Source: Candidatus Doudnabacteria bacterium
GTDB lineage: Bacteria; Patescibacteriota; Doudnabacteria; UBA920
NCBI GenBank assembly: GCA_016218585.1
Contig: JACRDK010000030.1
Span: 24,277-88,276 of the forward strand
Reading direction: 5' to 3'
DNA: 64,000 bases
In this document: positions 1-64,000 of the stretch, in pieces
Layout of the letters: each line of letters opens with the position of its first letter
Position numbering within the stretch: the stretch's first letter is position 1
Notes under the pieces: generated by a model
Databases searched by the model: none
What the model was told of the DNA's origin: nothing
What the model saw: only the letters and a program-made list of their open reading frames with translations
Program-made: the position numbers and the translations under genes

Positions 1-10
1 ATCTTCAGCT

Positions 11-1105
11 TTGGTAAAAGTTTTAAAAAGCGCAATTCCTTACGTTGCGGTGTTTGTAGTCGGTTTGTTTTTGTACTATTTCTTTTTTAGCAGCGTAAAT
101 TTTTCTTCCCTTTTGAGCTTTAAAAATAATACGCCGGCAACTCCAAAAGAAACCGCGTTGCAACAGTTGGAAAAGCAGGACTTAACCGCCTATAACAAAT
201 GGATTAGCGGTTTCTACTATGACGTTTCCGACGCAAAGGTTTTAGACCCGGAAACCGACAACTCCGGCAACGGCCTTTCTAACTTTCAAAAATATCTGTT
301 AAAACTCAATCCGAAATCTTACGATACTTTAGGTTTGGGTATGGCAGATAGCCAAGCCCTGGCTATGAATATTAGCCCGGTCTCCGGCGGCCAAATAACC
401 GATGCGCAAAAAGACATTATGTCCAAGTATGTTGATATGGAAGTGGTTATGAACCGCTTGGCCTTGTCTAATATGCAGAATCAGGGACGCGTAGCCGGCG
501 CCGCGGTTGGCAACAACACCTACTATAACGGCAGCACAAGCAGCAATAGCAACATTAACAATAATAACTATAACGGCAACTATAACAATAACAGCAATAG
601 CAATAATAACGGTTATAGCATCACCCCAACATCGGGCAGCGATGACATAGAAGTGAATACTTCTGTTGCGGGACGTTTGGAAATTCCGGACTTGAAAATT
701 TCCGTGCCGATTATGTGGACCTCCGACCCAAAAAACTTTGACAAAGATTTGCAATCCGGCGTTGTCCATTATCCGGGCACAGCTATGCCGGGACAGATTG
801 GCACTACTTATATTTCCGGACACTCCAGCAATTATGTTTGGGCGAAAGGAAGTTACAATAAAATTTTCTCCACCTTAGGAGATTTAGCGGACAACACATC
901 CTTTAAGATTACCGTGGTGCATAAAAACGGCAAAGTCGCCATATTCCATTACGTTGTTACTTCCAGGAAAGAATATTCTCCGACCGATCAGGAGCAGTTT
1001 AAAAATACCGGCAAGTCTATTGTGGCTTTGTCGACCTGCTGGCCGGTTGGTTCTACCGCCAAACGCTTAGTGGTTTTTGGCACCTTAACACAAGTAGAAA
1101 AATAA
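11..1105 (+). CDS. Sortase-family transpeptidase (membrane-anchored; Asn-rich low-complexity linker); possibly 5'-partial since the frame is open to position 2
   Basis: N-terminal TM segment IPYVAVFVVGLFLYYFFF. Sortase hallmarks: conserved His in ISGHSSNYVW, catalytic Cys in the TLxTC-type motif ALSTCWP, downstream Arg (AKRLVVFGTL). Asn/Tyr-rich tract NNNNYNGNYNNNSNSNNNGY between anchor and catalytic domain. TTG start at position 11. Confidence 0.7.
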   Translation: MVKVLKSAIPYVAVFVVGLFLYYFFFSSVNFSSLLSFKNNTPATPKETALQQLEKQDLTAYNKWISGFYYDVSDAKVLDPETDNSGNGLSNFQKYLLKLNPKSYDTLGLGMADSQALAMNISPVSGGQITDAQKDIMSKYVDMEVVMNRLALSNMQNQGRVAGAAVGNNTYYNGSTSSNSNINNNNYNGNYNNNSNSNNNGYSITPTSGSDDIEVNTSVAGRLEIPDLKISVPIMWTSDPKNFDKDLQSGVVHYPGTAMPGQIGTTYISGHSSNYVWAKGSYNKIFSTLGDLADNTSFKITVVHKNGKVAIFHYVVTSRKEYSPTDQEQFKNTGKSIVALSTCWPVGSTAKRLVVFGTLTQVEK

Positions 1106-1115
1106 TTTTTTATCT

Positions 1116-1155
1116 CCCTGACATAAATTACGCGGCCGCGTAATTTATGTCAGGG
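1116..1155. repeat. 40-bp perfect palindrome (ccctgacataaattacgc ggcc gcgtaatttatgtcaggg) centred on GCGGCCGC, at the junction between the sortase gene and a GC-rich island
   Basis: Read directly; the reverse complement of the left arm equals the right arm. No U-tract follows on either strand, so it is not a canonical intrinsic terminator. Confidence 0.6.
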
Positions 1156-1306
1156 ATGAGTTGATTTAAATAATATAGAGCGGGCGCGCCCGTGTTTATA
1201 ATCTGATTGTAAAAGGGTATTGTAAACATCGCGTGCTCGGCTCTCGGCCGACACATTCGTCGGCTCAGGCCGAGAACAATACAACAAAAGAAGAGGGGAT
1301 AAGACA

Positions 1307-2668
1307 GTGAATTTTGGACAACTGATTGCGATTCTGATGACCGTTCTGCTAATCGGCGGGGCTTTTCCCGTCGCGGCGCAGAGCCAACCGGTATCCACAC
1401 AAACCGCCCAGCCCCACCCGGGTGTCCGGGTGAGCGTGGAGAAGTTTCCGCTCATTCCGCCGGTACCGGGCCAGCGGCCGATTTATACGATCGGCCAGAT
1501 CGTATTCGCCGCCGAAGAAATATACAAAAGCGGCGTCAACGGCTCGTTTGTGAAGGCTTTTGGCCAGGCCAAGAGCCACGTTGAGCAGGCACAGGCAATC
1601 ATCTCCTTTGCCTCCAAAGAGTTGCTCGCGCAGCTCGAGGAGATGAAGAAGTCACCCGAAGGGCCGTTGCCGGAACCGGAGCAATATCAAGCGCTCAAGG
1701 ACCCGAAAGTGGCTTTGGACTACGCCGCTGTCAAACAATCGTTTGTGCCTTTTTCCGAATGGGGTGAAAGTCCTTTCGGAGAGGAAGTAACGGACTGGAA
1801 AGGTCTCTGTGAGACCTATCAGGATACCATGGCCGCGATGATCCAACGCACTAACTATTCACCTGCAATGAAGGTGGAATGGGCAGACGCGTTGGCTCAT
1901 GTGTGTGCCAACGGCCTTGACGGTCGCTACTCCAAGGTGGTGGATTTGGTTGACTGGCCGCTCTGGCAATGGACTACTGGTCGTACTGTTGGGACATCTC
2001 ATTCTGGAAACAGAATACCTGGTGTCAACGTGATGTACGTCGGTGGCCATGCTTCCGCCCTCTATCTCTACCTGCCCAAGTCGGCTACGGTAGTGATGCA
2101 CGGGTTCAAGTGCAAGGGGAATCCGATTGTTCCTTTCGTCATCGGTTCATTCCAGGTGACGAAGGAGACGACGAGGATTCCTGCCTGTTTGGGGCTTAAT
2201 GGCGATTCAGGCTTTGTCCAAACGGGCAAGACTGTTCGTTTCAGCGCTCACTTTGACAACCCTGCCGGAGTGCCTTTTGACTTCCGCTTCATCCTCACGG
2301 ACAAGCGGACCAGCAAAACCAAAGTGCTTGGTGAAAACCAGCCTGAGGTGACGTTGGAGCAGAAGGAGGCCGGCGAGTACGAGGTAAGTGTAACTGGCGA
2401 ATTCGAAGGGAAGCCAATACCAGCCTTGGGCTGTGTAATGGCTATCACCTTCGTTAAGCCCATTCCGCCGCCTCCGCCGACGTTTGTCACTACCACGCCT
2501 CCGCCGACAAGGCCCGCAATCGTTCCGCCGCCGCCCAAGAAGGGTGGGCACGGATGGATCTGGGTTCTTGTAGCGGCAGGTGCTGGCGCTGGCATTGGTC
2601 TGGCACTGATGGGTGGTGGAATTCGCAAGGATCCGGCAACTGCCGCTGGCACCGGCTGGAGACCGTAA
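1307..2668 (+). CDS. Hypothetical secreted, membrane-anchored protein: signal peptide, about 380-aa unknown domain, Pro-rich stalk (PPPPPTFVTTTPPPTRPAIVPPPP) and C-terminal TM helix; encoded in a roughly 58% GC island
   Basis: Long ORF with GTG start. N-terminal hydrophobic signal LIAILMTVLLIGGAFPVAAQ. C-terminal WIWVLVAAGAGAGIGLALMGG TM segment. Base composition is markedly higher in GC than all flanking genes. The 5' leader (1160-1300) contains several GC hairpins, and a T-tract hairpin follows at about 2680-2735. Confidence 0.6.
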   Translation: MNFGQLIAILMTVLLIGGAFPVAAQSQPVSTQTAQPHPGVRVSVEKFPLIPPVPGQRPIYTIGQIVFAAEEIYKSGVNGSFVKAFGQAKSHVEQAQAIISFASKELLAQLEEMKKSPEGPLPEPEQYQALKDPKVALDYAAVKQSFVPFSEWGESPFGEEVTDWKGLCETYQDTMAAMIQRTNYSPAMKVEWADALAHVCANGLDGRYSKVVDLVDWPLWQWTTGRTVGTSHSGNRIPGVNVMYVGGHASALYLYLPKSATVVMHGFKCKGNPIVPFVIGSFQVTKETTRIPACLGLNGDSGFVQTGKTVRFSAHFDNPAGVPFDFRFILTDKRTSKTKVLGENQPEVTLEQKEAGEYEVSVTGEFEGKPIPALGCVMAITFVKPIPPPPPTFVTTTPPPTRPAIVPPPPKKGGHGWIWVLVAAGAGAGIGLALMGGGIRKDPATAAGTGWRP

Positions 2669-2849
2669 TTCACTGTTCGTAAAAGCATTGGTGGTCGGGG
2701 AGAGGAGCAATCCTCTTTCCGACCTACCATTCATCAATTTTTAACTTTTTGGCTTAATTAAGGCAAGTAGTTAAAAACGGAAGAATAGTAGGTATTAAGA
2801 CAATTAAAAAAATAAACCTCTTATTTATAAGGTAAATCAATAAAAATTA

Positions 2850-2878
2850 TTGACAAACTTATAAAAAAAGTGTATAAT
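2850..2878 (+). promoter_or_regulatory. Consensus sigma-70-type promoter (TTGACA-N17-TATAAT) upstream of the giant surface protein gene
   Basis: ttgaca at 2850-2855, a 17-nt spacer, tataat at 2873-2878, within an extremely AT-rich 250-bp intergenic region. Confidence 0.55.
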
Positions 2879-2957
2879 TATAGGTTAATATAATAATAAG
2901 TAAATTTGTAATAATTAATTGGATAATTTAGAATTAGCTAATTAATAAGGCAAACAT

Positions 2958-5900
2958 ATGAACAACATTTTTTCTAAGTTAAGCATAAAGGTCTCTGGCG
3001 CAATTGGCGTTTCAATTTTTTTGGTTGCCATCGCCGTAATCGGTTTGGCTCCTAGACAAGCCACCATTAGCCGTGCTGATGGTTGCAGTCCGGTTTACAC
3101 CTCGCCGGTTTTTAACCCGTACCCTGTTACCTGGGAAGATTCCGCAGGTTATAACTGTACGGATTTTGCCGTTCTTTCCGGTAATGTCCAAGGCGCAGGT
3201 TTTTGGACTGATAATTTTCAGGCCCAGCCAGGCGACAGTATTAGCATGAGAATTTACGTGCACAACGGCGCGGGCAGCAATTCCGGCGCAGTTATGTACG
3301 GTGTTAATGTTAATACCAATATAGATACCACAACCGGAACCAGCCACGTAATTACTACTACTTTAAGCGCCAGCAATGCCGCTTCTAAAAGCGGTAGTGT
3401 GACTATTAATACTCCGGCCGGCAGCCACTTGGAATTAGTTTCCGGTGATACCAGCTTTGCGGTTGGCGATATGCAGCCGTGCTTTGAGTATTCGAAAGCT
3501 TTTCGGTTTACTTTGAAAGTCGTTGCTGATACTGTTGTTACTCCTCCTCCGGCAGAAACTGTAAGCGGGCAAATTTCCTCTTCTTTGGGAATTTGTAAAG
3601 CCAATGGCTTATACGATGCTAATGTTTCCTGGAATACTAACGCTTCCCAGGCCTTAGTCACTGTTTCCGATCCGAATTTAAACTCCGGCAACTATTACGA
3701 CAATGACAAAGTTTATAGCTACAGCAAAACTAGCAATGAAACCGCAAGTTGGTTAGCTCCTAATACCGCTTACCGTTTTACTTTGTGGTCAATTGACCCA
3801 AGCGGTACAGACCATAGCTTCCGCGACTTAAGCAATAACATTGTTAATGTTAAAGCTGTAAGACTTTATGAAACTTGGGTAACCGCCGGCGCTTCTTGCA
3901 GCCAGGTTACGCCTCCTCCGGCTAATGTTACCGGAACTATTTCCACTTCTCTTGGTATTTGTAAAGCCAATGGTTTATACAATGCCAACGTTTCCTGGAA
4001 TACCAATGCCACTCAAGGTTTGGTTACTGTTTCTGATCCTAACTTAAAATCCGGAGACTACTACGATAACGATAAAATTTATAGCACAGCCGAAACCAGC
4101 AACGAAACTGCTGATTGGTTAGCTCCGTTAACAGCATATCGCTTTACTTTGTGGTCAATTGACCCAAATGGCGTTAGCCACACTTTCCGCGATATGAGCA
4201 ACAATGTTGTAACTTACAAAGTTACCCGTTTGCAGGAATCTTGGGTAACCGCCGGCGCTTCTTGCGACCAGGTTACTCCTCCTCCGGCTAACATTACAGG
4301 AACTATTAATTCTTCTCTTGGCATTTGTAAAGCCAATGGTTTGTACAATGCCAACGTTTCCTGGAATACCAACGCGACTCAGCCGCTTGTTACCGTAAGC
4401 AACCCGCCTGCTAATTCCAATAATAACTACGACAACGATAAATTTTATAGCACCACTAAAACCGGTAATGAAACTGCTGATTGGTTAACCCCAAATACAG
4501 CTTATCGCTTTACTTTGTGGGCTATTGACCCAAATGGCGTAAACCACACTTTCCGTGATTTGAACAATAACGTTGTAACTTACAAAGTTACTCGTTTGCA
4601 GGAAACTTGGGTTACAGCCGGAAATACTTGTATAGATAACCCGCCGACTTATGAAAATGTTGTTTGTAGCGTAAGCCCATCTAACTTAAATGTTGGCCAG
4701 AGCGCTACCTTTACCGCAGACAAAGGCAATGGTACTTATGCTTGGTCTGTTACTGGAGGCTCAGTAACTTCCAGCAATCAAAAAACATTTATTAGCACCT
4801 TCAACAACGCCGGGGCATATATTGCCACCGTGTCCAGCAACGGCAAAACCGCCAGCTGTACTGTTCAGGTAGTTAATGACAATGTTTGTGTAGCAAACAC
4901 CAACTATTATTTAAACGCCACCGCTCCTGCAAAACAAGGAACGGGGTATACTGTAAAATTATCTTGGGGTTTTGATGGTAATCATCAAATTAAATTAACC
5001 CAGGTAAGCTCGGACGGTAGCGAATTAACTTTGGCTACCAGCCCGGACAAAACCGGAAGTTTAAATGTCTTTAATTTACAAGCAGGTAAAACTTATACAT
5101 TTAAAATGTATGATATTGACCCGACTTGTGGAAAGTTTTTAACTTCAACTCAGGTTGTAGTTCAGTCAAATCCGGATCAGTTAGTCTGTACATCCGATAG
5201 CTCTTCCTATAGAGTCGGCGACACCGCTGTCTTTAGAGCCAATGGCGGCAGCGGCAGTTATTCCTGGTCCGGCACCGGCAACCCGGTTTCCGGCACCGGT
5301 TCAGTATTTAATACTTCTTACAACACCGCTGGTAATAAGACTGTTACTGTAACCAGCGCCGACGGGCAAACCGCTCAGTGTAGCACAGTTGTTAATACTG
5401 TTGTTACTGAAAACGGCCAGGTTCGCTTAACCAAAGAAGTAAGAAACATCACCAACAGCGAAACTGCTTTTGCCCACGCGACCTCCGCCAAGCAAAACGA
5501 CACTGTTGAATATCGCATTAAAGTTTGGGCCGGCACTTCCGTAACCTTAACTAATGTTATAGTCAACGACAGCTTTGCTTCCGGTCTTTCTTACATAGAT
5601 AACTCTTTATTTGTAGACGGCACATCTCACGCGGCTGGTTTAACTTCCGGCGGCCTTACCTTTACTTCCGTTGGCCAAACGCCGTTGGTAATTATTTACC
5701 GCGCTAAAGTTACCGCCACTATGGGAACTATTGTAAACACCGCCCAGGCTGTAGCTTCCAACGCTACCAACACTGCTGTTGACCAGGCTTTGGTAAATGT
5801 TGCTTATGTTAATCCGGGACAGCCTTCCTTGTCTATTATTAAACAAGTGAAGAATGTTACCCAGAACACCAACTATGATACTTCGGTTTTGGCTAATAAA

Positions 5901-7289
5901 AATGACGTTGTTAAATACCAGGTCATTATAAAAAATGTCGGCCAAGCTACCGCCAAGAATGTTTTCTTTAACGACAGCAATCCAGCCCAGGTCCAGCCGT
6001 TAACCGGCCTTACTGTCTCCATTGCTTACACCGGCGGCATTCCTGCCGGAGTTGCTTTGGGTGATTTAGCCGCAGGCGCTACCGTGACTATTACTTATCA
6101 GGGAACTGTGAAAGTTGACAGCGGCACTATATTAAACGTAGCCACCGCTTCTTCCGACAACGCAACCAGCCAGAATGCTTCCGCAACAGTAGTTGTTAAT
6201 ACTCAAAACAACAACGGCGGCAACAGCAACTACAACTATTGCGTTAACTATTCCTGCAATACCACAATCAACAACACTACAAACACAACCAACACCACAA
6301 CCACAAATAATAACTACACTTACAACAACTACAGCTACGTTTACATTAACAGCACCGGCAATACTGTACCGGCTAATCAATATAGCCAGTTAAGCATTAC
6401 CAAATCTGTTAGAACTGTAAATAATGGTACTTACCAAAACAGCGTAAACGTAAACAATGGCGATACCGTTGAGTTCGAAATTGTGGTTACTAACTCCGGC
6501 AATCAAAACATAAACAATGTCCGCTTAACCGACAATTTGCCGAGCGGCTTGAATCTGGTAAACGGCAGCGTGCGCGTAGACGGATCTTACGTCTCCAGCA
6601 GCAACCTTTACAGCGGAATGTATTTGGGCAGTTTGTCTACCGGCCAGCAAAAGCGCATTAACTTCCAGGCCACAGTAAACAATTCTAATTCCAGCATTCA
6701 AAATATTGCTATGGTTTCCGGCGACAACGCTTCTTCCGTTCAGGATGATGCCTGGGTGTTTACAAATACGGGTTCTGTCCAGGGCGGCAATGTAAGCCTT
6801 ACTTACAGCAAGCGCGCCATTAACGAAACCAAGAGCCAGGACGCGACTTCTGTAGTTGCCTCCAAGGAAGATTACATTACCTACACCTTAACCGCTTCCA
6901 ACAACGGCAACACTCCGGCCAACAACTTCATTATTACCGATGATTTGTCCCAGGTCTTGCCATATGCCGACATTGTCGACAACGGCGGCGGCAGCGTGAA
7001 CGGAAATGTAATTTCCTTCCCGGGCCTTACTGTTCCGGCTTACGGATCTGTTTCCAGAAGCTTTAAAGTTAGAGTTAAATATTCTTTGGCTGATAACTTG
7101 GCCTATGTTATGACTAATACTTACGGCAACACCTTAAATATTAGAATTAATAACCCGCAGGTTTTGGGAGCCTTTGTTGCTCCGAAGACCGGTGCGGAAA
7201 CCGGCGCCTTTGCTTTCTCCGGATTGTTAACCGCCGCCGCAGCCTTGTTTAAGCGCAGAAAAGAAATTCTAAAGTTAATCTTCACCTAA
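2958..7289 (+). CDS. Giant cell-surface protein (1443 aa): signal anchor, three tandem roughly 120-aa repeats, multiple DUF11-like conserved-repeat domains, Asn/Thr-rich low-complexity region, C-terminal tripartite sorting signal (APKTG/AETG motif, hydrophobic stretch, KRRKE tail)
   Basis: N-terminal TM IGVSIFLVAIAVIGLA. Three near-identical repeats TPPPA..SLGICKANGLY.ANVSWNTNA...AYRFTLWSIDP. DUF11-like units such as VEYRIKVWAGTSVTLTNVIVNDSF, VKYQVIIKNVGQATAKNVFFND and VEFEIVVTNSGNQNINNVRLTDNLP. C-terminus FVAPKTGAETGAFAFSGLLTAAAALFKRRKEILK resembles LPXTG/LAXTG-type cell-wall sorting signals. Confidence 0.85.
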   Translation: MNNIFSKLSIKVSGAIGVSIFLVAIAVIGLAPRQATISRADGCSPVYTSPVFNPYPVTWEDSAGYNCTDFAVLSGNVQGAGFWTDNFQAQPGDSISMRIYVHNGAGSNSGAVMYGVNVNTNIDTTTGTSHVITTTLSASNAASKSGSVTINTPAGSHLELVSGDTSFAVGDMQPCFEYSKAFRFTLKVVADTVVTPPPAETVSGQISSSLGICKANGLYDANVSWNTNASQALVTVSDPNLNSGNYYDNDKVYSYSKTSNETASWLAPNTAYRFTLWSIDPSGTDHSFRDLSNNIVNVKAVRLYETWVTAGASCSQVTPPPANVTGTISTSLGICKANGLYNANVSWNTNATQGLVTVSDPNLKSGDYYDNDKIYSTAETSNETADWLAPLTAYRFTLWSIDPNGVSHTFRDMSNNVVTYKVTRLQESWVTAGASCDQVTPPPANITGTINSSLGICKANGLYNANVSWNTNATQPLVTVSNPPANSNNNYDNDKFYSTTKTGNETADWLTPNTAYRFTLWAIDPNGVNHTFRDLNNNVVTYKVTRLQETWVTAGNTCIDNPPTYENVVCSVSPSNLNVGQSATFTADKGNGTYAWSVTGGSVTSSNQKTFISTFNNAGAYIATVSSNGKTASCTVQVVNDNVCVANTNYYLNATAPAKQGTGYTVKLSWGFDGNHQIKLTQVSSDGSELTLATSPDKTGSLNVFNLQAGKTYTFKMYDIDPTCGKFLTSTQVVVQSNPDQLVCTSDSSSYRVGDTAVFRANGGSGSYSWSGTGNPVSGTGSVFNTSYNTAGNKTVTVTSADGQTAQCSTVVNTVVTENGQVRLTKEVRNITNSETAFAHATSAKQNDTVEYRIKVWAGTSVTLTNVIVNDSFASGLSYIDNSLFVDGTSHAAGLTSGGLTFTSVGQTPLVIIYRAKVTATMGTIVNTAQAVASNATNTAVDQALVNVAYVNPGQPSLSIIKQVKNVTQNTNYDTSVLANKNDVVKYQVIIKNVGQATAKNVFFNDSNPAQVQPLTGLTVSIAYTGGIPAGVALGDLAAGATVTITYQGTVKVDSGTILNVATASSDNATSQNASATVVVNTQNNNGGNSNYNYCVNYSCNTTINNTTNTTNTTTTNNNYTYNNYSYVYINSTGNTVPANQYSQLSITKSVRTVNNGTYQNSVNVNNGDTVEFEIVVTNSGNQNINNVRLTDNLPSGLNLVNGSVRVDGSYVSSSNLYSGMYLGSLSTGQQKRINFQATVNNSNSSIQNIAMVSGDNASSVQDDAWVFTNTGSVQGGNVSLTYSKRAINETKSQDATSVVASKEDYITYTLTASNNGNTPANNFIITDDLSQVLPYADIVDNGGGSVNGNVISFPGLTVPAYGSVSRSFKVRVKYSLADNLAYVMTNTYGNTLNIRINNPQVLGAFVAPKTGAETGAFAFSGLLTAAAALFKRRKEILKLIFT
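3540..4620 (+). repeat. Three tandem roughly 360-bp direct repeats, highly similar at nucleotide level, inside the giant surface protein gene
   Basis: Repeat starts at about 3540, 3900 and 4260 all read gttac(t/g)cctcctccggc...ggaactatt...tctcttgg(t/c)atttgtaaagccaatgg(t/c)ttatacaatgc; the protein units are about 120 aa each. Confidence 0.8.
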
Positions 7290-7299
7290 ACAAAATTGT

Positions 7300-7340
7300 A
7301 AAAACCCCGCCTTTGACTTGCTCAGGGCGGGGTTTTTGTT
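7300..7340 (+). terminator. Rho-independent terminator after the giant surface protein gene
   Basis: aaaaaccccgcc tttgacttgctca gggcggggtttttgttt: a 7-8 bp GC stem followed by a T-run. Confidence 0.8.
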
Positions 7341-7540
7341 TGGGCGCTTGTCAGATGAGTGTAATAACCCTGCCGGTGTCGCCCCGGAATTTTTAGCCTG
7401 CCCGCCGAAGCCTTGGCGAAGTTGGGGGTTGTAAAAATATTCGGGATCCGGAACTTGGCTTAAATACTGGATCCCGGCTCGGGAGCCGGGATGACACCAG
7501 GCTTAGGTTATTGGACTTACGTCTTGCCTGCTTGCATATT
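7341..7540. ncRNA. Candidate structured non-coding RNA of unknown family (GC-rich, multi-hairpin element between a terminator and the next promoter)
   Basis: A roughly 200-nt GC-rich block in an AT-rich intergenic region. Nested helices: cgggatcc...ggatcccg; cccggctc g gagccggg; caggc..gcctg; long-range pairing aataacc/ggttatt and ggtgtc/gacacc enclosing a multi-stem junction. The only ORF (7393-7587 minus) is low-complexity and improbable. No match to SRP RNA, tmRNA, RNase P or tRNA motifs that I could recognise. Confidence 0.35.
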
Positions 7541-7670
7541 TTTTTCCAGATGTTATGATATATACAAATCAAAAAACAAATGAACAAGCGGCAAAATATG
7601 TGCCGTTTTTATTATAAGTAGGATTTTTTTATACCTAGCATCTGTTATCTAATATCTAACATCTAAATTT

Positions 7671-8846
7671 ATGGACAACACATACTTGCAGGAGCTAATA
7701 AACGAAACCAAACTTCGGGGCGGCGGGTTATTGCTTAATTATGAAGATAAGCCGGCTGTGGTTGTTTTAACCGTGGATAAATATAACAGCTTGCTAGAGG
7801 GCCAAGAGTTAGGAATTAAGAATCAAGCGGTTGAAATTCAAACAAGCCCCAAGGCAGAACTAGCCAGTACCCAATCTGTAAAAAAAGTTTTGGTTACCGG
7901 GGGAGCCGGATATATTGGCGGGCATTTGGTTCGGGAGTTAATTAAGCAGAATTATGAAGTGGTGGTTTTAGACAATCTTTCCACCGGCCGCAGGGAGAAT
8001 ATTGATCCGAAGGCAATTTTTGTGGAAGGAGATTTAGCCGATGTAAATTTGCTCCGCGATATTTTTGCCAATAACAACATATCCGCGGTTTTTCATATGG
8101 CCGCCAGCCTGGAAGTGGAAGAGTCTGTTAGGGAACCGGAAAAATATTTTAAAAATAATACCCAAAACACTATCGGACTTTTAGAAGTTATGAAAGAGTT
8201 GGGGATTAACAAAATAATTTTTTCCTCAACCGCCGCGGTTTATGGCGAAAATGCCAAAGTTCCGATTAACGAAAACTCCCCGCTGCATCCCAATAATCCG
8301 TACGGCTCCAGCAAGCTGCTCACCGAAAGGAATATTAAATATTTTTGCGAGTACCTTGGTTTTAAGGCCGTAATTTTCCGCTATTTTAACGCCTGCGGTT
8401 TTGACGAAGAAGCCAATATTTTGCCGACCCACCAGTCTCACTTAATTTACAAAGTTATGCAGGTTGCCAAAGGAGCCGAACCGATTTTAAAAATTTTTGG
8501 CAACGACTACGAAACATTTGACGGTACCTGCATTCGCGATTATGTCCATGTGCTGGATATTGTCTTGCCGCATATTTTGGCTTTGGAAAAGTTAAATGGA
8601 GATTTGAAATTTGAAATTATAAACATTGGCACCGGCACAGGCTTAAGCGTTGCCCAAATTGTCAACGGAGCTTCAGAAATCATCGGCCGCATTATTCCCA
8701 TGGAAACCGCGCCGCGCCGCGCCGGGGACGCGCCGGCAACGGTTGCCGACAACTCCAAACTGGTTAACTTGCTGGGCTATGAGCCTAAATTTAGCAGCCT
8801 AAATAACATACTTACCAGCAGCTGGGAAGTTCTGAAAAAAGATTAA
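7671..8846 (+). CDS. galE: UDP-glucose 4-epimerase / NAD-dependent epimerase-dehydratase with a roughly 70-aa N-terminal extension resembling a Phd/YefM antitoxin fold
   Basis: Rossmann motif VLVTGGAGYIGGHLV, catalytic YGSSKLLTE (YxxxK), C-terminal epimerase domain. N-terminal KPAVVVLTVDKYNSLLEGQEL resembles YefM [20 protein letters not shown]. No in-frame stop or alternative start between extension and epimerase core. Confidence 0.85.
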   Translation: MDNTYLQELINETKLRGGGLLLNYEDKPAVVVLTVDKYNSLLEGQELGIKNQAVEIQTSPKAELASTQSVKKVLVTGGAGYIGGHLVRELIKQNYEVVVLDNLSTGRRENIDPKAIFVEGDLADVNLLRDIFANNNISAVFHMAASLEVEESVREPEKYFKNNTQNTIGLLEVMKELGINKIIFSSTAAVYGENAKVPINENSPLHPNNPYGSSKLLTERNIKYFCEYLGFKAVIFRYFNACGFDEEANILPTHQSHLIYKVMQVAKGAEPILKIFGNDYETFDGTCIRDYVHVLDIVLPHILALEKLNGDLKFEIINIGTGTGLSVAQIVNGASEIIGRIIPMETAPRRAGDAPATVADNSKLVNLLGYEPKFSSLNNILTSSWEVLKKD

Positions 8847-8856
8847 ATTCAAATTA

Positions 8857-8897
8857 AACACCCTTCATAACTATGAGGGGTGTTTAATTTTTTGAAA
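8857..8897 (+). terminator. Rho-independent terminator after galE
   Basis: taaacaccc ttcataactatga ggggtgttta followed by attttttg. Confidence 0.75.
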
Positions 8898-9026
8898 CAA
8901 ATTCACAAGGAAATCGTCATAATAGGAGCAGAGGTTTTTTCTATGTTATAATATATGCAAGGATTTCCTAAAATTTTGGGTAGCTTTGCCCGGGGTTTTA
9001 AGGGCTAGAATAATAAATATAACAAA

Positions 9027-9749
9027 ATGAAAAAACTTTCGGTTATTATACCGGCGTATAATGAAGAACATCGCATAGGCTCCACTTTGGGAGCAATTCA
9101 TAATTATCTTTCCAAGCAAAATTATGAATATGAAATTATCGTTGTTATTGATGGAGCCAAGGACAAGACCGCGGAAGTAGTTTCGGGCATGCAGAGCCAG
9201 ATAAAAAATTTAACGGTTTTAAATAACAAACAAAACCACGGCAAGGGCTGGGTGGTGCGCCAGGGGATGCTTCAGGCTGTTGGCGAGTATAGACTGTTTA
9301 CGGACGCCGACAATTCCACTTCCATTGAGCAAGTAGAAAAGTTTTTTCCGTTTATGAGCCAGGGTTATGATATTGTAATCGGTTCCATAGAAGTTGAGGG
9401 CGCGCAAATAAATGAACACGCCCAGTGGTATAGAAGGTTTTTAGGCCATTGGTCAAAGTTGTTAATTCGCGTGGTTGCCGGAGTCTGGCAAATTCACGAC
9501 ACCCAGCGCGGCTTTAAATTATTTACCGCTAAAGCTGCGGAAAGAATTTTTTTCCAGGCTAAGATTGACCGTTTTGGTTTTGACATAGAAATTCTGGCCG
9601 CTGCCGTAAAGTGCGGCTATAAAATTAAGGAAGTTCCGGTAGTGTGGAATAACGCCGGGGAATCGACAGTTAGTTTAAAAAGTTACCTTGAAGTTTTTAA
9701 AGATTTGCTTCGCGTAAGATGGTACTTATGGACCGGCAAGTATAAATAA
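9027..9749 (+). CDS. Family 2 glycosyltransferase (dolichyl/polyprenyl-phosphate sugar transferase-like)
   Basis: LSVIIPAYNEEHRI at N-terminus, DxD-type motif FTDADNS, typical GT2 (DPM1-like) architecture of about 240 aa. Confidence 0.85.
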   Translation: MKKLSVIIPAYNEEHRIGSTLGAIHNYLSKQNYEYEIIVVIDGAKDKTAEVVSGMQSQIKNLTVLNNKQNHGKGWVVRQGMLQAVGEYRLFTDADNSTSIEQVEKFFPFMSQGYDIVIGSIEVEGAQINEHAQWYRRFLGHWSKLLIRVVAGVWQIHDTQRGFKLFTAKAAERIFFQAKIDRFGFDIEILAAAVKCGYKIKEVPVVWNNAGESTVSLKSYLEVFKDLLRVRWYLWTGKYK

Positions 9750-9753
9750 TTTT

Positions 9754-11640
9754 ATGAAGTTTTTTAGCACACAGCACCAGCATAGTTTCCTTTCAAATTT
9801 GTTAGAAAGTGCGGCAAAGATTTTAAGCTTTGCCGCAGTTTTTGCGTTTATTGCCTCGCCGATTTTTCCCGTAAACTACGCGCTGGCGCAAAAATCCGAA
9901 ACCACTTATATGGTCAAATTAAAAACAGGATTCGGCGAAAACTTGTTAAGCAAAGTCGGCTCAAACATTCGCCACCGTTTTGTTTCCGCCGAGTCGCCGG
10001 TTTTTTATAATATTTATAGTTTTAGTTCCGGTTATTCAGCGGCAGTTTTAACGGACTATTTAAAAAATAAAGCGGAATATTTGGAAGAGCAAAAACCTTT
10101 AGCAGCTTCTTCCGTTTATGTGAACGATCCCGGGTTTTCCACCGATCCGTTAAATATTGATAAACAATGGGCTTTAATAAAGGCGGGTTTTGATAAAGCC
10201 TGGGAAAAAACCACCGGAAGCAAAAGCAATGTTGTGGCGGTAATAGATACAGGAGTAGACGAAACCCACCAGGACTTATCGGCAATTAATTTTGTAAAAG
10301 GTTTTAATTTTATTTCCAACCAGGAAATTGCCACAAGCACCAATTCGGACGACAACGGCCACGGAACATTAGTTACCGGCGTTCTTGGCGCCACCGCAAA
10401 CAACGGTTTGGGAATAATTGGAACCAACTGGCAGATTTCCGTTATGCCTCTTAAAGCGCTTGACGCAAACGGCAAAGGCGAAGCGGCGGATGTGGCCGAA
10501 GCTATTGTTTGGGCCACTGACCACGGCGCGCAGTTTTTAAATATGAGCATTGGCGGCATTGGCTTTGGCCATGACACTACTTTGGCTAACGCCGTTACTT
10601 ACGCCTTTAATAAAAATGTTTTACTGGTGGCGGCCGCCGGAAATGACGTGGCGGCAACAGGCAGCAATTTGGACCAAAGCCCGGTGTTCCCAATTTGCGA
10701 TGATAATAATTTTAATATGGTAATTGGCGTTTCCGCCAGCGATCAAAATGATTTAAAGCCGGACTTTTCCAACTACGGCAGAAATTGCATAGATGTAACA
10801 GCCCCCGGAAAAAGAATTTTGTCCACAATAAATTATGACCCGCTTACAAAAAAAGCATCGCCTAGTTCTTATGCCTATGCTTCCGGAACCTCTTTGGCAG
10901 TGCCTTTTGTGGTCGGCCAAGCCGCTCTAATAAAGGCGCTGTATCCGTTTGCTACTAATATTCAAATACGCGACCGAATAATTACCACTGCAGACCCAAT
11001 TGATAATTTAAATCTTACTCAGTGCGCCGGCGGCCCTTGCCGCGGCCTTTTGGGAACCGGAAGAATTAATGTTTTAAATAGTTTGCAGACCGCGATAGCC
11101 CAGGGGTATGCGGAAGGCGACTTGGTAAAGGAAGAAAGCACCGGGGCAATGTATCAAATAATTGGCGGGCAAAAAAGATTAATTTCCCCATTTGTTTACA
11201 ACCAGCGTTTCAGCGGTTCTAAATTAAAAACTCTTAGCGCCGGGGAATTGGCCTCTTTGCCGGACGGAAGCTATGTTACGCCAAACGACGGCACTCTGGT
11301 AAAGCTGGACTCCGACCCCACGGTATATGTTATTGCCAACGGACAAAAACAGCCCGTGTCGTATCAGGTTTTTTTGCAAAGAAAAATGAATTTTGCCAGC
11401 GTAAACACTTTAAGCTTTTCGGAAGTTAATTCCTGGATTACCGGAAGCTTTTATCCGCCGGAAGAGGGAACCTTGATAAAATCAGATAAAGATAAAACCG
11501 TTTATTGGGTTGTTGGCCAAACCTTGCACCCGATTAACTATGGATTTTTTATGGAGCGGGGTTTGAATGTTTTTCCAATCTTGGTAGTTTCTGAAAAAGA
11601 TATTGTCAGTTTTGCAAAAGGGGAGAGTTATATAAGATAG
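9754..11640 (+). CDS. Secreted subtilisin-like serine protease (peptidase S8) with N-terminal propeptide and three C-terminal roughly 58-aa repeats
   Basis: Catalytic triad motifs VIDTGVDETHQDL (Asp), HGTLVTGVLGA (His), GTSLAVPFVVGQAAL (Ser). Signal peptide. C-terminal repeats GTLVKLDSDPTVYVIANGQKQPVSYQVF... repeated three times. Confidence 0.9.
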   Translation: MKFFSTQHQHSFLSNLLESAAKILSFAAVFAFIASPIFPVNYALAQKSETTYMVKLKTGFGENLLSKVGSNIRHRFVSAESPVFYNIYSFSSGYSAAVLTDYLKNKAEYLEEQKPLAASSVYVNDPGFSTDPLNIDKQWALIKAGFDKAWEKTTGSKSNVVAVIDTGVDETHQDLSAINFVKGFNFISNQEIATSTNSDDNGHGTLVTGVLGATANNGLGIIGTNWQISVMPLKALDANGKGEAADVAEAIVWATDHGAQFLNMSIGGIGFGHDTTLANAVTYAFNKNVLLVAAAGNDVAATGSNLDQSPVFPICDDNNFNMVIGVSASDQNDLKPDFSNYGRNCIDVTAPGKRILSTINYDPLTKKASPSSYAYASGTSLAVPFVVGQAALIKALYPFATNIQIRDRIITTADPIDNLNLTQCAGGPCRGLLGTGRINVLNSLQTAIAQGYAEGDLVKEESTGAMYQIIGGQKRLISPFVYNQRFSGSKLKTLSAGELASLPDGSYVTPNDGTLVKLDSDPTVYVIANGQKQPVSYQVFLQRKMNFASVNTLSFSEVNSWITGSFYPPEEGTLIKSDKDKTVYWVVGQTLHPINYGFFMERGLNVFPILVVSEKDIVSFAKGESYIR

Positions 11641-11712
11641 GGGAAATATTTAGCATATAGCATATAGTATTTAGAATATAGGAGAGAGAATTTAGAATTA
11701 AGAGAGGAGTTT

Positions 11713-13566
11713 ATGAAAAAACAAAAGTACATAAAAATTATTTCCGGACTATTTTTGGTCGTCTTTCCATTTTTGGCAATTGCCCAATCGCCGGACCCAA
11801 ATTTTAATCCAAGCAAGCTTATTGAAGACAAAACTTTTTCCGACACCAAGACTTTTGGCGGCGCTGATGGCATACAAAAATTTTTGGTTGCCAAAAATTC
11901 CGTTCTGGCCAATACCAGCCCGGATTTTTTAGCTAAGCTTAAAGAGCCGCAATCGGTTATGTTAAAAGAAGGTTTGGGAGACCCGCAGCCAAACTTAGGC
12001 CGTTTGCGCACCGCGGCAGAATTAATTTGGGACGCTTCCATTCAGAGCGGCCTTAACCCGCAAGTTATTTTGGTTACCTTAAACAAAGAGCAGGGGTTAA
12101 TAACTTCGGCTAACGATTACGACGCGGCGCGCCTGCAAAAAGCTTTAGATCACGCTATGGGTTTTGATTGTCCGGACTCCAGCGGTTGCGGCAATCTTTT
12201 CCCGGGTTTTTATTTTCAGATTTTTGGCAACTACGATTCGGAAAATAACCGCTATTTAGGCGCGGCAAAATCGTTAATGAAATCTTTTACCACTGTTGGC
12301 GGAAGAGGCCCGGTAGTGGAAGGCGCGGCCGCAAAAGTTGGCCAGGCGATTACTTTAGACAACACTATGGGCGGGTATGAAAATATTATGCCGCAGCAAA
12401 CTTTTATTATTTCCAACAATGCCACGGCCGCGTTGTATCGTTATACCCCGCACGTCTTTAACGGCAACTATAATTTTTGGAAATTTTTTCAAGGCTGGTT
12501 TAAGTATCCAAACGGCACTCTGTTAAAACTTGCCGGCGGCGCGGATTTATACATTATTGAAAATGGCGTTAAGCAGTTGGTGCCGCAATTTGTGGCCCAG
12601 GCCAGGGCGCTAGATGTAAATTCTACCATTACGGTATCGCCAACGGAGTATGACAGCTACACCACAGACAAGCCTTTGGGACCGGTTGATAATACCGTTG
12701 TTCAGGACGCCAGCGGAACAAAGTATGTTTTTATTAGCAACGTCAGGCACCAGGCCTCGGATTTAGTTATTAAACAAAGAGGCTTGGATCCGGCAAAAAC
12801 TTTGAGCATAACCCCGACGGAAGCGGCAATTTTTGACGCCGGTTCGGTCTTGCCGCCTAAAGATGGAACGGTTATTCGCGGCGTTGCAGACCAAAGCGTT
12901 TACTTAGTTGCTAACGGACAAATTAAAATGTTTAGCGCATACACCTTTGCGCAAAATAAAATTAAAGCCAAAGATATTTACACAGTGCCCGACGCGGAAA
13001 TTGCCACCTATAGTAAAAATGGTTTTGTAGCTCCGCTTGACGGCAGCTTGGTAAAGACCGCCTCAAATGGTACGGTTTACTTGGTGGAAAATTCCTTAAA
13101 GCGCCCAATTTTGGCAGACATATTTAAAATTAGAGGGTTTAGCTTTAAAAACGTGAGTGCTATTTCGGAAGATGAAATGAGTTCTTTGCCGATTGGCGCT
13201 TATGCCACGCCGAAGGACAGAACGTTCTTTGCGGTTGATTCCAAAACCGGCCCCTTATATATGTTTAAAGAAGGAACTAAACACAGCATCTCCAGTTTTG
13301 TGGCCAAGCAGCGCGGCATAACTCCGGATTATGTTTTCAGCAACAGCGTGGCAATAGAATGGTATGACGGCATTCCTGTTCCGCCGGCTAACAACACAAT
13401 TATAAAAGGCGATTCCGACCAGACTGTATTCTTGGTTGTTAATGGACAATTAAGGCCGCTCACTTATCAGGCCTTTAAGAATCGCAAAATTACCGCAAAG
13501 AAAATTGTAACTTTGCCTCAAATCGAAGTTGACGCTTACGCCAAAGGCGATACTTTGACCAAGTAG
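11713..13566 (+). CDS. Secreted protein with unknown N-terminal domain and six copies of the same roughly 58-aa repeat found in the upstream S8 protease
   Basis: Signal peptide IISGLFLVVFPFLAIAQS. Repeats begin GTLLKLAGGADLYIIENG, NTVVQDASGTKYVFISN, GTVIRGVADQSVYLVANG, GSLVKTASNGTVYLVENS, RTFFAVDSKTGPLYMFKEG, NTIIKGDSDQTVFLVVNG, each ending in a ...P/PP boundary. Confidence 0.75.
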   Translation: MKKQKYIKIISGLFLVVFPFLAIAQSPDPNFNPSKLIEDKTFSDTKTFGGADGIQKFLVAKNSVLANTSPDFLAKLKEPQSVMLKEGLGDPQPNLGRLRTAAELIWDASIQSGLNPQVILVTLNKEQGLITSANDYDAARLQKALDHAMGFDCPDSSGCGNLFPGFYFQIFGNYDSENNRYLGAAKSLMKSFTTVGGRGPVVEGAAAKVGQAITLDNTMGGYENIMPQQTFIISNNATAALYRYTPHVFNGNYNFWKFFQGWFKYPNGTLLKLAGGADLYIIENGVKQLVPQFVAQARALDVNSTITVSPTEYDSYTTDKPLGPVDNTVVQDASGTKYVFISNVRHQASDLVIKQRGLDPAKTLSITPTEAAIFDAGSVLPPKDGTVIRGVADQSVYLVANGQIKMFSAYTFAQNKIKAKDIYTVPDAEIATYSKNGFVAPLDGSLVKTASNGTVYLVENSLKRPILADIFKIRGFSFKNVSAISEDEMSSLPIGAYATPKDRTFFAVDSKTGPLYMFKEGTKHSISSFVAKQRGITPDYVFSNSVAIEWYDGIPVPPANNTIIKGDSDQTVFLVVNGQLRPLTYQAFKNRKITAKKIVTLPQIEVDAYAKGDTLTK

Positions 13567-13590
13567 ATTAACAAGAGTTGTGAATAAATA

Positions 13591-13624
13591 ACCCCCCCAA
13601 GACAAGTATGTCTTGGGGGGTTTG
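13591..13624 (+). terminator. Rho-independent terminator (12-bp stem) after the repeat-protein gene
   Basis: acccccccaagaca agta tgtcttggggggtttg. Confidence 0.8.
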
Positions 13625-13694
13625 CTTTGACTTTATTGAGGTTTTATAATAAGATTTTGCTACGTTTAGATTTTCAAAAAGGAGGTGTAATCGA

Positions 13695-14282
13695 ATGATT
13701 GCACTGATTAGTGTTACTGACAAAACCGGCATTCAGGAATTTGCCGCCACCCTTTCAGCATTGGGATTCGATCTGGTTTCTACCGGCGGGACAGCAGACA
13801 CTCTTCGCCTCGCCGGGCTTAAAGTAAAAGATGTTTCGGAGCTGACGGGCGTGCCCGCAATGATGGGCGGCAGAGTGAAGACCTTGGATTACCACATTCA
13901 CGCCGGAATCTTGGCGGATCGGGACAATCCGGAGCACATGGCCGATGCCGCAAAGTATGGCATCGAGATGATTGACCTGGTTGTGGTTAACCTCTATGAT
14001 TTTTTGGGTACAGCGGAAGATCCGGATGTTTCTTTGCCGGAACTTACCGAAAGCATCGACATTGGCGGACACACTCTGGTCCGTGCCGCGGCTAAGAACT
14101 GGAAGCATGTCGGTGTGGTGGTTAACCTGCAGGACTACGACCGGATTTCTGAAGAGCTGGTGCAGCGGGGTGGCTGGTTGAGCAGCGGCACCAAGTTAAG
14201 TTTGGCCATTGAGGCCCTCGATGCCGTCGCTTGTTATGACAGGTCTATTCCAGACGTTCTCAGGGACCGTGCCGGCTACTAG
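13695..14282 (+). CDS. purH: Stand-alone IMP cyclohydrolase / MGS-like domain corresponding to the N-terminal half of PurH (AICAR transformylase domain absent); GC-rich, with degenerate conserved motifs, so a possible decaying horizontally acquired fragment
   Basis: ALISVTDKTGIQEFAATLSALGFDLVSTGGTADTL, GRVKTLDYHIHAGILADRDNPEH, VVVNLYDF, IDIGGHTLVRAAAKNWKHVGVVVNLQDY align to the PurH IMPCH domain (actinobacterial-type HAGLLAD). The conserved KTLHP and NLYPF motifs are altered to KTLDY and NLYDF. About 55% GC against about 40% in neighbours. Own promoter-like TTGACT/TATAAT and a strong SD aaggaggtg 7 nt before ATG. Confidence 0.8.
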   Translation: MIALISVTDKTGIQEFAATLSALGFDLVSTGGTADTLRLAGLKVKDVSELTGVPAMMGGRVKTLDYHIHAGILADRDNPEHMADAAKYGIEMIDLVVVNLYDFLGTAEDPDVSLPELTESIDIGGHTLVRAAAKNWKHVGVVVNLQDYDRISEELVQRGGWLSSGTKLSLAIEALDAVACYDRSIPDVLRDRAGY

Positions 14283-14305
14283 CAAATCACAGCAGTCTAT
14301 CTAAC

Positions 14306-14345
14306 AAAGCGGTTCCCGGAAATAGTGTTCGGGAACCGCTTTTGC
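14306..14345 (+). terminator. Rho-independent terminator after the purH-fragment cassette
   Basis: aaagcggttcccg gaaatagtgtt cgggaaccgcttttgc. Confidence 0.8.
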
Positions 14346-14385
14346 TATGTATTAGATTCACTAAAGGTGTGGTAAAATAAATGGT

Positions 14386-15825
14386 ATGAGTACACATATT
14401 AGTAAAAATATTTTTTGGCTGACGGCTTCGCGCTTGTTGGCTTTGGTTTTTTTGTTTGTCGCGTACACGAGGCTATTTCGTTATTTAGGGCCTTACTTTT
14501 CCGGACAGTACCAGTTTGTTTTGTCTTATGTCTTAATTTTTGCGACCATTGTCGACTTTGGCATCCAGCAGTTTATTACAAAAAAAATTAGCGAGGAACC
14601 GCAAAATACAAAAAAATATTTTCAGGATTTCTTCAGCTTTGAAGTTTTGGCCGCGGCAGGGCTGTATATAATTTTGGTGTCTTTGGCTTACTTTAAGGCC
14701 TACGACAGGGAAGTCTTTTACGCAATTTGCGTTGCGGGTTTGGGACTGGTGGCAAATGCCTTAACTTATCCGTACTTAGCGGTAATGGCCGCATTTCAGG
14801 ATATGCGCAAAGTGGCTTTAATAAACTTTTTAAATTCTCTGGTCAATATTGCCGTAATTTTTTCCGCTATAATTTTTCATAAGCATATTGTTTTTTTGGC
14901 CAGCGTGCAGCTGGTTTTTGGCCTGTTAGACTTAATTTTATATAGATTTTTTGTTACTAAACACTTGCCTGAGCCGGAAGTGCTTAAAGCCGTATTTAGC
15001 TTTAACTTAAAACCTATTTGGGAAATTCTGCGGCAGGGCTGGCCATTTGCTTTATTGGTTGGCTTTAGTGCGATATATAACCGCATCGATGTTTTGTTAA
15101 TTACCTTTTTAAAAGGTTTTGAACAAACGGGTTATTATACCGCGGCTTACAAAATTTTTGATCTGTTGGGCTTTTTTCCTTCCGTTGTATCTTATACTTT
15201 ATTTCCTTTCTTTGCCGGCTTAATGTCTAAAAAAGCATTGGGCGAAGTTAAAATTAATTTAGAAAAATATTTAAAGTTAATGATTCTGGCAGCGCTGCCA
15301 ATGGCGGTGGGCGGCAGCGTGCTTTCGGCTAAGTTAATTGCCTTAGTTGCCGGTCCGGAATACGCGCCGGCGGCTTCTGTGTTGGCAATTTTAATTTGGG
15401 CTCCGGCGATTCTGTTTATTTACATTCCCGCTAATTCTTTGGTCATTTCCCAACTGACCAAAAAAGCTTTAATGGTAACAGGGGCTAATGTGGTAATAAA
15501 TACAATCGGCAATTTGCTGCTCTTGCCCCATTACGGAATAAAAGCGGCGGCTATTATGACTGTTGTTTCCGAAGCCTTGCAGGGGATATTTTATTTTTAT
15601 TTCATTAGAAAAAATATTACACACTTCAGCTTTAAAGGTTTGTGGGCAAAACCATTGCTGGCCGCCGCGGTAATGGGAGCTTGTTTGTGGCCGCTAAGGC
15701 AATTGCCCCTGGTTTACACCATACCGGTCGGGGGAGCGGTTTATTTAATCATGTTATTGCTTACCGGATTTGTCGGCAAAGCCGATTTGGCCATGGCAAA
15801 AAATTTAGTTAAGCCGGCAAATTAA
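14386..15825 (+). CDS. Polysaccharide biosynthesis flippase (Wzx / MOP superfamily), multi-pass membrane protein
   Basis: 479 aa with about 12-14 predicted TM helices; N-terminal SRLLALVFLFVAYTRLFRYLGPYFSGQYQFV typical of the Polysacc_synt family. Confidence 0.8.
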   Translation: MSTHISKNIFWLTASRLLALVFLFVAYTRLFRYLGPYFSGQYQFVLSYVLIFATIVDFGIQQFITKKISEEPQNTKKYFQDFFSFEVLAAAGLYIILVSLAYFKAYDREVFYAICVAGLGLVANALTYPYLAVMAAFQDMRKVALINFLNSLVNIAVIFSAIIFHKHIVFLASVQLVFGLLDLILYRFFVTKHLPEPEVLKAVFSFNLKPIWEILRQGWPFALLVGFSAIYNRIDVLLITFLKGFEQTGYYTAAYKIFDLLGFFPSVVSYTLFPFFAGLMSKKALGEVKINLEKYLKLMILAALPMAVGGSVLSAKLIALVAGPEYAPAASVLAILIWAPAILFIYIPANSLVISQLTKKALMVTGANVVINTIGNLLLLPHYGIKAAAIMTVVSEALQGIFYFYFIRKNITHFSFKGLWAKPLLAAAVMGACLWPLRQLPLVYTIPVGGAVYLIMLLLTGFVGKADLAMAKNLVKPAN

Positions 15826-15830
15826 ACTCT

Positions 15831-16286
15831 ATGCAAAAGAAAAATAATTCACAAACTCGCATTCTGGTTTTTGGCACCTTTGACGTTATGCACCCGGGAC
15901 ATATAAATTTTTTTAAACAGGCCAGAAAGCTGGCAAAAAATCCTTACCTAATAGTTTCGGTAGCCAGAGACGCCAATGTAAAAAGAATAAAAGGGAAAAA
16001 GCCTTTTATGAAAGAAAGCCGAAGGCTGGAACATTTGAAAAAAAATAAATTAGTGGATTTGGCGGTATTGGGAGGCAAAAATCAGCACCTGCCACATATT
16101 GTTAAACTTAAGCCCGACTTAATTGCTTTGGGTTATGACCAGAAAGCTTATGTGGATAATTTGCGGGAGGATTTGCTTAAGCTTGGCTTAAAAGTAAGAA
16201 TTAGGCGTATGAAAGCCTACAAACCGAACTTTCATAAGAGCAGCTTGCTTAAATTGAGAAAGCCTAGTAATTATGTTATTCTTTAG
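15831..16286 (+). CDS. Cytidylyltransferase-like nucleotidyltransferase (HxGH-motif family; FAD synthetase / glycerol-3-P cytidylyltransferase-like)
   Basis: ILVFGTFDVMHPGHINFF carries the (H/T)xGH signature; small alpha/beta protein of about 150 aa; located inside a glycan-synthesis cluster. Confidence 0.7.
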   Translation: MQKKNNSQTRILVFGTFDVMHPGHINFFKQARKLAKNPYLIVSVARDANVKRIKGKKPFMKESRRLEHLKKNKLVDLAVLGGKNQHLPHIVKLKPDLIALGYDQKAYVDNLREDLLKLGLKVRIRRMKAYKPNFHKSSLLKLRKPSNYVIL

Positions 16287-16408
16287 ACAGGTGAATTAAA
16301 ATAGACAATATGCCCAGTCTGAAGTGCTGTGGCTAAATATAATAAGTCTTAATTAAAAACAAATAATATAGGAGCATCCCAGTTTTTTTCGGGGATGATG
16401 TACTGCGT

Positions 16409-16648
16409 ATGGACAATATAAAAAATGGCGAAAAAGCCAAATGGAGCAAAAGTTTTTGGCCATTGGCAATAATTGTTATTGTAAGCATGATAGCCGGCGG
16501 TGTAATTTACTCCTTTGCTTACCAAAGCATGCTAAATGACGATATTAGTTCCATGCAATTTTTAATCCATCGTGATCGCCAGGAAAAACCAACTACAACC
16601 CCCGCCGCCAAGTCTGATGTAATGACAGCAAAGAAACCTGCCAAATAA
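16409..16648 (+). CDS. Small hypothetical single-pass membrane protein
   Basis: 79-aa ORF with one TM segment (PLAIIVIVSMIAGGVIYSF); preceded by a hairpin (catccc...ggggatg) abutting the start codon. Confidence 0.4.
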   Translation: MDNIKNGEKAKWSKSFWPLAIIVIVSMIAGGVIYSFAYQSMLNDDISSMQFLIHRDRQEKPTTTPAAKSDVMTAKKPAK

Positions 16649-16656
16649 ACTACCTT

Positions 16657-16700
16657 ATCCGCCCCGCCCTTTACTTTAAAAGAGCGGGGCGGATTTAATT
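16657..16700 (+). terminator. Rho-independent terminator
   Basis: atccgccccgccc tttactttaaaag agcggggcggatttaatt. Confidence 0.8.
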
Positions 16701-16737
16701 TGGTTAACCGGCAAGTTTTAGATATAATATAAGTAGT

Positions 16738-17823
16738 ATGACTATTGGAATTGAAGCAGAGCGAGCCAATAATCCCTTTAAAACCGGCGTGGAGCATTAT
16801 GCCAAACAGTTAATTCTCCACTTAGCCGAGTTAGATAAGGAAAATAATTATATTCTGTATTTGCGCACCAGACCCGAAACCTGGTTTTTTGAGTTGCCTA
16901 AAAACTTTACGGTAAAAGTTTTGCCTTTTCCTCTGTTTTGGACGCAGCTCCGGCTGAGTTGGGAAATGTTTTGGCACCCCGTTGATGTATTATTTATTCC
17001 CGCTTCCGCTATGCCGTTAATCCATCCAAAAAATTCCATTACCACAATTCATGATTTAGCCTGGAAGTTTTACCCGGAAAGTTTTACCTGGTTTAATAGA
17101 AATTTTTTGGAATTTTCCACCAGATTTGCGGTTAAAACCGCCAAGAACATTATTGCCGTTTCTCAGAGCACAAAGAACGATCTGGTAAAATTTTATAAAA
17201 TTCCGCCTGAGAAGATAACCGTAGTTTTGCACGGTTATGAAGAAAGCAAACATCACGAAGTATTTAGCGGAGAAGGCGAGATAAAAAATTTGCCGGAAAA
17301 GTACGTTTTGTTTCTATCCACGCTGCAGCCGAGAAAAAATTTGGAAGGATTAATAGATGCCTTTGCGCTGCTTAAGCAGGAACACCCGGAATTGCCGCAC
17401 AAGCTGGTTGTGGTTGGGCGGCCGGGGTGGAAGTTTGAAAGCATTCTGGATAAAATTAACCGGCACAAAGATTTCGTCGTTTATTTAAATTATTTGTCGG
17501 ACAGTGATCGCCTGGAAGTTTTAGCTAAAGCGGAGATTTTGGTCCAGCCTTCTTTTTACGAGGGCTTTGGCATGCAGATACTGGAAGCTTTTTCTCTCCG
17601 TGTTCCTGTGGCAACATCTAATGTTTCAAGCATGCCGGAAGTTGCCGCCGAGGCCGCTATGTATTTTGATCCGCATAATCCAAAGGATATAAAAAATTCC
17701 CTGAAAATGATGTTGATGGATAAAAGCCTTCGGGATTCGCTGATTGCCAAAGGAAGCGAAAGGCTAAAAGGTTTTAGCTGGAGGAAATGCGCCCAGGAAA
17801 CCCTTGCTGTTTTAAAAAAATAA
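16738..17823 (+). CDS. Family 4 (GT-B) glycosyltransferase
   Basis: EGFGMQILEAFSLRVPVATSNVSSMPEV, a classic GT4 EX7E-region motif; about 360 aa. Confidence 0.85.
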   Translation: MTIGIEAERANNPFKTGVEHYAKQLILHLAELDKENNYILYLRTRPETWFFELPKNFTVKVLPFPLFWTQLRLSWEMFWHPVDVLFIPASAMPLIHPKNSITTIHDLAWKFYPESFTWFNRNFLEFSTRFAVKTAKNIIAVSQSTKNDLVKFYKIPPEKITVVLHGYEESKHHEVFSGEGEIKNLPEKYVLFLSTLQPRKNLEGLIDAFALLKQEHPELPHKLVVVGRPGWKFESILDKINRHKDFVVYLNYLSDSDRLEVLAKAEILVQPSFYEGFGMQILEAFSLRVPVATSNVSSMPEVAAEAAMYFDPHNPKDIKNSLKMMLMDKSLRDSLIAKGSERLKGFSWRKCAQETLAVLKK

Positions 17824-17834
17824 TTACATAAAAA

Positions 17835-19418
17835 ATGAACGAAGAATTTTTAAAAAGATTAAAAGCCTTGCCCAGGCTTAAGCTGTTAATAATTGTTTTT
17901 GTCGTGTGGCAGTATGTAAGTATTTTGGGAATGGCAATTCTAAATTGGTCTACGGCTTTAGTTTGGTTAAATTTGGGTTTGCTGTTAGCTTTTATTTTAC
18001 TTGCGCCAATTTATGAATCTTTGCTGCTGTTAGTTTTATCTATTCCTTTTTTTGTGGCAGTGCCTAACTCGAAATTTGACGCCCTGTCTATGTGGCGAAT
18101 TTTATATTTAGCCTTATTTGCGGTTTGGTTGGTGCGCGAGAAAAAATTAAAAATCCAGGGGATTATTTTTTTACCCTGGGACAAATATCTTGCCTGGTTT
18201 GCTTCGCTAGGCTTGGTGCTGGCTTTAATTTTTGGCAGCTTCCGCCTGGAAGCGGTAAAACAGGTTCTGTTTTGGCTGAATATTTATTTTTTGTATATCG
18301 TTTTAATTAATACCTTAAAAAGCAAACAGCAAATTTTTGAATTTATCCGCTACGCAATTTGGTCGCTGGCAATTATTGTGACCTTGGGGTTCACGCAGCT
18401 GTTCGGCACTTTTTTAACCAACCTAGATGTGTTTTGGGTGTATTGGGCGAATAATATTACCAAGCTATATTATGGCCAAAATTTTTCTTTAGTAGCTTTG
18501 TATTCTAATTCCTGGTTTTCTTATTATGGCGGCAGGGATTTAAGAATGTTCTCCATTATGCCGGACTCCCAGTCCTTCGCTTATATTTGTATTATTGCCC
18601 TGTGTATGGGAACCGCCTTAACCCGCAGCGTCTTTACGCATATTAAAAAATGGCTGTGGTCCGGCATTCGCTTTGCCGGGTTAGCCTTAATTCTTTCCGG
18701 CACCAGAGCCGTCTGGGTGGGGATGGCATTGCCATTTTTGGCTGTTGTTGCGGCTTATGCCAAAGGCATTCAAAAACACCTGGTAAAAAAATATATGTGG
18801 CCGTTTGCCATAATTTTCATCCTGTTTATTATTTCCCCATTTATTAACAAAGCTTTGGGATATTTGCGGGTTGAAAGATTTCAGGAAAATTTTCTGGAGC
18901 GCGCCCAAAGCATTTATAACATTAACGAAACTTCAAATCGCGGCAGAATTGAAATGTGGCAAAATAGTTCGCTGTTCTTTTTAACCCACCCCTGGGGTGT
19001 AGGCTTTAGTAATTTTATTGTGTCATTTAACGAAGTGCAGGATGGCCAAAATTATAACCAGGTCGGCGAAAAATTGAACACCGCTTATAATTTACCGGCT
19101 AAATATATTTCCGCGCATAGTTTGTATCTGCAAATTTTAGTGGAAACCGGAATTGTCGGGTTTTTAATTTTTGCCGCATTTTGGACTTCGGTATTGCAGT
19201 ATCTCTGGCGTTTTATACGCCATTATGAAAAGACTGAAGATTTTTTGGTGTATTTTGTGGCCCAGGCCTTCTTAATGGTGTTGTGGATTTTAGCTTCCGC
19301 AGTTTTTGACATAACTTTATTAAATGACAAAGTGTTAATGTATTTTTTAATTAACCTAGGGCTAGCCGGCTTAATTGTTAAACGCTATCAGGAATACAAA
19401 GAAGAAGGCGAAGTCTAA
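17835..19418 (+). CDS. O-antigen ligase / polymerase-like (Wzy_C-type) polytopic membrane protein
   Basis: 527 aa with about 10-12 TM helices and a large loop containing GTRAVWVGMALPFLAV, similar to the O-antigen ligase family. Confidence 0.6.
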   Translation: MNEEFLKRLKALPRLKLLIIVFVVWQYVSILGMAILNWSTALVWLNLGLLLAFILLAPIYESLLLLVLSIPFFVAVPNSKFDALSMWRILYLALFAVWLVREKKLKIQGIIFLPWDKYLAWFASLGLVLALIFGSFRLEAVKQVLFWLNIYFLYIVLINTLKSKQQIFEFIRYAIWSLAIIVTLGFTQLFGTFLTNLDVFWVYWANNITKLYYGQNFSLVALYSNSWFSYYGGRDLRMFSIMPDSQSFAYICIIALCMGTALTRSVFTHIKKWLWSGIRFAGLALILSGTRAVWVGMALPFLAVVAAYAKGIQKHLVKKYMWPFAIIFILFIISPFINKALGYLRVERFQENFLERAQSIYNINETSNRGRIEMWQNSSLFFLTHPWGVGFSNFIVSFNEVQDGQNYNQVGEKLNTAYNLPAKYISAHSLYLQILVETGIVGFLIFAAFWTSVLQYLWRFIRHYEKTEDFLVYFVAQAFLMVLWILASAVFDITLLNDKVLMYFLINLGLAGLIVKRYQEYKEEGEV

Positions 19419-19438
19419 TCTTTAATATCTATCAGAGA

Positions 19439-20425
19439 ATGCCAAAAGTTGTTATTGTTCAGGTAATATATAATACAAAGAAATTTATTGAGCCGGTGTT
19501 CGGCGCAATTTTTAACCAAACGCACAAAAATTTTGAAGTTGTGGCTGTAATTTCCGGCAACGATGACGGCGGTAAAGAATTGCTCATGCAAAAGTTTCCG
19601 CAGGTAAAGATAATCGATCCCGGCTATAATATAGGTTTTGCCAAGGGCCATAATTTGGTTTTTTCCCAATTTAGCGCGGACTTCTATCAGTTGGTAAATC
19701 CGGATTTTATTATGGAACCGGATTATGTTGAACAGATATTAAAAGTTTTTCAAGATGAAAAAATTGGAGCGGCAACCGGAAAACTGTACCAATTTAAAGA
19801 TTTAAGATTTAAGATTGAAGATTTTAGAAGCAATAAAATTTTAGACACAACTGGGGTCACTATTGGCAAATCAGGAAGAGCAAGGGATAGGGGGCAGCAC
19901 GAAGAAGACAGGGGGCAATATGATAAGAGTACAAATATACAAGCTGTCTCAGCGGCCGGCGCAATGTATCGCGCCTCCGCCCTACAAGCTACAAGCTACA
20001 AGCTACAAACTAGAGTAGAATTTTTTGACGAAGACTTCCATTCTTATTGGGAAGATGTGGATTTGGCCTGGCGGATGAGCAATGCCGGTTGGCAGTGCAA
20101 GTTTGCGCCCTTGGCTGTTGGTTATCATGGCAGGGGAGCAGGGTCTTCCAAAAACGGTTATATGGATGTTGCGGGGTTTGTTAAACACCACAAGACATTG
20201 TCGCCAAGGATCAGGCAGTTAAATTATCAAAACCACATTTTAATGTATGTAAAAAACAGTCCGTGGTTTTATCCGCAGTTTTTTGTCAGGGAATTTTTTA
20301 TGCTTGGCTATATTTTACTTTTTGAAATTAGCACATTAAAAGTTTTGCCGCAGATGCTCCGGCTGCTGCCAAGAATTTGGGAAAAAAGAAAGCTAATAAT
20401 TGATTCCACTCATTCACGGCCGTGA
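19439..20425 (+). CDS. Family 2 glycosyltransferase
   Basis: N-terminal VVIVQVIYNTKKFIEPVFGAIFNQTHKNFEVVAV and D..D motifs; contains an in-frame (tacaagc)x3 microsatellite at about 19983-20006. Confidence 0.8.
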   Translation: MPKVVIVQVIYNTKKFIEPVFGAIFNQTHKNFEVVAVISGNDDGGKELLMQKFPQVKIIDPGYNIGFAKGHNLVFSQFSADFYQLVNPDFIMEPDYVEQILKVFQDEKIGAATGKLYQFKDLRFKIEDFRSNKILDTTGVTIGKSGRARDRGQHEEDRGQYDKSTNIQAVSAAGAMYRASALQATSYKLQTRVEFFDEDFHSYWEDVDLAWRMSNAGWQCKFAPLAVGYHGRGAGSSKNGYMDVAGFVKHHKTLSPRIRQLNYQNHILMYVKNSPWFYPQFFVREFFMLGYILLFEISTLKVLPQMLRLLPRIWEKRKLIIDSTHSRP

Positions 20426-20436
20426 ATGAGTGGAAT
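20401..20436. repeat. 36-bp perfect palindrome gattccactcattcacgg/ccgtgaatgagtggaatc overlapping the stop codon of the GT2 gene
   Basis: Read directly; the reverse complement of the left arm equals the right arm; the TGA stop at 20423-20425 lies inside it. Confidence 0.7.
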
Positions 20437-20457
20437 CAGGGTTAAAAGTTATAAATT

Positions 20458-21363
20458 ATGGATTTATCAATTGTAATTTTATCTTATCGGTCAAAAAAAG
20501 ATTTAGAACGGCTTTTGCCTTCTGTTTTTGCATCGCAGACCAAATATTCATTTGAAGTTATTGTTGTTGATAACGGCTCAAACGACGGAACGTATGAGTG
20601 GGTGCAAGCATATAGCAACCAGCATCTAGCATATAGTATCAAGCTAATTCGAAATACAAACACGGGGTTTTCAGCGGGTAATAACTTAGGGATTAAGCAG
20701 GCTAGCGGAAAATACATTCTGTTGCTTAACCCGGATACTGAAATAGAGAGCAATACTTTTGAGGTTATGCTGGATTTTATGGAAAGCCATCCCGATGTTG
20801 GCATAAGCGGTTGTAAAGTATTAAAGCCTGACGGCAGTTTGGATTTAGCCTGCCGCAGAAAATTTCCAAATCCATGGAATAGTTTTAAAAGATTATTTTT
20901 ACTTTCCAATTCAGACTATAATTTAACCGGGAAAGATGTAAATCAAGAAATGGAAATTGATTCGGTAATGGGAGCATTTTTGTTAATTCGGAATTTTGGA
21001 AAATCAGAAAATCAGAGAGTTGGAGAGACGGACTTCCGACTTCCGAGTGGTGATTATCTAGATGAAGAGTTCTTTATGTATGGCGAGGATTTAGATTTAT
21101 GCTGGCGCTGCAAGGAGGCTGGCTGGAAAGTTTGGTATTATCCAAAAACTTCCATTACCCACTATAAGGGCTCGTCTTCCGCTAAAATTGCCTTTCGCGC
21201 CTTAAAGTGGTTTCATGACGCGATGTGGATTTTTTATCGCAAGCACTATAAAAATAAATATCCTTTTTTCTTCAATTGGCTGGTCTTTTTGGGGATTTAC
21301 GCAAGGCTTGGGGTGTTGTGGGCAATAAACTCTTTAAAAAGCAAACCGCGGGTAAGCAGCTAA
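20458..21363 (+). CDS. Family 2 glycosyltransferase
   Basis: LSIVILSYRSKKDLERLL...VIVVDNGSNDGT, a typical GT2 N-terminus; DxD. Confidence 0.85.
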   Translation: MDLSIVILSYRSKKDLERLLPSVFASQTKYSFEVIVVDNGSNDGTYEWVQAYSNQHLAYSIKLIRNTNTGFSAGNNLGIKQASGKYILLLNPDTEIESNTFEVMLDFMESHPDVGISGCKVLKPDGSLDLACRRKFPNPWNSFKRLFLLSNSDYNLTGKDVNQEMEIDSVMGAFLLIRNFGKSENQRVGETDFRLPSGDYLDEEFFMYGEDLDLCWRCKEAGWKVWYYPKTSITHYKGSSSAKIAFRALKWFHDAMWIFYRKHYKNKYPFFFNWLVFLGIYARLGVLWAINSLKSKPRVSS

Positions 21364-21421
21364 TTTCACATTTTAGGCAAAACTTTGTTATAATAATAGA
21401 ACTAAAAATTATCAAAATATA

Positions 21422-22693
21422 ATGGATTTACAAGAAAATCAAACAGAAGAAAAACAGCAGCTCGCAGGACATAAAGCGGCAGGGCTTGCTTTGCGCTGGT
21501 TAATTATTTTATTGGTTGTTTGCGGAGCGTACTTTTCCGGTTTTCAGAGCGGCAAAAAGGGTTTTAGCTTTGACCCAAAAGAATTTAAAGTTATTAATCA
21601 GAGCGAAGCTCCGGCCACGGTAGACTACAGTTTGCTATGGAAAGCGCTGGACGTGGTTCAGGCAAAATATATTGAAAAGAATTCCATAAATCAGCAGAAA
21701 GTTTTATATGGTGCAATTAAAGGGGCGGTGGAATCTTTGGGAGATCCTTACACAACTTTCTTTGAGCCAAAAACTTTGGAGAGTTTTAAAACAGACTTGA
21801 AAGGAAGTTTTGGCGGCATAGGCGCGGAGGTGGGGAAGAAAGATAACAATATTGTGATTGTCGCCCCGCTCGACGACACTCCGGCAAAAAAAGCCGGGCT
21901 GCAGGCTAAAGATATAATTGTTTCGGTGGATGGGCAGTCTACCGCTGACTGGTCGGTAGACCAGGCGGTAGATAAAATTCGCGGAGAAAAAGGCACGGCT
22001 GTTACCTTAAGCATTTATCGGCAAGGCAAAGACAAGCCTTTTGATGTAAAAATCGTCCGCGATATTATTGCGGTAAAAAGCGTAAAGCTTAGTTACAAAG
22101 AAACCGAAGTTAACGGGCAAAAGAAGACCGTGGCCGTTATTACCTTAAGCCGTTTTGGCGATGATACTTTAAATTTATTTACAAAAGCGGTCAATGAAAT
22201 TTTAAGCAAGAATGTCTCCGGCATTGTTTTGGATTTAAGAAATGATCCGGGCGGATATTTGCAAACCGCGGTAGACGTTGCTTCCAGCTGGTTAAATTCC
22301 GGCGACCTAGTGGTTTCCGAAGCTAAGAGCGACGGCACTTCCAACAAATACAATGCTGAAGGGAATAATCGGCTTAAAGGAATTAAAACTGTTGTCTTAA
22401 TTAATGGCGGTTCCGCCTCTGCCGCGGAAATTTTATCCGGCGCGCTCCACGACCATAATATTGCGAAACTTATTGGAGAAAAATCTTTTGGTAAGGGAAG
22501 CGTGCAGGAATTGGTGGACTTGCCCGGCGGCAGCGCTGTTAAGGTTACAGTGGCCAAGTGGATTACCCCAGGCGGCAAGAATTTGAACCATGACGGCTTA
22601 GAACCGGATATCCCGGTTAAACTTACGGACGAAGATTTTACCGCCGGCAAAGACCCGCAAATGGACAAAGCGGTGGAAGAGTTAAGTAAATAA
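21422..22693 (+). CDS. ctpA: Carboxyl-terminal processing protease (S41 family) with PDZ domain
   Basis: PDZ segment (GLQAKDIIVSVDGQS), catalytic region NGGSASAAEI...GKGSVQE, N-terminal TM anchor. Confidence 0.9.
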   Translation: MDLQENQTEEKQQLAGHKAAGLALRWLIILLVVCGAYFSGFQSGKKGFSFDPKEFKVINQSEAPATVDYSLLWKALDVVQAKYIEKNSINQQKVLYGAIKGAVESLGDPYTTFFEPKTLESFKTDLKGSFGGIGAEVGKKDNNIVIVAPLDDTPAKKAGLQAKDIIVSVDGQSTADWSVDQAVDKIRGEKGTAVTLSIYRQGKDKPFDVKIVRDIIAVKSVKLSYKETEVNGQKKTVAVITLSRFGDDTLNLFTKAVNEILSKNVSGIVLDLRNDPGGYLQTAVDVASSWLNSGDLVVSEAKSDGTSNKYNAEGNNRLKGIKTVVLINGGSASAAEILSGALHDHNIAKLIGEKSFGKGSVQELVDLPGGSAVKVTVAKWITPGGKNLNHDGLEPDIPVKLTDEDFTAGKDPQMDKAVEELSK

Positions 22694-22833
22694 ATTTCTA
22701 ATTACCTAATTTACCTAAGTGCTCTAAAAAAACCCAAAAGTTATGGCTAAGCACAGAAGTATGCCAGTATTGAGTATTAAATTATTAGATATTATTTAGG
22801 TTAATTAGAAATTAGAATAATTAGAAATTATCA

Positions 22834-24630
22834 ATGCCAAATATCACAGCGCAAGAATTAAGAAATAAATACCTTAATTTCTTCAAATCAAAAAACCATA
22901 CCATCATTCCTTCGGCGTCTTTGGTGCCAGAAAATGATTCCAGCGTGCTGTTTACAACCGCAGGAATGCATCCACTGGTTCCATATCTTTTAGGACAACA
23001 GCATCCGGGCGGAACCCGTGTAACCGACGTGCAAAAATGCATACGCACCGGCGACATTGAAGAAGTTGGCGACAACACCCATTTAACATTCTTTGAAATG
23101 TTGGGCAATTGGAGTTTTGGCGACTACTTTAAAAAAGAAGCGATTACCTGGAGCTTTGAATTTTTAACCGGCAAAGAAAATTTAAACATTCCGCTTGAAC
23201 GTTTGGCGGTATCAGTTTTTGCCGGAGACAATGATGCTCCGCGCGACGAAGAAGCCGCGGCAATTTGGAAATCTTTAGGCGTGGCGGAAGATCGCATTGC
23301 TTATTTGCCAAAAGCAGATAACTGGTGGATTGCCGGCACAACCGGACCATGCGGGCCGGATACAGAAATGTTTTATTGGATAGACGACGGGACTCCGGCG
23401 CCAAAAAATTTCCAGGAAACCAAGGAAGATAAGCGTTGGGTGGAAATCTGGAATGACGTGTTTATGCAATTTGAAAAGCATGAAGACGGCACGCTTACCC
23501 CTTTGCCAAAACCAAATGTGGATACCGGAATGGGCTTAGACAGAACTTTGGCAGTTTTAAACGGCCAAACCTCGGTTTATGACACTGAACTATTCAAACC
23601 AATGTTTGATGTTTTAGCGATGGACCAGGAAATAATGACTAATGACGAAGTTAAAAAAGCCAGAATTATTTTGGACCATATTCGCGCCGCGGTATTTATT
23701 GTGAGCGACGGAGTTGAGCCTTCAAATAAAGATCGCGGGTATGTTCTAAGAAGGCTTCTAAGGCGCGCGATGGTAATGGGCAGGCTTTTAAATTTAAAAC
23801 TCCACTGGCTTAAAGCTTTGGTTGGCCAGGTTATTTTTGCCTATGCTGAAAGTTATCCGGACCTAACCGCAAAGTCAGAACAAATTTTTGCAACAATTGA
23901 AGGTGAGCAAAAGAAGTTTGAAAGCACATTGGAAAAGGGATTAAAACAATTGGAGTCAAGAATCAAGAGTCAGGAATCAGGAATTAGTGGCACGGATGCC
24001 TTCGATTTGTATCAAACCTATGGTTTTCCGAAAGAGTTAACCAAAGAGCTGGCTGTTCAATCGGGGCAAGTTTTTGATGCGGAAAAAGAAAAAGAGTATG
24101 AAACGGAATTCAAAAAGCATCAGGAACTTTCCCGTACGGCTTCTGCCGGACAGTTTAAGGGCGGGCTAGCGAGCCACTCTGACAAGATTGTGCGCTTGCA
24201 TACCGCCACCCACTTAATGAACGCGGCTTTGAGAAAAGTTTTAGGAACAGACGTTTGGCAAAAGGGGAGTAACATTACCGAAGAGCGCACCAGGTTTGAT
24301 TTTACCCACAATCAGAAAATGACAGACGAAGAAAAGAAGCAAGTGGAAGATTTGGTTAATGGCTGGGTGCAGCGCGATTTAACCGTCAAAAAAGAAATTA
24401 TGCCTTACGAAGAAGCCCGCAAGCTTGAAGCCATTGGCGTGTTCGGAGAAAAGTATGCGGAAACCGTTTCTGTTTATACGGTGTTTGACCCCAATACAAA
24501 TGAAGTTGTTTCCCGCGAATTTTGCGGCGGTCCGCATGTTGAACATACCGGGGTAATCGGCAAATTTAAAATCCAAAAGGAAGAAGCTTCTTCCGCCGGG
24601 GTTCGAAGGATCAAAGCGGTGATAGAATAG
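22834..24630 (+). CDS. alaS: Alanine--tRNA ligase, short form lacking the C-terminal C-Ala domain
   Basis: N-terminal class II core FFKSKNHTIIPSASLVP...FTTAGMHPLVPY, WSFGDYFK, editing-domain HTATHLMNAAL and CGGPHVEHTG motifs; ends ...GVRRIKAVIE. Confidence 0.9.
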   Translation: MPNITAQELRNKYLNFFKSKNHTIIPSASLVPENDSSVLFTTAGMHPLVPYLLGQQHPGGTRVTDVQKCIRTGDIEEVGDNTHLTFFEMLGNWSFGDYFKKEAITWSFEFLTGKENLNIPLERLAVSVFAGDNDAPRDEEAAAIWKSLGVAEDRIAYLPKADNWWIAGTTGPCGPDTEMFYWIDDGTPAPKNFQETKEDKRWVEIWNDVFMQFEKHEDGTLTPLPKPNVDTGMGLDRTLAVLNGQTSVYDTELFKPMFDVLAMDQEIMTNDEVKKARIILDHIRAAVFIVSDGVEPSNKDRGYVLRRLLRRAMVMGRLLNLKLHWLKALVGQVIFAYAESYPDLTAKSEQIFATIEGEQKKFESTLEKGLKQLESRIKSQESGISGTDAFDLYQTYGFPKELTKELAVQSGQVFDAEKEKEYETEFKKHQELSRTASAGQFKGGLASHSDKIVRLHTATHLMNAALRKVLGTDVWQKGSNITEERTRFDFTHNQKMTDEEKKQVEDLVNGWVQRDLTVKKEIMPYEEARKLEAIGVFGEKYAETVSVYTVFDPNTNEVVSREFCGGPHVEHTGVIGKFKIQKEEASSAGVRRIKAVIE

Positions 24631-24677
24631 CTTCTAGTTAGTTGGGGGTAGTTTGTAGTTAGTAGAAGGGAGCCAAA

Positions 24678-25043
24678 ATGCAAATCAAAAGTTATAAAGA
24701 CTTAATTGTCTGGCAAAAATCAATGGATTTGGTAGTGGATATATATAAAATTTCTGAAAAGTTTCCTAAGGAAGAACTGTATGGGCTTACTTCGCAAATT
24801 CGAAGATGTGCAGTTTCAATCCCGTCAAATATCGCCGAAGGAAACAGAAGAGGTAGTAAAAAAGATTTTAGTCATTTCTTAACAGTTTCGTTTGGTTCGG
24901 GGTCTGAACTAGAAACGCAGATAGAAATTGTAAAGCGTTTACCATTTGGAAGTAATCTAGATTTTACAAAGATTGACGCATTATTATTAGAAATAATGAA
25001 AATGCTAAATAAGTTAATTGCAAGCCTACAACCTACTAACTAA
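24678..25043 (+). CDS. Four-helix-bundle protein of the 23S-rRNA intervening-sequence (TIGR02436-like) family, flanked by imperfect inverted repeats
   Basis: YKDLIVWQKSMDLVVDIYKISEKFPKEELYGLTSQIRRCAVSIPSNIAEG matches the four-helix-bundle family. The left flank gtagtttgtagttagtag (about 24646-24664) is inverted relative to the right flank ctactaactaattactac (about 25033-25052). Confidence 0.8.
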   Translation: MQIKSYKDLIVWQKSMDLVVDIYKISEKFPKEELYGLTSQIRRCAVSIPSNIAEGNRRGSKKDFSHFLTVSFGSGSELETQIEIVKRLPFGSNLDFTKIDALLLEIMKMLNKLIASLQPTN

Positions 25044-25060
25044 TTACTACAACCTAGCAA

Positions 25061-26293
25061 ATGAAACTTGAATTTTACAATTGCCCTAAGCCGGAAGAAA
25101 TGCCATCGGTTGGCAACCTCTCCCCATCCCTCTCCCTGCCTACCGGGCAGGCAGGCTCAAAAGGAGAGGGGGCTTTGGTACTGCCGGAGGCTCCGGAGTT
25201 TGTTAAGTATGTTCCGGATTTTGCGCAAATGGAAAAATTGGCGCAGGAATATAAAGACATAAAAAATATTTTAGTCATTGGCCATGGCGGGAGTATTACC
25301 AGTTTTTACGGAATTTATGGGGCGCTAAAAGAGTATGCTACCAAGAAAGCTTATTTTTTAAGCACCGTAGACGCGGATTATATTTATGAGCTTAAAAAAA
25401 CTTTAAGCCCGCAGGATACTTTGGTTATTGCCATTAGCAAGTCCGGCGAGACAATGACGCAAATAGAAATGCTTGCGCAGTTTTTGGAATTTCCGCTTCT
25501 GTTTATTACCGGCAAAAGCAGCCCGCTCCGCGCTATGGCGGATAAATTAAAAGCAAAAATTATAATGCATCCGCCAATCGGCGGACGCTATACTGCCATG
25601 ACAGAGGTTGGCTTGCTTCCCGCGGCGATTGTTGGCCTAGACGTAAAGAATTTGTACGAAGGCGCGAAGCTGTTTTATTATCGCTACGACAAAGATAATT
25701 TGGCTTTTAAAGCAGCCTCTGTATTATATAAGCTGGAAGCGCAAGGTTATGTAGATGTCTTTATGCCTTTTTATACTTCTAGGGTTTTTCCGCTTAGCAA
25801 TGTAATTGTCCAGCTGTGCCATGAAAGCTTTGGCAAGAACGGCAAAGGCCAAACTTATTTTGCCCACGAAGCCCCGGAAAGCCAGCATCATACTAACCAA
25901 AGGTTTTTTGGCGGCATAAAAAATATTTGCGGTTTCTTTACTTCTGTGGATAATTTTGACCACAAATTGGTCTCCGTATTTCCGCCTCAGCTGCATAGCG
26001 TACAGTTAAAAGGCCATGCGCTTTTTGACGTAAATAAAATTCCTCTCCAGGCGGCAATGGAGTATGAATTGCTCGGCACAATGGAAGACGCCCGCATTCA
26101 GGGCATTCCAATGCTTCATATGTCGCTTGCCTCGGTTACCCCGTTTGAAATTGGCGGACTTCTGGCTTTTTGGCAGCTTTATGCGGTTTATGCGTCAGTT
26201 TTGCGCGGCGTTGACCCTTTTGACCAGCCTCAAGTGGAAAGCAGTAAAAAAATTAGCTTTAATAAGAGGTTGGCTTTTAAAGGGTTGCTATAA
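25061..26293 (+). CDS. pgi: Glucose-6-phosphate isomerase, short (about 410 aa) form
   Basis: ILVIGHGGSITSF (GxGGS region) and C-terminal VDPFDQPQVESSKK (the PGI FDQxGVE signature). The N-terminal 45 aa is non-conserved and partly GC-rich. Confidence 0.8.
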   Translation: MKLEFYNCPKPEEMPSVGNLSPSLSLPTGQAGSKGEGALVLPEAPEFVKYVPDFAQMEKLAQEYKDIKNILVIGHGGSITSFYGIYGALKEYATKKAYFLSTVDADYIYELKKTLSPQDTLVIAISKSGETMTQIEMLAQFLEFPLLFITGKSSPLRAMADKLKAKIIMHPPIGGRYTAMTEVGLLPAAIVGLDVKNLYEGAKLFYYRYDKDNLAFKAASVLYKLEAQGYVDVFMPFYTSRVFPLSNVIVQLCHESFGKNGKGQTYFAHEAPESQHHTNQRFFGGIKNICGFFTSVDNFDHKLVSVFPPQLHSVQLKGHALFDVNKIPLQAAMEYELLGTMEDARIQGIPMLHMSLASVTPFEIGGLLAFWQLYAVYASVLRGVDPFDQPQVESSKKISFNKRLAFKGLL

Positions 26294-26451
26294 TTCAAAC
26301 TTTTTGTTTTGATTTAAGACTGTTTTGGAAATTGGGTCTTAGAAATTGTTTAGGTAAATTAGAAATTAGCATAATTTGGTTAATTTAATAGTAGGTTGAT
26401 AAATATCACTTTTTGGCTTAGAATGCCATTGTAACAGTCTATCGTTATTTA

Positions 26452-28131
26452 ATGTCCACCCCCAGCGTTTATATAAATTTAGAGGACGATGTCTCAAAAA
26501 TCGTTACCCGCCTCAAACATCAGTCTGCCAAGCAGATAGTTTTGGTTTGTCCAAAACGTTGTTTCCTTTTTAATGACAGCATAAATCTACGGCTGCTTAA
26601 AAAGCAGACCGATATGCTGGGCAAGGAAATTTTTATTTTAACAATGGACGAACGGGGACAGTTATATGCCAAAGAAGCCGGGTTTGGCTTAAAGTTTTTA
26701 CCAAAGAGCCATGGCTCTTCTGCCTTTTCCGATGTAAAAATTTCCAAAAAACAGCCATTAACCCAGCAGGAGCCGGAAGAAGCCGAAACAAAGGCTAATC
26801 CGATTACTGAAGTTGTTGGCGAGATAAAACATTTTGCCCAAAATATTTTACCGGAGAAACAACCGGTAAAACGTTCGGCTATTGTAAAATCTCCGGTTCC
26901 AAAAGTTGCAACTTTAGATAGAATTTTTGAAAATGAAGATTTTGCCCAAAATACAGATCCAAAAGCTGCTAAAAGCAAAGTATATAAAAGTTTGGTTGGC
27001 TTGTTGGTAATTTCCGTGATGGTTATTTTAGTTGTTTACTTTTTAGTTTTACCAAAGGCCACCGTTGTGGTTTATCCCAAAAGCGAACCTGTAACAAGGG
27101 ATATGGAAATTAGCCTAAGCAGCAACATAAAAGAACTGGACCCAAGCAAATTAGTCTTGCCGGCAACGGCAGTTTCAGAGACGGTAAATGTCAGCCACAA
27201 GTACGAAAGCCAAGGGAAAAAGCAAATGGGAAATAAGGCTTCGGGTATGGTAAAAATTTACAATTTTACCAAGTTGCCGATTAATTTAAAAACTTCAACC
27301 ACAATTTTAACAGTGGGCAGCAAGACTTATAGCCTGGTTAATGACGTGTCGGGCATAAAGCCAACTTCATACTCCAATGCAAAAACTAAGGAAATAGACC
27401 AATCAAGTTTGGGAGAGCCGGTGGAAATTGTGGCAACAAGCGGCGGCGATGATTTTAACTTACCGGCCGGCACCCGCGTTGAAATTACTAACCAGGTTTT
27501 TGGCAGCAACCCCCAGCTGCTTTATGCAAAAACTGAAACTGAAATTAGCGGCGGCACTACCAGGTACTTGTCGGTAATTTCCCAGGATGATGTGGATAAA
27601 AGCAAGGAAGAATTGCTGGCGGAAGCAATGGATGATATAAAAACTAAATTGGCAGGCTCAGGACAGAGCTTGGCCGATAAATCTTATACCTTGGAGGTTT
27701 TACAATTTACCACGGACAACCAGGTCGGGACCGAAACCCCAAGTTTCCAGGCATCTATGCAAATAAAAGTTACCGGGCTGGCTTATGCCACCAAGGATTT
27801 AAAGGATTTAATTACCCAAAGAATCGGCCAAACTTTGGCTTCAAACAAGAGTTTGGTGTACAAAGACCCGGAAAGCACCACTGTTAAAATAAAGAGCTAT
27901 GACGCAACCGCTCAGTTGGCTGTTTTAAACGTTCATTTTGAAGGCCAGGCTGTCTTTAATATTGAATTGCCATACTTAGCTCCGGAACTGGTAGGGAAGA
28001 GTAAAACCGAGGTTTATGAGATCTTAAAATCCAAAGCGGAAATAGACCGGGTAGATATGACTTTGGCTCCGTCTTGGCAAAAGAAATTTCCATATTTGGC
28101 AAGTAAAATTAAAGTAACTGTCGGAGAATAG
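26452..28131 (+). CDS. Hypothetical bitopic membrane protein (cytoplasmic N-domain, one TM, about 360-aa extracytoplasmic domain)
   Basis: 559-aa ORF with normal local codon usage; TM LVGLLVISVMVILVVYFLVL at about residue 180; no recognisable catalytic motifs. Confidence 0.6.
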   Translation: MSTPSVYINLEDDVSKIVTRLKHQSAKQIVLVCPKRCFLFNDSINLRLLKKQTDMLGKEIFILTMDERGQLYAKEAGFGLKFLPKSHGSSAFSDVKISKKQPLTQQEPEEAETKANPITEVVGEIKHFAQNILPEKQPVKRSAIVKSPVPKVATLDRIFENEDFAQNTDPKAAKSKVYKSLVGLLVISVMVILVVYFLVLPKATVVVYPKSEPVTRDMEISLSSNIKELDPSKLVLPATAVSETVNVSHKYESQGKKQMGNKASGMVKIYNFTKLPINLKTSTTILTVGSKTYSLVNDVSGIKPTSYSNAKTKEIDQSSLGEPVEIVATSGGDDFNLPAGTRVEITNQVFGSNPQLLYAKTETEISGGTTRYLSVISQDDVDKSKEELLAEAMDDIKTKLAGSGQSLADKSYTLEVLQFTTDNQVGTETPSFQASMQIKVTGLAYATKDLKDLITQRIGQTLASNKSLVYKDPESTTVKIKSYDATAQLAVLNVHFEGQAVFNIELPYLAPELVGKSKTEVYEILKSKAEIDRVDMTLAPSWQKKFPYLASKIKVTVGE

Positions 28132-28258
28132 GATTTTTACAACTAAAACCCCTTGTTTAAGCCATTTTTAAGTATTTAAATAACGGCTATATTTTTTAGT
28201 TGACACAGGGCCAAACCTTGTGTTAAAATAGCCGAAGATAAGTTAAATAATTAGTTAT

Positions 28259-28513
28259 TTGTCTACCAGTAATCAAGACTTTGGGAAGTCTGGAAAAAAC
28301 AATAAGGAAGTCATTGAACTCGAGGGCAAAGTGATAGAGAATTTGCCTAACGCTATTTTTCGCGTCCAATTGGACTCAGGCCAGGTTGTCACAGGACATT
28401 TGGCCGGAAAAATGAGAGTTAATATGATTCGTGTACTGCCGGGAGACCGTGTTGTCATCGAAATGACCCCTTATGACCTTACAAAAGGCCGGATTACCAG
28501 GAGAATGCGTTAA
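28259..28513 (+). CDS. infA: Translation initiation factor IF-1 (start codon uncertain; TTG per ORF track)
   Basis: [69 protein letters not shown] is the S1-like IF-1 fold sequence. Confidence 0.85.
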
Positions 28514-28619
28514 CCGCAGAAAATGCGGAATCTAACGCGGAAATTCGCAGAAAAATTAATAAATTTGTTGCAGTCTTTCCGCGGTCTTCCGCGTTAAGTT
28601 CAGCACCATTCAGCAATAT

Positions 28620-28733
28620 ATGAAAGTAAGAGCAAGCGTAAAACCAATGTGCAAAAAGTGTAAAGTGGTTCGCCGTTTTGGCAGAATTTACATTATTTGC
28701 GAAAACCCAAAGCATAAACAGAGACAGGGATAA
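28620..28733 (+). CDS. rpmJ: 50S ribosomal protein L36 (37 aa; absent from the ORF track because it is under 60 aa)
   Basis: Manual translation from ATG at 28620 gives [37 protein letters not shown], stop TAA at 28731-28733; canonical L36 with a C-x2-C...C zinc ribbon. Confidence 0.85.
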
Positions 28734-28829
28734 TAATTTTAACACTTGGTGAAAGTTATTAAGTTATCCAGCTCATCAAGTTTGTGCGTATTAACTTTAT
28801 AAACTTTATAAATTTTAAGAACTATTTTT

Positions 28830-29219
28830 ATGGCTCGTATCGCAGGAATTAACATACCAAACGAAAAACGCATCGAAGCGTCTTTGCCTTACATTTACGG
28901 AGTCGGCTTAAGCCTTTCCAAAAAAATTCTGGCCGCTGCAAAAGTTGATCCGAACAAGCGCACCAAAGATTTAAGCGAAGCAGAACTCGGACGCATTCGC
29001 GAATTTATTGAAAAGAGCTTCAAAGTCGAAGGTGAATTAAGACAGCAGGTTCTGTTAAACATCAAGCGCTTAAAAGAAATCGGCGCTTATCGCGGTATTC
29101 GCCACATTAGAGGTTTACCGGTAAGAGGACAGAGAACCAAGACCAATTCCCGCACCCGCCGCGGCAACGTTCGTAAGACCGCCGGATCCGGACGCAAGAA
29201 CGCATCGGAAAAGACCTAA
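28830..29219 (+). CDS. rpsM: 30S ribosomal protein S13
   Basis: [26 protein letters not shown]...[18 protein letters not shown]. Confidence 0.95.
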
Positions 29220-29253
29220 AGCTTTAGCAATTTCAATTTTAATTTAATTTTCA

Positions 29254-29718
29254 ATGCCCGAAGAAATTTTAACCAAAACTGAAGACCAAGCAGCAGCCTC
29301 GGATAAAACCGAAGGTCTTGCTGATATGTCCGCAAAAATTAAGACCAGCAAGAAAAAGAAAGCCAAGGCGAAGATTACCAAAGGAAAAATTTTCATTAAC
29401 TCGACTTACAACAATACAATTGTTGTGCTTACCGATTTAATTGGAAATGTTTTAATTTGGAGCAGCGCAGGAAAAATTGGTTTTAAGGGTTCTAAAAAAT
29501 CCACTCCATACGCCGGCCAGAGAACTATGGAAGACGTTTTGGCCAGATTAAAAGAACGCGGCGTTTCCGAAGTTGATGTTTTAATTAAAGGCATTGGCTC
29601 CGGCAGAGAATCCGCAGTCAGAGCTCTTCAGGGAAGCGGTTTGAATGTGCTTACTATAAAAGACAAGACCCCAATTCCTCATGGCGGAGTAAGGCCAAAG
29701 AAACCGAGAAGAGTATAA
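29254..29718 (+). CDS. rpsK: 30S ribosomal protein S11 (about 25-aa N-terminal extension)
   Basis: KGKIFINSTYNNTIVVLTDLIGNVLIWSSAGKIGFKGSKKSTPYAGQ. Confidence 0.95.
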   Translation: MPEEILTKTEDQAAASDKTEGLADMSAKIKTSKKKKAKAKITKGKIFINSTYNNTIVVLTDLIGNVLIWSSAGKIGFKGSKKSTPYAGQRTMEDVLARLKERGVSEVDVLIKGIGSGRESAVRALQGSGLNVLTIKDKTPIPHGGVRPKKPRRV

Positions 29719-29800
29719 ACTTCCAAGATTTAGGGTTTAAGATTGCAAATTTACCGCATAATAAATCTTAATTCATTATTCATAATTCTTAATTCTATTT

Positions 29801-30409
29801 ATGAGATATACAGGACCAAAAGCCAAAAAAGCCAGACGCCTTGGAATGGCATTCACTGCCAAAGATGCCAAGATTCTTCAAAAAAGAAACTTTGCTCCGG
29901 GACAGCACGGCCAAAACCGCGTTAGACTTTCTGAATACGGACTTCAGCTTCGCGAGAAGCAAAAAGCCAAAATTTCCTATGGCGTTTTGGAAAAGCAGTT
30001 TGAAAACTATTTCAAAAAAGCATTAAAGCAAGCCGGCGTTACCGGTGACAATTTGTTGAAAATGCTGGAAACCAGACTGGATAACATTGTTTACAGAATG
30101 GGTTTTGCGGAAACCAGAGCGCAGGCCAGACAGCTCGTCAACCATGGTTTTTTTGAAGTTAACGGTAAAAAAGTTGACATTCCTTCCTATCAGGTAAAAG
30201 TAGGCGATACAGTTGCCATAAGAGCGGTAAAGCAGAAGAAAGCCTATCTCGATAAGATTAAAGACAAATTAAAAGCTTTTCAGTCATTGGACTGGATTCA
30301 GGTTAATCCAAGCAGCTTCTCCGGCAAAGTTTTAAGTTCTCCGGTGGTAGACAGCTTAGGCACACAGATTAACACCCAGTTAATTGTTGAACACTACAGC
30401 CGCACTTAA
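29801..30409 (+). CDS. rpsD: 30S ribosomal protein S4
   Basis: MRYTGPKAKKARRLG...LETRLDNIVYRMGFAETRAQARQLVNHGFFEVNGKKVDIPSYQVKVGD. Confidence 0.95.
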   Translation: MRYTGPKAKKARRLGMAFTAKDAKILQKRNFAPGQHGQNRVRLSEYGLQLREKQKAKISYGVLEKQFENYFKKALKQAGVTGDNLLKMLETRLDNIVYRMGFAETRAQARQLVNHGFFEVNGKKVDIPSYQVKVGDTVAIRAVKQKKAYLDKIKDKLKAFQSLDWIQVNPSSFSGKVLSSPVVDSLGTQINTQLIVEHYSRT

Positions 30410-30517
30410 TTAGTCGGCAAATTAAAACAAAAATTTAAAAATTTATTTAATAATTTTTTCGGATCATTCGCCGCGAGGCGAATAAAGTCCGCATTTAATC
30501 CTTGGAGGTTAAATTTT

Positions 30518-31459
30518 ATGGAAGCAATCTCTCTGCCAAATCGTGCTAAAGTTACAGATTTAGGCAATAACAAATATAGCCTAACATTAGAGCCTCTTTA
30601 TCCTGGTTATGGTGTTACCATTGGCAACGCTATGCGCAGGGTCTTGTTGTCTTCTATGCCGGGTGCCGCGGTTACTTCGGTTAAGATTAAATTTGTTGAC
30701 CACGAATTTTCAACTATCCCGAATGTTAAGGAAGATGTTATCCAAATTATTTTGGCTTTAAAACAGCTTCGCGTTAAAAGCTTTAGCGCTGAGCCGGTAA
30801 AATTGAGCGTAAAAGTTAAGGGTGAAAAGGTTGTTACCGCCGCTGATATTAAAGAAACCGACCAGGTCCAGGTAATTAACAAAGACCTCCACATTGCTAC
30901 CTTAGACAACAAAAATTCCGAATTCGATATGGAATTAACAGTTGAACAAGGCCGCGGTTATGTTCCGGTAGAAGCTCGCGAAAATTTGAAGCCGGAAGTC
31001 GGAGTAATTGCCATAGACGCAATTTTTACCCCGGTAAAATCCGTTCACTTTGATGTTTCTAACGTCCGCGTTGGTCAGTTAACCAACTTTGATAAGCTGG
31101 AAATTGTAATGGAAACCGACGGCAGCTTAGGCGGCCAGGAAGCAGTAGATATTTCCGCTCATATTTTGGTAGACCACTTTGCAATGATGTTCTCCAACGA
31201 ATTTACCAAAGAAGAAGCGGTAATTGCTCCGGAAATCCCAAGCATGGATGATTCTATGGAAGCTGAAGAAGCAGTTGCTTCAGGCGAAGAAAACGAAATC
31301 CAGGCCTCCACTCTTTCCACCCGCGCCAAGAACGCGCTGGTAAAAAATGATATAACCACTATGGCCGCTTTGGAAGCATTGTCCAACGAACAGATTAACA
31401 CTATGGCGGGTTTGGGCGATAAAACTATTAAAGAAATTCTTGAATTTTTGAAAAGATAA
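30518..31459 (+). CDS. rpoA: DNA-directed RNA polymerase alpha subunit
   Basis: LEPLYPGYGVTIGNAMRRVLLSSMPGAAVTSVKI; C-terminal alpha-CTD (LSTRAKNALVKNDITTMAAL). Confidence 0.95.
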   Translation: MEAISLPNRAKVTDLGNNKYSLTLEPLYPGYGVTIGNAMRRVLLSSMPGAAVTSVKIKFVDHEFSTIPNVKEDVIQIILALKQLRVKSFSAEPVKLSVKVKGEKVVTAADIKETDQVQVINKDLHIATLDNKNSEFDMELTVEQGRGYVPVEARENLKPEVGVIAIDAIFTPVKSVHFDVSNVRVGQLTNFDKLEIVMETDGSLGGQEAVDISAHILVDHFAMMFSNEFTKEEAVIAPEIPSMDDSMEAEEAVASGEENEIQASTLSTRAKNALVKNDITTMAALEALSNEQINTMAGLGDKTIKEILEFLKR

Positions 31460-31477
31460 TTAGAAGTTTTTAATTTT

Positions 31478-31822
31478 ATGAGGCATCAAAAGAAGAAAAA
31501 AATCGGCAAAGGAATGGATCACAGAAGAAAGCTGCTTAGAACATTGGCTTCCTCTCTGATTTTGTATGAAAAAATCGAAACCTCTTACGCCAACGCGCGT
31601 GGAGCTAAAAGCTATGTGGAAAAGGCAATTACCAGAGCCAAAGAAAACACATTGCATAACCACAGAATTTTGCTGAGCCTTCTTTCCCCGATGGCCGTTA
31701 AAAAAGCCCTGGAAGTTGTCGGACCGAAGTATAAAGAAAGAAAAGGCGGCTATACCAGACTTACTAAGTTAAACAATCCGAAAGCCGGAGCCTCTAAAGC
31801 CTTATTAGAATTAGTCGACTAA
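31478..31822 (+). CDS. rplQ: 50S ribosomal protein L17
   Basis: MRHQKKKKIGKGMDHRRKLLRTLASSLILYEKIETSYANARGAKSYVEKAIT. Confidence 0.95.
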   Translation: MRHQKKKKIGKGMDHRRKLLRTLASSLILYEKIETSYANARGAKSYVEKAITRAKENTLHNHRILLSLLSPMAVKKALEVVGPKYKERKGGYTRLTKLNNPKAGASKALLELVD

Positions 31823-31846
31823 ATTTACGGGAGTTAACATAATTTT

Positions 31847-32254
31847 ATGAAATCTCAAACACTCACATTACCAAAGAAAGTCCAGCGCAAATGGCACGAA
31901 GTTGATTTGTCCAAGAAACCCTTGGGCAGAGCAGCTACCGAAATTGCTAATTTTTTGCGCGGCAAACACAAGAGAGATTTTGTCCCTCACGTGGATATGG
32001 GCGACTATGTTGTTGCTATTAACGCCGACAACCTGCAGCTTTCCGGACGCAAAGTCCAGCAAAAACTTTATTTCCGCCACTCCGGTTACCTGGGAGGCAT
32101 AAAGCAGACAGCGCTGAAAGATTTAATCCAAACCAATCCAGAAGAAGTTGTTAAAAAAGCAGTCTTTAGCATGATCGACGACCTAAAATTCCGCAAGAAG
32201 ATTATGTCCCGTTTGAAAATTGTTAAAGGTTCTAAACACGAATATAAAGTTTAA
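31847..32254 (+). CDS. rplM: 50S ribosomal protein L13
   Basis: KWHEVDLSKKPLGRAATEIANFLRGKHKRDFVPHVDMGDYVVAINAD. Confidence 0.95.
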   Translation: MKSQTLTLPKKVQRKWHEVDLSKKPLGRAATEIANFLRGKHKRDFVPHVDMGDYVVAINADNLQLSGRKVQQKLYFRHSGYLGGIKQTALKDLIQTNPEEVVKKAVFSMIDDLKFRKKIMSRLKIVKGSKHEYKV

Positions 32255-32268
32255 TTAATATCAGATTC

Positions 32269-32823
32269 ATGCCTACTAAGTCTACAACACCCAAAACAGC
32301 TACCAAGGCTGTAAAAAAGCCAAAAGCACCGGTTCATAAAAAACCGGCAGCAGTTGCTGAAAAAGCAGTTGCCGAAGAAGTCGTAACAACAGCACCGGCT
32401 GTTTTAGAGCTGGGCGAAAAGAAACATTTGGCCAAAGGTAAATATATTTTTGCCACCGGCAGAAGAAAGACCGCCATTGCCAATGTTCGCTTGTTCGAAG
32501 GAAAAGGGGACAGTATGGCTAACAAAAAGCCAGTTGAACAGTATTTCGGCTACGCTTTCTTTAATGAAGAAATTAAGAAACCATTTGAAGTTACAGGTTT
32601 GCTGAATAACTACCACTACGTTTCTCATTTAAACGGCGGCGGTATGCACTCTCAGGCCCAAGCTTTAAGACATGGAATTTCCATTGCTTTGAGCAAGTTG
32701 TCTGAAGAAGTCCGCAAAGTGTTAAAGAAGAATGGTTTGCTTACCCGCGATGACCGTAAAAAAGAAAGAAAGAAGCCAGGCTTGAAAAGAGCCCGCCGCT
32801 CCCCACAGTGGGCAAAACGTTAA
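32269..32823 (+). CDS. rpsI: 30S ribosomal protein S9 with about 55-aa Lys/Ala-rich N-terminal extension
   Basis: YFATGRRKTAIANVRL...GGGMHSQAQALRHGISIAL...RDDRKKERKKPGLKRARRSPQWAKR. Confidence 0.95.
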   Translation: MPTKSTTPKTATKAVKKPKAPVHKKPAAVAEKAVAEEVVTTAPAVLELGEKKHLAKGKYIFATGRRKTAIANVRLFEGKGDSMANKKPVEQYFGYAFFNEEIKKPFEVTGLLNNYHYVSHLNGGGMHSQAQALRHGISIALSKLSEEVRKVLKKNGLLTRDDRKKERKKPGLKRARRSPQWAKR

Positions 32824-32876
32824 TTTTGACCACCCTGAGCAGAGTCGAATGGATGGGCAAAACGTTAATCTACATT

Positions 32877-32908
32877 CAAAACCACCCGAGAAATCGGGTG
32901 GTTTTTTG
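32877..32908 (+). terminator. Rho-independent terminator closing the ribosomal-protein/rpoA operon
   Basis: aaaaccacccga gaaa tcgggtggttttttgg. Confidence 0.85.
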
Positions 32909-32992
32909 GCTTTACATTACTAGTTTTTAGTGATATCATTTAATGTCTTTCAAGATGTAAGCTTGAATGACCGTTTGGACAAGGAGTGGTAA

Positions 32993-33343
32993 ATGAAGAC
33001 TTGGCATATCGCGTTTTTTGTAATAGCCGCTTCGGTTGCTGTGCTTCTCTACTATCATCAACCGATGCATGCCAGACCCGTCAACCAAGAAGTTGCGGAA
33101 GAGCTCCGATCGCTGAACACTGGGGATCTTCTCGTCGACAATGTCGGGGAAGTTTCTGCTGTTATGGGTCATGTCGGCCACGACATGATTGAACTGCGGA
33201 ACACCCGCGATACTCGTTATGAGATGAACGTCGACACTCTGGCGATGTTGCCGGAGAGGATACAGATTGTCCGCCGGGGCACCGCCAGCTATGAAAACTG
33301 CGCCGCGGCCTATATCAAGAAGGAGCGGTGCAAAATCCAGTAG
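32993..33343 (+). CDS. Hypothetical small protein (116 aa) with N-terminal signal/TM segment, in a GC-rich cassette
   Basis: ORF with about 53% GC against an AT-rich background. Upstream TTTACA-N17-TATCAT promoter-like element and SD aaggag 8 nt before ATG. N-terminal IAFFVIAASVAVLLYY hydrophobic segment. Followed by a 9-bp GC-stem terminator. Confidence 0.5.
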   Translation: MKTWHIAFFVIAASVAVLLYYHQPMHARPVNQEVAEELRSLNTGDLLVDNVGEVSAVMGHVGHDMIELRNTRDTRYEMNVDTLAMLPERIQIVRRGTASYENCAAAYIKKERCKIQ

Positions 33344-33373
33344 TCCGGCGCTTTACGCCAGCTGTCTCGCTTT

Positions 33374-33415
33374 AACACCCCCTTTGCCGCAAGGCTCTGG
33401 GGGTGTTACTTTTTG
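33374..33415 (+). terminator. Rho-independent terminator after the GC-rich small ORF
   Basis: aacaccccc tttgccgcaaggctct gggggtgtt actttttg. Confidence 0.8.
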
Positions 33416-33475
33416 CTCAAATTTGAGTATGATATAATGTAGATAATAATTAAAAAACTAAAAACAACAAAATCT

Positions 33476-34246
33476 ATGGAAAATGTCTTGCCAAAATGGC
33501 TGGTTACAGGCTTGGGCGGTTTGCTTATCGCCTTTGTCGCTTTACTAGTCATCCAACAGTCTTACAATGTTAAGACTTTAGTCAAAAATCAAAAGCCAAC
33601 CAATACCATCTCAGTTTCCGCTGAGGGTAAAATAAAAGCAGTGCCGGATTTGGCCACTGTAAGCATTGGTGTTATGTCGCAGGGCGCAACAGCCGCTGCG
33701 GTTAAAGATTCCAACAATGGAAAAATCAACAAAATTATAGACTTTATAAAAGCGCAAGGAATACCAGCCGAAGACATTACCACTTCCCAGTTCAGCTTTT
33801 ATCCGCAGCAGGATTGGCAGAACGGCAAGGGGACTATTATTGGCTACCAAAGCGACCAGACTGTTTCTGTAAAAGTAAAAGGCGTAGATAAAACCCAGGA
33901 CGTTTTAGAAAAAGTTTTGGATGGCGCGGTAAATAACGGCGCAAACCAAATCCAGGGTGTTTCTTTCAGCTTTGAGAAGCCGGAAGATGTGCAGCAGGAA
34001 GCCAGAAAACAGGCTATAGACAACGCAAAAACCAAAGCTCAAGGATTGGCTCAGGAAGCCGGCTTAACTCTTGGAAAAGTTGTGAGCATTTCCGAAACCA
34101 ACTCCGCTATGGGTTCTCCTGTTATGTATAATGCGGTTGCCAGCGGCTTAGGCGGCGGCGGAATGGACAAATCCATTGCTCCTAATGTTGAACCTGGAAG
34201 CCAGGACATTACTGAAAGCATGACTGTGGTGTTTGAAGTCAAATAA
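33476..34246 (+). CDS. SIMPL-domain (DUF541) periplasmic / immunogenic protein family
   Basis: N-terminal TM; KIKAVPDLATVSIGVMSQGATAAAVKDSNNGKINKIIDFIKAQGIPAEDITTSQFSFYPQ and the C-terminal region are typical of the SIMPL family. Confidence 0.8.
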   Translation: MENVLPKWLVTGLGGLLIAFVALLVIQQSYNVKTLVKNQKPTNTISVSAEGKIKAVPDLATVSIGVMSQGATAAAVKDSNNGKINKIIDFIKAQGIPAEDITTSQFSFYPQQDWQNGKGTIIGYQSDQTVSVKVKGVDKTQDVLEKVLDGAVNNGANQIQGVSFSFEKPEDVQQEARKQAIDNAKTKAQGLAQEAGLTLGKVVSISETNSAMGSPVMYNAVASGLGGGGMDKSIAPNVEPGSQDITESMTVVFEVK

Positions 34247-34287
34247 AAAACAGATTTACAGATACCTACAGATAAAAACTACCACCC

Positions 34288-34650
34288 TTTTGGGGTGGTA
34301 GTTTTTATTGCGCCAAGCAAACTCATAAGCCGAATTCTGTTTTAAAATAATCATCTATCTTGTCCCGATGTTGCCATCGGGATCGAGCAGCCTACCAAAT
34401 TTGGCCTTGCACTCAAGTAAGGATTTGGCCGTTTCACTCCCGCATTGCTGCGGGAACAGTCCAGCTCTTTTTTGCAAAAGGGTTGGACTACTTAGCCTTT
34501 CGGCATCAGTCGTTTCTGTTCGCACCTCTAGGATTACTCCCGACGGGAATTACCCGCTACCATTCTTGATAACTCTATAGAGGTTATCAAATAAGTGTTC
34601 GGACTTTCCTCCCCGCCCTTTGGATTGCATTAAAGACAATTTTGAATGCG
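34288..34650 (-). ncRNA. rnpB: RNase P RNA (bacterial type), minus strand; exact ends approximate
   Basis: The reverse complement contains the universally conserved P4 strand GGGCGGGGAGGAAAGUCCGAAC, GGGAGUGAAACGGCC, GCAAGGCCAAAU...GGUAGGCUGCUCGAUCC and the 3' P4 partner ACAGAAUUCGGCUUAU, in canonical order. GC-rich relative to its surroundings. The track ORFs at 34360-34580 lie within it and are non-coding artefacts. Confidence 0.8.
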
Positions 34651-34941
34651 CTTGCGTAAGTGCCCCCACGAGCTACCATATTGCTTAAGCTTAATTTCTC
34701 TTATTAGCGCATCCTTTTTATTAGCGTACGCTTCGTAATAAACTAATTTAAACGGAGCGTAAGCTTTTGTCGCTGTTTCTTTAGAAGCATTATGTTGAGA
34801 AAATCTTGCTTTTAAATCACCGGTTTGACCGATGTAAATAAAATCAGACTTTATACTCTTAATTATGTAAACATAATGCATATGCAATCCAAAGAGCGGG
34901 GCGATTATTCGGTTTGCTTGGAGCAACCAGTATAATAGCAT
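34630..34941 (-). CDS. GIY-YIG nuclease-domain small protein
   Basis: YVYIIKSIKSDFIYIGQTGDLKARFSQHN (GIY..YIG..R..H.N core); 103 aa; its 3' end abuts or overlaps the 5' end of rnpB on the same strand. Confidence 0.7.
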   Translation of the reverse strand: MLLYWLLQANRIIAPLFGLHMHYVYIIKSIKSDFIYIGQTGDLKARFSQHNASKETATKAYAPFKLVYYEAYANKKDALIREIKLKQYGSSWGHLRKRIQNCL

Positions 34942-35016
34942 TATTTGACATTAATGTCAATATATAGTGTAATATAACCCTTTTTCTTAAGAAAAAGACG
35001 TGGTATAATAAGGAGT

Positions 35017-36450
35017 ATGAAAAAGACCGAACTTCTTTTTAACTTAATTTCCATTCCGGTGGACGCTATTTCCTTGCTTTGTGCGGGAATTGCGTCTTTT
35101 TATTTGCGCCAAAAAACCACCACCATTGTCGGGCCAATTATTTACCAATTGGAAATAAACAGTTTCCTGTCCGTGGTCTACAAAATAATTTTGTTTTTAA
35201 TTATCCTGTTTGCGCTGCTTGGTTTGTATAACTTAAAGGGCACCCGCAAATTTATTTCTGAGTTGGGCAGGATTGTCGTCGGCGAGTCGCTCGGGCTTTT
35301 GCTAGTTATATTATTATTCTTTTTTAATCAAAATATTTTCCCATCCAGGTTCATAATTTTGGCTACTTGGGGTTTAGGGATAGTTTTTGTTATTTGCGGC
35401 CGTTTAATTTTAAAACTTTTCCAGACATTTTTGTTTGCTAAAAATATCGGCCTGCATAAATTAATTGTTATAAAAGGCGGCGTGGAGCAGCCGGTTATTG
35501 AGAGCGTTTATAAAAACAGGCGCAATGGCTACGAAATTGTAGCCGAATTGCCGGTCAATGAAAAACTTTTGGAAAAACTGGAAGAGTTTTACAACCGCGG
35601 ACAAATAGACGAAATTCTCCAAACTAACGCCGGATTGGGTGACGCTGATAATTTAAAATTGGTTCAGTTTGCCCGCGGCAAAGGGCTAAAGTTTAGTTTT
35701 GTTCCAAATTTGTTCGAGGTGCAGCGCAACATTATTGAAACAGAAAGCGTGAATGGCTTGCCGGTAATTAGTTTAAAAAATACCCCGTTGGACGGCTGGG
35801 GAAAAGTTATAAAAAGAATTTTGGATGTTGTTGTGAGTTTTGTTTGCCTGTTGTTAACCTCGCCGCTTTTTTTAATAATTACAATTGCAATTAAACTTGA
35901 TTCCAAAGGCAAAGCAATATACTCCGCCTTGCGCGGAGGCCGCGGAAAAGATTTTCGGTTTTACAAATTCCGCAGCATGTATCAGCACTTAAGCGTTGGA
36001 AAAGAATATGGCGGGGAAAACGCGGAAAAAATCAGGCAGGAGCTGTGGCATAAAAATGACCGCGGCGGGGAAAATGGCCCGTTCTTAAAAATTAAGGACG
36101 ACCCCAGGGTTACTAAAGTTGGGAAGTTTTTGCGCCGCAGCAAGTTAGACGAAATTCCGCAGTTTTGGAATGTATTAAAAGGGGATATGAGCATGGTTGG
36201 TCCCAGGGCTCATGTTTTGGACGAAGTTGAACGTTATAGGAACCGCTATCCAAGAATGTTTAGCATTAAGCCGGGAATTTTTGGGCTTTCCCAAATTGCC
36301 CAGGTATCCTGGCCGGACTTGCCGTTTGAAGAAGAAATTCGCCTAAATACTTTTTACATAGAAAATTGGTCCGTCTGGCTGGACATAAAAATTTTGGCAA
36401 AGACTTTTTGGCTGTTATTTTTTGCCAAAAAACCAAAAACCGATTATTAA
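35017..36450 (+). CDS. Polyprenyl-phosphate sugar phosphotransferase (initiating glycosyltransferase, WbaP/WcaJ-like)
   Basis: N-terminal TM bundle, CoA-binding-like central region, C-terminal bacterial sugar transferase domain (MSMVGPRAHVLDE..., PGIFGLSQIAQVSWPDLPFEEEIRLN...YIENWSVWLDIKIL). Confidence 0.85.
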   Translation: MKKTELLFNLISIPVDAISLLCAGIASFYLRQKTTTIVGPIIYQLEINSFLSVVYKIILFLIILFALLGLYNLKGTRKFISELGRIVVGESLGLLLVILLFFFNQNIFPSRFIILATWGLGIVFVICGRLILKLFQTFLFAKNIGLHKLIVIKGGVEQPVIESVYKNRRNGYEIVAELPVNEKLLEKLEEFYNRGQIDEILQTNAGLGDADNLKLVQFARGKGLKFSFVPNLFEVQRNIIETESVNGLPVISLKNTPLDGWGKVIKRILDVVVSFVCLLLTSPLFLIITIAIKLDSKGKAIYSALRGGRGKDFRFYKFRSMYQHLSVGKEYGGENAEKIRQELWHKNDRGGENGPFLKIKDDPRVTKVGKFLRRSKLDEIPQFWNVLKGDMSMVGPRAHVLDEVERYRNRYPRMFSIKPGIFGLSQIAQVSWPDLPFEEEIRLNTFYIENWSVWLDIKILAKTFWLLFFAKKPKTDY

Positions 36451-36459
36451 ATTTTAAAC

Positions 36460-37617
36460 ATGAATGTTGCCTTAGCTCATGATAGTTTAACGCAGTTGGG
36501 GGGTGCTGAGCGCGTGCTGGATGCTTTGCACGAAGTTTATCCAGACTCTCCGGTTTTTGTTTTAGTGATGGACAAAAAGCTTAAGCAAAAATATCAGGCC
36601 TGGGATATTCGCACTTCGTGGCTGCAGGTTATTTATAATTTTTTGCCAAAACTGCAGTATTTGTTGCCGTTAATTCCTTTGGCTGTTTCCTCTTTAGATT
36701 TTAGCGGCTACGACGTGGTAATTTCTTCCAGCTCAGGGTTTATTAAAAATATAAAAACCCCCAAAAATAGCATTCATATAAATTATTGCCATACTCCTAC
36801 CAGATTTTTGTGGAGCGAACCGGAATATGTTGACCAGGAAGTGCCAAAAATTTTAAGGCCGCTGGCAAAATTATTTTTAGCCTGGATGAAAAAATGGGAC
36901 TTTAAGGGCGCGCAAAGAGTAAATTATTTTTTAGCCAATTCCAAAGAAGTGCAAAAAAGAATTACTCAATATTATAAACGCGGAAGCGAAGTAATTTATC
37001 CATTTGTTGATACAGCTTTCTGGAAGCCAAGTAAGTGGCGTCATTCTGAGGGATTGCAGCCGACCGAAGAATCCCAAAATGGAAATCCAACGAATCTCGT
37101 TCAAAATGCCGCAGCAGGCAAAAGCAACTATTTTTTGTTAGCCGGACGGCTGCAAGCGCACAAAATGAATGAATTGATAATAAATATTTTTAATAAACTA
37201 AAACTGCCGCTCCATGTAGTTGGAACCGGCAGGCAGGAAGAATATTTAAAATCAATTGCCGGCCCCAATATTACTTTTTTAGGCCGGGTTACCGATGAGC
37301 AGTTAAGAAGTGAATACAGCTCGGCATTGGCTTTTATTTACCCCCAGGTGGAAGATTTTGGCCTTATGCCGCTGGAAGCTGCCGCTTGTGGGACCGCAAC
37401 GATTGCTTACGGCAAAGGTGGCGCGCTTGAGACAGTTATGCAGAATGCCACAGGAGAGTTTTTTTATTCATATAATCCGGAAGAGATTTCCAAACTAATA
37501 ATTTCCTTTAATCCGGAAAAATATTCTCAAGAAGTCTTCCGCCGCCAGGCAGAAAAATTTAGTAAGGATAAATTTAAAAGCGAAATTGTAAATTTTATTA
37601 ATTCTTTAAATTTATAA
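36460..37617 (+). CDS. Family 4 glycosyltransferase
   Basis: FIYPQVEDFGLMPLEAAACGTATIAYGKGGALETV. Confidence 0.85.
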   Translation: MNVALAHDSLTQLGGAERVLDALHEVYPDSPVFVLVMDKKLKQKYQAWDIRTSWLQVIYNFLPKLQYLLPLIPLAVSSLDFSGYDVVISSSSGFIKNIKTPKNSIHINYCHTPTRFLWSEPEYVDQEVPKILRPLAKLFLAWMKKWDFKGAQRVNYFLANSKEVQKRITQYYKRGSEVIYPFVDTAFWKPSKWRHSEGLQPTEESQNGNPTNLVQNAAAGKSNYFLLAGRLQAHKMNELIINIFNKLKLPLHVVGTGRQEEYLKSIAGPNITFLGRVTDEQLRSEYSSALAFIYPQVEDFGLMPLEAAACGTATIAYGKGGALETVMQNATGEFFYSYNPEEISKLIISFNPEKYSQEVFRRQAEKFSKDKFKSEIVNFINSLNL

Positions 37618-37618
37618 T

Positions 37619-38311
37619 ATGGAACTTAAAAATAAAGTAATTGTTATAACTGGTTCTAGTAAAGGCTTAGGTAAGGGTTTGGCTAAGGCATTTATTCAAC
37701 ATGGTTCCATTGTTGTTTTAAATGGCAGAAATAAAACCGAGTTAGATTCAGCCGCTAAAGAGCTTAATTGCTTTGCGCTAGTTGGTGATGTCTCCAAAGA
37801 GCAGGAGCTTGAAAGTTTAAAAGATAAAGTGTTAGAGAAATATGGAAAAATTGACGTATGGATTAACAATGCGGGCTTTTGGATTCCGCGTTCTACGGTG
37901 GAAGATACTGACTGGGCCGGGGTTGCTCACAAATTGTTTGAGGTTAATTTTTTCGGAACAGTTTTTGGCTCTAAAGTTGCCCTAACACAAATGAGGCGTC
38001 AAGGTTCCGGCGTTATTATAAATATTTTATCAACTGGGGCATTGGATGGCAGAGAAAAATCTTCGGCTTATCGTTCAAGTAAATTTGCTGCTGCTGGCTT
38101 TACCAAGTGTTTAAGGAGAGAGCTTGCTGGCAGCGGAATATCAGCGCTTTCAATTTATCCCGGTGGAATGAAAACTAATTTATTTGATGCAGAGATTCCA
38201 GAAGACTTTGATAAATATATGGAAGTCGATTTTGTAGCAGACAAGATTCTAAATAATCTTTTGAGTGACAAATCGGAAGAAGAATTAATTATTGCCAGGC
38301 CAAATAGATAA
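37619..38311 (+). CDS. Short-chain dehydrogenase/reductase (SDR) family oxidoreductase
   Basis: KVIVITGSSKGLGKGLAKAF (TGxxxGxG), NNAG, catalytic YRSSKFAAAGF (YxxxK). Confidence 0.85.
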   Translation: MELKNKVIVITGSSKGLGKGLAKAFIQHGSIVVLNGRNKTELDSAAKELNCFALVGDVSKEQELESLKDKVLEKYGKIDVWINNAGFWIPRSTVEDTDWAGVAHKLFEVNFFGTVFGSKVALTQMRRQGSGVIINILSTGALDGREKSSAYRSSKFAAAGFTKCLRRELAGSGISALSIYPGGMKTNLFDAEIPEDFDKYMEVDFVADKILNNLLSDKSEEELIIARPNR

Positions 38312-38317
38312 TTTATT

Positions 38318-39439
38318 ATGAAAATCGCGATTGATTTAAGAAGCTTGTCCAGCGGCAGCATATCGGGCGTAGAAAATTACTGTATAAACCTGGTAGACAG
38401 CCTGCTAAAACTGGATAAGGAAAACCAATACATACTATTTTACAATGCTTTTTCCAAAAAACTTTTGGGTGATTTTCACTTTGTAAATTCGCAAGTTAAA
38501 CACTCCAAGCTGCCAAATAAAGTTTTAAACTTGCTATTTAAAACAGGCATGATTAATGTGGAAAAATTGGCAGGGGAGTTTGACTTGTTTTTTATGCCAA
38601 ACTTAAATCAGTACAACATTTTGCCCGGCGCCAAGCTGGCAATAACCGTGCACGACCTGTCCCCGGTAATCACCCCGGAATTTTATGATGCGAAAAGGCG
38701 GCTCTGGCATAAATTTTTAAATTATAAAAAAGCATTTAACCGCGCCGATAAATTATTCGCGGTTTCCGAATACACCAAGAATGATCTTATAAAAGTTTTT
38801 GGCATAAATGAGGAAAAAATTAAAGTAATCTACCCTGGGCTAGACCACGGCTTATTTAACGAAAATATATCCGAAGAAAAACAAAGACAGGTTCGCAACG
38901 AATACGGCTTGCCGGGAAATTTCTTTTTGTTTTTAAGCACCGTTGAACCAAGGAAAAACCTTGCCGGATTAATTAAAGCGTTTGAGCAGGTTAAAAGCCC
39001 TGCCTCTTTGGTTGTGGCCGGGCGCTTGGGGTGGAAATACAGAAAAGATTTTGAGTTAATTAAACACAGCAAAAAAAGTGCAAAAATTAAGTATATTGGC
39101 TATATTAAAGAGAGCGACAAGCCGGCGCTAATAAAGTTAAGCAAGGCTTTGGTCTACCCGAGTTTCTACGAAGGGTTTGGCTTCCAACCCTTAGAAGCAA
39201 TGGCCATAGGCACTCCGGTTGTAGCTAGCCAGGTCACCTCTTTGCCCGAAGTTAGCAACGGCGCGGCTTTTTTGGTTAATCCATATAATGTTGGCGATTT
39301 AACTGCGGCTTTAGAAGCTGTCTCTGAAAACGAAAGTCTAAGGCAGTCTTTAATTTCAAAAGGCCTGGACAGAGCCCAAAAGTTTACTTGGCAAAAAGCG
39401 GCCGCAGAGGTTTTGGAAAATTTTAAATCTATAAAATAA
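38318..39439 (+). CDS. Family 4 glycosyltransferase
   Basis: EGFGFQPLEAMAIGTPVVASQVTSLPEV. Confidence 0.85.
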   Translation: MKIAIDLRSLSSGSISGVENYCINLVDSLLKLDKENQYILFYNAFSKKLLGDFHFVNSQVKHSKLPNKVLNLLFKTGMINVEKLAGEFDLFFMPNLNQYNILPGAKLAITVHDLSPVITPEFYDAKRRLWHKFLNYKKAFNRADKLFAVSEYTKNDLIKVFGINEEKIKVIYPGLDHGLFNENISEEKQRQVRNEYGLPGNFFLFLSTVEPRKNLAGLIKAFEQVKSPASLVVAGRLGWKYRKDFELIKHSKKSAKIKYIGYIKESDKPALIKLSKALVYPSFYEGFGFQPLEAMAIGTPVVASQVTSLPEVSNGAAFLVNPYNVGDLTAALEAVSENESLRQSLISKGLDRAQKFTWQKAAAEVLENFKSIK

Positions 39440-40566
39440 TGGCGAAAAGAATTGGTCTAGACATTAGAATATTTGGCAGCATGAATGGCGGAATTGGCCG
39501 CTATGCTTTTGAATTATTTACCAGAATTTTGGAGCTGGATAAAGAGAATCGCTACTTTTTATTTTACAACAAGAAAAATGTTGACTTTAAAGATTTGGAA
39601 AGTTTTAAGAAATTTCCAAACGCCGAGCCGGTGGAAACTTCGGTGCGCCATTACTCAATAGCCGAACAAAGTTTATTTGTAAAAACATTGAATGATTTAA
39701 ATTTAGATTTGGTTCATTTTCCAAATTTTAATGTCCCGTTTTTTTATAAAAAACCTTATGTGGTAACTATTCACGATATGGTTCACCATAAAATCAGCGG
39801 CAATAAAAAAAGCCATTTATTGCATTTTTATGCCTATAAAAAAATTATAGAAAACGCGGCAATAAAAGCTAAAAAAATTATTACCATTTCGGATTTTTCC
39901 AAGCAGGAAATAATTAAGTATTTAAACGCGGACCCGCAAAAAATAAGCGTTATTTATGAAGGAACGTCATTGGGGACTAATGTGGAAGAGTCTTTTGTGG
40001 CGGAAGTAAAAAAACGCTATTTGCTTAGCCGTCCTTATTTTTTGTTTGTCGGAGTTTTAGAGAGAAAAAAGAATATTATAAATTTAACCAGAGGGTTTGA
40101 TTATTTTTTACAGAAATATAAATTAAACGTTGATCTGGTTATTGCGGGAAAAATAGACAAACACTATCCGGAAATTAAGCATAAAGCAATGGACATTAAG
40201 CATCAAAACCATTTGGTTTTTACCGGCTACGTGGATGACGACGAACTGCGCGCTCTATATAAAGGGGCATATGCCTATGCCTCGGCTTCGCTGCATGAGG
40301 GTTTTGGTTTGCCCGGAGTGGAAGCCTTGTCTTTTGGCTTGCCCTTGCTTGTCTCCAACTTGCCGGTTTTTAATGAAGTTTATGACAACGCGGCTCTTTA
40401 CTTTAATCCGCTTGACCCAAAAGATATTGGTGAAAAAATGAATTTGCTTGTAAGAGACAATCAATTTTATTCCCAGGTTCAGGAAAAAAGCCATTCAAGA
40501 AGTTTGTTCTTTGACTGGAACAAAACCGCGCGCGAAACTTTGGCAATTTATAAACAAAATTTATGA
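39439..40566 (+). CDS. Family 4 glycosyltransferase
   Basis: EGFGLPGVEALSFGLPLLVSNLPVFNEV. Confidence 0.85.
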   Translation: MAKRIGLDIRIFGSMNGGIGRYAFELFTRILELDKENRYFLFYNKKNVDFKDLESFKKFPNAEPVETSVRHYSIAEQSLFVKTLNDLNLDLVHFPNFNVPFFYKKPYVVTIHDMVHHKISGNKKSHLLHFYAYKKIIENAAIKAKKIITISDFSKQEIIKYLNADPQKISVIYEGTSLGTNVEESFVAEVKKRYLLSRPYFLFVGVLERKKNIINLTRGFDYFLQKYKLNVDLVIAGKIDKHYPEIKHKAMDIKHQNHLVFTGYVDDDELRALYKGAYAYASASLHEGFGLPGVEALSFGLPLLVSNLPVFNEVYDNAALYFNPLDPKDIGEKMNLLVRDNQFYSQVQEKSHSRSLFFDWNKTARETLAIYKQNL

Positions 40567-41669
40567 GAATATTGTTGGTTGGCGGCGGCAGCGGCGGGCC
40601 GGTTTCACCGCTTCTGGCGGTCGCCGAAAAAATTAAATTAACGCACAGCCAGGCAAAATTTTTGCTGGTCGGCACTAAGACTGGCCCGGAAAAGGGGATG
40701 GCGGAAAACTACCGCATCCCGTTTTTGGCAATTCATAGCGGTAAGCTGCGGCGCTATTTTTCCTGGCAAAATTTTCTTTCCCCGGTTTTTATTATTGCCG
40801 GATTTTTCCAGTCCATAAAAATAATAAAAGATTTTAAGCCCGATTGTGTTTTTGGGGCCGGCAGTTTTGTCCAGGTGCCAATGGTTTGGGCGGCTTGGTT
40901 TTTGCGCGTGCCGGTTGTTATCCATCAACAGGATGTTTTTCCCAGCTTGGCAAATAAGCTTTGCCAATTGGCCGCAAGTAAAATTACCGTAACATTTTCC
41001 TCAAGCCTGTCCGCCTTTGCCAGCAACTTAGGGTTTTTTTATAAAAAAAAGCAGGACAAAGTAGTTCTTACCGGCAATCCATTTCGGCAGGAATTAGACC
41101 AGGGCTTAAAACTTCAAGCTTTAAAAGAGTTTAACTTAAAACCCGATATGCCAACCCTGCTGGTTTTAGGCGGAGGCACGGGAGCGGAATTCTTTACCAA
41201 GCTAATGTCGGAAGCTATGCCTATTTTGGGAAAAACCGCCCAGGTTATTCATTCTACCGGCAAGGGGAAAATGCCCAAAGAAAATTTTGAAAACTATTAT
41301 AAAACTGAATTTCTAAACTCAGGCCAGCTGGCTAACGCCTACGCGGCCGCGGATATTGTGCTTTCCCGGGCAGGGCTCGCGACTATTACCGAGTTGTCAT
41401 TTTTGGAAAAATTAAGTATAATTGTCCCCATGCCGCAGAGCCATCAGGAAATAAACGGAGCATATTTGTTAGGCAAAGAAGCGGCTATAGTTTTGCCCCA
41501 GGAAAAAATAAATGCGCGGAATTTTACTAATTTAATACGCAAATTAATTTTTGACGTAGAAGCGCAGAAGTTTTTTCAGAAAAATATGGGCAAACTAATG
41601 CCAAAAGAAGGCGCAAAAAAAATTGCGGAGATTATAATTAAAATTGCGGAAACTAACAATGCAGATTAA
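40563..41669 (+). CDS. murG: Undecaprenyldiphospho-muramoylpentapeptide beta-N-acetylglucosaminyltransferase
   Basis: MRILLVGGGSGGPVSPLLAVAEKI (the G-loop of MurG); a roughly 370-aa GT28 architecture; overlaps the upstream GT4 stop by 4 nt. Confidence 0.85.
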   Translation: MRILLVGGGSGGPVSPLLAVAEKIKLTHSQAKFLLVGTKTGPEKGMAENYRIPFLAIHSGKLRRYFSWQNFLSPVFIIAGFFQSIKIIKDFKPDCVFGAGSFVQVPMVWAAWFLRVPVVIHQQDVFPSLANKLCQLAASKITVTFSSSLSAFASNLGFFYKKKQDKVVLTGNPFRQELDQGLKLQALKEFNLKPDMPTLLVLGGGTGAEFFTKLMSEAMPILGKTAQVIHSTGKGKMPKENFENYYKTEFLNSGQLANAYAAADIVLSRAGLATITELSFLEKLSIIVPMPQSHQEINGAYLLGKEAAIVLPQEKINARNFTNLIRKLIFDVEAQKFFQKNMGKLMPKEGAKKIAEIIIKIAETNNAD

Positions 41670-42588
41670 TACAGCAAAACCGACTTTAGGACTGGCTTTT
41701 TCCGGCAGCGGCAACCGCAGTTCGTTTTATGTTGGATTTTTGGAAGTATTGGATGAGCACAGCATCACGGTTGACCATATTGCAGCCTGCAGCGGAGGGG
41801 CACTGGCAGCCGCGGCTTATGCTTGCGGCACATTGCCGGAATTTAAAGAGAAAATATTTAGCCTTACCAGAGATTCTTTGAAAAGCTATTTGGTTAGAAC
41901 GTCCAATAATGGGGGATTGTATAATATAGATTTATTTGAAGAGCTTATGAGGGAGTTCACCAAAGGCCAAAATTTTGAAGATGTCCGCCCATTAATGTCG
42001 TTCGTGGCTATTGATATTGAAACCGGAGAGAAAGTGGTTTTGTGCATGGGTGACATAGCAAAAGCCGCCAGGATTTCCTGCACCTTACCCGGGGTATTTG
42101 AACCGGTAAAGTGGGGAGGAAAAACTTTGGTAGACGGCGGTCTTCTCACAATGGTTCCCGGTTTTGCTTTAAAACGGGCTGGAGTGGATGTAAGTGTTGG
42201 AATAAATATGCGAGGCACTAAACATATTTTTACCGAATCGCAAATTAACGCAAAAAAAGTTTTAAACTTTTTCAAAAAAATATTGTTTATAAACGAACTG
42301 GAAGAACTGTTTGGAAATTTGTTAAAATTAGAAGAATTGGACTTTGAAAAAAACCCAAATTTTTTCCAGGTAGTGGGCAAGAGCTTGGATTTAGCCATTA
42401 AGGCAAATAAAAATCCAAAACCGGAAGACGAAGAATGCACGCTGGTAATTGAGCCAAAACTTCCAAGGCTAAAACAAAGCGAATTTAGCCCGGAAGCGGT
42501 TAAATATTATTATGAAATGGGGCGTGAAGTAGCGCTGCAGTATGTGCCAAAAATTAACGAATTATTAAAGGTAGGGGTAAAACAATGA
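41644..42588 (+). CDS. Patatin-like phospholipase
   Basis: GLAFSGSGNRSSFYVGFLEVL (oxyanion G-G-x-R/K), ACSGGALAAAAYA (GxSxG nucleophile), VDGGLL (catalytic Asp, DGG). Overlaps murG by 26 nt and murC by 4 nt. Confidence 0.8.
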   Translation: MRKLTMQINTAKPTLGLAFSGSGNRSSFYVGFLEVLDEHSITVDHIAACSGGALAAAAYACGTLPEFKEKIFSLTRDSLKSYLVRTSNNGGLYNIDLFEELMREFTKGQNFEDVRPLMSFVAIDIETGEKVVLCMGDIAKAARISCTLPGVFEPVKWGGKTLVDGGLLTMVPGFALKRAGVDVSVGINMRGTKHIFTESQINAKKVLNFFKKILFINELEELFGNLLKLEELDFEKNPNFFQVVGKSLDLAIKANKNPKPEDEECTLVIEPKLPRLKQSEFSPEAVKYYYEMGREVALQYVPKINELLKVGVKQ

Positions 42589-44054
42589 ACGAACTTATAA
42601 ATTTGGAAGAAATTTTACAGCCCGGAGGAAAAATTTATTTTGTGGGAATTGGCGGCATTGCAATGTCTGCCGTTGCCGGTATGGCTGCCAAGCTTGGGTT
42701 TGAAGTGGCGGGGTCAGACAGTAAAGAGCTTTACTCGCCCTCAAAGGAGATTTTGGCCGAGCATAAAATAAATTGTTTTCTTGGTTATAAAGCGGAGCAG
42801 GTTGCGGAGGCAAAAGCTAATGTTTATGTTTTGTCGGCCGGGGAGAATGAAAATAATCCGGAAGTGGACTACATAATAAAAAACAATTTGCCTCGGGTGT
42901 CCTTTGCCGAGCTGCTCTATTTTTTTAGCAAAGACAGCTTAAGAGTTGTTGTTGCAGGCACGCACGGCAAATCCACCACTACCGGCCTGTTAGGGCATTT
43001 ATTTAAAAATTTGGACAACAGTTCCTTTTTAGCCGGAGGAGTTTTGCAAAATTACCAAAGCAATTTTTATTTGGGAGACGGCCACTATTTTGTTTTTGAG
43101 GGAGATGAATACAAGGCTCAGTTCGACGATCCGAGCCCGAAGTTCCATTATTACAAACCGGATATTTTAGTGCTTACCAATTTGGAGTATGACCACCCGG
43201 ATTTGTTCCCGAACTTTGAAAGTTTGCAAAGCGAGTTTAGGCTGCTAATTGAAAAAATGCCGGAAGACGGGCTGATTGTTTATAATGCGGATGACGCCGA
43301 ACTAAGCAAACTCGTTCACGAGTCCAATATTTCTACTGTGAGTTTTGGCATAGATAATGAGGCGGATGTAAAAACAGAGCAGATTCAGTTTGGCTCCGAT
43401 TTTACAACTATTGAAGTGCTAAATAAATTTTCAAAAAATGTCGCCACGCATTTAATGGGGCAAACCGAGCAGTATAAAATTCAGCTCCCAGGTAAAATAA
43501 ATGTTTATAATGCCTTGGCGGGAATTGCCCTGCTGCGTTCTTTAGGTTTTGCCCAGGAGCAAATTGCGTTGGAACTTTTAAGCTACCTAGGAATTAAAAG
43601 AAGATTTGAAGTCGTTTCTAAAAAGGGCGGCATTACCATTATTGACGACTACGCGCACCACCCAACCGCGGTAAGCGAAACGCTAAAAGCCGCTAAATTA
43701 AAGTACCCTGATTCTAAAATTTGGGCTGTATTTGAGCCTCACACCTTTAGCCGCACCAAAGCAACAATAAACGAGCTGGCGGCAAGTTTTGACCAGGCAA
43801 ATGAAGTGCTGTTGTCCGAAATTTATCCGGCCAGAGAAAAAGCCAGTACGGGCGGAATAACTTCCGGAGATGTAATAAATGCAATTAAGGAGCATAATAC
43901 AAAACACAAAATACATAATACAATAAGGCATGTTGCCGACAAAGAGCAGGCACTAAATATTTTGCGAGAAGAATTAAAATCCGGAGATGTTGTCATTATT
44001 ATGGCCGTTGGCGCCTTTAACCGCCTGGCCTATGAATTAAAGGAGATTATATGA
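42585..44054 (+). CDS. murC: UDP-N-acetylmuramate--L-alanine ligase (MurC; Mpl-type ligase not excluded)
   Basis: IYFVGIGGIAMSAVAGMAAKLGFEVAGSD, GTHGKSTTTGLL (P-loop), YNADDAEL; position between murG and murB. Confidence 0.8.
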   Translation: MNELINLEEILQPGGKIYFVGIGGIAMSAVAGMAAKLGFEVAGSDSKELYSPSKEILAEHKINCFLGYKAEQVAEAKANVYVLSAGENENNPEVDYIIKNNLPRVSFAELLYFFSKDSLRVVVAGTHGKSTTTGLLGHLFKNLDNSSFLAGGVLQNYQSNFYLGDGHYFVFEGDEYKAQFDDPSPKFHYYKPDILVLTNLEYDHPDLFPNFESLQSEFRLLIEKMPEDGLIVYNADDAELSKLVHESNISTVSFGIDNEADVKTEQIQFGSDFTTIEVLNKFSKNVATHLMGQTEQYKIQLPGKINVYNALAGIALLRSLGFAQEQIALELLSYLGIKRRFEVVSKKGGITIIDDYAHHPTAVSETLKAAKLKYPDSKIWAVFEPHTFSRTKATINELAASFDQANEVLLSEIYPAREKASTGGITSGDVINAIKEHNTKHKIHNTIRHVADKEQALNILREELKSGDVVIIMAVGAFNRLAYELKEII

Positions 44055-44542
44055 ACGAATTTGGTGGAACCATAAATGAAGAAAATATCAAAAACAATAA
44101 GCCAGCAAATAGAGCTGAGGAGCTGTATTCGGAGATGTTTACTGGAGAAGAGGATAAATTCCTCAAAAGCTACAAAACTTTAAGCAGAGAAGTTCCAGAA
44201 AAAATACAAAATGATAAACTAAAATATAATAGATTATCAAATGCGATATCCATTTTTGAGGAAAAATATTCTCACGACAAAGAAAAAACAATTAGAGATT
44301 TTGAAGATCATCTTTCAATAGAGTTAAGCGGGTTACTTACCTCAACCCCTGCTGGCAAGAGAGATAGTGATTATTTTAAATTAGTTGAAGTTATAAAATC
44401 AATAATTGATTCAACAAAAGACTTTAATGAGTTTGGCCTTAATGATTCCGACCATCTCTCTAAGGCAAAAGAAGAACTTAAAAGGCATCTGGAGGATATT
44501 GATAGAGATTTGAATCTGATAAACAAAAAGCAAAATAAATAA
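44051..44542 (+). CDS. Hypothetical acidic coiled-coil protein inserted between murC and murB (translationally coupled on both sides)
   Basis: 163-aa ORF, Lys/Glu/Asp-rich, no recognisable motif; ATGA overlap with murC and its stop immediately precedes the murB ATG. Confidence 0.5.
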   Translation: MNEFGGTINEENIKNNKPANRAEELYSEMFTGEEDKFLKSYKTLSREVPEKIQNDKLKYNRLSNAISIFEEKYSHDKEKTIRDFEDHLSIELSGLLTSTPAGKRDSDYFKLVEVIKSIIDSTKDFNEFGLNDSDHLSKAKEELKRHLEDIDRDLNLINKKQNK

Positions 44543-45601
44543 ATGCAAATCCAGGAAAATGTTATTTTAGCCCCATATACAACATTTAAAATTGGCGGAC
44601 CGGCCAGGTATTTTTGCATTGTAAAAGACCAGTTCGACGCCCTGGAAGCCTATGAATTTGCAAAAGAAAAAAAGTTGAAAACTTTTGTGTTAGGCGGCGG
44701 CAGTAATTTGCTTATTAGCGACGAAGGTTTTGACGGTTTGGTAATAAAAGTAGTTAATAAAGGCATTGAGGTGCTCAAAGAAGACGAATCTCGCGTTTTA
44801 TTGCGCGTAGCAAGCGGCGAAGTTTGGGACGAAGTGGTGCGTTTTGCCGTTACCAATAATTGGTGGGGAATAGAAAACTTGTCCCATATTCCGGGTTCCA
44901 GCGGAGCCATTGCCGTGCAGAATGTTGGAGCTTACGGACAGGAAGCCAGCAGGGTAATTGAATCTGTTACGGTTTTTAATAAAGACACCCACCAAATAAT
45001 TTCCATTAATAATCAGGATTGCAAATTTGCATATCGTAAAAGTATTTTTAACAGCGAGGAAAAAGGAAAGTATATTATTTTTAATATAGATTTTAACTTA
45101 TCAAAAATACCGGCTCCGGTTTTATCGTATCGCGATTTAAGCCAAAAATTTACAAACAGCATTCCTTCCTTGTCGGAAATTAGGAGCGCAGTTATAGAAA
45201 TTAGAAATAAAAAATTCCCGTTTCCGGTGGAAGCAAAAAATGGCAATGCCGGATCGTTTTTTAAAAATCCAATTTTAGAAGGCAGAAGTTATCAGGAGTT
45301 AAAAAATAAATTAGCCAATTCGTTTGGCGCCTCGGCCGTGGAAGCTTTGGAAAAAAAGAAATTTGAGGAAGGGAACGTAATTAAAGTCCCCGCAGCTTAT
45401 TTAATAGATATTTGCGGACTTAAAGAACTTAAAAATGGCGGCGCGGCAATAAATAAAAATCAGCCTCTGGTTATTATTAACCACAGCGGCAAAGCTACGG
45501 CAAAAGACGTGCTTGGCCTTGCGGAAAAAGTTAAAGAAGAGGTTTATTCTAAAACCGGAATAAGTTTATTTTTTGAACCGGAGTTAATAGGCTTTAACTA
45601 A
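44543..45601 (+). CDS. murB: UDP-N-acetylenolpyruvoylglucosamine reductase
   Basis: ILAPYTTFKIGGPARYF, FAD-binding PCMH domain (FVLGGGSNLLISDEGFDGLVIK), C-terminal MurB domain. Confidence 0.9.
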   Translation: MQIQENVILAPYTTFKIGGPARYFCIVKDQFDALEAYEFAKEKKLKTFVLGGGSNLLISDEGFDGLVIKVVNKGIEVLKEDESRVLLRVASGEVWDEVVRFAVTNNWWGIENLSHIPGSSGAIAVQNVGAYGQEASRVIESVTVFNKDTHQIISINNQDCKFAYRKSIFNSEEKGKYIIFNIDFNLSKIPAPVLSYRDLSQKFTNSIPSLSEIRSAVIEIRNKKFPFPVEAKNGNAGSFFKNPILEGRSYQELKNKLANSFGASAVEALEKKKFEEGNVIKVPAAYLIDICGLKELKNGGAAINKNQPLVIINHSGKATAKDVLGLAEKVKEEVYSKTGISLFFEPELIGFN

Positions 45602-45705
45602 AGGGGTATTTATTTTAGTCCTTATAAATAGGTTATTTAACCCCAGGGCAATTATTATCTCATGCTATAATAAAGAAGTAGATATTTAAGCAAAAAACTA
45701 AAATT

Positions 45706-46026
45706 ATGAAATTCAACCTAAAGGCCACCAATACCACCGCCACGCCGGCAATTAAAAATTTTATTGACGAAAAACTCCAGTCAATAGAAAAATTTATTAA
45801 ATCGGAAGACAAGATTAGGGTAGAAATTGAAGTTGATAAAAAAAGAAGCAAAGAGCCGCCATTTCGCGCGGAAATTGATATTCAGCCAAAAGGACACTAC
45901 GCGGAAGCCAGGGGTATGGACGTTTATGCGGCATTTGACCTTGTTTTGCCAAAAATCAAGGAACAGCTTACCAGAAACAAGGACAAGCAGGTAAGTATGC
46001 GCCGAAGACGCGCTAAGGTTATGTAG
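45706..46026 (+). CDS. hpf: Ribosome hibernation-promoting factor / RaiA family
   Basis: [31 protein letters not shown]...[43 protein letters not shown]. Confidence 0.85.
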
Positions 46027-46045
46027 TTGAACAAAAATTGATATT

Positions 46046-46084
46046 TCTGTCCGCCAGTTAACATTTGACTGGCGGGCTTTTCAG
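46046..46084 (+). terminator. Rho-independent terminator after hpf
   Basis: ctgtccgccagt taacatttg actggcgggcttttcag. Confidence 0.75.
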
Positions 46085-46162
46085 ATTCGTGGATTTTTGG
46101 TATAATTTAACCACTGTTTTGTGGGGAAATTCAAGAATTTTAGCATAAAAGAAAGGATATTA

Positions 46163-48901
46163 ATGTCATTTTTAACCAAACTTTTTACCGGAGAAACCAG
46201 TCCTTTAGAGAAGTATGCCAAAGAATTGCAGGAAGCAAACTCCTATAAAGAAGAAATTGCTGCGCTTACCCAGGATCAGATTAAGGCAGAAATTGAAAAA
46301 TTTAAGCAAGAACTTAAAAAGCTTGAGTCTGATAAAGAAGTTTTTGCTCATTTAACAAAAATTTCACCGCGGGTATTTGCAATAACCAGAGAAGCATCTA
46401 AAAGAAGCATTGGCCAATTCCATTACGACGTACAAATGGTTGGCGGCTTTGCTTTGGCCAGCAGCAAAATTGCTGAAATGAAAACCGGTGAAGGTAAAAC
46501 CCTTACCGCGACTTTGCCATTAGTGCTTTATGCCTTAGCAGGACGCGGCGCTCATTTGGTTACAGTTAACGATTATTTGGCCAGGTGGCAGGCTTCTTTA
46601 ATGGGGCCAATTTATAAGTACTTAGGCATGTCCGTAGCTTCCATTCAGCATGAAGCGTCTTTTATGTTTGACGACGGCTACCAGCCGGAAGCGGAAGAAA
46701 TAGAAAGGCTGGAAGGGGAGACGCAAGGATTGGTGCTGGACGTAAAACATATGCGCCCCATATCCAGGCGCGAAGCTTATGCCGCGGATATTACTTACGG
46801 CACGAACAACGAATTTGGTTTTGATTATTTGCGCGACAATATGGTGCAGAGCGTTCAGCAGCTGGTGCAGCGCGAATTATTTTTCTCTATTGTGGACGAA
46901 GTCGACAGTATTTTAATTGACGAGGCCAGAACCCCGTTAATTATTTCTATGCCGGACTCAGAGCCAACCAGCAAATATTATGAATTTGCTAAATTAGTTG
47001 ACCGCCTGCAGGAAGAAACAGATTACACGGTAGATGAAAAACATAAAGCCGCCTCTTTAACCGACGCCGGCATAAACAAAATTGAAGGTATTTTAAAAGT
47101 GCCTAATATTTATGACACCTCCAAGGGCGTAACCACTATTCACCACATTGAGCAGGCTTTGCGCGCCAGGACTTTGTTTAAAAAAGATCGCGACTACGTG
47201 GTTAGCGAAGGTGAAATTATTATTGTAGATGAATTTACCGGCAGATTAATGTTTGGCCGTCGTTATAGCGAAGGTTTGCACCAGGCAATAGAAGCTAAAG
47301 AAAATGTGCAAATTCAGCAGGAAAGCAAAACCTTAGCCACAATTACCTTCCAAAACTTATTCCGTTTGTATAAAAAACTTTCCGGTATGACCGGTACCGC
47401 TAAAACGGAAGAAGAGGAATTCTTTAAAATTTATCAGCTTACTGTAGAACAGATTCCAACCAATAAGCCAAATGTCAGGCAAGATTTGTCCGACGCGGTT
47501 TATAAAACGGAAACCGCCAAATTTAAAGCTATTGCCCAGGAAGTAAAGGCTCGCTACAAAAAAGGCCAGCCAGTGTTAATTGGTACAGTTAGTATTGCTA
47601 AAAATGAAATTTTGGCAGACTTCTTAAAACAGGAAGGCTTGCCCTTTGAAATTTTAAACGCCAAAAACCACGAACGTGAAGCGCATATTATTTCCCAAGC
47701 AGGACGCCCGGGGCAAATAACGCTTGCCACCAACATTGCCGGACGCGGGGTAGACATTTTGCTTGGCGGCAACCCGGTAGACCAGGAAGAGGCCGCAAAA
47801 GTCAGGGAAGCCGGCGGTTTGCATATTTTAGGAACAGAGCGCCATGAGTCGCGCCGTATAGACAACCAGTTGCGCGGACGCGCCGGACGCCAAGGCGACC
47901 CCGGAAGTTCTCAGTTCTTTGTGTCTATGGAAGACGACCTAATGAGGCTATTCGGCGGCGACCGGATGAAGAGCTTAATGAATACTTTGGGTTTGCCCGA
48001 TGACCAGCCGGTAGAAGCTAAAATGGTTTCCAGAAGCATTGAACAGGCGCAAAAGAAGATTGAAGGATTGAACTTTGATACCAGAAAACATGTTTTGGAA
48101 TTTGACGATGTTTTAAACCATCAACGCAATATAATTTATAAAAAGCGCCGCGGTTTTTTGGTTGGCACCGAAGAGAGCAAGAAGACAGATTTGAAACAGG
48201 AAATTCTAGGGATGGCCAAGGACGAACTGGTTGAAGTCGCTGAATTTAACTTAAACCAGTTAGACGAGCACGGAGGGAAAAAAGAAGACTGGGCGAATTT
48301 GTTTAAGACTGTTGGCACAATGGTGCCGGTTGATCAAAAATTGATAGATAAGGTTAAGGAAGCCGCTAAGGACGCGGCAGACAGAGAATTTGCGGTTGCC
48401 GATACCTTCTACAAAGCGGTAGAAGAAAACTGGGAAGCCAAAGAAAAAGAAATGGGCAAAGAAGTGTTTGAGGGAGCACAGAGATTTGTTGCCCTGCAAT
48501 CTTTAGACAATCTTTGGATGGAACATTTGGACACAATGGATCATTTGCGCGACAGCGTCCGCCTTCGCGGTTATGGGCAACGCGATCCGTTGGTGGAATA
48601 TAAAAAAGAAGGCTATGTAATGTTCCAGAATTTGGTAAAGGAAATGAATAAACAAATTGTTTATACCATTTTCCATATTACCGTTCAGGTAAACCAGCAG
48701 CCAAACCAGCAAAAACCGCTTAAGGATTTGGTAACCAGTTCAGCGAGTGGCTCAATGCAAACCGGCGGGCAAACAGATCCAAAATACGAAGGCGTAGGCC
48801 GCAACGACCCCTGCCCATGTGGAGCGATAAATCCTGAAACAGGCAAGCCATATAAGTTCAAGCGTTGTGGGATGATAAACGCTAGCTACCATAAAAAATA
48901 G
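46163..48901 (+). CDS. secA: Preprotein translocase ATPase SecA (start placed at MSFLTKLF; the ORF track gives an upstream ATG at 46121)
   Basis: MSFLTKLFTGE... N-terminus typical of SecA, DEAD-like motor (MKTGEGKTLTATLP, VDEVDSILIDEARTPLIIS), C-terminal Zn finger CPCGAINPETGKPYKFKRCG. Confidence 0.95.
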   Translation: MSFLTKLFTGETSPLEKYAKELQEANSYKEEIAALTQDQIKAEIEKFKQELKKLESDKEVFAHLTKISPRVFAITREASKRSIGQFHYDVQMVGGFALASSKIAEMKTGEGKTLTATLPLVLYALAGRGAHLVTVNDYLARWQASLMGPIYKYLGMSVASIQHEASFMFDDGYQPEAEEIERLEGETQGLVLDVKHMRPISRREAYAADITYGTNNEFGFDYLRDNMVQSVQQLVQRELFFSIVDEVDSILIDEARTPLIISMPDSEPTSKYYEFAKLVDRLQEETDYTVDEKHKAASLTDAGINKIEGILKVPNIYDTSKGVTTIHHIEQALRARTLFKKDRDYVVSEGEIIIVDEFTGRLMFGRRYSEGLHQAIEAKENVQIQQESKTLATITFQNLFRLYKKLSGMTGTAKTEEEEFFKIYQLTVEQIPTNKPNVRQDLSDAVYKTETAKFKAIAQEVKARYKKGQPVLIGTVSIAKNEILADFLKQEGLPFEILNAKNHEREAHIISQAGRPGQITLATNIAGRGVDILLGGNPVDQEEAAKVREAGGLHILGTERHESRRIDNQLRGRAGRQGDPGSSQFFVSMEDDLMRLFGGDRMKSLMNTLGLPDDQPVEAKMVSRSIEQAQKKIEGLNFDTRKHVLEFDDVLNHQRNIIYKKRRGFLVGTEESKKTDLKQEILGMAKDELVEVAEFNLNQLDEHGGKKEDWANLFKTVGTMVPVDQKLIDKVKEAAKDAADREFAVADTFYKAVEENWEAKEKEMGKEVFEGAQRFVALQSLDNLWMEHLDTMDHLRDSVRLRGYGQRDPLVEYKKEGYVMFQNLVKEMNKQIVYTIFHITVQVNQQPNQQKPLKDLVTSSASGSMQTGGQTDPKYEGVGRNDPCPCGAINPETGKPYKFKRCGMINASYHKK

Positions 48902-49035
48902 AGTGAAATCGGCCGGAGCTTTAGCGAAGGTGGACGGCAGCGGAAAAAAGTTTAAGAAATGCCACGGGAAGTAGGAGACAGGTAAAATGGTAAAATGAAA
49001 GAGAGGTCAGACGACTGTCCAACCTCCCCAGTTTT

Positions 49036-49215
49036 CTACCGATGTTCGGTTATGGCGACACACGTGTGTTCACCTATGAGTTTCGAGTAATACATCGCCG
49101 TTACCCGTAACTCCGCGTGTTTGCCGCAAAATTGCGACATCGCTTCGGCGAGAGTTTTACCGCTCCATCTAACTTCCCACACGCCATTACCGTAGTCCTT
49201 CTCGATATAATCCAT
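49036..49215 (-). CDS. Hypothetical 59-aa protein encoded on the minus strand inside a GC-rich cassette with a perfect sigma-70 consensus promoter
   Basis: Manual translation: MDYIEKDYGNGVWEVRWSGKTLAEAMSQFCGKHAELRVTAMYYSKLIGEHTCVAITEHR. Upstream on the minus strand: TTGACA-N17-TATAAT and SD aaaggag 7 nt before ATG. About 55% GC. Preferred over the overlapping + strand track ORF 49117-49359. Confidence 0.45.
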   Translation of the reverse strand: MDYIEKDYGNGVWEVRWSGKTLAEAMSQFCGKHAELRVTAMYYSKLIGEHTCVAITEHR

Positions 49216-49334
49216 TTCCCGCTCCTTTTAGATTTTCATATAATTATAGCATATAATTATAAATCTGTCAATATGAGGGAAAAGCCCCTTAAAAAATGGG
49301 TAAATCGTGTGTTTAAGGAAAAAATGGAAAAAAT

Positions 49335-49886
49335 ATGCAATTTAATGAAGATAAGCTAATTGAAATAGCAAAACCCTACTTTAATAGAGCCAGGGCAGGT
49401 GATTGGAATCATGCTGTTAGAGTGGTAAAATGGGTAAAAGAACTTGGAAAAGGCAGGGCAGACTTGGATACTTTGGTTACCGCCGCCTATCTTCATGATG
49501 TTGGTTGGTCGAGCGTTGCCCCCAAAGATAAGCTGAACTTAGATGAAATGTTGTTGCTGGAAAATCAGGCAAATAAAAATTCGAGTATAAAAGTAAAAGA
49601 AGTGCTAGGGCAATGTGCTTTTGCGAGCATAGATATTAATTCTGTAATTAGGCTAATTGGAGCGGCTGATAAACACTCATCTGAAAAGGAAGACGAAGCC
49701 ATTATTGTTGATGCTGATAGTTTAAGCAAATTATGCATAGAACATCTTCAAGAAAAGTATCAAAAAAACAGCTTCATAAAAGTGCTAAAACTGTGGGATG
49801 ATGAACTAAAAACCAGAGTAAAGACAGAAAAGGCCAAAGAGTTGTTTCCAAAATTGCTAATTGATTTGAAAGGTAAGTTAATTTAA
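49335..49886 (+). CDS. HD-domain metal-dependent phosphohydrolase
   Basis: NHAVRVVKWVKELGK...LVTAAYLHDVGW (H...HD motif); 183 aa. Confidence 0.8.
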   Translation: MQFNEDKLIEIAKPYFNRARAGDWNHAVRVVKWVKELGKGRADLDTLVTAAYLHDVGWSSVAPKDKLNLDEMLLLENQANKNSSIKVKEVLGQCAFASIDINSVIRLIGAADKHSSEKEDEAIIVDADSLSKLCIEHLQEKYQKNSFIKVLKLWDDELKTRVKTEKAKELFPKLLIDLKGKLI

Positions 49887-49933
49887 TATCGTATAAGCCT
49901 AATATGAAAGTTTTTTGACTTCGAGTCATAAAT

Positions 49934-50329
49934 ATGTCAAATGTAATGGAAAAAATAGGTAATGCAGACAATTTAATAAAAGAAGCTAAATCAATTATTG
50001 ATTTGAGGTATAAAAAAGGTGCGCATTCAGTGGGTGCAGCCTTAAGAACAAAATCGGGAAAGATTTACACAGGCATAAGCATAAAAGGTTTAAAGTTGGA
50101 TTTGTGCTCAGAATGGACTGCAATAGGCAGAGCATTTGTTGAAGGAGAAACGGAAATTGAATCTATCGTTGCGGTTCACAGAAAAGAAGATGGAACTTTT
50201 GAATTTTTCCCGCCTTGCGGATTATGCAGAGAGCTGTTAACTAAATATTGTCCCGATGCTTTGGTCATATTTTCAGAAAATGAATTTAAAAAAGCATCAG
50301 ACTTATTGCCGTCAGCCTGGAAAAGATAA
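49934..50329 (+). CDS. cdd: Cytidine deaminase (small tetrameric CDA-type zinc deaminase)
   Basis: CSEWTAIG (the C/H-A-E motif equivalent) and PPCGLCRELL (PCxxC zinc ligands); 131 aa. Confidence 0.75.
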   Translation: MSNVMEKIGNADNLIKEAKSIIDLRYKKGAHSVGAALRTKSGKIYTGISIKGLKLDLCSEWTAIGRAFVEGETEIESIVAVHRKEDGTFEFFPPCGLCRELLTKYCPDALVIFSENEFKKASDLLPSAWKR

Positions 50330-50331
50330 AT

Positions 50332-50979
50332 ATGAATAACATACCAGTTGAACAACTAGCAAAAAAGATATGGGAGTATCATCATCTTAATCACAAACTT
50401 TCAAAGGCAGATTGCATACTAGTTTTGGGGAGTCATGATATTAGGGTTGCTGTTCGGGCCGCAGAATTATTTTTAGAAGGGTATGCGCCATTAATGGTAT
50501 TTTCTGGAGGTTATGGACGACTAACTCAAGGTTTGTGGAATGAACCGGAAGCAATTGTTTTCTCAAAGATTGCTATTGAAATGGGGGTGCCAAAAGATCA
50601 AATAATTATTGAGGATAAATCTACAAACACGGGAGAGAATATAGTATTTACAAAAAAGTTGTTAGAAGAGAAAGGCATAAATCCCAAAACAATCATCTTG
50701 GTTCAAAAGCCGTATATGGAGCGAAGAGCTTACGCAACGTTTAAGAAATTTTGGCCGGAAAAAGATTGCATTGCAACTTCCCAGCAAGTTTCGTTTGATG
50801 ATTATCCGACAAAAGATATTAGTAAGGATGATTTAATTAGCATTTTGGTTGGCGATTTACAGCGAATCAAAACGTATCCGGAAAAAGGTTTTCAAATTCA
50901 TCAGGAAATTCCGGATGACGTATGGAGTGCATATGAACTATTAGTTAAAGCAGGTTACAATAAATACTTAACAAATTAA
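50332..50979 (+). CDS. DUF218 / YdcF-SanA family protein
   Basis: CILVLGSHDIRVAVRAAELFLEGYAPLMVFSGGYG... matches the YdcF-like Rossmann fold family. Confidence 0.7.
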   Translation: MNNIPVEQLAKKIWEYHHLNHKLSKADCILVLGSHDIRVAVRAAELFLEGYAPLMVFSGGYGRLTQGLWNEPEAIVFSKIAIEMGVPKDQIIIEDKSTNTGENIVFTKKLLEEKGINPKTIILVQKPYMERRAYATFKKFWPEKDCIATSQQVSFDDYPTKDISKDDLISILVGDLQRIKTYPEKGFQIHQEIPDDVWSAYELLVKAGYNKYLTN

Positions 50980-50999
50980 TTAATTTATAAAGGAAAAAT

Positions 51000-51299
51000 A
51001 TGGGAAACGATTATTTGAAGAGAGAACCAAGCAAAACAGAAAAAATGATTTACGAGCTTGTAATGGCGCAGAACTCTATGGAAAAGGGTTTGTGGTCTAC
51101 TTCCAGCTTAGTTATGGTTTTAGCAATTTTAACCAAGCAAGATCCAAAAGCTATTGCTGAATTAATGGTAAATGGCGACGAAAAATTAAGAGAATTTAGC
51201 GGGAAAATTAACGAAGAAATTAAAAAGTTAGAAGAAGAAAAGCATAAAGGCCACGATCACGCTAAAGAAGAAAAACCAGCCGAAGAAGCCAAGGCCTAA
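51000..51299 (+). CDS. Hypothetical small protein (Lys/Glu-rich C-terminus)
   Basis: 99-aa ORF, no motif recognised. Confidence 0.45.
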   Translation: MGNDYLKREPSKTEKMIYELVMAQNSMEKGLWSTSSLVMVLAILTKQDPKAIAELMVNGDEKLREFSGKINEEIKKLEEEKHKGHDHAKEEKPAEEAKA

Positions 51300-51313
51300 C
51301 CAAAAATTAAACC

Positions 51314-51401
51314 CACTATATTACTATATTGTAATATAGTGAAAATAAAAAAATTCACAACAAAATTAACAGGCACTCTATTACTCCAGTGTAATAGACT
51401 G
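51314..51401. promoter_or_regulatory. Pair of related palindromic operator-like sites (CAC-T[A/C]TATTAC-N6-GTAATA[T/G]A[G/C]-TG), centres 60 bp apart, immediately upstream of the NUDIX gene
   Basis: Site 1 at 51314-51341 cactatattac tatatt gtaatatagtg is perfect. Site 2 at 51374-51401 cactctattac tccagt gtaatagactg has one mismatch. Both are 11-6-11 inverted repeats. Confidence 0.55.
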
Positions 51402-51411
51402 ATAAGAAAAT

Positions 51412-51840
51412 ATGGAGCAAGGAAATCAGCAAAGACCAATAGTCGGTATAGGCGTGATGCTTTTTAAAGATGGAAAAATTTTATTGGGTAAAAGAAAGGG
51501 TCATGTTGGTTTTGGCACGTATGGCTGGCCAGGTGGCAAGCAAGAGTTTAAGGAATCTTTTGCAGCTTGTGCCAAGCGAGAGGTTATGGAAGAAGCCGGA
51601 ATCGAAATTAGCGATATAAAATTTTTAAGGCTGATGAACTACATTTCTGAAAACGGAACTCATTTTTGCGATATTCAATTAACTGCTCAATGGTTTTCCG
51701 GAGAGCCTAAAACATTAGAATCAGACAAATGCGAAGGCTGGCAATGGTATAATATAAATAATTTACCCGAGCCGATGTTTGAACCGACGATAACCGCCAT
51801 CGAAGCGTATAAAACAGGAAAAAACTTTTTTGACAACTAA
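51412..51840 (+). CDS. NUDIX hydrolase
   Basis: Nudix box GWPGGKQEFKESFAACAKREVMEEAGIEI (Gx5Ex7REUxEExGU). Confidence 0.85.
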   Translation: MEQGNQQRPIVGIGVMLFKDGKILLGKRKGHVGFGTYGWPGGKQEFKESFAACAKREVMEEAGIEISDIKFLRLMNYISENGTHFCDIQLTAQWFSGEPKTLESDKCEGWQWYNINNLPEPMFEPTITAIEAYKTGKNFFDN

Positions 51841-51842
51841 TT

Positions 51843-52421
51843 ATGAAATACATAATTTTTTCAGGGACAACAGGCTCGGGAAAAGATACTATAATTAACA
51901 GGTTGCATGAAGATTTAAAAAACCTTCAAATTGAGCCAGTTAAAAGAGCTTGGTATTATACAACAAGAAAGGTTGACCGAAAGGGTGAAAACCCTAATAG
52001 GAAAGACAAAATTAGCGATGAGGAATTCAATGAAAAAGTATCAAAGGGTGAAATTATTTTAGATCATAAAAATTCAAATTATCAAGTTGGTTATCCGTCA
52101 GAAATTCTAAACGAAAAGTCAGGAATTATTATATTTAATATAGCTGTGTGGGCGGCAAAGCAACTTCAGGATTATGCTTTACAAAATGATGGACGTGCCG
52201 TAACTATTTTTTTAGATGCTCCTAAGGAACAGCGGATTGGTAGAATTAAACATCGGGATGGGTTGAGCGCTGACGAGTCCGTGATTTTTAAGGTTGAAAA
52301 CGATATAACAAAATCTGAACATGCAACAGGATATAATTTAGTAGTTCAAAATAAAGATGGCGATTTGGAAAAAAATTACGAGATTATTTTAAGTAAGGTT
52401 AAAGAATTTTTAAATGCTTAA
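51843..52421 (+). CDS. Guanylate-kinase-like P-loop nucleoside monophosphate kinase (paralog 1)
   Basis: P-loop FSGTTGSGKDT; YTTRKVDRKGENPNRKDKISDEEFNEKVSKGEIILDH...NYQVGYP parallels the guanylate kinase TTR.pR.gE..G.dY.F.s.eeF...GeflE.a...gn.YGT region. Confidence 0.65.
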   Translation: MKYIIFSGTTGSGKDTIINRLHEDLKNLQIEPVKRAWYYTTRKVDRKGENPNRKDKISDEEFNEKVSKGEIILDHKNSNYQVGYPSEILNEKSGIIIFNIAVWAAKQLQDYALQNDGRAVTIFLDAPKEQRIGRIKHRDGLSADESVIFKVENDITKSEHATGYNLVVQNKDGDLEKNYEIILSKVKEFLNA

Positions 52422-52959
52422 ATTTATTACCGGAAATAAAACAAAGTTTAATGAGGTGCAAGCGGCTCTCGCGCCTATTAAGGTTGAACAAATTAATATA
52501 GATTTACACGAAATTCAAGAAGTTGATCCTAAAAAGATAATTGAACACAAGCTAAAAGAAGCCTTTAATCATTATAAGGGCGAATTTATTATAGATGACA
52601 GCTCTTTATTTTTAAGCTGTTTTAATTACAAGCTTCCCGGCCCGTTGATAAAATGGTTTAATGATTCTATTGGCACAAAAAAGATTTATGAAATGTGCAA
52701 AAAAATGGGTGACCAAAAAGCCAGAGCCACAACCTTTATTGGGTACGCAAAAAGTCCTAAAGAAATTGAATTTTTTGAAGGAACGATGAATGGCAAAATT
52801 ATAAAACCAAAAGGTAAATATAATTTTGGCTACGACCCGATTTTTGTGCCAAACGGCAAAAAAGAAACCCTCTCGCAAATGAAAGCGTCTGGAAATTTTT
52901 TTAGTAGCCCCCGCGGGTTAGCGGTATTAAAGTTGAAAAAATATTTAAGTGTTAAATAG
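52414..52959 (+). CDS. rdgB: Ham1/RdgB-family non-canonical purine NTP pyrophosphatase (ITPase)
   Basis: FGYDPIFVPNGKKETLSQMKASGNFFSSPRGLAVLKL matches the ITPase C-terminal signature (FGYDP.F.P.G...T.AEM....K...SHRG.A); N-terminal ITGNKTKF. Confidence 0.8.
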   Translation: MLKFITGNKTKFNEVQAALAPIKVEQINIDLHEIQEVDPKKIIEHKLKEAFNHYKGEFIIDDSSLFLSCFNYKLPGPLIKWFNDSIGTKKIYEMCKKMGDQKARATTFIGYAKSPKEIEFFEGTMNGKIIKPKGKYNFGYDPIFVPNGKKETLSQMKASGNFFSSPRGLAVLKLKKYLSVK

Positions 52960-52962
52960 AAT

Positions 52963-53562
52963 ATGAAGATTATTATTATTTGTGGTCCTACAGCCTCGGG
53001 CAAAGATTCTGTAATAGATGAAATGTATAGGGAACTAAATCAAGAGTATCCTGGAAAAGTATCACAGGCAACTTACTTTAAAACAAGGGCTGCCAGACCA
53101 CAGGAGAAAATAGACAAATATTTTATTTCTGAAGAAGAGTTTGAGAAAAAAAGAGGTTCAGGGGAAATTCCAGATGAATTTTGGGGAGAGGTAAGTAATT
53201 ATCGCGTGGGGTATTCAATTAATGAGTTTACAAAATCAGAAATTGTTTTAGTAAATATTGATGACAAAAAAGCTAGAAATTTAAAAGAAGTTGCCCAACA
53301 AAGCAACAACGAAGTTCTTTCTATATTTTTACATGCCCCGGAGGAAGTAAGAAAACAAAGATTTATGTCCCGTGAAGGATGGCTAATTTACGAACCTGCT
53401 GAATATAGGTTAAGTCATGATGTCACAGACCCTAATCCTGAAAATCACAAAGATTTTGATCTGATTGTGGAAAATAAAGAAGGTGCGTTGGCGGAAACAA
53501 TGAAGGAAATTATGCCCGCGGTAAAAGAGTTTGTTGAATCAAATAAAACAATTAAAAATTGA
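52963..53562 (+). CDS. Guanylate-kinase-like P-loop nucleoside monophosphate kinase (paralog 2)
   Basis: P-loop CGPTASGKDS; FKTRAARPQEKIDKYFISEEEFEKKRGSGEIPDEFWGEVSNYRVGYS; divergent paralog of 51843-52421. Confidence 0.65.
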   Translation: MKIIIICGPTASGKDSVIDEMYRELNQEYPGKVSQATYFKTRAARPQEKIDKYFISEEEFEKKRGSGEIPDEFWGEVSNYRVGYSINEFTKSEIVLVNIDDKKARNLKEVAQQSNNEVLSIFLHAPEEVRKQRFMSREGWLIYEPAEYRLSHDVTDPNPENHKDFDLIVENKEGALAETMKEIMPAVKEFVESNKTIKN

Positions 53563-53567
53563 GATAA

Positions 53568-56168
53568 ATGAAATCAGTTAGACTTTCAAGCCATATAAAG
53601 CCCGAACGATACCGATTGTTTATTAAACCAGATTTAAAGAGGTTTATTTTTGAGGGTGAAGAAACGATTTATCTTAATATTGAAAAACCGGTAAATGAGA
53701 TTACACTTCATACTAAAGAGCTTAAAATTTTGCAGGCAAAATTTAGAATCAAAAATTATGAATTAAGAATTAAGAATAGGGACATACGGTACAACGAGCA
53801 GAATCAAACCGTAACATTTAAGTTAAAACAAACAGTTAAAGCGGGGAAAGGGGAGTTGTCTTTAAAGTTTACCGGCATTTTAAACGATAAAATGAGAGGT
53901 TTTTACAGAAGCCAGTATAAGTCCAAAAACCAGCAAAAACACCTTGCTACAACGCAATTTGAGGCCACAGATGCACGCAGGGCTTTCCCATGCTTTGACG
54001 AGCCCAGCGCCAAGGCTATTTTTGACGTCACCTTAATGGTTCCAAAAAAGTTAGCTGTGGTTTCCAACACAATTGAATCTGAAGTTTTAGAGCACCAAGG
54101 TGAATATAAAACCGTTAAGTTCGCGCCAACGCCAAAAATGTCTACCTATTTATTAGCGTTCATTGTTGGCGACTTGGAATATATTGAAGGCAGAACGCGG
54201 AACAGCGCGGAAAAGGCCGGCAGCGCGGAACAGCGCGGAAAAAATACAAATTCCGGTACGCTAGTTAGAGTCTTTACCACGCCGGGCAAAAAGCACCAGG
54301 CAAAATTCGCGCTCGACACCGCAATCCGCTGCTTGGAATTTTATAACAGCTATTTTGATATTCCATATCCGCTGCCGGTTTTGGATTTAATTGCCATTCC
54401 GGATTTTAACAGCGCCGCTATGGAAAATTGGGGCGCGATAACTTACCGCGAGTCAGCCTTGCTGATTGACGAAAAGAATTCATCTCTGTCTTCTAAACAG
54501 TGGGTGGCAATTGTAATTGCCCACGAAATTGCGCACCAATGGTTTGGCAATTTGGTAACAATGGAGTGGTGGACGCATTTGTGGCTAAACGAAGGCTTTG
54601 CTTCCTATATGGAATATTTATGCACCGACAAATTATTCCCGCAATGGAATATGTGGGAGCAATATGTGGCGCAAAGATTCAACACCGCGCTGGAACTGGA
54701 CTCGCTTACCAACACCCATCCAATTGAAGTTGAGGTTCACCACCCGGAGGAGATTAGCGAAATTTTTGACGCGGTGTCTTATGCTAAAGGTTCGGTAGTT
54801 ATCCGCATGCTGGCAGAATATTTGGGCGAGAAAACTTTTCGCGACGGTTTAAGATATTATTTAAAAAAACATTCCTACCAAAATGCTTCAACCATACATT
54901 TGTGGGAAGCGTTTGAAAAAGTTTCCGGAAAACCGGTAAAAAAGTTAATGCTTAATTGGACTTCCGCGCCCGGATATCCGCTAGTTCGAGTTGTGGAAAA
55001 AGAAAAGCAGTTAGTATTAATGCAGTCTCGCTTTTATTCCAGCGCGATTTCCAAAGCATCGTCTACAGACAAAACCATTTGGCAAATTCCTGTTACCATT
55101 AAAAACGGCAAAAAAATTTCCAAACATTTATTGGGGGCGAAGTCAATTAAAATTCCTAAAACCTCCAAAACCTGGATTAAATTAAACGCCGGGGAAACTT
55201 CGTTTTTTAGAACCGATTATCCGGCGCAAATGCTTGGCGCTTTGAGCAATGGGTTGCCCCAGCTTTCAGCCATAGACAGGCTTGGCGTGGTAAGGGATGC
55301 GTTTACTTTGTCCGAGTCGGGAGATTTACCCGCCACGCAAGCTTTGGAGTTGGTTAAACATTTTAAAAATGAAAAAGACTACAATGCCTGGCTAATGATT
55401 TGTTTTGGCCTTGGGAACATTGGCGGCCTGGCCCGCAACTTAAAATCTTACCCGCTCTATGAAAAGTTCGCTTTAGGAATAATTCAAAATATTTTGCAGA
55501 CGGTCGGGGTCAAAGAGGCAAAAGGCGAAACCGGCGCCCAGGTGCTTTTGCGCAGCTTAATTTTGCAGCAAGCGGTAAAATGGGGCGATAAAAAAACAGT
55601 TGCCTGGGCTTTGGCGCAATTTAACAAAAACTCTCCGGTCCCCGTAAATTTGCGTTCTGTTGTTTATTTTGCCGCCGCCCAGTTTGGTTCAAGCAAGGAG
55701 CATGCAAAGTTAGTTAAAATGTACACCCAAGAGGAGATGCAGGAAGAAAAAGACCGAATAGGCAGAAGCCTGGCGCATTTTAAAAATCCGGAATTATTAA
55801 AAAAGACTTTGGCCTTTGCTTTAAGCAAACAGGTAAGAGACCAGGACGCGCCGTTTATTATTGCCGCGGTTTTCCGCAACTGGGCAGGAAGCGCCATTGC
55901 CTTGGATTTTGTTAAAAAGCATTGGGGTGAGCTGCTTAAGCGCTACGCTTCTGGCTTGAGCATGATTTCCAGAATAATCGGCACAATGGATAATTTTTAC
56001 TCGGAAGAAAAAGCAAAAGAAATAGAAAAGTTTTTTAAAGCACATAAAGCTCCAGGAGCGAAGCGTTCTATTAAACAAACCTTGGAAAAAATTCGCTCAC
56101 AGGCGGCCTGGCTTAAGCGCGACGGCAAACCATTGGACAACTGGTTATTAAAACAAAATGAAAAATAA
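53568..56168 (+). CDS. pepN: Aminopeptidase N (M1 family zinc metallopeptidase)
   Basis: GAMEN exopeptidase motif (AAMENWGAITY), HEIAHQWFGNLVTMEWWTHLWLNEGFASY (HExxH-x18-E), ERAP1-like C-terminal domain. Confidence 0.9.
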   Translation: MKSVRLSSHIKPERYRLFIKPDLKRFIFEGEETIYLNIEKPVNEITLHTKELKILQAKFRIKNYELRIKNRDIRYNEQNQTVTFKLKQTVKAGKGELSLKFTGILNDKMRGFYRSQYKSKNQQKHLATTQFEATDARRAFPCFDEPSAKAIFDVTLMVPKKLAVVSNTIESEVLEHQGEYKTVKFAPTPKMSTYLLAFIVGDLEYIEGRTRNSAEKAGSAEQRGKNTNSGTLVRVFTTPGKKHQAKFALDTAIRCLEFYNSYFDIPYPLPVLDLIAIPDFNSAAMENWGAITYRESALLIDEKNSSLSSKQWVAIVIAHEIAHQWFGNLVTMEWWTHLWLNEGFASYMEYLCTDKLFPQWNMWEQYVAQRFNTALELDSLTNTHPIEVEVHHPEEISEIFDAVSYAKGSVVIRMLAEYLGEKTFRDGLRYYLKKHSYQNASTIHLWEAFEKVSGKPVKKLMLNWTSAPGYPLVRVVEKEKQLVLMQSRFYSSAISKASSTDKTIWQIPVTIKNGKKISKHLLGAKSIKIPKTSKTWIKLNAGETSFFRTDYPAQMLGALSNGLPQLSAIDRLGVVRDAFTLSESGDLPATQALELVKHFKNEKDYNAWLMICFGLGNIGGLARNLKSYPLYEKFALGIIQNILQTVGVKEAKGETGAQVLLRSLILQQAVKWGDKKTVAWALAQFNKNSPVPVNLRSVVYFAAAQFGSSKEHAKLVKMYTQEEMQEEKDRIGRSLAHFKNPELLKKTLAFALSKQVRDQDAPFIIAAVFRNWAGSAIALDFVKKHWGELLKRYASGLSMISRIIGTMDNFYSEEKAKEIEKFFKAHKAPGAKRSIKQTLEKIRSQAAWLKRDGKPLDNWLLKQNEK

Positions 56169-56748
56169 GCTTACAATTTTTTTGCTGGTAATTTTTGGGG
56201 TTTTGCCGTCACTGGCTAAAGCCCAGGTTTCTGCCGCGGACTCAGACGGAGACGGTTTAACCGACGCGCAGGAAACAAATATTTATCACACCAATCCCCA
56301 AAATCCGGACACTGATAATGACGGTTTTTTAGACGGAGATGAAATAAAATATAATTACGATCCAAATAAAAATTCCGAAGACAAATTACAAAAGAAAATT
56401 TTTATAGCATTAGCCGATCAAAGCCTGAGCTATCGCCTCGGCGATTACATTGTTGGCAGCATAAAAATTTCCAGCGGTTTGCCGGCCACGCCGACGCCAA
56501 CGGGAAGTTTTGAAATTGAATCTAAGAAGCCTTTGGTGGATTACATTGGAGCTGATTACAATTTTAAAAACACCCGCTGGAATATGCTGTTTAAAAAACA
56601 CTCGCCTTTGAATTACTACATTCACGGGGCTTTTTGGCATAACAATTTTGGCCAGCCAATGAGCCATGGGTGCATTAATGTTTCTTATAAAGACATTGAG
56701 CCGCTGTATAACTGGGCGGATGTCGGAACTCAGGTAATCATCCAGTAA
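56158..56748 (+). CDS. L,D-transpeptidase (YkuD domain) with N-terminal thrombospondin-type-3-like Asp-rich calcium-binding repeats
   Basis: Catalytic HGAFWHNNFGQPMSHGCINVSYKD (H...SHGC); N-terminal DSDGDGLTDAQETNIYHTNPQNPDTDNDGFLDGDE. Confidence 0.85.
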   Translation: MKNKLTIFLLVIFGVLPSLAKAQVSAADSDGDGLTDAQETNIYHTNPQNPDTDNDGFLDGDEIKYNYDPNKNSEDKLQKKIFIALADQSLSYRLGDYIVGSIKISSGLPATPTPTGSFEIESKKPLVDYIGADYNFKNTRWNMLFKKHSPLNYYIHGAFWHNNFGQPMSHGCINVSYKDIEPLYNWADVGTQVIIQ

Positions 56749-56752
56749 TTAA

Positions 56753-57448
56753 ATGAATATTCAATTTAAAATTTTTAAAAACTTTCCCGAAGTTCGCTGC
56801 GGCTTGTCGCAAAAAGTAGACGGCAGTATGGGTTTGTCGTCCCAAAAAATGTCCGGCAATTTTAAAACCTTTTTTCGCAAGCAGGGGATTAGCCCCGACC
56901 AGGTTGTCCGCGCGGGGTTGGAGCATAAAGACCGGGTTGCTAAATCGGGCCCGGATAGCGCGGGAAAAACCATACCTCACTGCGACGCCCTTCATACAAC
57001 AGAAAAGAATCTTTGCCTTAGCGTAACCGTTGCCGATTGTTATCCAATTTATTTTTTTAATCCCGAAAACGGAAAAGTCGCCATTGCACACAGCGGTTGG
57101 AAAGGCTGCGTAAGCGGATTATTGCCGGCTTTGGTTAAAACTTTATCAACCAATCCGGAAAGGCTGCTTGTAGGAGTTGGCCCGGGAATCGGACCGTGTC
57201 ATTTTGAAATTCAAAATGATATTTTGTCGGAGTTTAATAACTTTTCCAGCGCGGTTAGTTTTAAAGACGGAAAAATATTTGTTGATTTGCCAAAAATTAT
57301 TAGAATTCAGTTAGAAAAAGCCGGCGTCTTGGCCGAAAATATTGAATTTTTTAACGAATGCACTGCTTGCTTGCCCGGAAGCTATTTTTCCTATCGCCGG
57401 GACAAACCAAAAGAGCTGGAAACCATGGTGGCATATATTTATCTTTAA
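56753..57448 (+). CDS. pgeF: Peptidoglycan editing factor PgeF / YfiH (DUF152, Cu-oxidase_4) family
   Basis: CDALHTTEKNLCLSVTVADCYPIYFF...VAIAHSGWKG (ADCxP and HxGWRG-like motifs), C-terminal Cys (ECTACLPGSYFSYRR). Confidence 0.85.
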   Translation: MNIQFKIFKNFPEVRCGLSQKVDGSMGLSSQKMSGNFKTFFRKQGISPDQVVRAGLEHKDRVAKSGPDSAGKTIPHCDALHTTEKNLCLSVTVADCYPIYFFNPENGKVAIAHSGWKGCVSGLLPALVKTLSTNPERLLVGVGPGIGPCHFEIQNDILSEFNNFSSAVSFKDGKIFVDLPKIIRIQLEKAGVLAENIEFFNECTACLPGSYFSYRRDKPKELETMVAYIYL

Positions 57449-57490
57449 TTTTTTGTTAAAATTAAATCAAAGTAATTTGATTTTAAAGCT

Positions 57491-59194
57491 ATGGTAGTTA
57501 ATAGAGAATCAGGGATTCTTTCCGGCTTAAAAGATGAACTCTCAGAAGCAAGTCGAAAGAGCAGGGAAGAGCTCCGGTCTAAAAAACAAAATATTGTTGG
57601 AGAACGCATGCAAGAGCTTGTCGAGGCGCAAAAAAACATGAATGCGCTGCTTGTTAAAATTTATGAAAAAGTATGCGGGAACACCGGCTCTAATAGCTCA
57701 GAAATTCTAATGGAACTAGCCAAAGAGCAAAAAGATAATGTTGCGGCTCTGGGTCCGGGAGCTTCAATCGCCCTTGAAAATGCGCTATTAGAATATTCCA
57801 AGCTACACGACAAGGTCGGGTTTTATTATAGGCAATATGAACAAAAGCCGGAAGAGCTTTTTGAAAAATGTTTTGGCAAAAAACCGGAGGGGAAGGTGCA
57901 ATTAATTTTAGGACCAATGACAATATGTTTTCGTTGTTTTAATGAGCAAGACTACATTTTTGCCTATACAAACTACAAACACGAAGACACAAGCATCAAC
58001 GATGTTGAAAAAGCTAAAAAAAGCCAAGGGGCAGCTTTCCCAACATGTAAAGTTAGTGATTTATCAAATTGTGTAATTATAGAAAAAGCGAGTAATAATT
58101 TTGGATTTGTTGACAAAATAAAACAAAATAAAATTGAAATTAAAAAAGGGTCAAAAACTAGGGTTGAATTTTCAGACTTAAATCTAAACGGGACAGTTTT
58201 TTGGTATGTTGAAGGCGAGATAATGTACCAACTAACTTTTCAAACAAAAAAAGGCAGGGTTAGCGGTGTAAATCTTTATGATCCAAAAAATGACAATTTT
58301 ATTTTTTTGGATAAGCAAATTGATTCGTCGCCCGACGAACGCATAGTTTTTCCGGCCGAGAAGTATAGGGAAACAGAGTACCTTGATATAGAATTTGATG
58401 ACAGAGGTTTTTCAATTGTTGATCATAGCAGGAAAAAGCAACTTTTAAACTATGAGGTTTTAAGCGGAAGAAAAATTGTTGTAAAGGATGAGTCGCTTTC
58501 AAAAAGGGTGAGAAGGCATGAAGAGCAGCATCAGTTTAATAAACTTTTTGTGCCTAAAGAACATTCAGAAATACCCCCAAGCTTAATTAAGAGCCTGAGC
58601 AAAACCGCGTTGATAAATATGGACAGGGCTGAAGCTCAAAGAGCAAAGGTTAAAATTATAGAAGCCTTAGTTAGGCATTACAGGAGAATGTACGTAGATT
58701 TTAGAGCGAGAGATGAAATAATTGCTTATTATAGGGATGGTAGTGATATTAAGGCTATTGAAGATCTGTTAAAAAATAGTTCATTATATGACTACAAATC
58801 TGCAGATATTACGTTAGAAAGTGGAAAAAAAATTCCAATACAGCAATGGTTGGAAAATTTACTTAAAAATGATTTAGGCGCCGGTCGGCTTGCCCGGTAC
58901 ACTGAGTATAGCAAGGACAAAAAGGATTTTGCTAAAAGAAGTAGCTTGAATTTTTACGCAGGTCATTTATTTTTTGAGCGGGAAATTAAAGACTCTCTTC
59001 AGTCAATTTTTGTTTCAGACTACAATCGGTCAATTGATGAGTGGTTAGAACAAATCAAAAATTTAGAAAAACTTGGCTATGGTCGCCAGCAAATTGTTGC
59101 TTTTTGTAACATGTTGCCTGCGAGAGCTTGGAAATCTTTTGTTTTGAGACTTAGCCGTCATGGGCAAAAGGCAAAGAAAGAGCAGGTAGCCTAA
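57491..59194 (+). CDS. Large hypothetical cytoplasmic protein (567 aa), no recognisable domain
   Basis: Long ORF with local codon usage and no TM segments. An isolated HEEQH (HExxH-like) pentad at about residue 350 is of doubtful significance. Confidence 0.55.
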   Translation: MVVNRESGILSGLKDELSEASRKSREELRSKKQNIVGERMQELVEAQKNMNALLVKIYEKVCGNTGSNSSEILMELAKEQKDNVAALGPGASIALENALLEYSKLHDKVGFYYRQYEQKPEELFEKCFGKKPEGKVQLILGPMTICFRCFNEQDYIFAYTNYKHEDTSINDVEKAKKSQGAAFPTCKVSDLSNCVIIEKASNNFGFVDKIKQNKIEIKKGSKTRVEFSDLNLNGTVFWYVEGEIMYQLTFQTKKGRVSGVNLYDPKNDNFIFLDKQIDSSPDERIVFPAEKYRETEYLDIEFDDRGFSIVDHSRKKQLLNYEVLSGRKIVVKDESLSKRVRRHEEQHQFNKLFVPKEHSEIPPSLIKSLSKTALINMDRAEAQRAKVKIIEALVRHYRRMYVDFRARDEIIAYYRDGSDIKAIEDLLKNSSLYDYKSADITLESGKKIPIQQWLENLLKNDLGAGRLARYTEYSKDKKDFAKRSSLNFYAGHLFFEREIKDSLQSIFVSDYNRSIDEWLEQIKNLEKLGYGRQQIVAFCNMLPARAWKSFVLRLSRHGQKAKKEQVA

Positions 59195-59270
59195 TATTGC
59201 CAAAAGCTCAGATTTTGCTATAATACTCCAAGCAGGTTTTTTTAGCCTATTTTTTATTGAAATTTAACAC

Positions 59271-60764
59271 ATGCACCCAAAATTAAAACTCTTTGGTTCC
59301 TTGGTGGCAATATTGCTTATTGCCGCAGCAGCGGTTTGGATTATTCTGCCAAGTGGCAGCAAAATTGACTTTAATAAGATTAAAATCCCTTATAGCCAGA
59401 CCTTTAAGGTTCATTTAGGTTTGGATTTACAGGGCGGAAGCCATTTGGTTTATCAGGCTGACTTTAAGGATATTAAGCAGCAGGACCAGGCAGACGCATT
59501 AAATTCTGTTCGCGACACCATAGAACGCCGCGTAAACAGCTTTGGCGTAAGCGAACCGCTGGTACAGGTTGCCGGATCCGACAGAATTATAGTTGAGCTT
59601 CCCGGTATTAAAGATATTAACCAGGCTATTGATCAGATCGGCCAAACTCCGTTTATGGAGTTTAAAACCGAAAATCCAAATGCTAATCAGCTTACCCCGG
59701 ACAAAAACGGCAATGTAACCGTTGACGCTTCTAAAGCCTGGTTGCCAACCGGACTCTCCGGCAAGCAGTTAAAAAAGGCCACTGTGGACTTTGAGCAGGG
59801 CAAGAGCTTGTCCAGCCAGGTTGTTGTTCGCTTGGAATTTAATGACGAAGGCAGAAAACTTTTCTCTGATATAACCTCGGCTAACATTGGCAAACCAATT
59901 GCAATTTTTCTGGACGGCCAAATTCTAAGCGCCCCAACAGTTCAAACCGCAATTACCGACGGTGTGGCTATTATTACCGGAGACTTTACCGTAGACCAAG
60001 CTAAAGCTTTGGCTACCAGGTTAAACAGCGGCGCTTTGCCTGTGCCGATTAGCTTAATTTCCCAGCAAAATGTTGGCGCGACATTGGGCAAAGAATCTGT
60101 GCAAAAGTCAGTGGTTGCCGGATTAATTGGCTTGTTGATGATTGCTTTTTTTATGATTGCTTACTATCGCTTTCCGGGCTTTTTGGCCACTATTGCCTTG
60201 TTAATTTACGCAGTTGTGTCCTTTGCAGTATTTAAAATTGGTATTTCATTTACCGCATTAGCTTTGGTGGGCGCATTTTTCTTCCTTGGCCTTACGGTAA
60301 GTTCCTGGTTTGGAATTTTAGCCTTCTTTAGTTACATTTTGTTAATCTTCTTAAAAGGGCTTTCCCCGGTCACTTTAACTTTAGCGGGCATTGCCGGATT
60401 TATTTTGTCCATTGGTATGGCTGTTGACGCCAACATTTTAATCTTTGAAAGATTAAAAGAAGAAATCCGCGCCGGCAAAGAAATTCACAAAGCCGTTGAG
60501 GATGGTTTTGCCAGAGCCTGGCTGTCTATTCGCGATTCTAACGTCTCCAGCTTAATTACCACAGTCATTCTTTATATTTTCGGCACGCCGTCAATTAAAG
60601 GTTTTGCCGTTACTTTGGGCGTTGGTATTTTAATTTCCATGTTTACCGCCATTACTGTTACCAGAACCTTCTTAAAAGTTTTTGTGGGCAACAATATTTT
60701 AACCCACCCTTGGTTATTTGGCGTAAGCAAAATTAAGACGTCTATTTCCTCTCAAGATAAATAA
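59271..60764 (+). CDS. secD: Protein-export membrane protein SecD
   Basis: LGLDLQGGSHLVYQADF (SecD periplasmic P1 head motif), C-terminal 6-TM RND-like domain. Confidence 0.9.
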   Translation: MHPKLKLFGSLVAILLIAAAAVWIILPSGSKIDFNKIKIPYSQTFKVHLGLDLQGGSHLVYQADFKDIKQQDQADALNSVRDTIERRVNSFGVSEPLVQVAGSDRIIVELPGIKDINQAIDQIGQTPFMEFKTENPNANQLTPDKNGNVTVDASKAWLPTGLSGKQLKKATVDFEQGKSLSSQVVVRLEFNDEGRKLFSDITSANIGKPIAIFLDGQILSAPTVQTAITDGVAIITGDFTVDQAKALATRLNSGALPVPISLISQQNVGATLGKESVQKSVVAGLIGLLMIAFFMIAYYRFPGFLATIALLIYAVVSFAVFKIGISFTALALVGAFFFLGLTVSSWFGILAFFSYILLIFLKGLSPVTLTLAGIAGFILSIGMAVDANILIFERLKEEIRAGKEIHKAVEDGFARAWLSIRDSNVSSLITTVILYIFGTPSIKGFAVTLGVGILISMFTAITVTRTFLKVFVGNNILTHPWLFGVSKIKTSISSQDK

Positions 60765-60777
60765 ACTTATCATTAAG

Positions 60778-60871
60778 ATACAAATATACAAATATACAAA
60801 TGCACAAATGATACAAATAATTACTAATGTCATTATTTGTAGGTATTAGTTCCATCCGTTTATTTGTAGAT
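60778..60871. repeat. Short repeat array in the secD-secF spacer: five direct (A/G)(T/C)ACAAAT units at 8-9-bp spacing followed by two inverted copies (TTATTTGTAG)
   Basis: gatacaaat atacaaat atacaaat gcacaaat gatacaaat ... cattatttgtagg ... gtttatttgtaga, read directly. Confidence 0.7.
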
Positions 60872-60895
60872 TAGTATAGCGTATTAGCACTCTTT

Positions 60896-61789
60896 ATGTT
60901 CAACACTTTAAAATATTATAAACTTTGGTTTGCAATCTCAGGAATTATTTTGCTTTTTGGCGTAATTTCTCTTTCCGTATACGGCTTGCGTTTAGGAATA
61001 GACTTTAAGGGCGGGACTTTTGTAGAGCTGCAATTTAACCAGCCGGTAGATCAGGCTAAAATTAAAACTGTTATTGACGAGCAGGGGATTAAAAACTACC
61101 AGTTGCAGGCTGCGGAAAATAACAGCCTAATTATCAAGACAGAAAATTTGGCAAAAGATAAACATGACAAACTTTTGTCGGAAATCCAAAAACAGGTTGG
61201 CGAGTTTAAAGAAACCCGCTTAGACTCTATTGGGCCGGTAATTGGCAAGGAATTGAAGCAGAATGCCATTTACCAGTTAATTCTTGTCTCTTTAGGCATT
61301 GTAATTTACCTGGGCTATGCCTTTAGAAAAGTTGCCAAGCCGGTTACTTCCTGGCGCTTTGGTTGGTCAGCAATTATTGCATTATTACACGACTTATTGT
61401 TCGTTTTGGGCTTCTTCTCGATTTTAGGACACTTTAGAGGCGTAGAAGTAGACAGCTTGTTTGTTACCGCCATGCTTACTGTTTTGGGCTTCTCAGTCCA
61501 CGATACAATTGTAGTCTTTGACCGTATTAGGGAAAACTTAAAACTTTATCCCGGCCAGAGCATAGAATACGTGGTAAATCACAGCATTTCTCAAACAATT
61601 GTCCGCTCTCTTAACACCAGCTTAACTGTTTTATTTGTTCTTTTGAGCTTATTGCTATTCGGCGGAGAAACAATTCGTTATTTTGTCTTAGCCTTGTTTG
61701 TGGGTATTATTGTAGGAACTTATTCCTCCATATTTATTGCCAGCCCGGTATTAGTTCAGTGGCAAAAGTGGAAAACTAAAAAAGCCTAA
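60896..61789 (+). CDS. secF: Protein-export membrane protein SecF
   Basis: LGIDFKGGTFVELQF (SecF N-terminal signature), 6-TM domain. Confidence 0.9.
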   Translation: MFNTLKYYKLWFAISGIILLFGVISLSVYGLRLGIDFKGGTFVELQFNQPVDQAKIKTVIDEQGIKNYQLQAAENNSLIIKTENLAKDKHDKLLSEIQKQVGEFKETRLDSIGPVIGKELKQNAIYQLILVSLGIVIYLGYAFRKVAKPVTSWRFGWSAIIALLHDLLFVLGFFSILGHFRGVEVDSLFVTAMLTVLGFSVHDTIVVFDRIRENLKLYPGQSIEYVVNHSISQTIVRSLNTSLTVLFVLLSLLLFGGETIRYFVLALFVGIIVGTYSSIFIASPVLVQWQKWKTKKA

Positions 61790-61793
61790 ATTT

Positions 61794-61827
61794 AAAAACC
61801 TCCCTTAATTAAGGGAGGTTTTTTTAT
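61794..61827 (+). terminator. Rho-independent terminator after secF
   Basis: aaaaacctccctta atta agggaggttttttta. Confidence 0.85.
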
Positions 61828-61896
61828 CACAAGTTATTTGACATCTACTATTCTTTATGCTATACTGAAAAAGTTAAAAACAACTCTTGAAAACAT

Positions 61897-62979
61897 ATGG
61901 GAATTTTAGACACAATAATCCATACCAAACAGACAGAGTCTCTTAATCAATTCAAGCCTTCAGAAATTGTGAAGGAAGTTTTGGAATTGCTTAAAGATCG
62001 CGATCGCCAAATTCTTAGCCATCGCTATGGTTTGGAAGGCAATGAAACTAAAACTTTGGCTTCAATTGGCCAGGAACAGAATCTTACCCGTGAAAGAGTT
62101 AGGCAAATTGAAAAAGATTTAATCCGCCACTTAAAGAAAACCAGCCTGCAAAAGGAAAATTTTTCCTCGGCAAAAGACTTTTTAATAAACATCATTACTG
62201 AACACGGCCGCATTATTGCCGAAGAAAATTTGCTAATGCATTTAAACATTTCTGACCCAAAGGAAAAGAACGCTTTGGTGTTTATTTTGCATTTAATTGA
62301 AGAATTAGACAACTTTATTCACGACAACTATAAGAAAAGCTGGGTTGGCGTGCTGTTTAAGCACGATTTGCTGCATGGTTTTATTTCCGAAAGCAAAAAA
62401 ATTATCAGCGGCAAGAATAGCCCGCTGGACGCAGCTGAATTTTTGGAAAACTTTAAGCAAACTCAATTCTACGACGAGAATAAGGCCGAATTGAGCGATA
62501 AAATTATTTTAAATTATTTAGAGCTCACGGTTGAAATTGAAAAAAATGTTTTTGGCCAGTGGGGTTTGGCTGTGTGGAAAGAAGTTAAGCCAAAAGATGT
62601 CGGCGACAAGGCTTATTTGGTTATGAAGCATCATAAAAAACCCGAGCATTATTCAGCTATTACGGAAATGATTAACAAAGCCAAGTTTGACGACCGCACC
62701 GCTTACAAAGAAACCGTACATAATGAACTTATTAAAGACCAACGCTTTATTTTAATTGGCCGAGGTATTTATGCTCTTTCTGAATGGGGTTATAAGCCGG
62801 GCGTTGTTGCCGATGTTATTGTTGAGATTTTAAAACAATCTCCCCAGCCGATGACTAAAGAAAAAATTATTGAAGAAGTTTTAAAGCGCAGAGTAGTTAA
62901 AAAGAACACAATTTTAGTCGGGCTTTCCAACAAAAAAATCTTTAAGAAAGTCGGCAAAAACGCATACGCTTTAGTATAA
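61897..62979 (+). CDS. Protein with N-terminal sigma-70 region-4-like helix-turn-helix fused to a roughly 270-aa uncharacterised domain
   Basis: LELLKDRDRQILSHRYGLEGNETKTLASIGQEQNLTRERVRQIEKDLIRHLKK matches the sigma-70 region 4 consensus (L..RE..VL..RYGL......TL.EIG....VTRERIRQIE.KALRKL). No sigma region 2 is present. Confidence 0.6.
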   Translation: MGILDTIIHTKQTESLNQFKPSEIVKEVLELLKDRDRQILSHRYGLEGNETKTLASIGQEQNLTRERVRQIEKDLIRHLKKTSLQKENFSSAKDFLINIITEHGRIIAEENLLMHLNISDPKEKNALVFILHLIEELDNFIHDNYKKSWVGVLFKHDLLHGFISESKKIISGKNSPLDAAEFLENFKQTQFYDENKAELSDKIILNYLELTVEIEKNVFGQWGLAVWKEVKPKDVGDKAYLVMKHHKKPEHYSAITEMINKAKFDDRTAYKETVHNELIKDQRFILIGRGIYALSEWGYKPGVVADVIVEILKQSPQPMTKEKIIEEVLKRRVVKKNTILVGLSNKKIFKKVGKNAYALV

Positions 62980-63024
62980 TTTTTTTTAATTTTTAGTTTA
63001 CTAACAAAACAAAAAGCCAAAAAA

Positions 63025-64000
63025 TGGAAGTAATAGTCAACCTTGTTCCAAATTTTGCAGTAATTTTTCAAATAGCCTTCCTCTTTATAACTAAAGGCGG
63101 GTGGGTGCTTTTTGTAATTGGTTTAATATATATGCTATGGCGCATGTACTATACGGAAATTCGCCATCAATATGTCCACAACCAGGAATGGATTTTTTTA
63201 AGCATCAAAGTCCCGCGGGAAAATTTAGTTAGCACAATGGCCGTAGACACTATTTTTACCCATATGCATGCCTTACATTCCAGCAAAACTTTTGCGGAAA
63301 CCTATATGGAAGGCCATGATCAGCTCTGGTATAGTTTGGAAATAGTAAGCTTGGGTGGAAAAATTAGCTTTGTTTTGCGCATCCCAAAGAACGCTAAAAA
63401 TTTAGTGGAAGCGGCGTTTTACTCTCATTACCCGCAGGCCGAGATTAATGTAGTTAACGACTATTTGGAAAATGTCCATTATGATCCGGAAACTTCCACG
63501 GATATAGATGTATTTGGCACGGAATGGAAACTGGAAGAAGATGACGTTTTTCCTCTGAAAACTTTTCGCGATTTTGAACATCCGGCCGCCGAAGAAACCA
63601 TTATCGACCCGCTGGCAAATTTATTCGAGAGTTTGACCAAAATAGAACCTCACGAACTTTTTGCCATACAAATAATTATTCAACCATTGGGCGACAACGA
63701 ATGGAAGCCCAGAGCGGAACGAAAAGTCAAAGAATTAATTGGCGAAGAGTTGCCGCACACGGTAGGCTTTTTGGATATTTTGTTGGCGCCATTTAATTGG
63801 TTTGCAAAATTTAGCTACAAAGATGCCTTGCTTGGTGGCGGCCACGGACACGGCCATGAAGAAGAAAAGGCTCAAAAAAATAACTGGATGAGCCTTACGG
63901 AAACCGAAAAAGAGCGGGTGACATTAGTGGAAAAGAAAATGAGCAAGCCAGGGTATAGAACCAAAATCCGTTTCTTGTATATTGCCCCTAAAAATAATTT
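63025..64000 (+). CDS. Hypothetical membrane-associated protein, 3'-partial (runs off the window end)
   Basis: ATG at 63025, open frame to the end of the window; N-terminal hydrophobic hairpin AVIFQIAFLFITKGGWVLFVIGLIYMLW; no recognisable catalytic motif. Confidence 0.5.

Follow-up and report, generated by a model that had tools for sequence, protein, structure and literature searches.

A GC-rich orphan gene cassette between rpsI and a SIMPL gene in a Candidatus Doudnabacteria genome

Introduction

The closest described counterparts of the locus reported here are phage morons and genomic islets, hot spots of the defence-island type, integrative elements that target gene 3' ends, and integron cassettes. 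Phage morons, in the definition attributed to Hendrix and colleagues, reportedly have their own promoter and terminator and a deviant composition. The attC site of integrons is an imperfect palindrome of about 57-140 bp with the ends RYYYAAC ... GTTRRRY. On the protein side, the nearest comparison is with SH3-like and Tudor-like small barrels, which are five-stranded, strongly bent antiparallel barrels of ~50-60 residues.

Here we describe ORF116, a gene that lies between the ribosomal protein gene rpsI and a SIMPL/DUF541 gene in the window, by which we mean the whole 64-kb stretch of DNA that was analysed. Its product is listed in NCBI as a hypothetical protein of a Candidatus Doudnabacteria MAG (HY918_05385). 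We found no paper on this type of locus downstream of rpsI, and the sequence family of ORF116 is previously undescribed. In most respects ORF116 is a fairly ordinary orphan accessory gene; its surroundings and its predicted fold are what we set out below.

Results

Anatomy of the rpsI-SIMPL interval

The elements of the interval are as follows, where L002, L003, L004 and L020 are related loci taken up in a later section.

32269-32823, plus strand: rpsI (ribosomal protein S9; Pfam Ribosomal_S9, 1.2e-38), left anchor of the variable interval
32878-32909, plus strand: terminator of the ribosomal-protein operon (terminator 1), 12-bp stem at 32878-32905, -19.6 kcal/mol, z -5.75 against shuffles
32910-33400, plus strand: window-specific inserted segment of ~490 bp, right limit +/- a few bases, with no counterpart in L004, L002 or L003
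32911-32939, plus strand: promoter-like site by consensus match, TTTACA (32911-32916), 17-nt spacer, TATCAT (32934-32939), with TG upstream
32981-32986, plus strand: Shine-Dalgarno AAGGAG, 6 nt upstream of the ATG
32993-33343, plus strand: ORF116, 351 bp, 116 codons, 116 aa
33373-33416, plus strand: cassette terminator (terminator 2), hairpin at 33373-33408, -24.7 kcal/mol, z -4.9
33430-33438, plus strand: TGATATAAT, the extended -10 element of SIMPL and conserved right anchor, found upstream of SIMPL in L002, L003, L004 and L020
33476-34246, plus strand: SIMPL/DUF541 gene (Pfam SIMPL, 1.5e-56), conserved right neighbour

rpsI is the last gene of the block rpoA-rplQ-rplM-rpsI. The hairpin of terminator 1 directly precedes the run UUUUUU, and the 10-bp GC-rich outer stem of terminator 2 is followed by the U-run ACUUUUUG; both have the structure of intrinsic terminators. 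Native sequence resumes within the 3' arm of terminator 2. The promoter-like site has an extended -10 element, matches the sigma-70 consensus at 10 of 12 positions and ranks second best in 6 kb. Sites with at least 9 of 12 matches are not enriched in that 6 kb (13 found, 10.6 expected in shuffles), and as a candidate promoter of the cassette the site is suggestive only: it is a consensus match that is statistically not distinctive. We infer that the unit is expressed.

A sequence-only reading of this DNA had already named the terminators, the promoter-like element, the Shine-Dalgarno sequence and the 351-bp frame, and all of them are present. Its description of the product also stands, with a single N-terminal hydrophobic segment (residues 4-21), two cysteines near the C-terminus (Cys103 and Cys113) and a GC content of the gene near 53%. 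All 3,773 bp of an independent assembly, Logan contig L001 (run SRR12113407), match the window exactly (32342-36114). Because this contig spans both junctions of the inserted segment exactly, chimeric junctions are unlikely.

ORF116 is a conserved coding gene with few relatives

ORF116 is a genuine coding gene and is conserved. When 1.84 billion representatives of ~15 billion proteins were searched exhaustively with HMMER, three true relatives emerged, P0002 (56% identity, E 6e-25), P0003 (38%, 7e-13) and P0005 (29%, 1.7e-4), and a profile search added P0006 (50%, E 1e-31). The family thus has five members, ORF116 and four other clusters among the 1.84 billion representatives; a word-indexed protein search returned the ORF116 protein alone. 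Between the five genes, identity by codon position follows the order 2 > 1 >> 3, with position 3 near saturation. Between the window and L016, the contig that carries P0002, nucleotide identity is 0.81 at position 2, 0.74 at position 1 and 0.32 at position 3. This pattern is the signature of selection on the protein. One further candidate, P0004 (854 aa, nine weak repeats), reads as repetitive out-of-frame sequence and is probably spurious.

Searches of ORF116 against Pfam, NCBIfam, PHROGs and PADLOC gave no family above threshold, and a sequence-profile search of the PDB gave a chance match only (E 0.088). A scan of JGI metagenomes recovered two further copies of the L016 sequence and nothing else.

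The genomic contexts of the family differ. P0006 lies in the island of L020, in the same rpsI-SIMPL interval as ORF116. P0002 adjoins HisRS, HIT and PD-(D/E)XK genes, and the HisRS of this contig is closest to Doudnabacteria and Patescibacteria sequences. P0003 adjoins a DinB gene, and P0005 is near TspO, DUF2177 and DUF1295 genes. At least two of the four other clusters sit in Doudnabacteria-like contigs. No neighbour gene is common to any of the five contexts, and because no neighbouring gene recurs between family members, the ORF116 protein probably acts alone. Genes of the homologue contexts (L016, L017, L019 and L020) and of L002 have no counterparts in the window.

The closest homologue, at 5523-5919 of L016, appears frameshifted in the region coding for the transmembrane helix; L021 and L022 carry the same sequence. 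Translation of an upstream frame gives MGGGFAY..., similar to internal residues 36-42 of P0005 (MGGGIAY), a possible true start. Because three assemblies agree on this sequence, it is probably a genuine pseudogene or an alternative start.

A predicted membrane anchor and small beta-barrel

AlphaFold2 modelled the protein with a mean pLDDT of 85 from the five-sequence alignment, and above 90 for residues 31-116; from the single ORF116 sequence the pLDDT was 47. The model has helices at 4-21, 32-39 and 98-108 and strands at 46-48, 54-60, 65-70, 75-79 and 91-93, the latter forming a five-strand barrel (46-93) with the bend and the length of an SH3-like or Tudor-like fold. Foldseek searches of the PDB and BFVD gave no match at E <= 1e-3, and the fold matches were generic. 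Conserved across the family are the hydrophobic N-terminal helix, the motif RPV(N/D)(Q/E) right after it (RPVNQ at this juxtamembrane position in the window protein), a GD motif and Arg94. The C-terminal motif CAAxYIxKxRC and the cysteine pair are found in four of the five members, P0005 having neither. We consider it likely that the protein consists of a membrane anchor joined to a small beta-barrel.

The N-terminal helix reaches a Kyte-Doolittle hydropathy of 1.8-2.7 over 19 residues. No signal-peptidase motif is conserved at its end: the window protein has M-H-A|R and the homologues have M-H-M|H, L-T-P|R and M-Q-P|R, with no AXA. Because AXA is not conserved in the family, an uncleaved signal anchor is more likely than a cleaved signal peptide, and the term "signal-anchored", applied to the protein in the sequence-only reading, is a reasonable one. 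Three homologues carry 2, 2 and 1 lysines or arginines on the N side of the helix and 1, 1 and 3, respectively, on its C side; the window protein has one on each side, that on the N side (Lys2) being counted by eye. This charge bias would slightly favour an N-in orientation in two of the four members and the opposite in one, which is a weak indication. Because it is weak, the ORF116 domain may be cytoplasmic; in view of the conserved cysteine pair, it would more likely face outward.

The interval carries different cargo in related genomes

Relatives were retrieved through the downstream SIMPL/DUF541 gene. Four of them (L002, L003, L004 and L020) share the gene order rplQ-rplM-rpsI ... SIMPL, and none of the four carries ORF116 as in the window. 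The content of the interval in each relative is given below.

L004 (1.2-Mb contig): 117 bp, empty; a terminator, then the TGATATAAT promoter of SIMPL, with no ORF116 remnant
L002: an 87-aa membrane ORF and a 49-aa ORF
L003 (3839-5816): a complete type II restriction-modification pair, with a 260-aa endonuclease and a 395-aa methyltransferase
L020: a ~10-kb mosaic with 13 called genes
L005: other genes upstream of SIMPL; the contig ends before any rpsI

PADLOC assigns the L003 pair to REase_II (6.5e-124) and MTase_II (1e-178). The L020 island includes genes for a zeta toxin (Pfam 3.2e-34), a NYN nuclease (found in Pfam, and by PADLOC as NYN at 3.2e-6), a cold-shock-domain protein, a thioredoxin, an ArsP permease, an LD-carboxypeptidase and a rhodanese, along with an unannotated ArsR-like ORF read by inspection. 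L005 probably holds different cargo in the same interval.

Both edges of the insertion can be placed. On the left, blastn homology between the window and L002 covers the end of rpsI and terminator 1 and ends at 32908. On the right, native sequence in the window resumes at GGTGTTACTTTTTGCTC ... TGATATAATGTA, which corresponds to GGTGTAACATTTTGGCTC ... TGATATAATGTA before SIMPL in L002, L003 and L004 (the GGTGTTACTTTTTGCTC/GGTGTAACATTTTGGCTC correspondence by eye).

The composition of ORF116 is atypical for the window. Its GC content is 52.7% and its GC3 62.4%, against means of 41.1% and 41.8% for 54 long window ORFs (GC3 z = +2.5) and a window average of 41% GC; only two other window ORFs equal it in compositional deviation. 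The four homologous genes have 51.6-52.7% GC in flanks of 36-45% GC. Third codon positions are saturated between family members (21-48% identity), and GC3 is still 56-63%. Saturated third positions with an undrifted GC3 argue that the genes reside in a GC-richer, unsampled gene pool or have been imported from one repeatedly. Recent import from GC-rich donors is what we infer; the donor pool itself is invisible, all known members sitting in a low-GC context.

The sequence-only reading had described the segment as a GC-rich cassette inserted just behind the ribosomal-protein operon, and had suggested looking for its presence or absence downstream of rpsI in relatives. The empty site of L004, the varied cargo and the deviant composition support that proposal, and conserved presence with native composition was not seen in the four relatives. 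The anatomy of the cassette and its insertion polymorphism are plain from these comparisons, and it is very likely that ORF116 is an accessory gene inserted at a hot spot.

An alternative to insertion is that ORF116 is an old, vertically inherited resident of the interval that was lost in L002, L003 and L004, its GC content reflecting gene-level constraint. Ancient presence with later losses has to be considered because the L020 interval contains a homologue, and the 50% identity of that homologue to ORF116 is not far below the identities of SIMPL (58%) and rpsI (67%) between L020 and the window. The family also appears confined to Doudnabacteria-like genomes, and the ribosome-binding block AAGGAGTGGTAAA is common to the window and the L020 homologue. 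However, the two closest relatives, L002 and L003 (84% SIMPL identity), do not have the gene, L004 has a compact spacer without any remnant, and the closest homologue (56%, in L016) is at an unrelated locus beside HisRS. A GC3 of 56-63% at saturated positions, in genomes with a GC3 of ~42%, is hard to reconcile with long residence, and the L020 gene itself lies in a compositional mosaic bounded by internal repeats. We regard vertical inheritance as unlikely.

ORF116 could also be a moron of a phage or other mobile element, or a defence gene, conferring superinfection exclusion or immunity to a membrane-targeting toxin. The cassette has a promoter-like site and a terminator of its own and a deviant composition, which are the properties given for phage morons above, and the hot spot carries a restriction-modification pair in L003 and a zeta toxin and NYN nuclease in L020. 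The best BFVD match is a 113-aa Erwinia phage protein that aligns over its full length (TM-score 0.60, E 2.6e-3); this match lies above 1e-3, however, and the phage protein is itself uncharacterised. No phage gene adjoins ORF116, a scan of IMG/VR found no member of the family, the best PHROGs match was weak and irrelevant (E 0.085), and PADLOC returned nothing. A defence or exclusion role is a reasonable minority view given the hot-spot cargo in relatives; as an account of ORF116, the moron or defence gene is distinctly unlikely.

Repeats at the rpsI 3' end

Ahead of the cassette the window has the 3' end of rpsI twice, as exact 16-bp copies (TGGGCAAAACGTTAAT) that are 29 bp apart and 45 bp from start to start.

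32809-32824, plus strand: first copy of the 16-bp rpsI 3' end
32854-32869, plus strand: second copy, in the same reading frame as the first

L002 has the same duplication (5231-5246 and about 5276-5291), both copies carrying the same two substitutions (TGGGCCAAGCGTTAAT), and it is absent from L003 and L004. The window duplication is older than the cassette and is not part of it. Because the copies are identical within each genome and yet the window and L002 differ at two positions, concerted change is suggested; the duplication could be an att-site scar or a product of gene conversion. A match to the rpsI-end core in IMG/VR was set aside as chance, since it consists of the last codons of an unrelated 76-aa ORF (...VVQWAKR*) in one GC-rich phage contig.

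L020 shows a more elaborate arrangement. A second rpsI 3' end with an ancestral-looking terminator is found at 5064-5120, 2.5 kb beyond the stop codon of the true rpsI; this second copy follows the zeta-toxin module, and its terminator resembles the native one of L004. The two L020 copies bracket a 2.5-kb cargo segment different from ORF116. Within 2498-8640 of L020 there are R1 repeats (3331-3598, 6065-6331 and a partial copy at 8574-8634) and R2 repeats of ~140 bp that end in CGCAGTGGGC (4935-5072 and 8431-8568). R1 and R2 bracket GC-rich cargo genes, including the ORF116 homologue, which one R2 copy directly follows. Neither repeat was found in a search of the window and all loci, so the module structure of L020 is not transferable to the window.

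The rpsI-end copies and the L020 repeats suggest repeated insertion into the 3' end of rpsI. We keep this reading at low probability because, in the window, ORF116 lies outside the repeats and neither R1 nor R2 occurs. In its broadest form it would describe a cassette exchange system of Doudnabacteria, as yet undescribed and without an integrase, whose attachment core is the terminal 16-18 bp of rpsI (CAGTGGGCNAARCGTTA). The duplicated cores of the window and L002, the displaced rpsI end of L020 and its GC-rich modules bounded by R1 and R2 would then be footprints of repeated capture, and the small surface beta-barrel of ORF116 would be one of the surface or defence functions exchanged. We hold such a system to be improbable.

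A narrower version, in which ORF116 is an integron-like or site-specific cassette at an att site of the rpsI 3' end and the downstream hairpin is the recombination site, could draw on the same duplicated ends (in the window and L002, with the second copy in L020) and on the R2 copy with its CGCAGTGGGC end immediately after the ORF116 homologue. However, direct repeats do not flank the insert in the window: the two copies enclose 29 bp, and ORF116 is downstream of both. R1 and R2 are confined to L020, and recombinase domains, including integrases, were found neither among the L020 island genes nor in seven Pfam-scanned window ORFs (ORF116 and six others). The hairpin, at 36 nt, is shorter than attC, and its ends, CTTTAAC ... 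GTTACTT, do not fit the attC consensus. We judge this version very improbable.

That ORF116 is not a gene at all, being a chance ORF in a GC-rich spacer or a product of chimeric assembly, has in its favour a database annotation of nothing beyond "hypothetical protein" and carries negligible probability against four homologous clusters, a protein-like substitution pattern, a confident structure prediction and identical junctions in an independent assembly.

Other features of the window

The window holds a second GC-rich unit with the same layout as the ORF116 cassette, at 13590-14345 (54% GC, GC3 61%). It comprises, in order, a terminator, TTGACT-17-TATAAT, AAGGAGG, a 195-aa ORF and a terminator. 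The ORF, which pairs an MGS-like domain with only the first ~60 residues of an AICARFT/IMPCHase domain, resembles a shortened PurH-like protein. The stretch 1100-2740 is the richest in GC of the whole window (up to 61%). It contains a 453-aa ORF (GTG start at 1307) with a weak PKD-domain match, a long palindrome upstream (1118-1156) and a hairpin downstream, and this ORF is probably another acquired gene.

Near the cassette, on the minus strand at 34310-34925, lies an RNase P RNA gene (RF00010), which the Rfam gathering scan missed because its 90.3 bits are below the threshold of 100. A TTGACA-17-TATTAT promoter is seen at 34960-34932. Compared with the aligned rnpB genes of L002, L004 and L005, helix P3 has a ~270-nt insertion in the window, flanked by P1 (CCAAGCAAAC / GUUUGCUUGG) and P2. 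The ends of the insertion pair in a closing stem of 20 bp (34882-34901 with 34611-34630) that appears in the minimum-free-energy fold (z -6.9), and inside it is an 83-codon GIY-YIG nuclease ORF (about 34630-34881; Pfam 4.9e-17). The GIY-YIG insert is absent from all relatives compared, and we found no paper on a protein gene or GIY-YIG nuclease in bacterial rnpB. For a bacterial RNase P RNA, a P3 helix that harbours a protein gene seems unusual.

Upstream of rpsM, at 28754-28862, an Alpha operon ribosome-binding-site leader (RF00140) matches with 40.3 bits; a ribosomal-protein autoregulatory element is thus present in a genome of the Candidate Phyla Radiation (CPR).

Discussion

Taken together, the explanation that we favour, with some reserve, is that ORF116 is a horizontally exchanged, stand-alone accessory unit that encodes a surface-displayed, non-catalytic binding barrel. 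The segment at ~32910-33400 would be a single-gene transcription unit with its own promoter-like site, ribosome-binding site and terminator. Its place of acquisition would be a hot spot of recombination that, in this Doudnabacteria-like CPR genome, is bounded by the terminator of rpsI and the promoter of SIMPL. Homologous recombination through conserved flanks after DNA uptake is the simplest route of acquisition.

In the product, an uncleaved N-terminal helix would anchor a bitopic membrane protein, and the remaining ~90 residues would fold into the small SH3/Tudor-like barrel with two helices as its cap. An outward-facing barrel is most likely, in which case the two C-terminal cysteines may form a disulfide. 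Because the barrel has no catalytic signature, action by binding is most likely, and the target at the cell surface might be part of the envelope, a protein that acts as partner, or an invading element. That binding at the cell surface is indeed the mode of action is a tentative proposal.

A genome of ~1 Mb in the CPR keeps a gene-exchange hot spot behind a core ribosomal operon, with five or six cargo states in six related genomes. The window and L004 provide a clean pair of filled and empty sites for studying how such genomes acquire DNA. The gene itself belongs to a tiny family (five clusters among ~15 billion proteins) with a confident predicted structure, and its product may be surface-exposed in organisms that are attached to other cells. 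If a role in host attachment or phage exclusion were shown, ORF116 would be of real interest for CPR biology.

The small barrels with which we compared the predicted domain were the capped Tudor of Sds3, FeoA, the C-terminal Tudor of UvrD/PcrA, the N-terminal domain of CarD, and DUF1653. ORF116 has no sequence similarity to these SH3/Tudor barrels (8-14% identity; no Pfam match). Whereas most of the barrel matches are cytoplasmic modules that bind nucleic acids or proteins, ORF116 is predicted to be membrane-anchored and probably extracytoplasmic, with a cysteine pair.

At the level of the locus, the second copy of the rpsI 3' end that the window, L002 and L020 each carry recalls the attL/attR sites of integrative elements that target gene 3' ends. 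Unlike at such elements, no integrase was found, and the window repeats are 29 bp apart with the cassette outside them. Phage morons and genomic islets resemble ORF116, which is likewise an autonomous unit between two terminators, 11 points of GC above its surroundings, and variably present at one fixed position among close relatives. Unlike morons, ORF116 is not in a recognisable prophage, and no phage homologue was found in PHROGs or IMG/VR; its neighbours, rpsI and SIMPL, are core chromosomal genes, and its host is a member of the CPR. Finally, although ORF116 differs from defence-island cargo in matching no known defence family in PADLOC, the site that it occupies is like hot spots of that type, in that a single interval carries restriction-modification, toxin-antitoxin, nuclease or orphan genes from one genome to the next.

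Follow-up and report, generated by a model that had tools for sequence, protein, structure and literature searches.

A patatin-like gene and a 163-aa open reading frame (X163) lie between murG and murB in a Candidatus Doudnabacteria MAG, the genome of an ultra-small bacterium of a candidate phylum, raising the question of whether either protein takes part in building the cell wall or is simply lodged among the genes that do. The initial annotation had reported the order murG, patatin, murC, 163-aa ORF, murB, and we re-found all five ORFs at the same coordinates on the plus strand of the window, by which we mean the whole 64,000-nucleotide stretch that was analysed. The murG-to-murB block makes up the 3' half of a tightly coupled envelope operon of ten genes, all on the same strand (35017-45601), with the following features:

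35017-36450, plus strand: polyprenyl-phosphate phosphoglycosyl transferase (WbaP-like), first gene of the array (Pfam Bac_transf 1e-57, CoA_binding_3)
36460-37617, plus strand: GT4 glycosyltransferase, here GT4u (Pfam Glycos_transf_1, Glyco_transf_4)
37619-38311, plus strand: short-chain dehydrogenase (SDR), accessory insert (Pfam adh_short 1e-45)
38318-39439, plus strand: GT4 glycosyltransferase GT4a, conserved core (Pfam)
39439-40566, plus strand: GT4 glycosyltransferase GT4b, conserved core (Pfam)
40563-41669, plus strand: murG-type GT28 glycosyltransferase (Pfam GT28 N and C domains)
41659-42588, plus strand: predicted patatin-like Ser-Asp acyl hydrolase, 309 aa from ATG 41659 (PF01734)
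42585-44054, plus strand: murC, UDP-N-acetylmuramate--L-alanine ligase (TIGR01082, 357 against a cut-off of 335)
44040-44045, plus strand: Shine-Dalgarno AAGGAG in the last murC codons (ELKEII, stop), read from the sequence, 5 nt before the X163 ATG
44051-44542, plus strand: X163, 163-aa orphan ORF, hydrophilic and helical in its model, in the variable murC-murB slot
44543-45601, plus strand: murB, UDP-N-acetylmuramate dehydrogenase (NF000755, 313 against a cut-off of 277)
45706-46026, plus strand: ribosome hibernation factor (S30AE/HPF, Pfam PF02482)

The explanation that best accounts for this locus overall, to which we give a probability of roughly 55%, is a coupled operon carrying a core patatin and an accessory 163-aa orphan. 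For murG, the best NCBIfam match is murG itself (TIGR01133, 220 bits against an equivalog cut-off of 250; NF009102 reaches 216 against 339); this is by far the best family for 40563-41669, both GT28 Pfam domains score above threshold, and sub-threshold equivalog scores are presumably common among divergent CPR proteins.

All 52 genes of the window lie on one strand and 18 of its 51 junctions (35%) measure 10 nt or less; nine of these fall consecutively between 36450 and 44543, and the coupling of this array is tighter than the window's own baseline. GT4b shares 1 nt with GT4a and 4 nt with murG, ATGA overlaps read from the sequence join patatin to murC and murC to X163, and the TAA stop of X163 directly adjoins the murB ATG, all three of the latter junctions being as first annotated. 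The embedding of the patatin among translationally coupled mur genes was likewise borne out by these overlapping junctions. An overlap between murG and the patatin does exist, but the reported length of 26 nt assumes a start at TTG 41644, where the longest ORF begins; in all 20 homologues aligned, the protein begins no more than a few residues away from ATG 41659, and the overlap is therefore probably 11 nt (ATGCAGATTAA). The interval 34000-50000 contains no Rfam element, and sites resembling promoters or terminators are not enriched in it. An independent Logan assembly, of run SRR12113407, shows the same patatin-murC-ORF-murB arrangement with 100% identity, and the 163-aa insert is therefore no artefact of MAG assembly.

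On their upstream side the mur genes are attached to a module for glycan assembly, which consists of one phosphoglycosyl transferase and three GT4 genes. Of the 26 related loci with an upstream match, 25 have a homologue of the phosphoglycosyl transferase at the corresponding place, as do L115 and L116; GT4u follows it in an order kept in related loci. GT4a is in place in 31/33 loci at a median identity of 60%, the two loci lacking it having contigs that start within murG, and the GT4b-MurG junction is 20 nt or shorter in 23/31. No related locus carries an SDR homologue at the GT4u-GT4a junction, and the sole SDR match among them (34% identical) sits inside the murC-murB slot of L033; this junction is a second variable slot, with the SDR as its accessory insert. 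The genes, in the order phosphoglycosyl transferase, GT4, (SDR), GT4a, GT4b, murG, patatin, murC, variable slot, murB, are best read as one long cell-envelope operon that runs in a single direction, is coupled in translation and is typical of Candidatus Doudnabacteria. In a further locus, L117, an undecaprenyl-diphosphate-synthase-type gene lies upstream.

The cluster had been described as dcw-type, an assignment that our scan did not sustain. Among 45 window ORFs searched with Pfam (a set that leaves out SecA at 46121-48901 and, at 57491-62979, four ORFs of 120 aa or longer), we found no domain of mraZ, mraW, ftsI, murE, murF, mraY, murD, ftsW or ftsQAZ and none of ftsL, and murG, murC and murB were the only members of the canonical set present. 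The murG, murC, murB order does match the distal end of many dcw clusters and recurs in 11 of 77 unrelated MurC loci; however, the colinear order mraZ-mraW-ftsL-ftsI-murE-murF-mraY-murD-ftsW-murG-murC-(murB/ddl)-ftsQAZ is absent here, and unlike in a canonical cluster the mur genes are joined to the phosphoglycosyl transferase and GT4 module and followed by hpf and secA. Nor is a non-peptidoglycan gene inside a mur block as unusual as first supposed, given that other bacteria carry a CvpA-like or PMT-type gene on the same strand between murG and murC. Those genes encode integral membrane proteins of unrelated families and lineages (loci GC 0.47-0.60), and none is a lipase. Around the 77 other MurC loci, no patatin family member was detected at HMM E<1e-3 to a distance of 6 kb.

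Whether the arrangement is peculiar to this assembly was the synteny check originally proposed, and it is not: murG-patatin-murC adjacency was found in 39/39 related loci, a set largely seeded by patatin motifs, so that patatin-less Doudnabacteria would mostly have been missed and only 3 loci are unbiased. The 39 comprise 33 species-representative loci from the patatin-motif search, 3 Doudna-type loci reached through MurC, a search unbiased for patatin, all of which carry one, and 3 contigs of a divergent patatin subfamily (~40% identity), each with the same array. Across the 33 species representatives, murG lies directly upstream of the patatin in every case, murC downstream in 32, GT4a-GT4b upstream in 31 and murB is kept in 30, the missing genes falling at contig ends. 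The MurG-patatin junction is at most 20 nt in 31/33 loci and the patatin-MurC junction in 26/32, while the register of the former varies among genomes (-17, -14, -11, -8, -4, -1, 0). Across related loci the patatin has a median identity of 55%, against 56% in MurG and 65% in MurC. As judged from these alignments, the patatin is a lineage-wide, vertically inherited core gene of the mur operon that evolves about as slowly as murG; we found no paper describing this conserved mur-operon context.

The predicted protein is a member of a known family, matching PF01734 over residues 17-172 with 93.2 bits against a gathering threshold of 27.7, and its motifs read G16-x-G18-x-R20, A43-C-S45-G-G and D159-G-G. 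The initial annotation had made its phospholipase reading contingent on a catalytic Ser and Asp, and both proved invariant when residue conservation was counted over 220 family members: the Ser45 nucleophile and the L-V-D159-G-G catalytic Asp motif each occur in 220/220. In the oxyanion loop (S-G16-S-G18-N-R20), G16 is kept in 219/220 and R20 in 213/220, and about 45% of the 220 have Ser or Ala in place of the middle Gly. The elbow departs from a strict G-x-S-x-G, reading A-C-S-G-G in the window; its first position is Ala in 202/220 members and Gly in 2/220, and its last is G, A or S, with Gly often giving way to Ala or Ser. On this alignment the A-x-S-x-G elbow is clade-typical. Such elbows are known from active Bacillus lipases, and the Ala is thus no argument for inactivity. 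Taken together with a score of 88.1 bits against the RssA equivalog NF007623, well under its cut-off of 272, it nonetheless suggests that activity or specificity may differ from those of characterised patatins.

Structure prediction pointed the same way, with an AlphaFold2 model (pLDDT 83, pTM 0.82) that is a predicted single PlpD-like patatin domain. The Pseudomonas aeruginosa phospholipase PlpD (PDB 5fya/5fqu) was the only match in a PDB profile search (1e-27), and 5fya was the best Foldseek match in the PDB (E 2e-14, TM 0.76 on target length), ahead of CapV/CapE, patatin and iPLA2; all 35 PDB structure matches at E<=1e-3 belong to the patatin/cPLA2/ExoU/VipD class. Like PlpD and the E. coli RssA-type proteins, the window patatin is a single domain of about 300 aa with the oxyanion loop, Ser and Asp-Gly-Gly at the same positions; unlike them, it has an A-x-S-x-G/A/S rather than a G-x-S-x-G elbow, at an identity of only about 21%. 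PlpD carries a type Vd translocator and a POTRA domain, and the window patatin has neither; RssA-type genes stand beside rssB or alone, whereas this one sits inside a mur/glycan operon. No signal peptide or transmembrane segment was found in the patatin, whose catalytic strand begins at residue 10 and whose maximum hydropathy does not exceed that of the soluble MurC.

These features make the patatin most likely a putative cytoplasmic lipid acyl hydrolase. Within the coupled-operon reading, it would, like PlpD and RssA, be a cytoplasmic or membrane-peripheral enzyme of the phospholipase A or lysophospholipase type, and the overlapping stop and start codons would have it made in fixed proportion to MurG and MurC. 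Its most probable job would then be to deacylate or remodel acyl-lipids that the cell is unable to make itself and must acquire, with timing tied to wall-precursor synthesis. A lack of lipid synthesis and an enrichment in lysolipids have been reported for CPR cells (PMC7242380), and the role on scavenged host phospholipids first suggested for the patatin, which is plausible, would be compatible with that enrichment. A stronger version is a long shot: the Doudnabacteria patatin would be an obligatory partner of lipid II synthesis, acting at the membrane beside MurG, where it would produce lysolipids and free fatty acids from scavenged diacyl lipids. If true, this would link lipid acquisition or curvature control directly to wall-precursor assembly, and the patatin would be the enzyme responsible for the lysolipid richness reported of CPR membranes.

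Several other accounts of the patatin were weighed against this one. The adjacency could be historical rather than functional in a streamlined genome with its 52 genes on one strand, a single insertion in the Doudnabacteria ancestor having become costly to excise once its codons overlapped those of its neighbours, with the protein serving a housekeeping lipolysis unrelated to the wall. The 35% of window junctions at 10 nt or less fit such an accident, as do the unrelated inserts tolerated in two slots of the same operon and the conservation of HPF and SecA, which have no part in peptidoglycan synthesis, as neighbours; we nevertheless consider it unlikely, if a serious contender, since the MurG-patatin junction shifts register yet stays tight in 31/33 loci and never opens, unlike murC-murB or HPF-SecA. 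It differs from the coupled-operon reading only in denying a benefit of co-expression. We regard it as improbable that the patatin operates within the lipid-linked glycan or lipid II pathway itself, for instance as an esterase or acyltransferase on an undecaprenyl-linked intermediate or a GT4/GT28 glycolipid, or a partner conditioning the membrane around MurG. Such a role would suit a gene kept so strictly between murG and murC across the lineage, with codons that overlap theirs; membrane lipids are the acceptors for the phosphoglycosyl transferase and for all three GT4 enzymes encoded upstream, the gene upstream in L117 is of undecaprenyl-diphosphate-synthase type, and some PNPLA-family members of the patatin fold support transacylation. 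However, we know of no step in lipid II or undecaprenyl-linked glycan synthesis that requires a carboxyl-ester hydrolase, no fusion to a GT28 or Mur-ligase domain occurs among the ~220 family proteins listed, and the CvpA-like and PMT genes found at the same junction elsewhere indicate that the site tolerates diverse functions.

An offensive or defensive effector, whether a lipase secreted onto host membranes or a CapV-like abortive-infection phospholipase, is very unlikely, although episymbionts need access to host lipids and the structural neighbours include CBASS CapV and CapE and the toxins ExoU and VipD. The patatin shares its fold with CapV and CapE as second-tier structural matches (E 1e-10 to 1e-12), but at 15-17% identity; a search with PADLOC models returned no match, and the adjacent genes are murG and murC rather than a CD-NTase cyclase or other defence partner, so that a CBASS CapV-type defence phospholipase was rejected. 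The missing signal peptide, a fold that begins at residue 10 and a single domain free of passenger, translocator or sensor extension argue further against an effector, as does conservation like that of a core gene, at housekeeping rates.

X163 presents a different picture. It matched nothing in Pfam or NCBIfam, returned only itself from 5.8 billion and 1.84 billion proteins, and gave no hit when 117 related loci and the remainder of the window were compared as DNA and in six frames; its GC is 31.3% against 41.6% for the window's genes. The gap between murC and murB ranges from -11 to +2654 nt, being empty (20 nt or less) in 12/29 relatives and filled in the rest with unrelated cargo that includes a helicase, extra patatins, a MazE-like protein, a protease and small membrane proteins. 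These comparisons mark X163 as a genome-specific orphan that has entered a hypervariable insertion slot. The same Lys-Glu codons that form its Shine-Dalgarno stand before the murB ATG in insert-free relatives (e.g. L003, L009, L019 and L024), so X163 sits on the Shine-Dalgarno that murC's terminal codons supply to murB there. Here murB lacks a Shine-Dalgarno of its own and its ATG comes 1 nt after the X163 stop (aaaataaataa/atgcaaatc); its translation would now depend on termination-reinitiation after X163.

The product had been called an acidic coiled-coil protein, of which the acidity holds (pI 5.4). The structure prediction that had been proposed gave a low-confidence, all-helical AlphaFold2 model (pLDDT 45, seven short helices), with heptad-like spacing only at residues 136-157, in the last ~25 residues. 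That X163 might be a lineage-specific division or peptidoglycan-synthesis factor is hardly credible: its exact translational coupling to murC on one side and murB on the other would fit, as would the strong Shine-Dalgarno, but homologues are absent from the proteins and related loci searched, which confines it to one genome, the uniqueness that had been named beforehand as a ground for refutation, murC and murB abut in the insert-free relatives, unrelated genes fill the slot in others, and its GC is about 10 points under the window-gene mean. We also think it rather unlikely that X163 encodes no functional protein and is AT-rich filler, open by chance and tolerated for handing ribosomes over to murB. 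Its lack of homologues and poor model would suit filler, as would a K/E/N/D-rich composition expected from AT-rich sequence and an in-frame codon score of 0.20, which falls at the low end of the range for real genes (mean 0.34, SD 0.08). Against this, the frame stayed open over its 163 codons in 0/20,000 shuffles, it far outscores the other five frames (-0.2 to -1.5), and it starts exactly 5 nt past AAGGAG and stops exactly ahead of the murB ATG; filler would, moreover, still be translated. X163 is probably coding and translated as an accessory passenger, rather than a conserved peptidoglycan or division component.

Downstream of the mur genes lie hpf and then secA, the latter (46121-48901) recognised by homology only. 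The MurB-HPF spacer spans 23-798 nt in 27 loci, being 20 nt or less in none, and HPF is a conserved downstream neighbour.

All five open reading frames that the initial annotation had placed in the murG-murC-murB block were present as described, and each lies on the plus strand:

40563-41669, plus strand: murG-type GT28 gene; both GT28 Pfam domains pass
41659 (likely ATG start)-42588, plus strand: patatin-like gene, 309 aa; passes the Pfam threshold
42585-44054, plus strand: murC; passes the NCBIfam threshold
44051-44542, plus strand: 163-aa ORF, unannotatable
44543-45601, plus strand: murB; passes the NCBIfam threshold

MurG scored 220 bits against the murG equivalog cut-off of 250, with murG still the best family by far. 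The ATGA overlaps joining patatin to murC and murC to the 163-aa ORF, as well as the TAA stop of this ORF abutting the murB ATG, can be read directly in the sequence. An overlap between murG and patatin is likewise present, but the 26 nt previously assigned to it depends on the first possible start (TTG 41644); 11 nt is likelier because all 20 of 20 aligned patatin homologues start at the position of ATG 41659 or within a few residues of it. The arrangement from patatin through murC and the ORF to murB was reproduced at 100% identity in an independent Logan assembly (run SRR12113407). The window belongs to a Candidatus Doudnabacteria (CPR/Patescibacteria) MAG, and the patatin and the 163-aa ORF are each identical to an NCBI protein of this organism.

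Pfam annotation of 45 ORFs placed ribosomal-protein genes and rpoA, a SIMPL-domain gene and then glycan genes 5' of the block, with hpf and secA (the latter identified by homology) on its 3' side. The glycan genes comprise a WbaP-like phosphoglycosyl transferase (35017-36450, plus strand, Pfam) and, between it and murG, a GT4 gene, a short-chain dehydrogenase and two more GT4 genes. None of mraZ/W, ftsI, murE/F, mraY, murD, ftsW or ftsQAZ occurred among the 45 scanned ORFs, which do not include SecA or the four ORFs at 57491-62979, and we consequently rejected the earlier description of the locus as a dcw-type cluster. Nine consecutive junctions of at most 10 nt run from 36450 to 44543 (9, 1, 6, -1, -4, -11, -4, -4 and 0), compared with 18 such junctions out of 51 in the whole window. 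Given these tight junctions and the gene content, the block makes up the 3' half of an envelope operon of ten coupled genes, where the mur genes follow on from a module for glycan assembly. A promoter and terminator scan returned no more sites than shuffled sequence and is therefore uninformative on the operon boundaries, and no Rfam family matched within 34000-50000. More broadly, all 52 genes identified in the window share the plus strand, and no antisense ORF was coding by score or had a database match. Coding density across 1-64000 is ~88% and cumulative GC skew climbs monotonically beyond ~8 kb; the all-plus genes and the skew fit a single replichore arm in which gene orientation is fully biased to one strand.

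The placement of the patatin extends well beyond one assembly. A motif scan of relatives, restricted to one genome per GTDB species, yielded 33 loci, and murG lay directly 5' of the patatin in every one (33/33). The gene was followed by murC in 32/33 and preceded by the paired GT4 genes (38318-39439 and 39439-40566 in the window) in 31/33, with murB present in 30/33; all absences fell at contig ends. The phosphoglycosyl transferase and the first GT4 gene are also conserved 5' in related loci. Three further loci recovered through MurC, and thus unbiased as to patatin, carried the same array, as did three contigs with a divergent, longer patatin subfamily (~40% identity), such that the motif-scan, MurC-seeded and divergent-subfamily loci all point to lineage-wide placement. 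Spacing between neighboring genes differed markedly among junctions:

Intergenic gaps at gene junctions in related loci
MurG to patatin: gap <=20 nt in 31/33 loci; overlap registers -17 to 0
Patatin to MurC: gap <=20 nt in 26/32 loci
GT4b (second GT4 of the pair) to MurG: gap <=20 nt in 23/31 loci
MurC to MurB: gap <=20 nt in 12/29 loci; bimodal, >100 nt in 16/29, maximum 2654 nt
HPF to SecA: gap <=20 nt in 0/22 loci; always >100 nt

These gap statistics divide the junctions into "cold" and "hot" classes. Median identity to the window was 55% for patatin, as against 56% for MurG, 65% for MurC and 77% for SecA, and the patatin is therefore constrained like a housekeeping enzyme. In one long-read MAG (locus L032, 8001-8983) the patatin aligns only piecewise, with a best segment of 58% coverage and gaps to murG and murC that are unusually large; it is a pseudogene with a frameshift or else carries a sequencing indel.

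The MurC-seeded metagenome scan was dominated by a generic Mur-ligase motif and gave, besides the three Doudna-type loci, 77 loci that serve as an outgroup baseline only. Members of the core patatin family were found within 6 kb of MurC in 0/77 of these unrelated loci (family HMM, E<1e-3). Their murG-murC junction held a CvpA-like membrane protein in 8/77 (L039, L041, L044, L048, L060, L074, L097 and L098) and a PMT-type glycosyltransferase in 1/77 (low-GC locus L063, 3980-5179); outside Doudnabacteria the junction is open to other genes and not inviolate. The CvpA-like (Colicin_V production) protein is conserved at ~180 aa and occurs in unrelated metagenomic lineages, at loci with GC 0.47-0.60.

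The AlphaFold2 model of the patatin, built from a 21-sequence alignment, is confident (pLDDT 83, pTM 0.82) and shows one domain over the full protein. Its closest solved relative is the patatin domain of PlpD (profile E 1e-27; Foldseek E 2e-14), and the next structural matches are CapV/CapE, plant patatin, iPLA2-beta, VipD, cPLA2 and ExoU. Across 220 family members Ser45 and Asp159-Gly-Gly are invariant and the oxyanion-loop residues Gly16 and Arg20 near-invariant, and with the catalytic Ser/Asp pair kept in 220/220 the enzyme is predicted to be catalytically intact. Where the canonical G-x-S-x-G has its first Gly, 202/220 members have Ala, and this A-x-S-x-G/A/S elbow is a clade signature. 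The protein lacks an N-terminal signal peptide, since its first core strand begins at residue 10, and none of its hydrophobic segments exceeds those of soluble MurC. It falls short of the RssA equivalog threshold and matched no defence-system model, and a GT28 or Mur-ligase fusion occurs in none of the family members listed. On the best reading of sequence and model, the patatin would be a Ser-Asp acyl hydrolase of lipids, cytoplasmic or peripheral to the membrane, whose production keeps a fixed ratio to that of MurG and MurC. It adds a new subfamily member to a well-known family of enzymes, and its conserved operon context is unreported.

The patatin bears on the wider question of how CPR/Patescibacteria make and keep up their membranes when they lack lipid synthesis. 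Because CPR cells are reported to lack lipid synthesis and to be enriched in lysolipids (PMC7242380), we infer that the patatin may remodel acquired lipids. Its predicted intact catalysis and lineage-wide placement make a functional tie to envelope growth plausible. No paper that ties patatin-like proteins to CPR biology turned up in our literature search, and the mentions that did are unrelated. Its fixed place among the core genes of the wall-precursor operon, throughout the candidate phylum, makes this predicted intact hydrolase a concrete candidate for lipid remodelling that can be cloned, as well as a marker of synteny that is useful in Doudnabacteria.

The 163-aa ORF presents a different picture. 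It looks to be coding: its frame stays open in 0/20,000 shuffles, and its in-frame codon score is 0.20, compared with -0.2 to -1.5 for the other five frames and a mean of 0.34 (SD 0.08) for real genes. Among 5.8 billion clustered proteins (word-indexed search) and 1.84 billion representatives (exhaustive phmmer search) the only match was the protein itself, and neither DNA nor six-frame similarity was detected in 117 fetched loci or the remaining window. Comparison with Pfam, NCBIfam, PADLOC, PHROGs, PDB and phage genomes (tblastn) gave nothing significant; a marginal PDB phmmer match (E 0.016, domain E 0.13), to the N-terminal part of CtpB from B. subtilis, was judged to be chance, the window's own CtpB-like protease giving E 0.3. 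The single-sequence AlphaFold2 model (pLDDT 45) was too poor to justify a fold search. The protein is hydrophilic and, at low confidence, predicted all-helical; of its earlier description as an acidic coiled coil, the acidity holds (pI 5.4), while heptad-like spacing is confined to the last ~25 residues. Its GC of 31.3%, against 41.6% for the window's genes, is consistent with recent acquisition, and only short chance repeats were seen where insertion scars or flanking repeats were sought.

The ORF lies in the hot murC-murB slot, which in relatives is empty or filled by unrelated genes. Its cargo includes extra patatin-like genes of two different families (L002, 10535-13045; L018, 10415-11734; L033, 10375-11939), a PIF1/RecD-like helicase matching PADLOC candidate-defence models (L005, 8827-10770), a DUF3800 protein, a MazE-like peptide, a retropepsin-like aspartyl protease and small membrane proteins; other cargo-bearing slots lie at 10581-10754 in L010 and 10746-11138 in L032. 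Charged helical slot ORFs (L030, 155 aa; L012, 178 aa; L018, 147 aa; L020, 80 aa) were considered as remote homologues of the 163-aa ORF and rejected (best E 0.27). With no homologue in the searches above and unrelated slot contents in relatives, the 163-aa protein is strain-specific cargo and not the lineage-specific peptidoglycan or division factor that had been proposed. Further patatin genes recur at the mur operon slot in three genomes; recent duplication of the core patatin was rejected as their source, since the core family HMM matches just one of them, at a weak E of 1e-4. The short-chain dehydrogenase (37619-38311), between the first GT4 and the GT4 pair, is absent there in all related loci covering the junction, and its sole homologue (34% identity) sits in the L033 murC-murB slot; this position is therefore a second accessory-gene slot, and similar cargo fits either.

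In most relatives MurC ends in …Glu-Leu-Lys-Glu-Ile-Ile/Leu, and its Lys-Glu codons form a purine-rich Shine-Dalgarno sequence, AAGGAG at 44040-44045 in the window. Insert-free genomes (L003, L009, L019, L024) have the murB ATG a few bases past these codons, and in the window the ATG of the 163-aa ORF holds that position, 5 nt past AAGGAG. The sequence 5' of murB (…AAAATAAATAA) has no Shine-Dalgarno and murB starts one base past the ORF stop, an arrangement in which ribosomes would reach murB by termination-reinitiation once the ORF is translated. Insertion would thereby have kept, not broken, murC-murB coupling. Streamlined CPR operons thus have discrete insertion slots that take strain-specific cargo with translational coupling kept, which bears on how small unknown genes in conserved operons are interpreted; here such a gene is cargo and not a conserved component.

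Several other features of the window merit mention. Between alaS and a PGI-like gene lies, by itself, a 121-aa "23S rRNA intervening sequence protein" (24678-25043; bAvd-like four-helix bundle); its composition is atypical (GC 0.33), and its codon score (-0.03) is lower than that of any other gene tested. The neighboring alanyl-tRNA synthetase (22834-24630) consists of a catalytic core and the second additional domain in 598 aa, and typical bacterial AlaRS is much longer. Two large ORFs, 26452-28131 (559 aa) and the longer 11713-13566 (617 aa), have no significant Pfam domain. The 195-aa ORF at 13695-14282 carries an MGS-like domain and matches the AICARFT/IMPCHase profile over no more than its first 59 positions; it is a purH fragment, IMP-cyclohydrolase-like and encoded on its own. 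At 51412-53562 a nucleotide-housekeeping mini-cluster joins a NUDIX gene, a guanylate-kinase-like gene, a Ham1/ITPase gene and a second guanylate-kinase-like paralogue through overlapping or near-abutting junctions. Finally, a sortase-domain protein, a PKD-domain protein and a 1443-aa DUF11-repeat surface protein follow one another at 11-7289 and probably form a sortase-anchored adhesin module.

Follow-up and report, generated by a model that had tools for sequence, protein, structure and literature searches.

GyrI-like domains are built from duplicated SHS2 modules and bind a small molecule or a peptide in the cleft between their two helices (PMC12744356). The GyrI-like proteins considered for comparison here are SbmC/GyrI, Rob, the effector domains of BmrR/EcmrR, CtaZ, SOUL/p22HBP and the DUF5085 immunity proteins. 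ACT domains are small ligand-binding and dimerising modules with a beta-alpha-beta-beta-alpha-beta arrangement that includes two helices. The lineage-specific small proteins of CPR/Patescibacteria genomes are a third term of comparison: they are short, belong to no Pfam family, occur in few uncultured lineages and are annotated, if at all, only as "hypothetical protein". Small ORFs of CPR genomes are usually left unannotated or dismissed. In a 64-kb stretch of Candidatus Doudnabacteria DNA (hereafter the window, meaning the whole stretch that was analysed), we studied a 59-aa ORF that shares all these traits with the lineage-specific small proteins but that, unlike most such CPR ORFs, is backed by orthologs, by purifying selection, by conservation of its promoter and terminator and by a confident predicted fold. 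We suggest that this ORF is a genuine gene whose product would act as a module binding through one face of its beta sheet, a combined statement to which we give a probability of roughly 0.6.

The ORF lies on the minus strand, between secA (stop codon at 48899-48901) and an HD-domain gene that starts at 49335; this intergenic gap is the span considered here (Table 1). It had been pointed out in a first-pass annotation made from the sequence, and it is indeed present in the ORF list with exactly the translation quoted there. The product is soluble, has neither signal peptide nor membrane segment and is of mixed charge (8 acidic and 7 basic residues).

Table 1. Coordinates of the features described at the secA 3' end and the small gene (positions of the window).
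Feature	Position	Strand	Description
Small-gene CDS	49036..49215	-	59 aa, MDYIEKDYGNGVWEVRWSGKTLAEAMSQFCGKHAELRVTAMYYSKLIGEHTCVAITEHR, stop included; ORF list, homologs, selection, AlphaFold model
-35 hexamer TTGACA	49266..49271	-	Consensus scan; identical in the L082 ortholog
Extended -10 TGcTATAAT	49243..49251	-	17-nt spacer to the -35
Shine-Dalgarno AAGGAG	49222..49227	-	6 nt before the ATG; conserved in L082
Intrinsic terminator (predicted)	48991..49029	-	13-bp hairpin with four G-U pairs, then UUUCAUUUUA
Relic of an older secA 3' end, 39 nt	48936..48974	+	Encodes GSGKKFKKCHGK and a stop; lies past the secA stop now in use
Short interspersed hairpin repeat (..CCGGAGCTTTAGCGAAGGTGGAC)	48909..48935	.	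Separates the secA stop now in use from the relic tail
Overlapping 80-codon ORF	49117..49359	+	Shadow frame, not a gene

The protein had at first been described as having no recognisable family, and this description stands, as searches of Pfam, NCBIfam, PHROGs, PADLOC and the PDB sequences all failed to give one; the first four covered the window protein as well as every other member of its family. For Pfam (E up to 10, all six members of the family presented below), no relevant match was obtained: four members had no match, the window protein had none at E up to 1, and one member (P0008) had a single unrelated weak match, to ZoocinA_TRD (E = 0.16). In PHROGs, the matches were all to unnamed families and fell short of significance (E = 0.098 and 0.16), the PDB sequence and profile searches led to no assignment to a known family, and Rfam gave nothing at the locus, neither on positions 48000-50500 (E-value threshold) nor on the whole window (gathering thresholds).

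Homologs were nevertheless found among unnamed proteins. A word-indexed protein search with the single sequence returned as its sole match an identical twin on a Logan contig, which comes from sample SRR12113407. An exhaustive phmmer search of 1.8 billion representatives identified three true small homologs, namely P0002 (59 aa, 68% identity, E = 1e-19) and P0007 and P0008 (64 aa each, about 40-45% identity). A profile search added P0010 (listed with 62 aa, really 72 aa) and P0011 (80 aa); a second profile iteration brought no further member, the search having converged, and a metagenome scan with alignment A1 recovered one P0007-type member (L094). The larger phmmer matches (P0003-P0006 and P0009) are repeat proteins and were discarded as spurious. 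The sole match in a viral contig (L093) was judged spurious as well: it is antisense inside a capsid-like gene, has a stop upstream, lacks the NGVW motif and shares just the "HAELRITAI" stretch with the family. The family comprises six protein clusters of 59-80 aa, none of them named, and is seen only in a few metagenomic contigs, several of which are clearly of Doudnabacteria/CPR type. Twelve residues are invariant (N10, G11, V12, W13, F29, H33, L36, R37, T39, A40, T56 and E57), and the members share the motifs NGVW, F-x-x-x-H-x-[ED]-L-R-[VI]-T-A-[MI] and [VI]-T-E. The group is best filed as a new, unnamed and lineage-restricted family of small proteins.

Comparison of the window ORF with its L082 ortholog (P0002) shows that 33 of the 54 nucleotide differences fall on third codon positions, with pN of 0.18 and pS of 0.78 (pS being saturated), a pattern which clearly points to purifying selection on the 59-aa protein. 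We consider that the minus-strand ORF is very probably a genuine gene. The opposite reading would take the overlapping plus-strand ORF (80 aa) as the real gene and the minus-strand ORF as its shadow; that ORF does exist and does overlap, and almost all the genes of the window are on the plus strand. We give this reading hardly any credit, since the plus-strand ORF has a GTG start without ribosome-binding site, crosses the AT-rich promoter region, enters the HD gene at its start and has the identical twin contig as its sole tblastn match, while the substitution pattern fits the minus-strand frame. The first-pass annotation had itself taken the plus-strand ORF for a probable shadow and had accepted that its proposal would fall if homologs conserved that ORF instead; in fact the same frame contains an additional stop in the L082 ortholog, and all the homologs are called and conserved in the minus-strand sense.

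Two other statements of that annotation had to be amended. It had placed the ORF in a GC-rich block of about 55% GC, which is overstated: the small ORF measures 49.4% GC (GC3 58%), and part of the block corresponds to the relic of an older secA 3' end. The window genes have a mean of 41% GC and a GC3 of 41.7 +/- 8.1, which puts the GC3 of the small ORF 2 SD above the window mean, with 3 other window genes being more GC-rich. A foreign origin deduced from GC was considered and rejected, because a GC3 of 58% is within the range of the window genes and the position of the ortholog favours vertical descent. As for the three minus-strand features announced for the window, the small gene and a gene encoding a 103-aa GIY-YIG nuclease-domain protein (34630-34941) were found, and the third could not be confirmed. 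The promoter region of the GIY-YIG gene carries two overlapping divergent near-consensus promoters on a palindrome (TTGACATTAATGTCAA, 34932-34973). Elsewhere in the window, an alpha-operon ribosome-binding-site leader (28754-28862, plus strand, 40.3 bits) is the only Rfam match at gathering score, and ARAGORN detected no tRNA gene in the whole 64 kb.

The regulatory elements described upstream of the ORF proved to be accurate. The promoter reaches the maximal consensus score (12/12): the TTGACA-N17-TATAAT match is perfect and is completed by a TG before the -10, and the Shine-Dalgarno sequence is at the position and spacing expected (Table 1). Its reported rarity is also real, as the 64 kb contain 2 perfect TTGACA-N17-TATAAT sites, that of the small gene being one; sites with at most one mismatch number 6, against 0.47 expected from shuffles. 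The promoter also contains a perfect 12-nt direct repeat (TATAATTATATG-c-TATAATTATATG, copies at 49261..49250 and 49248..49237 on the minus strand), whose second copy supplies the -10 and of which an imperfect version is present in the L082 ortholog; this repeat could be an operator or an alternative -10. On the other side of the ORF, the terminator hairpin (49029..49000), absent from the first-pass annotation, starts six nucleotides past the small-gene stop and its T-run extends to 48991. The hairpin has a computed energy of -27.3 kcal/mol (z = -4.96 relative to shuffled sequences), versus only -10.2 kcal/mol when the region is folded as the plus strand, a far weaker fold that is explained by the four G-U pairs of the hairpin; the predicted terminator is that of the small gene and not that of secA.

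All the elements expected of an independent unit are present (-35 and -10 with a 17-nt spacing, a Shine-Dalgarno sequence within 5-9 nt of the start codon, a hairpin leading into a T-run). A single ORF bracketed by its own promoter, ribosome-binding site and terminator forms a complete monocistronic cassette, and the small gene is predicted to be an independent monocistronic transcription unit, of an ordinary organisation in which nothing is unusual. These elements are conserved. Between the window and L082, the promoter and 5'UTR are 88% identical over 50 nt (51 of the 63 positions match over the promoter region including the ATG), and the 3' arm of the terminator with its T-run is identical at 18 of 18 positions. 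These two segments are the only non-coding ones that can be aligned and, as synonymous sites are saturated between the two sequences, we conclude that both elements are under selection. More distant members have comparable promoters, TTGACA-N17-TGgTACATT in L088, TTGACG-N18-TATAAT with a TG before the -10 in L094 and TTGACT-N17-TAAATT in L092, and most of the other family members (among L088, L091, L092 and L094) have their own terminators. Since a near-consensus promoter is found in every member with readable upstream sequence, the 59-aa protein is probably made constitutively and abundantly.

Such a strong promoter directed against secA could also be read at the RNA or transcription level, the unit acting by interference, as an antisense or as a terminator of the secA 3' end, with an incidental peptide. 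In agreement with this, the convergence with secA is conserved in the window, L082-L087 and L088, conservation is higher in the promoter and terminator than at the ORF's synonymous sites, and secA has no convincing plus-strand terminator of its own. We nevertheless regard this explanation as very unlikely, because the amino-acid sequence is under purifying selection, members with 40% identity can still be recognised where secA is not a neighbour, the model folds with a pLDDT of 95, the terminator would halt the small transcript ahead of secA and Rfam gives no match at the locus.

The position of the gene was then compared between lineages. P0002 is present on 12 contigs, and JGI samples of the 33000453xx series contain this ortholog. 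In 6 of the 6 places listed, it directly follows secA in convergent orientation (52 nt from the secA stop in L082-L087), beside a SecA which is 71% identical to that of the window. In L088, P0008 too lies close to secA and is encoded on the other strand, and the secA-convergent adjacency is found in three Doudnabacteria lineages (window, L082-L087 and L088). Eighty loci of GTDB species representatives, retrieved through SecA, place the window in Candidatus Doudnabacteria (Patescibacteria/CPR). When the 59-aa protein was searched in these 80 loci by tblastn, there was no match below E = 1, and the gene is missing even from the relative whose SecA is 84% identical, the best SecA identity among the 80 representatives; this absence indicates that the small gene is dispensable. 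The gene order in the closest relatives is secA, a 99-aa gene, a Ham1-type gene and aminopeptidase N. In the window, secA is directly followed by some 2.1 kb of additional DNA (the small ORF and the HD-domain, cytidine-deaminase-like and DUF218 genes) and, further downstream, NUDIX and two guanylate-kinase-like genes. The region after secA is a hot spot of gene gain and loss. The shared place beside secA is best read as an inherited position in a variable region and not as proof of a functional link: the position is kept between loci in which SecA (71% identity) and the small protein (68%) have diverged to a similar extent, which agrees with a gene inherited vertically and lost in places.

Outside Doudnabacteria, the family gene is located upstream of ftsK-rodZ-recA (L089/L098), between a peptidase C14 gene and acpP, after rplJL (L094-L097), or after a BrnT/BrnA-like pair (L092). 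As these neighbourhoods differ (ftsK, acpP, brnTA), they offer no clue to the function. Neither integrase, transposase nor phage genes were found near family members, the regions being chromosomal and of housekeeping type.

Several observations concern the neighbourhood itself. The accessory block of HD-domain, cytidine-deaminase-like and DUF218 genes (49335-50979 and 51412-53562) is AT-rich (GC3 0.28-0.32) and is absent after secA in the closest relatives; the sole relative of the HD gene in the fetched loci (61% identity) lies directly after secA in a distant genome (L081). The Ham1 gene is flanked by NUDIX and two paralogous guanylate-kinase-like genes, and the secA-pepN interval is a hot spot of gene flux in which genes for nucleotide metabolism and house-cleaning abound. 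The exact gene is found on one other public contig (L001, corresponding to window positions 46816-49295, 100% identical). The end of this contig falls where the HD-gene block adjoins, 24 nt upstream of the -35 hexamer, and could reflect strain-level variation at this junction or a plain assembly break.

The 3' end of secA has a history of its own. The relic located after the present stop (Table 1) matches the true secA 3' ends of L013, L008, L006 and L004 at 89-94% identity over 32-36 nt. It encodes the canonical SEC-C zinc-finger tail, which is the real SecA C-terminus in L003, L004, L006, L008 and L010; the functional SecA tail of the window is of the alternative type (CPCGAINPETGKPYKFKRCGMINASYHKK and a stop), as in L002, L014, L043 and L049. 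Inspected by eye, L049 and L002 present the same succession as the window, that is the alternative tail, the hairpin and then a decayed canonical tail. The sequence past the relic stop is collinear with the sequence past the real secA stop in L082 and leads into the small-gene terminator, from which it follows that the small gene would formerly have been about 25 nt from the secA stop, nearly as it still is in L082. This arrangement suggests that a segment of about 110 nt with the new tail (48824-48935, upstream of the relic) entered the SEC-C coding region at a later time, by insertion or recombination. The hairpin motif of the interspersed repeat is also present in L011, L058, L062 and L082-L087, and after secA in L049. 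Its consensus is about CTTGTCCGCCGnAGCTTTAGCGAAGGnGGA, in intergenic regions of several Doudnabacteria/CPR contigs (L011 9474-9496; L058 1177-1195; L062 11686-11702; L082 6676-6687; L092 about 450-480), and it may be a REP-like element.

A gene lying in such a variable region might be a solitary toxin, antitoxin, immunity or anti-defence gene carried after secA on a small mobile or accessory cassette. The 2.1 kb or so after secA are variable and are lacking from the closest relatives, the gene is patchily distributed among relatives, the GC3 is 2 SD over the window mean and the twin Logan contig stops 24 nt upstream of the -35 hexamer; moreover, one member lies beside a BrnT/BrnA-type pair, another has a 73-aa ORF upstream in the same operon, and GyrI-like/SHS2 folds include immunity proteins (PMC12744356). 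We consider this possibility unlikely on the following grounds: there is no partner gene in the window or in the L082 ortholog, where promoter and terminator bracket a single ORF; no match to PADLOC, PHROGs or the toxin/antitoxin families of Pfam was obtained; neither integrase, transposase nor flanking repeats are present; the only viral-contig match is the spurious one rejected above (L093, antisense in a capsid-like gene and without NGVW); other members lie among core genes (rplJL-acpP, ftsK-recA); and a place beside secA kept at 71% SecA identity, the small protein being at 68%, fits vertical descent with losses.

The neighbouring genes had been suggested as possible partners in a toxin-antitoxin-like pair. 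This suggestion is not supported. The gene stands alone in its transcription unit both in the window and in the ortholog, with different neighbours from one locus to the next. No adjacent pair of co-transcribed small genes of the type II kind was found, only L088 having an upstream 73-aa ORF, and homology to toxin, antitoxin or defence proteins was absent from Pfam, NCBIfam and PADLOC and non-significant in PHROGs. A type I toxin would be a short hydrophobic membrane peptide; the protein is of mixed charge, with a predicted globular alpha/beta domain. The 73-aa ORF of L088 (1182-1403, plus strand) is directly upstream of P0008, apparently in the same operon, and is preceded by a promoter TTGACA-N17-TACATT. 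Its LQEFLEKNPKAWVSAIAS weakly resembles MSQFCGKHAELRVTAMYY of the family in the helix/strand-3 region (hhalign probability 15%, 24 columns), and it may be a divergent tandem paralog. In L092, a BrnT-like fragment and a CopG/BrnA antitoxin gene (87-350) are upstream of the 80-aa family member, whose stop overlaps the start of a next ORF (ATGCGTAA, 858-913) beginning with MRKLLVWFRVFRLMW, after which the contig ends.

The structure of the protein was predicted with AlphaFold2 from the six sequences (mean pLDDT 95.3, pTM 0.79). The model contains four strands (residues 3-7, 12-17, 36-46 and 49-58) and one helix (22-32), and the predicted fold is a beta-beta-alpha-beta-beta two-layer sandwich, with the helix on a four-stranded antiparallel sheet. 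According to strand periodicity, the sheet face away from the helix carries the invariant R37 and T39 and the conserved M41 on strand 3, and the hydrophobic positions 52 and 54 plus T56 on strand 4; the invariant H33, N10 and E57 are near this open face. An open sheet face that is conserved and partly hydrophobic suggests an interface.

Fold comparison gave a score of 6.7 with the trigger-factor N-domain and a series of GyrI-like/SOUL matches: EcmrR (6.5), the integron cassette protein 3gk6 (6.1), BT_1116 (6.1), CtaZ (6.0), SbmC (5.3), Rob (5.3), STM3175 (5.2) and SOUL/p22HBP (5.0-5.2). The ribosomal proteins uL23, eS24 and bS6 are also among the matches. Foldseek against the PDB and BFVD found nothing better than E = 0.06. 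Its best probabilities (0.95-0.98) were for ACT and ACT-like domains, with TM-scores of 0.55-0.62 relative to the query, but these matches have E-values above 0.1 and are not significant, and the single helix and beta-beta-alpha-beta-beta order of the 59-aa protein differ from the two-helix ACT arrangement.

The trigger-factor, uL23 and eS24 likenesses raise the question of an accessory protein associated with the ribosome or the translocon and working with SecA. The low-Z fold matches and the secA neighbourhood are the sole basis of this reading. Sequence identity to the trigger-factor N-domain, uL23, eS24 and bS6 is 2-11%, the trigger-factor signature motif is absent from the standalone 59-aa protein, and no ribosomal context is conserved; we judge such a role quite improbable.

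As regards the GyrI-like domains, the predicted model does contain a strand-helix-strand-strand module with its helix packed on an antiparallel sheet. However, GyrI-like chains have two SHS2 modules (about 150 aa; PMC12744356), whereas the 59-aa protein has one, and corresponds to a single SHS2 module plus an N-terminal strand; in addition, the PDB profile search (E up to 10) found no GyrI-like chain. Membership of the GyrI-like superfamily fails on the duplicated architecture and on sequence and profile similarity.

We keep to a genuine gene encoding a sheet-face binding module, the second half of which is put forward only tentatively: on the basis of the model, the protein might be a small binding module that buries its exposed sheet face, a proposal which is the likeliest mode of action in our view and which we rate well below even odds. 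The open face would be buried on a partner or on a second copy of the protein. In the most economical version, a homodimer would recreate a GyrI-like (double SHS2) cleft for a small molecule or a peptide; alternatively, the face would dock on a protein or RNA partner. A more elaborate and rather unlikely scheme can be formulated, in which the family would be CPR-specific and made of free-standing single SHS2 modules, homodimeric, or heterodimeric where they are in tandem (L088), with a GyrI-like cleft. The protein would then be an abundant cytoplasmic sponge or immunity factor that sequesters a peptide toxin, a small molecule or some client, for instance the C-terminal tail of SecA, and would represent an unfused, "pre-duplication" form of the GyrI-like domain.

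These results do not overturn current knowledge. With its orthologs, the selection on its sequence, its conserved regulatory elements and its confident fold, the small gene can be annotated with confidence and, with only five relatives among about 5.8 billion protein clusters, it illustrates cleanly what a lineage-restricted small protein is. In an organism with a minimal genome, such a consensus promoter suggests high expression of the gene, which makes its product a reasonable candidate for structural or interaction studies. If the reading as half of a GyrI-like domain is true, the family would show how duplicated ligand-binding domains arise from dimerising single modules.

Follow-up and report, generated by a model that had tools for sequence, protein, structure and literature searches.

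Divergent guanylate-kinase-fold proteins in a variable gene slot, probably devoted to nucleotide-pool sanitation and salvage, of a Candidatus Doudnabacteria genome

Guanylate kinase (Gmk/Guk1; PF00625, TIGR03263; PDB 1GKY, 1EX7, 2AN9) is a three-part-fold enzyme of about 190–200 aa in which S34, E69, Y78 and S80 recognize guanine, and its gene typically lies in a yicC-gmk-rpoZ/priA context. The fold is shared by PhnN (TIGR02322), a ribose 1,5-bisphosphate phosphokinase whose acceptor is not a nucleotide, and by the guanylate kinases of phages, while T4-type dNMP kinases carry the P-loop SGKDT. The house-cleaning pyrophosphatases (RdgB/Ham1; MutT/NUDT15/NUDX1) form a separate set of enzymes, and finding a Ham1 and a Nudix gene together is what would be expected for purine-pool sanitation. 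We know of no description of a linkage between Ham1/Nudix genes and a GK-fold kinase, nor did we find any mention of it in the literature on Gmk in CPR genomes. Here we describe such a linkage in a 64-kb window (the whole stretch of DNA analysed, 64,000 nucleotides) from the genome of a tiny symbiotic bacterium, a Candidatus Doudnabacteria (CPR) as identified by source names. Eight forward-strand ORFs, all found as a sequence-only reading of this DNA had described them, lie between secA and pepN and include two GK-fold kinases, K1 and K2 (Table 1).

Table 1. Features of the region between secA and pepN (positions are those of the window).
Feature	Position	Strand	Description
secA	46121..48901	+	926-aa ORF; upstream border of variable slot
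HD-domain phosphohydrolase	49335..49886	+	183 aa; PF01966
Cdd, small tetrameric-type cytidine deaminase	49934..50329	+	131 aa; PF00383
DUF218/YdcF-like protein	50332..50979	+	215 aa; PF02698
unk99	51000..51299	+	99 aa; no family match; small helical, His/Asp-rich tail
Two palindromes TATTAC-N5-TGTAATA	51319..51396	.	60 bp apart, in 112-bp gap
Nudix hydrolase, NUDX1/NUDT15/MutT kind	51412..51840	+	142 aa; PF00293
K1, GK-fold kinase	51843..52421	+	192 aa; PF00625
Ham1/RdgB-type ITP/XTP pyrophosphatase	52414..52959	+	181 aa; PF01725
K2, GK-fold kinase	52963..53562	+	199 aa; PF00625
pepN (M1 aminopeptidase)	53568..56168	+	866-aa ORF; downstream border of slot

The junctions from the HD gene to K2 measure, in order, +47, +2, +20, +112, +2, −8 and +3 bp, and the 8-bp overlap of K1 with Ham1, together with gaps of 2–5 bp, suggests translational coupling. 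Operon structure is read here from spacing, which is tight genome-wide: close packing runs on past K2 into pepN, ykuD and pgeF (the K2–pepN gap is 5 bp, and pepN overlaps ykuD by 11 bp), so that the 3′ border at 53562 is functional rather than structural. Since every real-looking ORF of the window lies on the forward strand, the co-directionality of the eight genes is uninformative. The same genes constitute the longest low-GC3 block of the window, with a mean of 0.307 against 0.430 for the other 44 ORFs (Mann–Whitney P = 5.6e-6); values are lowest in K1 (0.249, the cluster minimum), K2, Cdd and DUF218, and the HD gene stands at 0.321. A 112-bp gap holding two palindromes separates HD-Cdd-DUF218-unk99 from Nudix-K1-Ham1-K2. 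The palindromic motif occurs at only these two sites in the whole window (chance expectation 0.19; no shuffle reached two), and the pair was found neither in related loci nor among Rfam matches. Lying upstream of the Nudix gene, the palindromes are a candidate operator pair or candidate hairpins.

Profile searches upheld the domain calls made earlier for all eight ORFs (HD, Cdd, DUF218, unknown, NUDIX, GK-like, Ham1, GK-like), and bore out the nucleotide house-cleaning and salvage role proposed for the genes. The HD gene scored 24.6 bits on PF01966 (cut-off 22) and its motif is readable in the translation (H26, H54-D55, D126/D128); sequence searches gave no solved relative, and tblastn gave no match in 28 related loci. 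The deaminase (PF00383, 29.3 bits; NF005314, 96.5 bits, under the cut-off of 131) is of the small Cdd type, as had been read, with B. subtilis CDA as its nearest solved structure (53 bits); the alignment preserves both zinc motifs, CSE and PCGLC. Its ortholog in one related locus (L007) is 77% identical and is directly followed by unk99, the DUF218 gene being absent there as in all related loci. The DUF218 protein (PF02698, 76.3 bits; solved relative YdcF, 3ca8, 43 bits) has no evident link to nucleotides. The 99-aa protein, unk99, matched no family in the Pfam/NCBIfam-type, defence and phage profile libraries searched. It belongs to a family of 97 clusters (56–91% identity) in which W32-S33-T34-S35 is invariant, inside a near-invariant GLWSTS motif, and MVNGD is near-invariant; its AF2 model consists of three helices (pLDDT 71.6) and found no fold match in the PDB. 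The Nudix protein (PF00293, 55.3 bits) has a complete Nudix box, GGKQEFKESFAACAKREVMEEAGI, readable in the translation, scores 100.8 bits against Arabidopsis NUDX1 and 74 bits against human NUDT15, and has orthologs of 40–72% identity in six related loci (L002, L007, L009, L016, L023, L027). Ham1 scored 123.2 bits on PF01725 and 115.2 bits on TIGR00042 (cut-off 145.35); like the Nudix protein, it is an ordinary member of its group by sequence that falls under the NCBIfam equivalog cut-off.

The two kinases are far from canonical Gmk, in keeping with what had been suspected: K1 and K2 scored 42.6 and 48.4 bits on TIGR03263 (cut-off 160.45) and 33.1 and 30.5 bits on PF00625, where a canonical Gmk in the yicC-gmk-priA context scored 165 bits (30–48 bits overall, as opposed to 160–165 bits for true Gmk), and they did not cluster with canonical Gmk. 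The fold is nonetheless that of guanylate kinases, which were the best matches to the K2 model (pLDDT 91.7; Foldseek TM 0.71–0.76, E 6e-12), and hhalign aligned the K family with yeast Guk1 at a probability of 97.7 (E 2.4e-12). We mapped the pocket residues by sequence/profile alignment, with 12 members per K clade. K14, R38, R41, R131 and R135 are invariant or nearly so (11 or all 12 members in either clade), E44 is retained in all family members but two, which have D, and position 146 carries a basic residue, R in K2-clade and K in K1-clade proteins. In contrast, all four guanine-recognition positions are changed (S34 to Y, E69 to L/F, Y78 to V, S80 to Y); D98 is replaced by N, and D100 is retained in the K2 clade only. 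As aligned, the family keeps the P-loop lysine, E44, both phosphate-clamp arginines and the LID arginines, while its guanine-reading residues are replaced. The changed residues suggest, as proposed earlier, an altered specificity: compared with Gmk, the predicted acceptor pocket has gained aromatic and hydrophobic character, so that specificity would be expected to differ from Gmk, and probably also between K1 and K2. Other differences from Gmk are a P-loop of the form GKD[ST] rather than GK[ST]T, a longer LID carrying a conserved E-P-x-E...D...E motif, and genes that are accessory, patchily distributed and set beside Ham1 or Nudix.

The P-loops do read GTTGSGKDT (K1) and GPTASGKDS (K2), but the closeness to phage dNMP kinases that had been drawn from them did not survive comparison: the match to the T4-type profile phrog_139 is confined to residues 1–27, a T4-type model fits the K fold poorly (TM 0.43, compared with 0.7–0.76 for Gmk structures), and E. 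coli PhnN shares GSGKDS. The likeness is limited to the P-loop. The P-loop of PhnN (GPSGSGKDS) is near-identical to that of K2, and PhnN shares with the K family Y-x-V-G in place of the N-Y-Y-G of Gmk, Asn at the Gmk D98 position, N-x-x-G-x-L near the C-terminus and the lack of E69. However, PhnN is a weaker match than Gmk (hhalign E 4.4e-8 versus 2.4e-12), TIGR02322 (cut-off 156) gave K1 and K2 only 29–35 bits, the R41/E44 motif retained by the K family is missing from PhnN, and no phn genes lie near K1 or K2. The top profile of any library was that of phage guanylate kinases, phrog_1815 (58.6 and 64.2 bits, full length), and phage Gmk models align with the K fold as well as cellular Gmk does (TM 0.70–0.76). 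We found no K-family relatives in IMG/VR and one weak match in 50,697 INPHARED phage records.

As a set, the eight genes are not conserved: the space between secA and pepN is a slot that holds different genes in different Doudnabacteria. The relatives' SecA (68–81% identical) holds the same position, and pepN, whose Peptidase_M1 domains were recognized in the identical L001 gene, is 51–76% identical in relatives. The slot backbone is unk99-(Nudix)-Ham1: unk99 was found in every related locus that reaches that far, Ham1 (48–79% identity) in nearly all, and the Nudix gene is usual. The HD gene, DUF218 and both kinases are accessory to the slot, and close relatives carry in it HIT, CYTH, UDG, DHH and up to five Nudix genes. 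The earlier suggestion of a core module was not supported, as HD and DUF218 were found in no related locus, K1 is missing from the closest relatives, and the slot lacks any GK-like kinase in four lineages (L022, L023, L025, L027-29) whose sampling, through the 99-aa protein, did not depend on the kinase; one of these lies on an 811-kb contig. Nor are the genes scattered in related genomes, where the Nudix/Ham1/kinase neighbourhood recurs: the kinase adjoins Ham1, Nudix or UDG in seven of seven arrangements, and overlaps neighbouring genes also in L002 and L009. This synteny is confined to relatives that are fairly close and have the entire murB-secA...pepN-secDF backbone in common, and part of the clustering could stem from common descent.

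K2 is the resident copy, common to the closest relatives, with orthologs 75–80% identical in the same Ham1-K2-pepN position. K1 is an additional, accessory copy that sits as an insertion between the Nudix gene and Ham1, two genes that abut in L007 with no kinase between them; the nearest relatives of K1 show 66% and 44% identity. The two had been called duplicated; as their identity is 36% (E 6e-31) and none of 100 bootstrap replicates joined them as sisters (K2 clade, 94/100), they did not arise by recent tandem duplication, and K1 is a second, anciently diverged member of the family. This family is small and fast-evolving, with 26 representative clusters at E ≤ 1e-30 among 1.84 billion proteins, all source-named members being Patescibacteria or Doudnabacteria; between genomes whose SecA is 68–76% and Ham1 50–58% identical, the kinase is only 29–44% identical.

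We consider it most likely, though with modest confidence, that the genes form an operon for sanitation of the nucleotide pool and for salvage, in which K1 and K2 would be accessory (d)NMP kinases with a changed specificity. The region would be part of a constitutive, co-transcribed stretch that collects small enzymes for cleaning and recycling the nucleotide pool. To the unk99-(Nudix)-Ham1 backbone of the slot this genome has added the HD hydrolase, Cdd, the YdcF-like protein and two kinases. Nudix and Ham1 would hydrolyse purine (d)NTPs that are oxidised or deaminated, yielding (d)NMP and pyrophosphate, Cdd would convert (deoxy)cytidine to (deoxy)uridine, and K1 and K2, as presumably active ATP:(d)NMP phosphotransferases, would phosphorylate salvaged monophosphates back into the diphosphate pool. 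Mere juxtaposition of unrelated small genes in a compact, co-directional genome is very improbable. Such a chance assembly would fit the single orientation of the window's ORFs, the tight junctions continuing beyond K2, the break-up of the eight-gene set in relatives and the want of a nucleotide link for DUF218 and unk99, but nucleosides or nucleotides are the substrates of six of the eight gene products, other genomes refill the slot with more nucleotide enzymes (HIT, CYTH, UDG, DHH, extra Nudix), and the kinase's neighbours are the same kinds in every arrangement.

It is unlikely, though the likeliest of the alternatives, that K2 (and perhaps K1 too) is no more than the housekeeping guanylate kinase of this lineage, highly divergent like many CPR proteins, and the cluster plain housekeeping. 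Gmk gives the best match every time, whether by profile or by fold, the catalytic and phosphate-binding residues are all retained, and no canonical Gmk lies in the window; moreover, a divergent substitute is plausible because reports on some CPR lineages, namely Microgenomatia (PMC9166423) and strain OT8 (bioRxiv 10.64898/2026.06.21.733656), describe them as having no recognisable Gmk. Against this, the guanine-specifying E69 is hydrophobic in both clades, with S34, Y78 and S80 replaced too, the kinase evolves much faster than Ham1 and SecA of the same genomes, as essential enzymes do not usually do, the slot is without such a kinase in four related lineages, one of them on an 811-kb contig, the family is tiny beside the co-located unk99 family (26 versus 97 clusters), and two copies would be redundant. 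We think it improbable that the low-GC, variable block is instead a horizontally exchanged islet whose nucleotide enzymes serve in phage/host conflict, for example in modified-nucleotide handling, nucleotide depletion or counter-defence, and not in housekeeping. While the low GC3, the shifting slot content, the patchy, fast-evolving kinase and its higher scores on phrog_1815 than on Pfam Guanylate_kin are what such an islet would show, the slot has no integrase, transposase, toxin or tRNA border, K relatives are all but missing from the phage collections, the deaminase is Cdd and not a dCTP deaminase, and the unk99, Nudix and Ham1 backbone is vertically conserved. Defence-system profiles gave only weak generic matches (VakA, 23 bits; PDC-S07 Nudix), so that the likeness to a defence module, already judged superficial in the sequence-only reading, goes no further than generic Nudix/P-loop similarity. 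Under the sanitation and salvage explanation, most of the cluster would be ordinary housekeeping, and the rare, GK-like K1/K2 would be its one enzyme family of interest. The functional theme falls short of all eight genes, YdcF and the 99-aa protein having no known nucleotide link. It is also not obvious how an ITPase and a neighbouring NMP kinase would be directly coupled in metabolism, since it would be counter-productive to re-phosphorylate IMP or XMP.

The cluster at 49335-53562 consists of eight plus-strand open reading frames whose coordinates are exactly those of the sequence-only reading, with junctions of +47, +2, +20, +112, +2, -8 and +3 bp, and profile searches upheld every domain call made there. 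In order, the genes encode an HD protein, a cytidine deaminase (Cdd), a DUF218 protein, a 99-aa protein (unk99), a Nudix enzyme, a guanylate-kinase-like (GK-like) protein (K1), a Ham1/RdgB ITPase (Ham1) and a second GK-like protein (K2); by the names on database records, the source organism is a Candidatus Doudnabacteria MAG. The HD match is barely over its cut-off (PF01966, 24.6 bits), and no solved relative of this protein was found by sequence. Cdd (PF00383, 29.3 bits) has the tetrameric CDA of B. subtilis as its nearest solved relative, retains both zinc motifs (CSE and PCGLC, aligned to CAE and PCGAC) and has the motifs and length (~130 aa) of a tetrameric Cdd; its scores lie under the equivalog cut-offs (96.5 versus 131; 60.7 versus 74). 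The DUF218 protein (76 bits) has YdcF as a solved relative, while profile searches returned no family match for unk99. The Nudix enzyme (PF00293, 55.3 bits) carries the Nudix box GX5EX7REUXEEXGU and belongs by sequence to the MutT/NUDX1/NUDT15 group, its nearest solved relatives being Arabidopsis NUDX1 (100.8 bits) and human NUDT15 (74 bits), both members of the group that sanitizes 8-oxo-dGTP and modified purine dNTPs. Ham1 is a full-length Ham1/RdgB ITPase match (PF01725, 123.2 bits over residues 4-177), with a TIGR00042 score of 115.2 bits, under the equivalog cut-off of 145.35. At NCBI, K1 is named 'AAA family ATPase' and K2 'hypothetical protein'; their P-loops are GTTGSGKDT and GPTASGKDS, as previously quoted.

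The shared direction of the eight genes carries no information, since the plausible genes of the 64-kb window are all plus-strand, and the tight junctions run on past the cluster into pepN, ykuD and a Cu-oxidase_4/PgeF gene. By GC3, however, the eight genes stand out as the longest low block of the window, with a mean of 0.307 (range 0.25-0.36) versus 0.430 in the other 44 ORFs (Mann-Whitney p 5.6e-6); the lowest values are those of K1 (0.249), K2 (0.255), Cdd (0.280) and DUF218 (0.296). Elsewhere in the window there are isolated low-GC3 ORFs at 24678-25043 (0.262) and 37619-38311 (0.294), as well as two with no Pfam match at 44051-44542 (0.268) and 57491-59194 (0.324), and two high-GC ORFs at 1307-2668 and 13695-14282 (GC 0.564 and 0.541 versus 0.41 for the window; GC3 0.63 and 0.61). 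An Rfam search of the intergenic gaps (E<=1) found no riboswitch or other known RNA. When E. coli and yeast sequences of the canonical gmk, adk, tmk, cmk and ndk were used as tblastn queries, they matched only K1 and K2 in the window, and nothing in the eight related loci L022-L029.

Over the whole of their length, K1 and K2 share 36% identity (E 6e-31). The AF2 model of K2 (pLDDT 91.7) has the GK fold, with a P-loop core, a LID and an inserted NMP-binding domain, and its best 50 PDB matches are all of this fold (guanylate kinases and one MAGUK GK domain; TM <=0.76, E 6e-12); models of phage guanylate kinases (Gmk) fit it equally well. Profile comparison with yeast guanylate kinase Guk1 gave a probability of 97.7 (E 2.4e-12), and both proteins exceed the PF00625 domain cut-off of 25.2 bits (K1 33.1, K2 30.5). 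On the other hand, they fall far below the TIGR03263 equivalog cut-off of 160.45 (K1 42.6, K2 48.4 bits), and a canonical Gmk found incidentally in L019, in a yicC-gmk-priA context, scored 164.8 bits to PF00625 versus 30-33 for K1 and K2.

To read the active site, the functional positions of yeast Guk1 were mapped onto 136 aligned sequences, an alignment-based rather than coordinate-based mapping on which MAFFT and hhalign agree (see table). By this mapping, the phosphoryl-transfer set of a Gmk is present in both K clades, the K1 and K2 subgroups of the family formed by their relatives, and the guanine- and GMP-recognition set (S34, E69, Y78, S80/T, D100) is not that of a Gmk. The Walker A residue after the Lys is Asp in the K clades where Gmk has Ser or Thr. 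Since their catalytic machinery is intact, K1 and K2 probably have kinase activity; the loss of the residues that read guanine makes their acceptor uncertain.

Features of the window, gene content of the secA-pepN slot in related loci (L numbers; positions on those loci) and state of yeast Guk1 positions in the K family
Feature	Position	Strand	Content or state	Presumed role in yeast Guk1
Palindrome pair TATTAC-N5-TGTAATA	51319-51336, 51379-51396		Within the 112-bp gap that precedes the Nudix gene, 60 bp from each other	
59-aa ORF	49036-49215	-	Only minus-strand gene nearby	
L007 slot			Cdd-unk99-Nudix-Ham1-K2 (K2 75% identical)	
L005/L006 slot			two unknowns-unk99-Ham1-K2 (K2 77% identical)	
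L002 slot			HIT-Nudix-CYTH-unk99-TrpR-Ham1-kinase-Nudix	
L009 slot			unk99-DUF1653-DHH-Nudix-Ham1-UDG-kinase	
L016 slot			CYTH-Nudix-kinase	
L017 slot			unk99-unknown-kinase-Ham1	
L022 slot (811-kb contig)			secA-unk99-Ham1-UDG-pepN	
L025 slot			secA-unk99-Ham1-UDG-pepN, the order of L022	
L027-29 slot			secA-unk99-Nudix-Ham1-pepN	
L023 slot, secA-proximal	7540-12875		five separate Nudix genes, HIT hydrolase, Ham1	
DUF8128 and VirD4/TraG-like module, L007	9578-12622			
DUF8128 and VirD4/TraG-like module, L022	18410-20279			
DUF8128 and VirD4/TraG-like module, L027	18656-20381			
Guk1 K14, R38, R41, R131, R135			Invariant or nearly so, >=11/12 members in each K clade	Phosphoryl transfer, phosphate binding
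Guk1 E44			E, bar two members with D	Conserved residue of GMP-binding motif
Guk1 R146			R in K2 clade, K in K1 clade	LID basic residue
Guk1 S34			Y	Guanine/GMP recognition
Guk1 E69			L or F	Specifies guanine
Guk1 Y78			V	Binds GMP phosphate
Guk1 S80/T			Y	Guanine recognition
Guk1 D98			N	Conserved Asp
Guk1 D100			Kept in K2 clade only	Guanine recognition

Several derived features of the K family, namely the GSGKD[ST] P-loop, a Y-x-V-G motif and Asn at position 98, are also seen in PhnN, a kinase of the GK fold with a non-nucleotide acceptor, whereas the R41/E44 motif kept in the K family is missing in PhnN. E. coli PhnN matched the K profile more weakly than did yeast Guk1 (probability 94.9, E 4.4e-8). 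We rejected identity with PhnN ribose 1,5-bisphosphokinase, as the TIGR02322 scores were 29.2 and 35.4 bits versus 156 and no phn genes lie nearby; the resemblance is at the level of motifs only. The likeness to T4-type dNMP kinases noted from the sequence likewise turned out to be limited to the P-loop: phrog_139 covers residues 1-27 of K1 and nothing of K2, and the K2 model fits a BFVD model of a T4-type dNMP kinase at a TM of 0.43. The phage family phrog_1815 is a better match to K1 and K2 (58-64 bits) than the Pfam model PF00625 (30-33 bits). A phage origin of the K family was rejected in that IMG/VR gave nothing and INPHARED one weak match (24.8% identity), as was a nucleotide-depletion or other anti-phage defence system, the PADLOC-DB matches being weak, generic and without partner genes (VakA 23, PtuA 15, PDC-S07 Nudix 47 bits).

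The K family is small and fast evolving. An exhaustive profile search over 1.84 billion representative proteins found 26 representatives at E<=1e-30, 313 at <=1e-10 and 6,224 at <=1e-3, counts so small that most canonical Gmk sequences must go undetected by the profile. All named members are from Patescibacteria or Doudnabacteria and sit in clusters of one to three sequences, and pattern scans of genome contigs and of metagenome contigs yielded one true relative each, a low yield owing to the rarity of the family. Five matched proteins of 750-1825 aa (P0047, P0066, P0069, P0081, P0083) each have two to five separate K-profile stretches and may be multi-GK-domain proteins. Between genomes whose SecA is 68-76% and Ham1 50-58% identical, the kinases share only 29-44%. 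In a neighbour-joining tree (100 bootstraps), the K2 clade was recovered at 94% and the split of the whole family from more Gmk-like sequences at 76%, while every grouping tried for K1 within the family received <=13%. The two kinases had been taken for duplicates; a recent tandem duplication does not agree with their identity of 36% or with their being sisters in 0 of 100 bootstraps.

The contigs reached by way of the kinases all have murB-hpf-secA ... pepN-(ykuD)-(pgeF or sua5)-secD-secF-sigma as a common backbone, and differ in the set of small genes between secA and pepN. HD and DUF218 were absent from all kinase-found related loci that we compared, and the closest relatives lack K1; Nudix and Ham1 are direct neighbours in L007. 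As a guard against sampling bias, a second set of loci was picked via unk99 instead of the kinase, and tblastn found no GK-like kinase in the fetched stretches of these loci (L022, L023, L025, L027-29; the L023 contig ends before pepN). Taken together, the two sets show that the slot has a backbone of unk99, Ham1 and, in most cases, a Nudix gene, to which the kinases, HD, Cdd and DUF218 are accessory. Its repeated refilling with nucleotide-handling enzymes supports the functional theme of the sequence-only reading, and not the fixed 'core module' that it proposed. The slot exemplifies variable gene content within otherwise highly syntenic, reduced genomes. One of the unk99-found loci, L023, shows an extreme expansion of nucleotide pyrophosphatases in the slot. 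Downstream of pepN and ykuD in the window lies a Cu-oxidase_4 (YfiH/PgeF/LACC1-type) gene (56753-57448), in place of which some relatives have Sua5/YrdC. Two functions have been ascribed to the Cu-oxidase_4 family, purine nucleoside metabolism and peptidoglycan editing.

CPR bacteria lack nucleotide synthesis and rely on scavenged nucleotides. The most economical reading of the cluster is a sanitation and salvage operon, in which damaged purine (d)NTPs would be broken down to monophosphates by the Nudix enzyme and Ham1, (deoxy)uridine for salvage would come from Cdd, and the GK-fold kinases would re-phosphorylate (d)NMPs. All eight genes fall in known superfamilies, and the concept of a house-cleaning and salvage cluster is established. 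What is new is a small subfamily of GK-fold kinases whose aligned residues are not those by which Gmk recognizes its substrate, and whose genes accompany ITPase and Nudix genes in a slot of variable content. A role in conflict or defence is also suggested by the low GC3, the gene turnover in the slot and the match to phrog_1815, but it finds no support from defence profiles, mobile elements or phages.

The leading alternative is that K2 is no more than the divergent Gmk of this lineage. GMP phosphorylation is an open gap in several CPR lineages, and the report of some CPR without a recognizable Gmk favours this explanation (PMC9166423; bioRxiv 10.64898/2026.06.21.733656); the changes in the acceptor pocket, the fast evolution of the kinases, their scattered occurrence and the fact that one genome has two of them argue against it. 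A bolder proposal, to which we give rather less than even credence, is that the K1/K2 family is a new GK-fold specificity class with the catalytic core kept, the acceptor pocket remade with aromatic residues and the genes mobile in the Doudnabacteria secA-pepN slot. If so, K1 and K2 would act on different substrates. Such a class could comprise broad-range (d)NMP kinases filling the 'missing Gmk' gap of some CPR; its acceptors could instead be non-standard ones, for example deoxy- or modified purine monophosphates from the neighbouring Nudix enzyme and ITPase or, by analogy with PhnN, a sugar bisphosphate. With its intact core, rebuilt base pocket and purine-sanitizing neighbours, the family is a concrete candidate for the missing Gmk activity or for a new specificity. 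Apart from this, the cluster is ordinary housekeeping, and its main value lies in the corrected annotation of K1 and K2.

The best-conserved gene of the slot is unk99 (97 clusters, 56-91% identity). A near-invariant GLWSTS motif contains the invariant W32-S33-T34-S35, MVNGD is near-invariant, and the variable C-terminal tail is rich in His and Asp, with HDH repeats that suggest metal binding. The predicted structure has three helices (pLDDT 72), and a fold search against the PDB gave no match. It is an uncharacterized Doudnabacteria family worth naming. Downstream of unk99, the palindrome pair comprises the only TATTAC-N5-TGTAATA sites in the 64 kb (0.19 expected by chance); none of the 29 related loci compared has it. 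The pair matches no Rfam family, and may be an operator pair or hairpins dividing the cluster into two units. The minus-strand 59-aa ORF has no Pfam match, and has its own promoter, a perfect sigma-70 consensus (TTGACA-17-TATAAT) with a TG extension at 49271..49243 (-), and a terminator with a 13-bp stem at 49029..49000 (-). An 88%-identical copy lies between secA and unk99 in L022 (9438-9611), and the ORF is thus a real conserved small gene. Finally, downstream of the sigma-factor gene, relatives share a DUF8128 gene and, after it, one for a VirD4/TraG-like coupling ATPase (DUF87/TrwB), a conserved module that resembles type IV secretion or DNA uptake.
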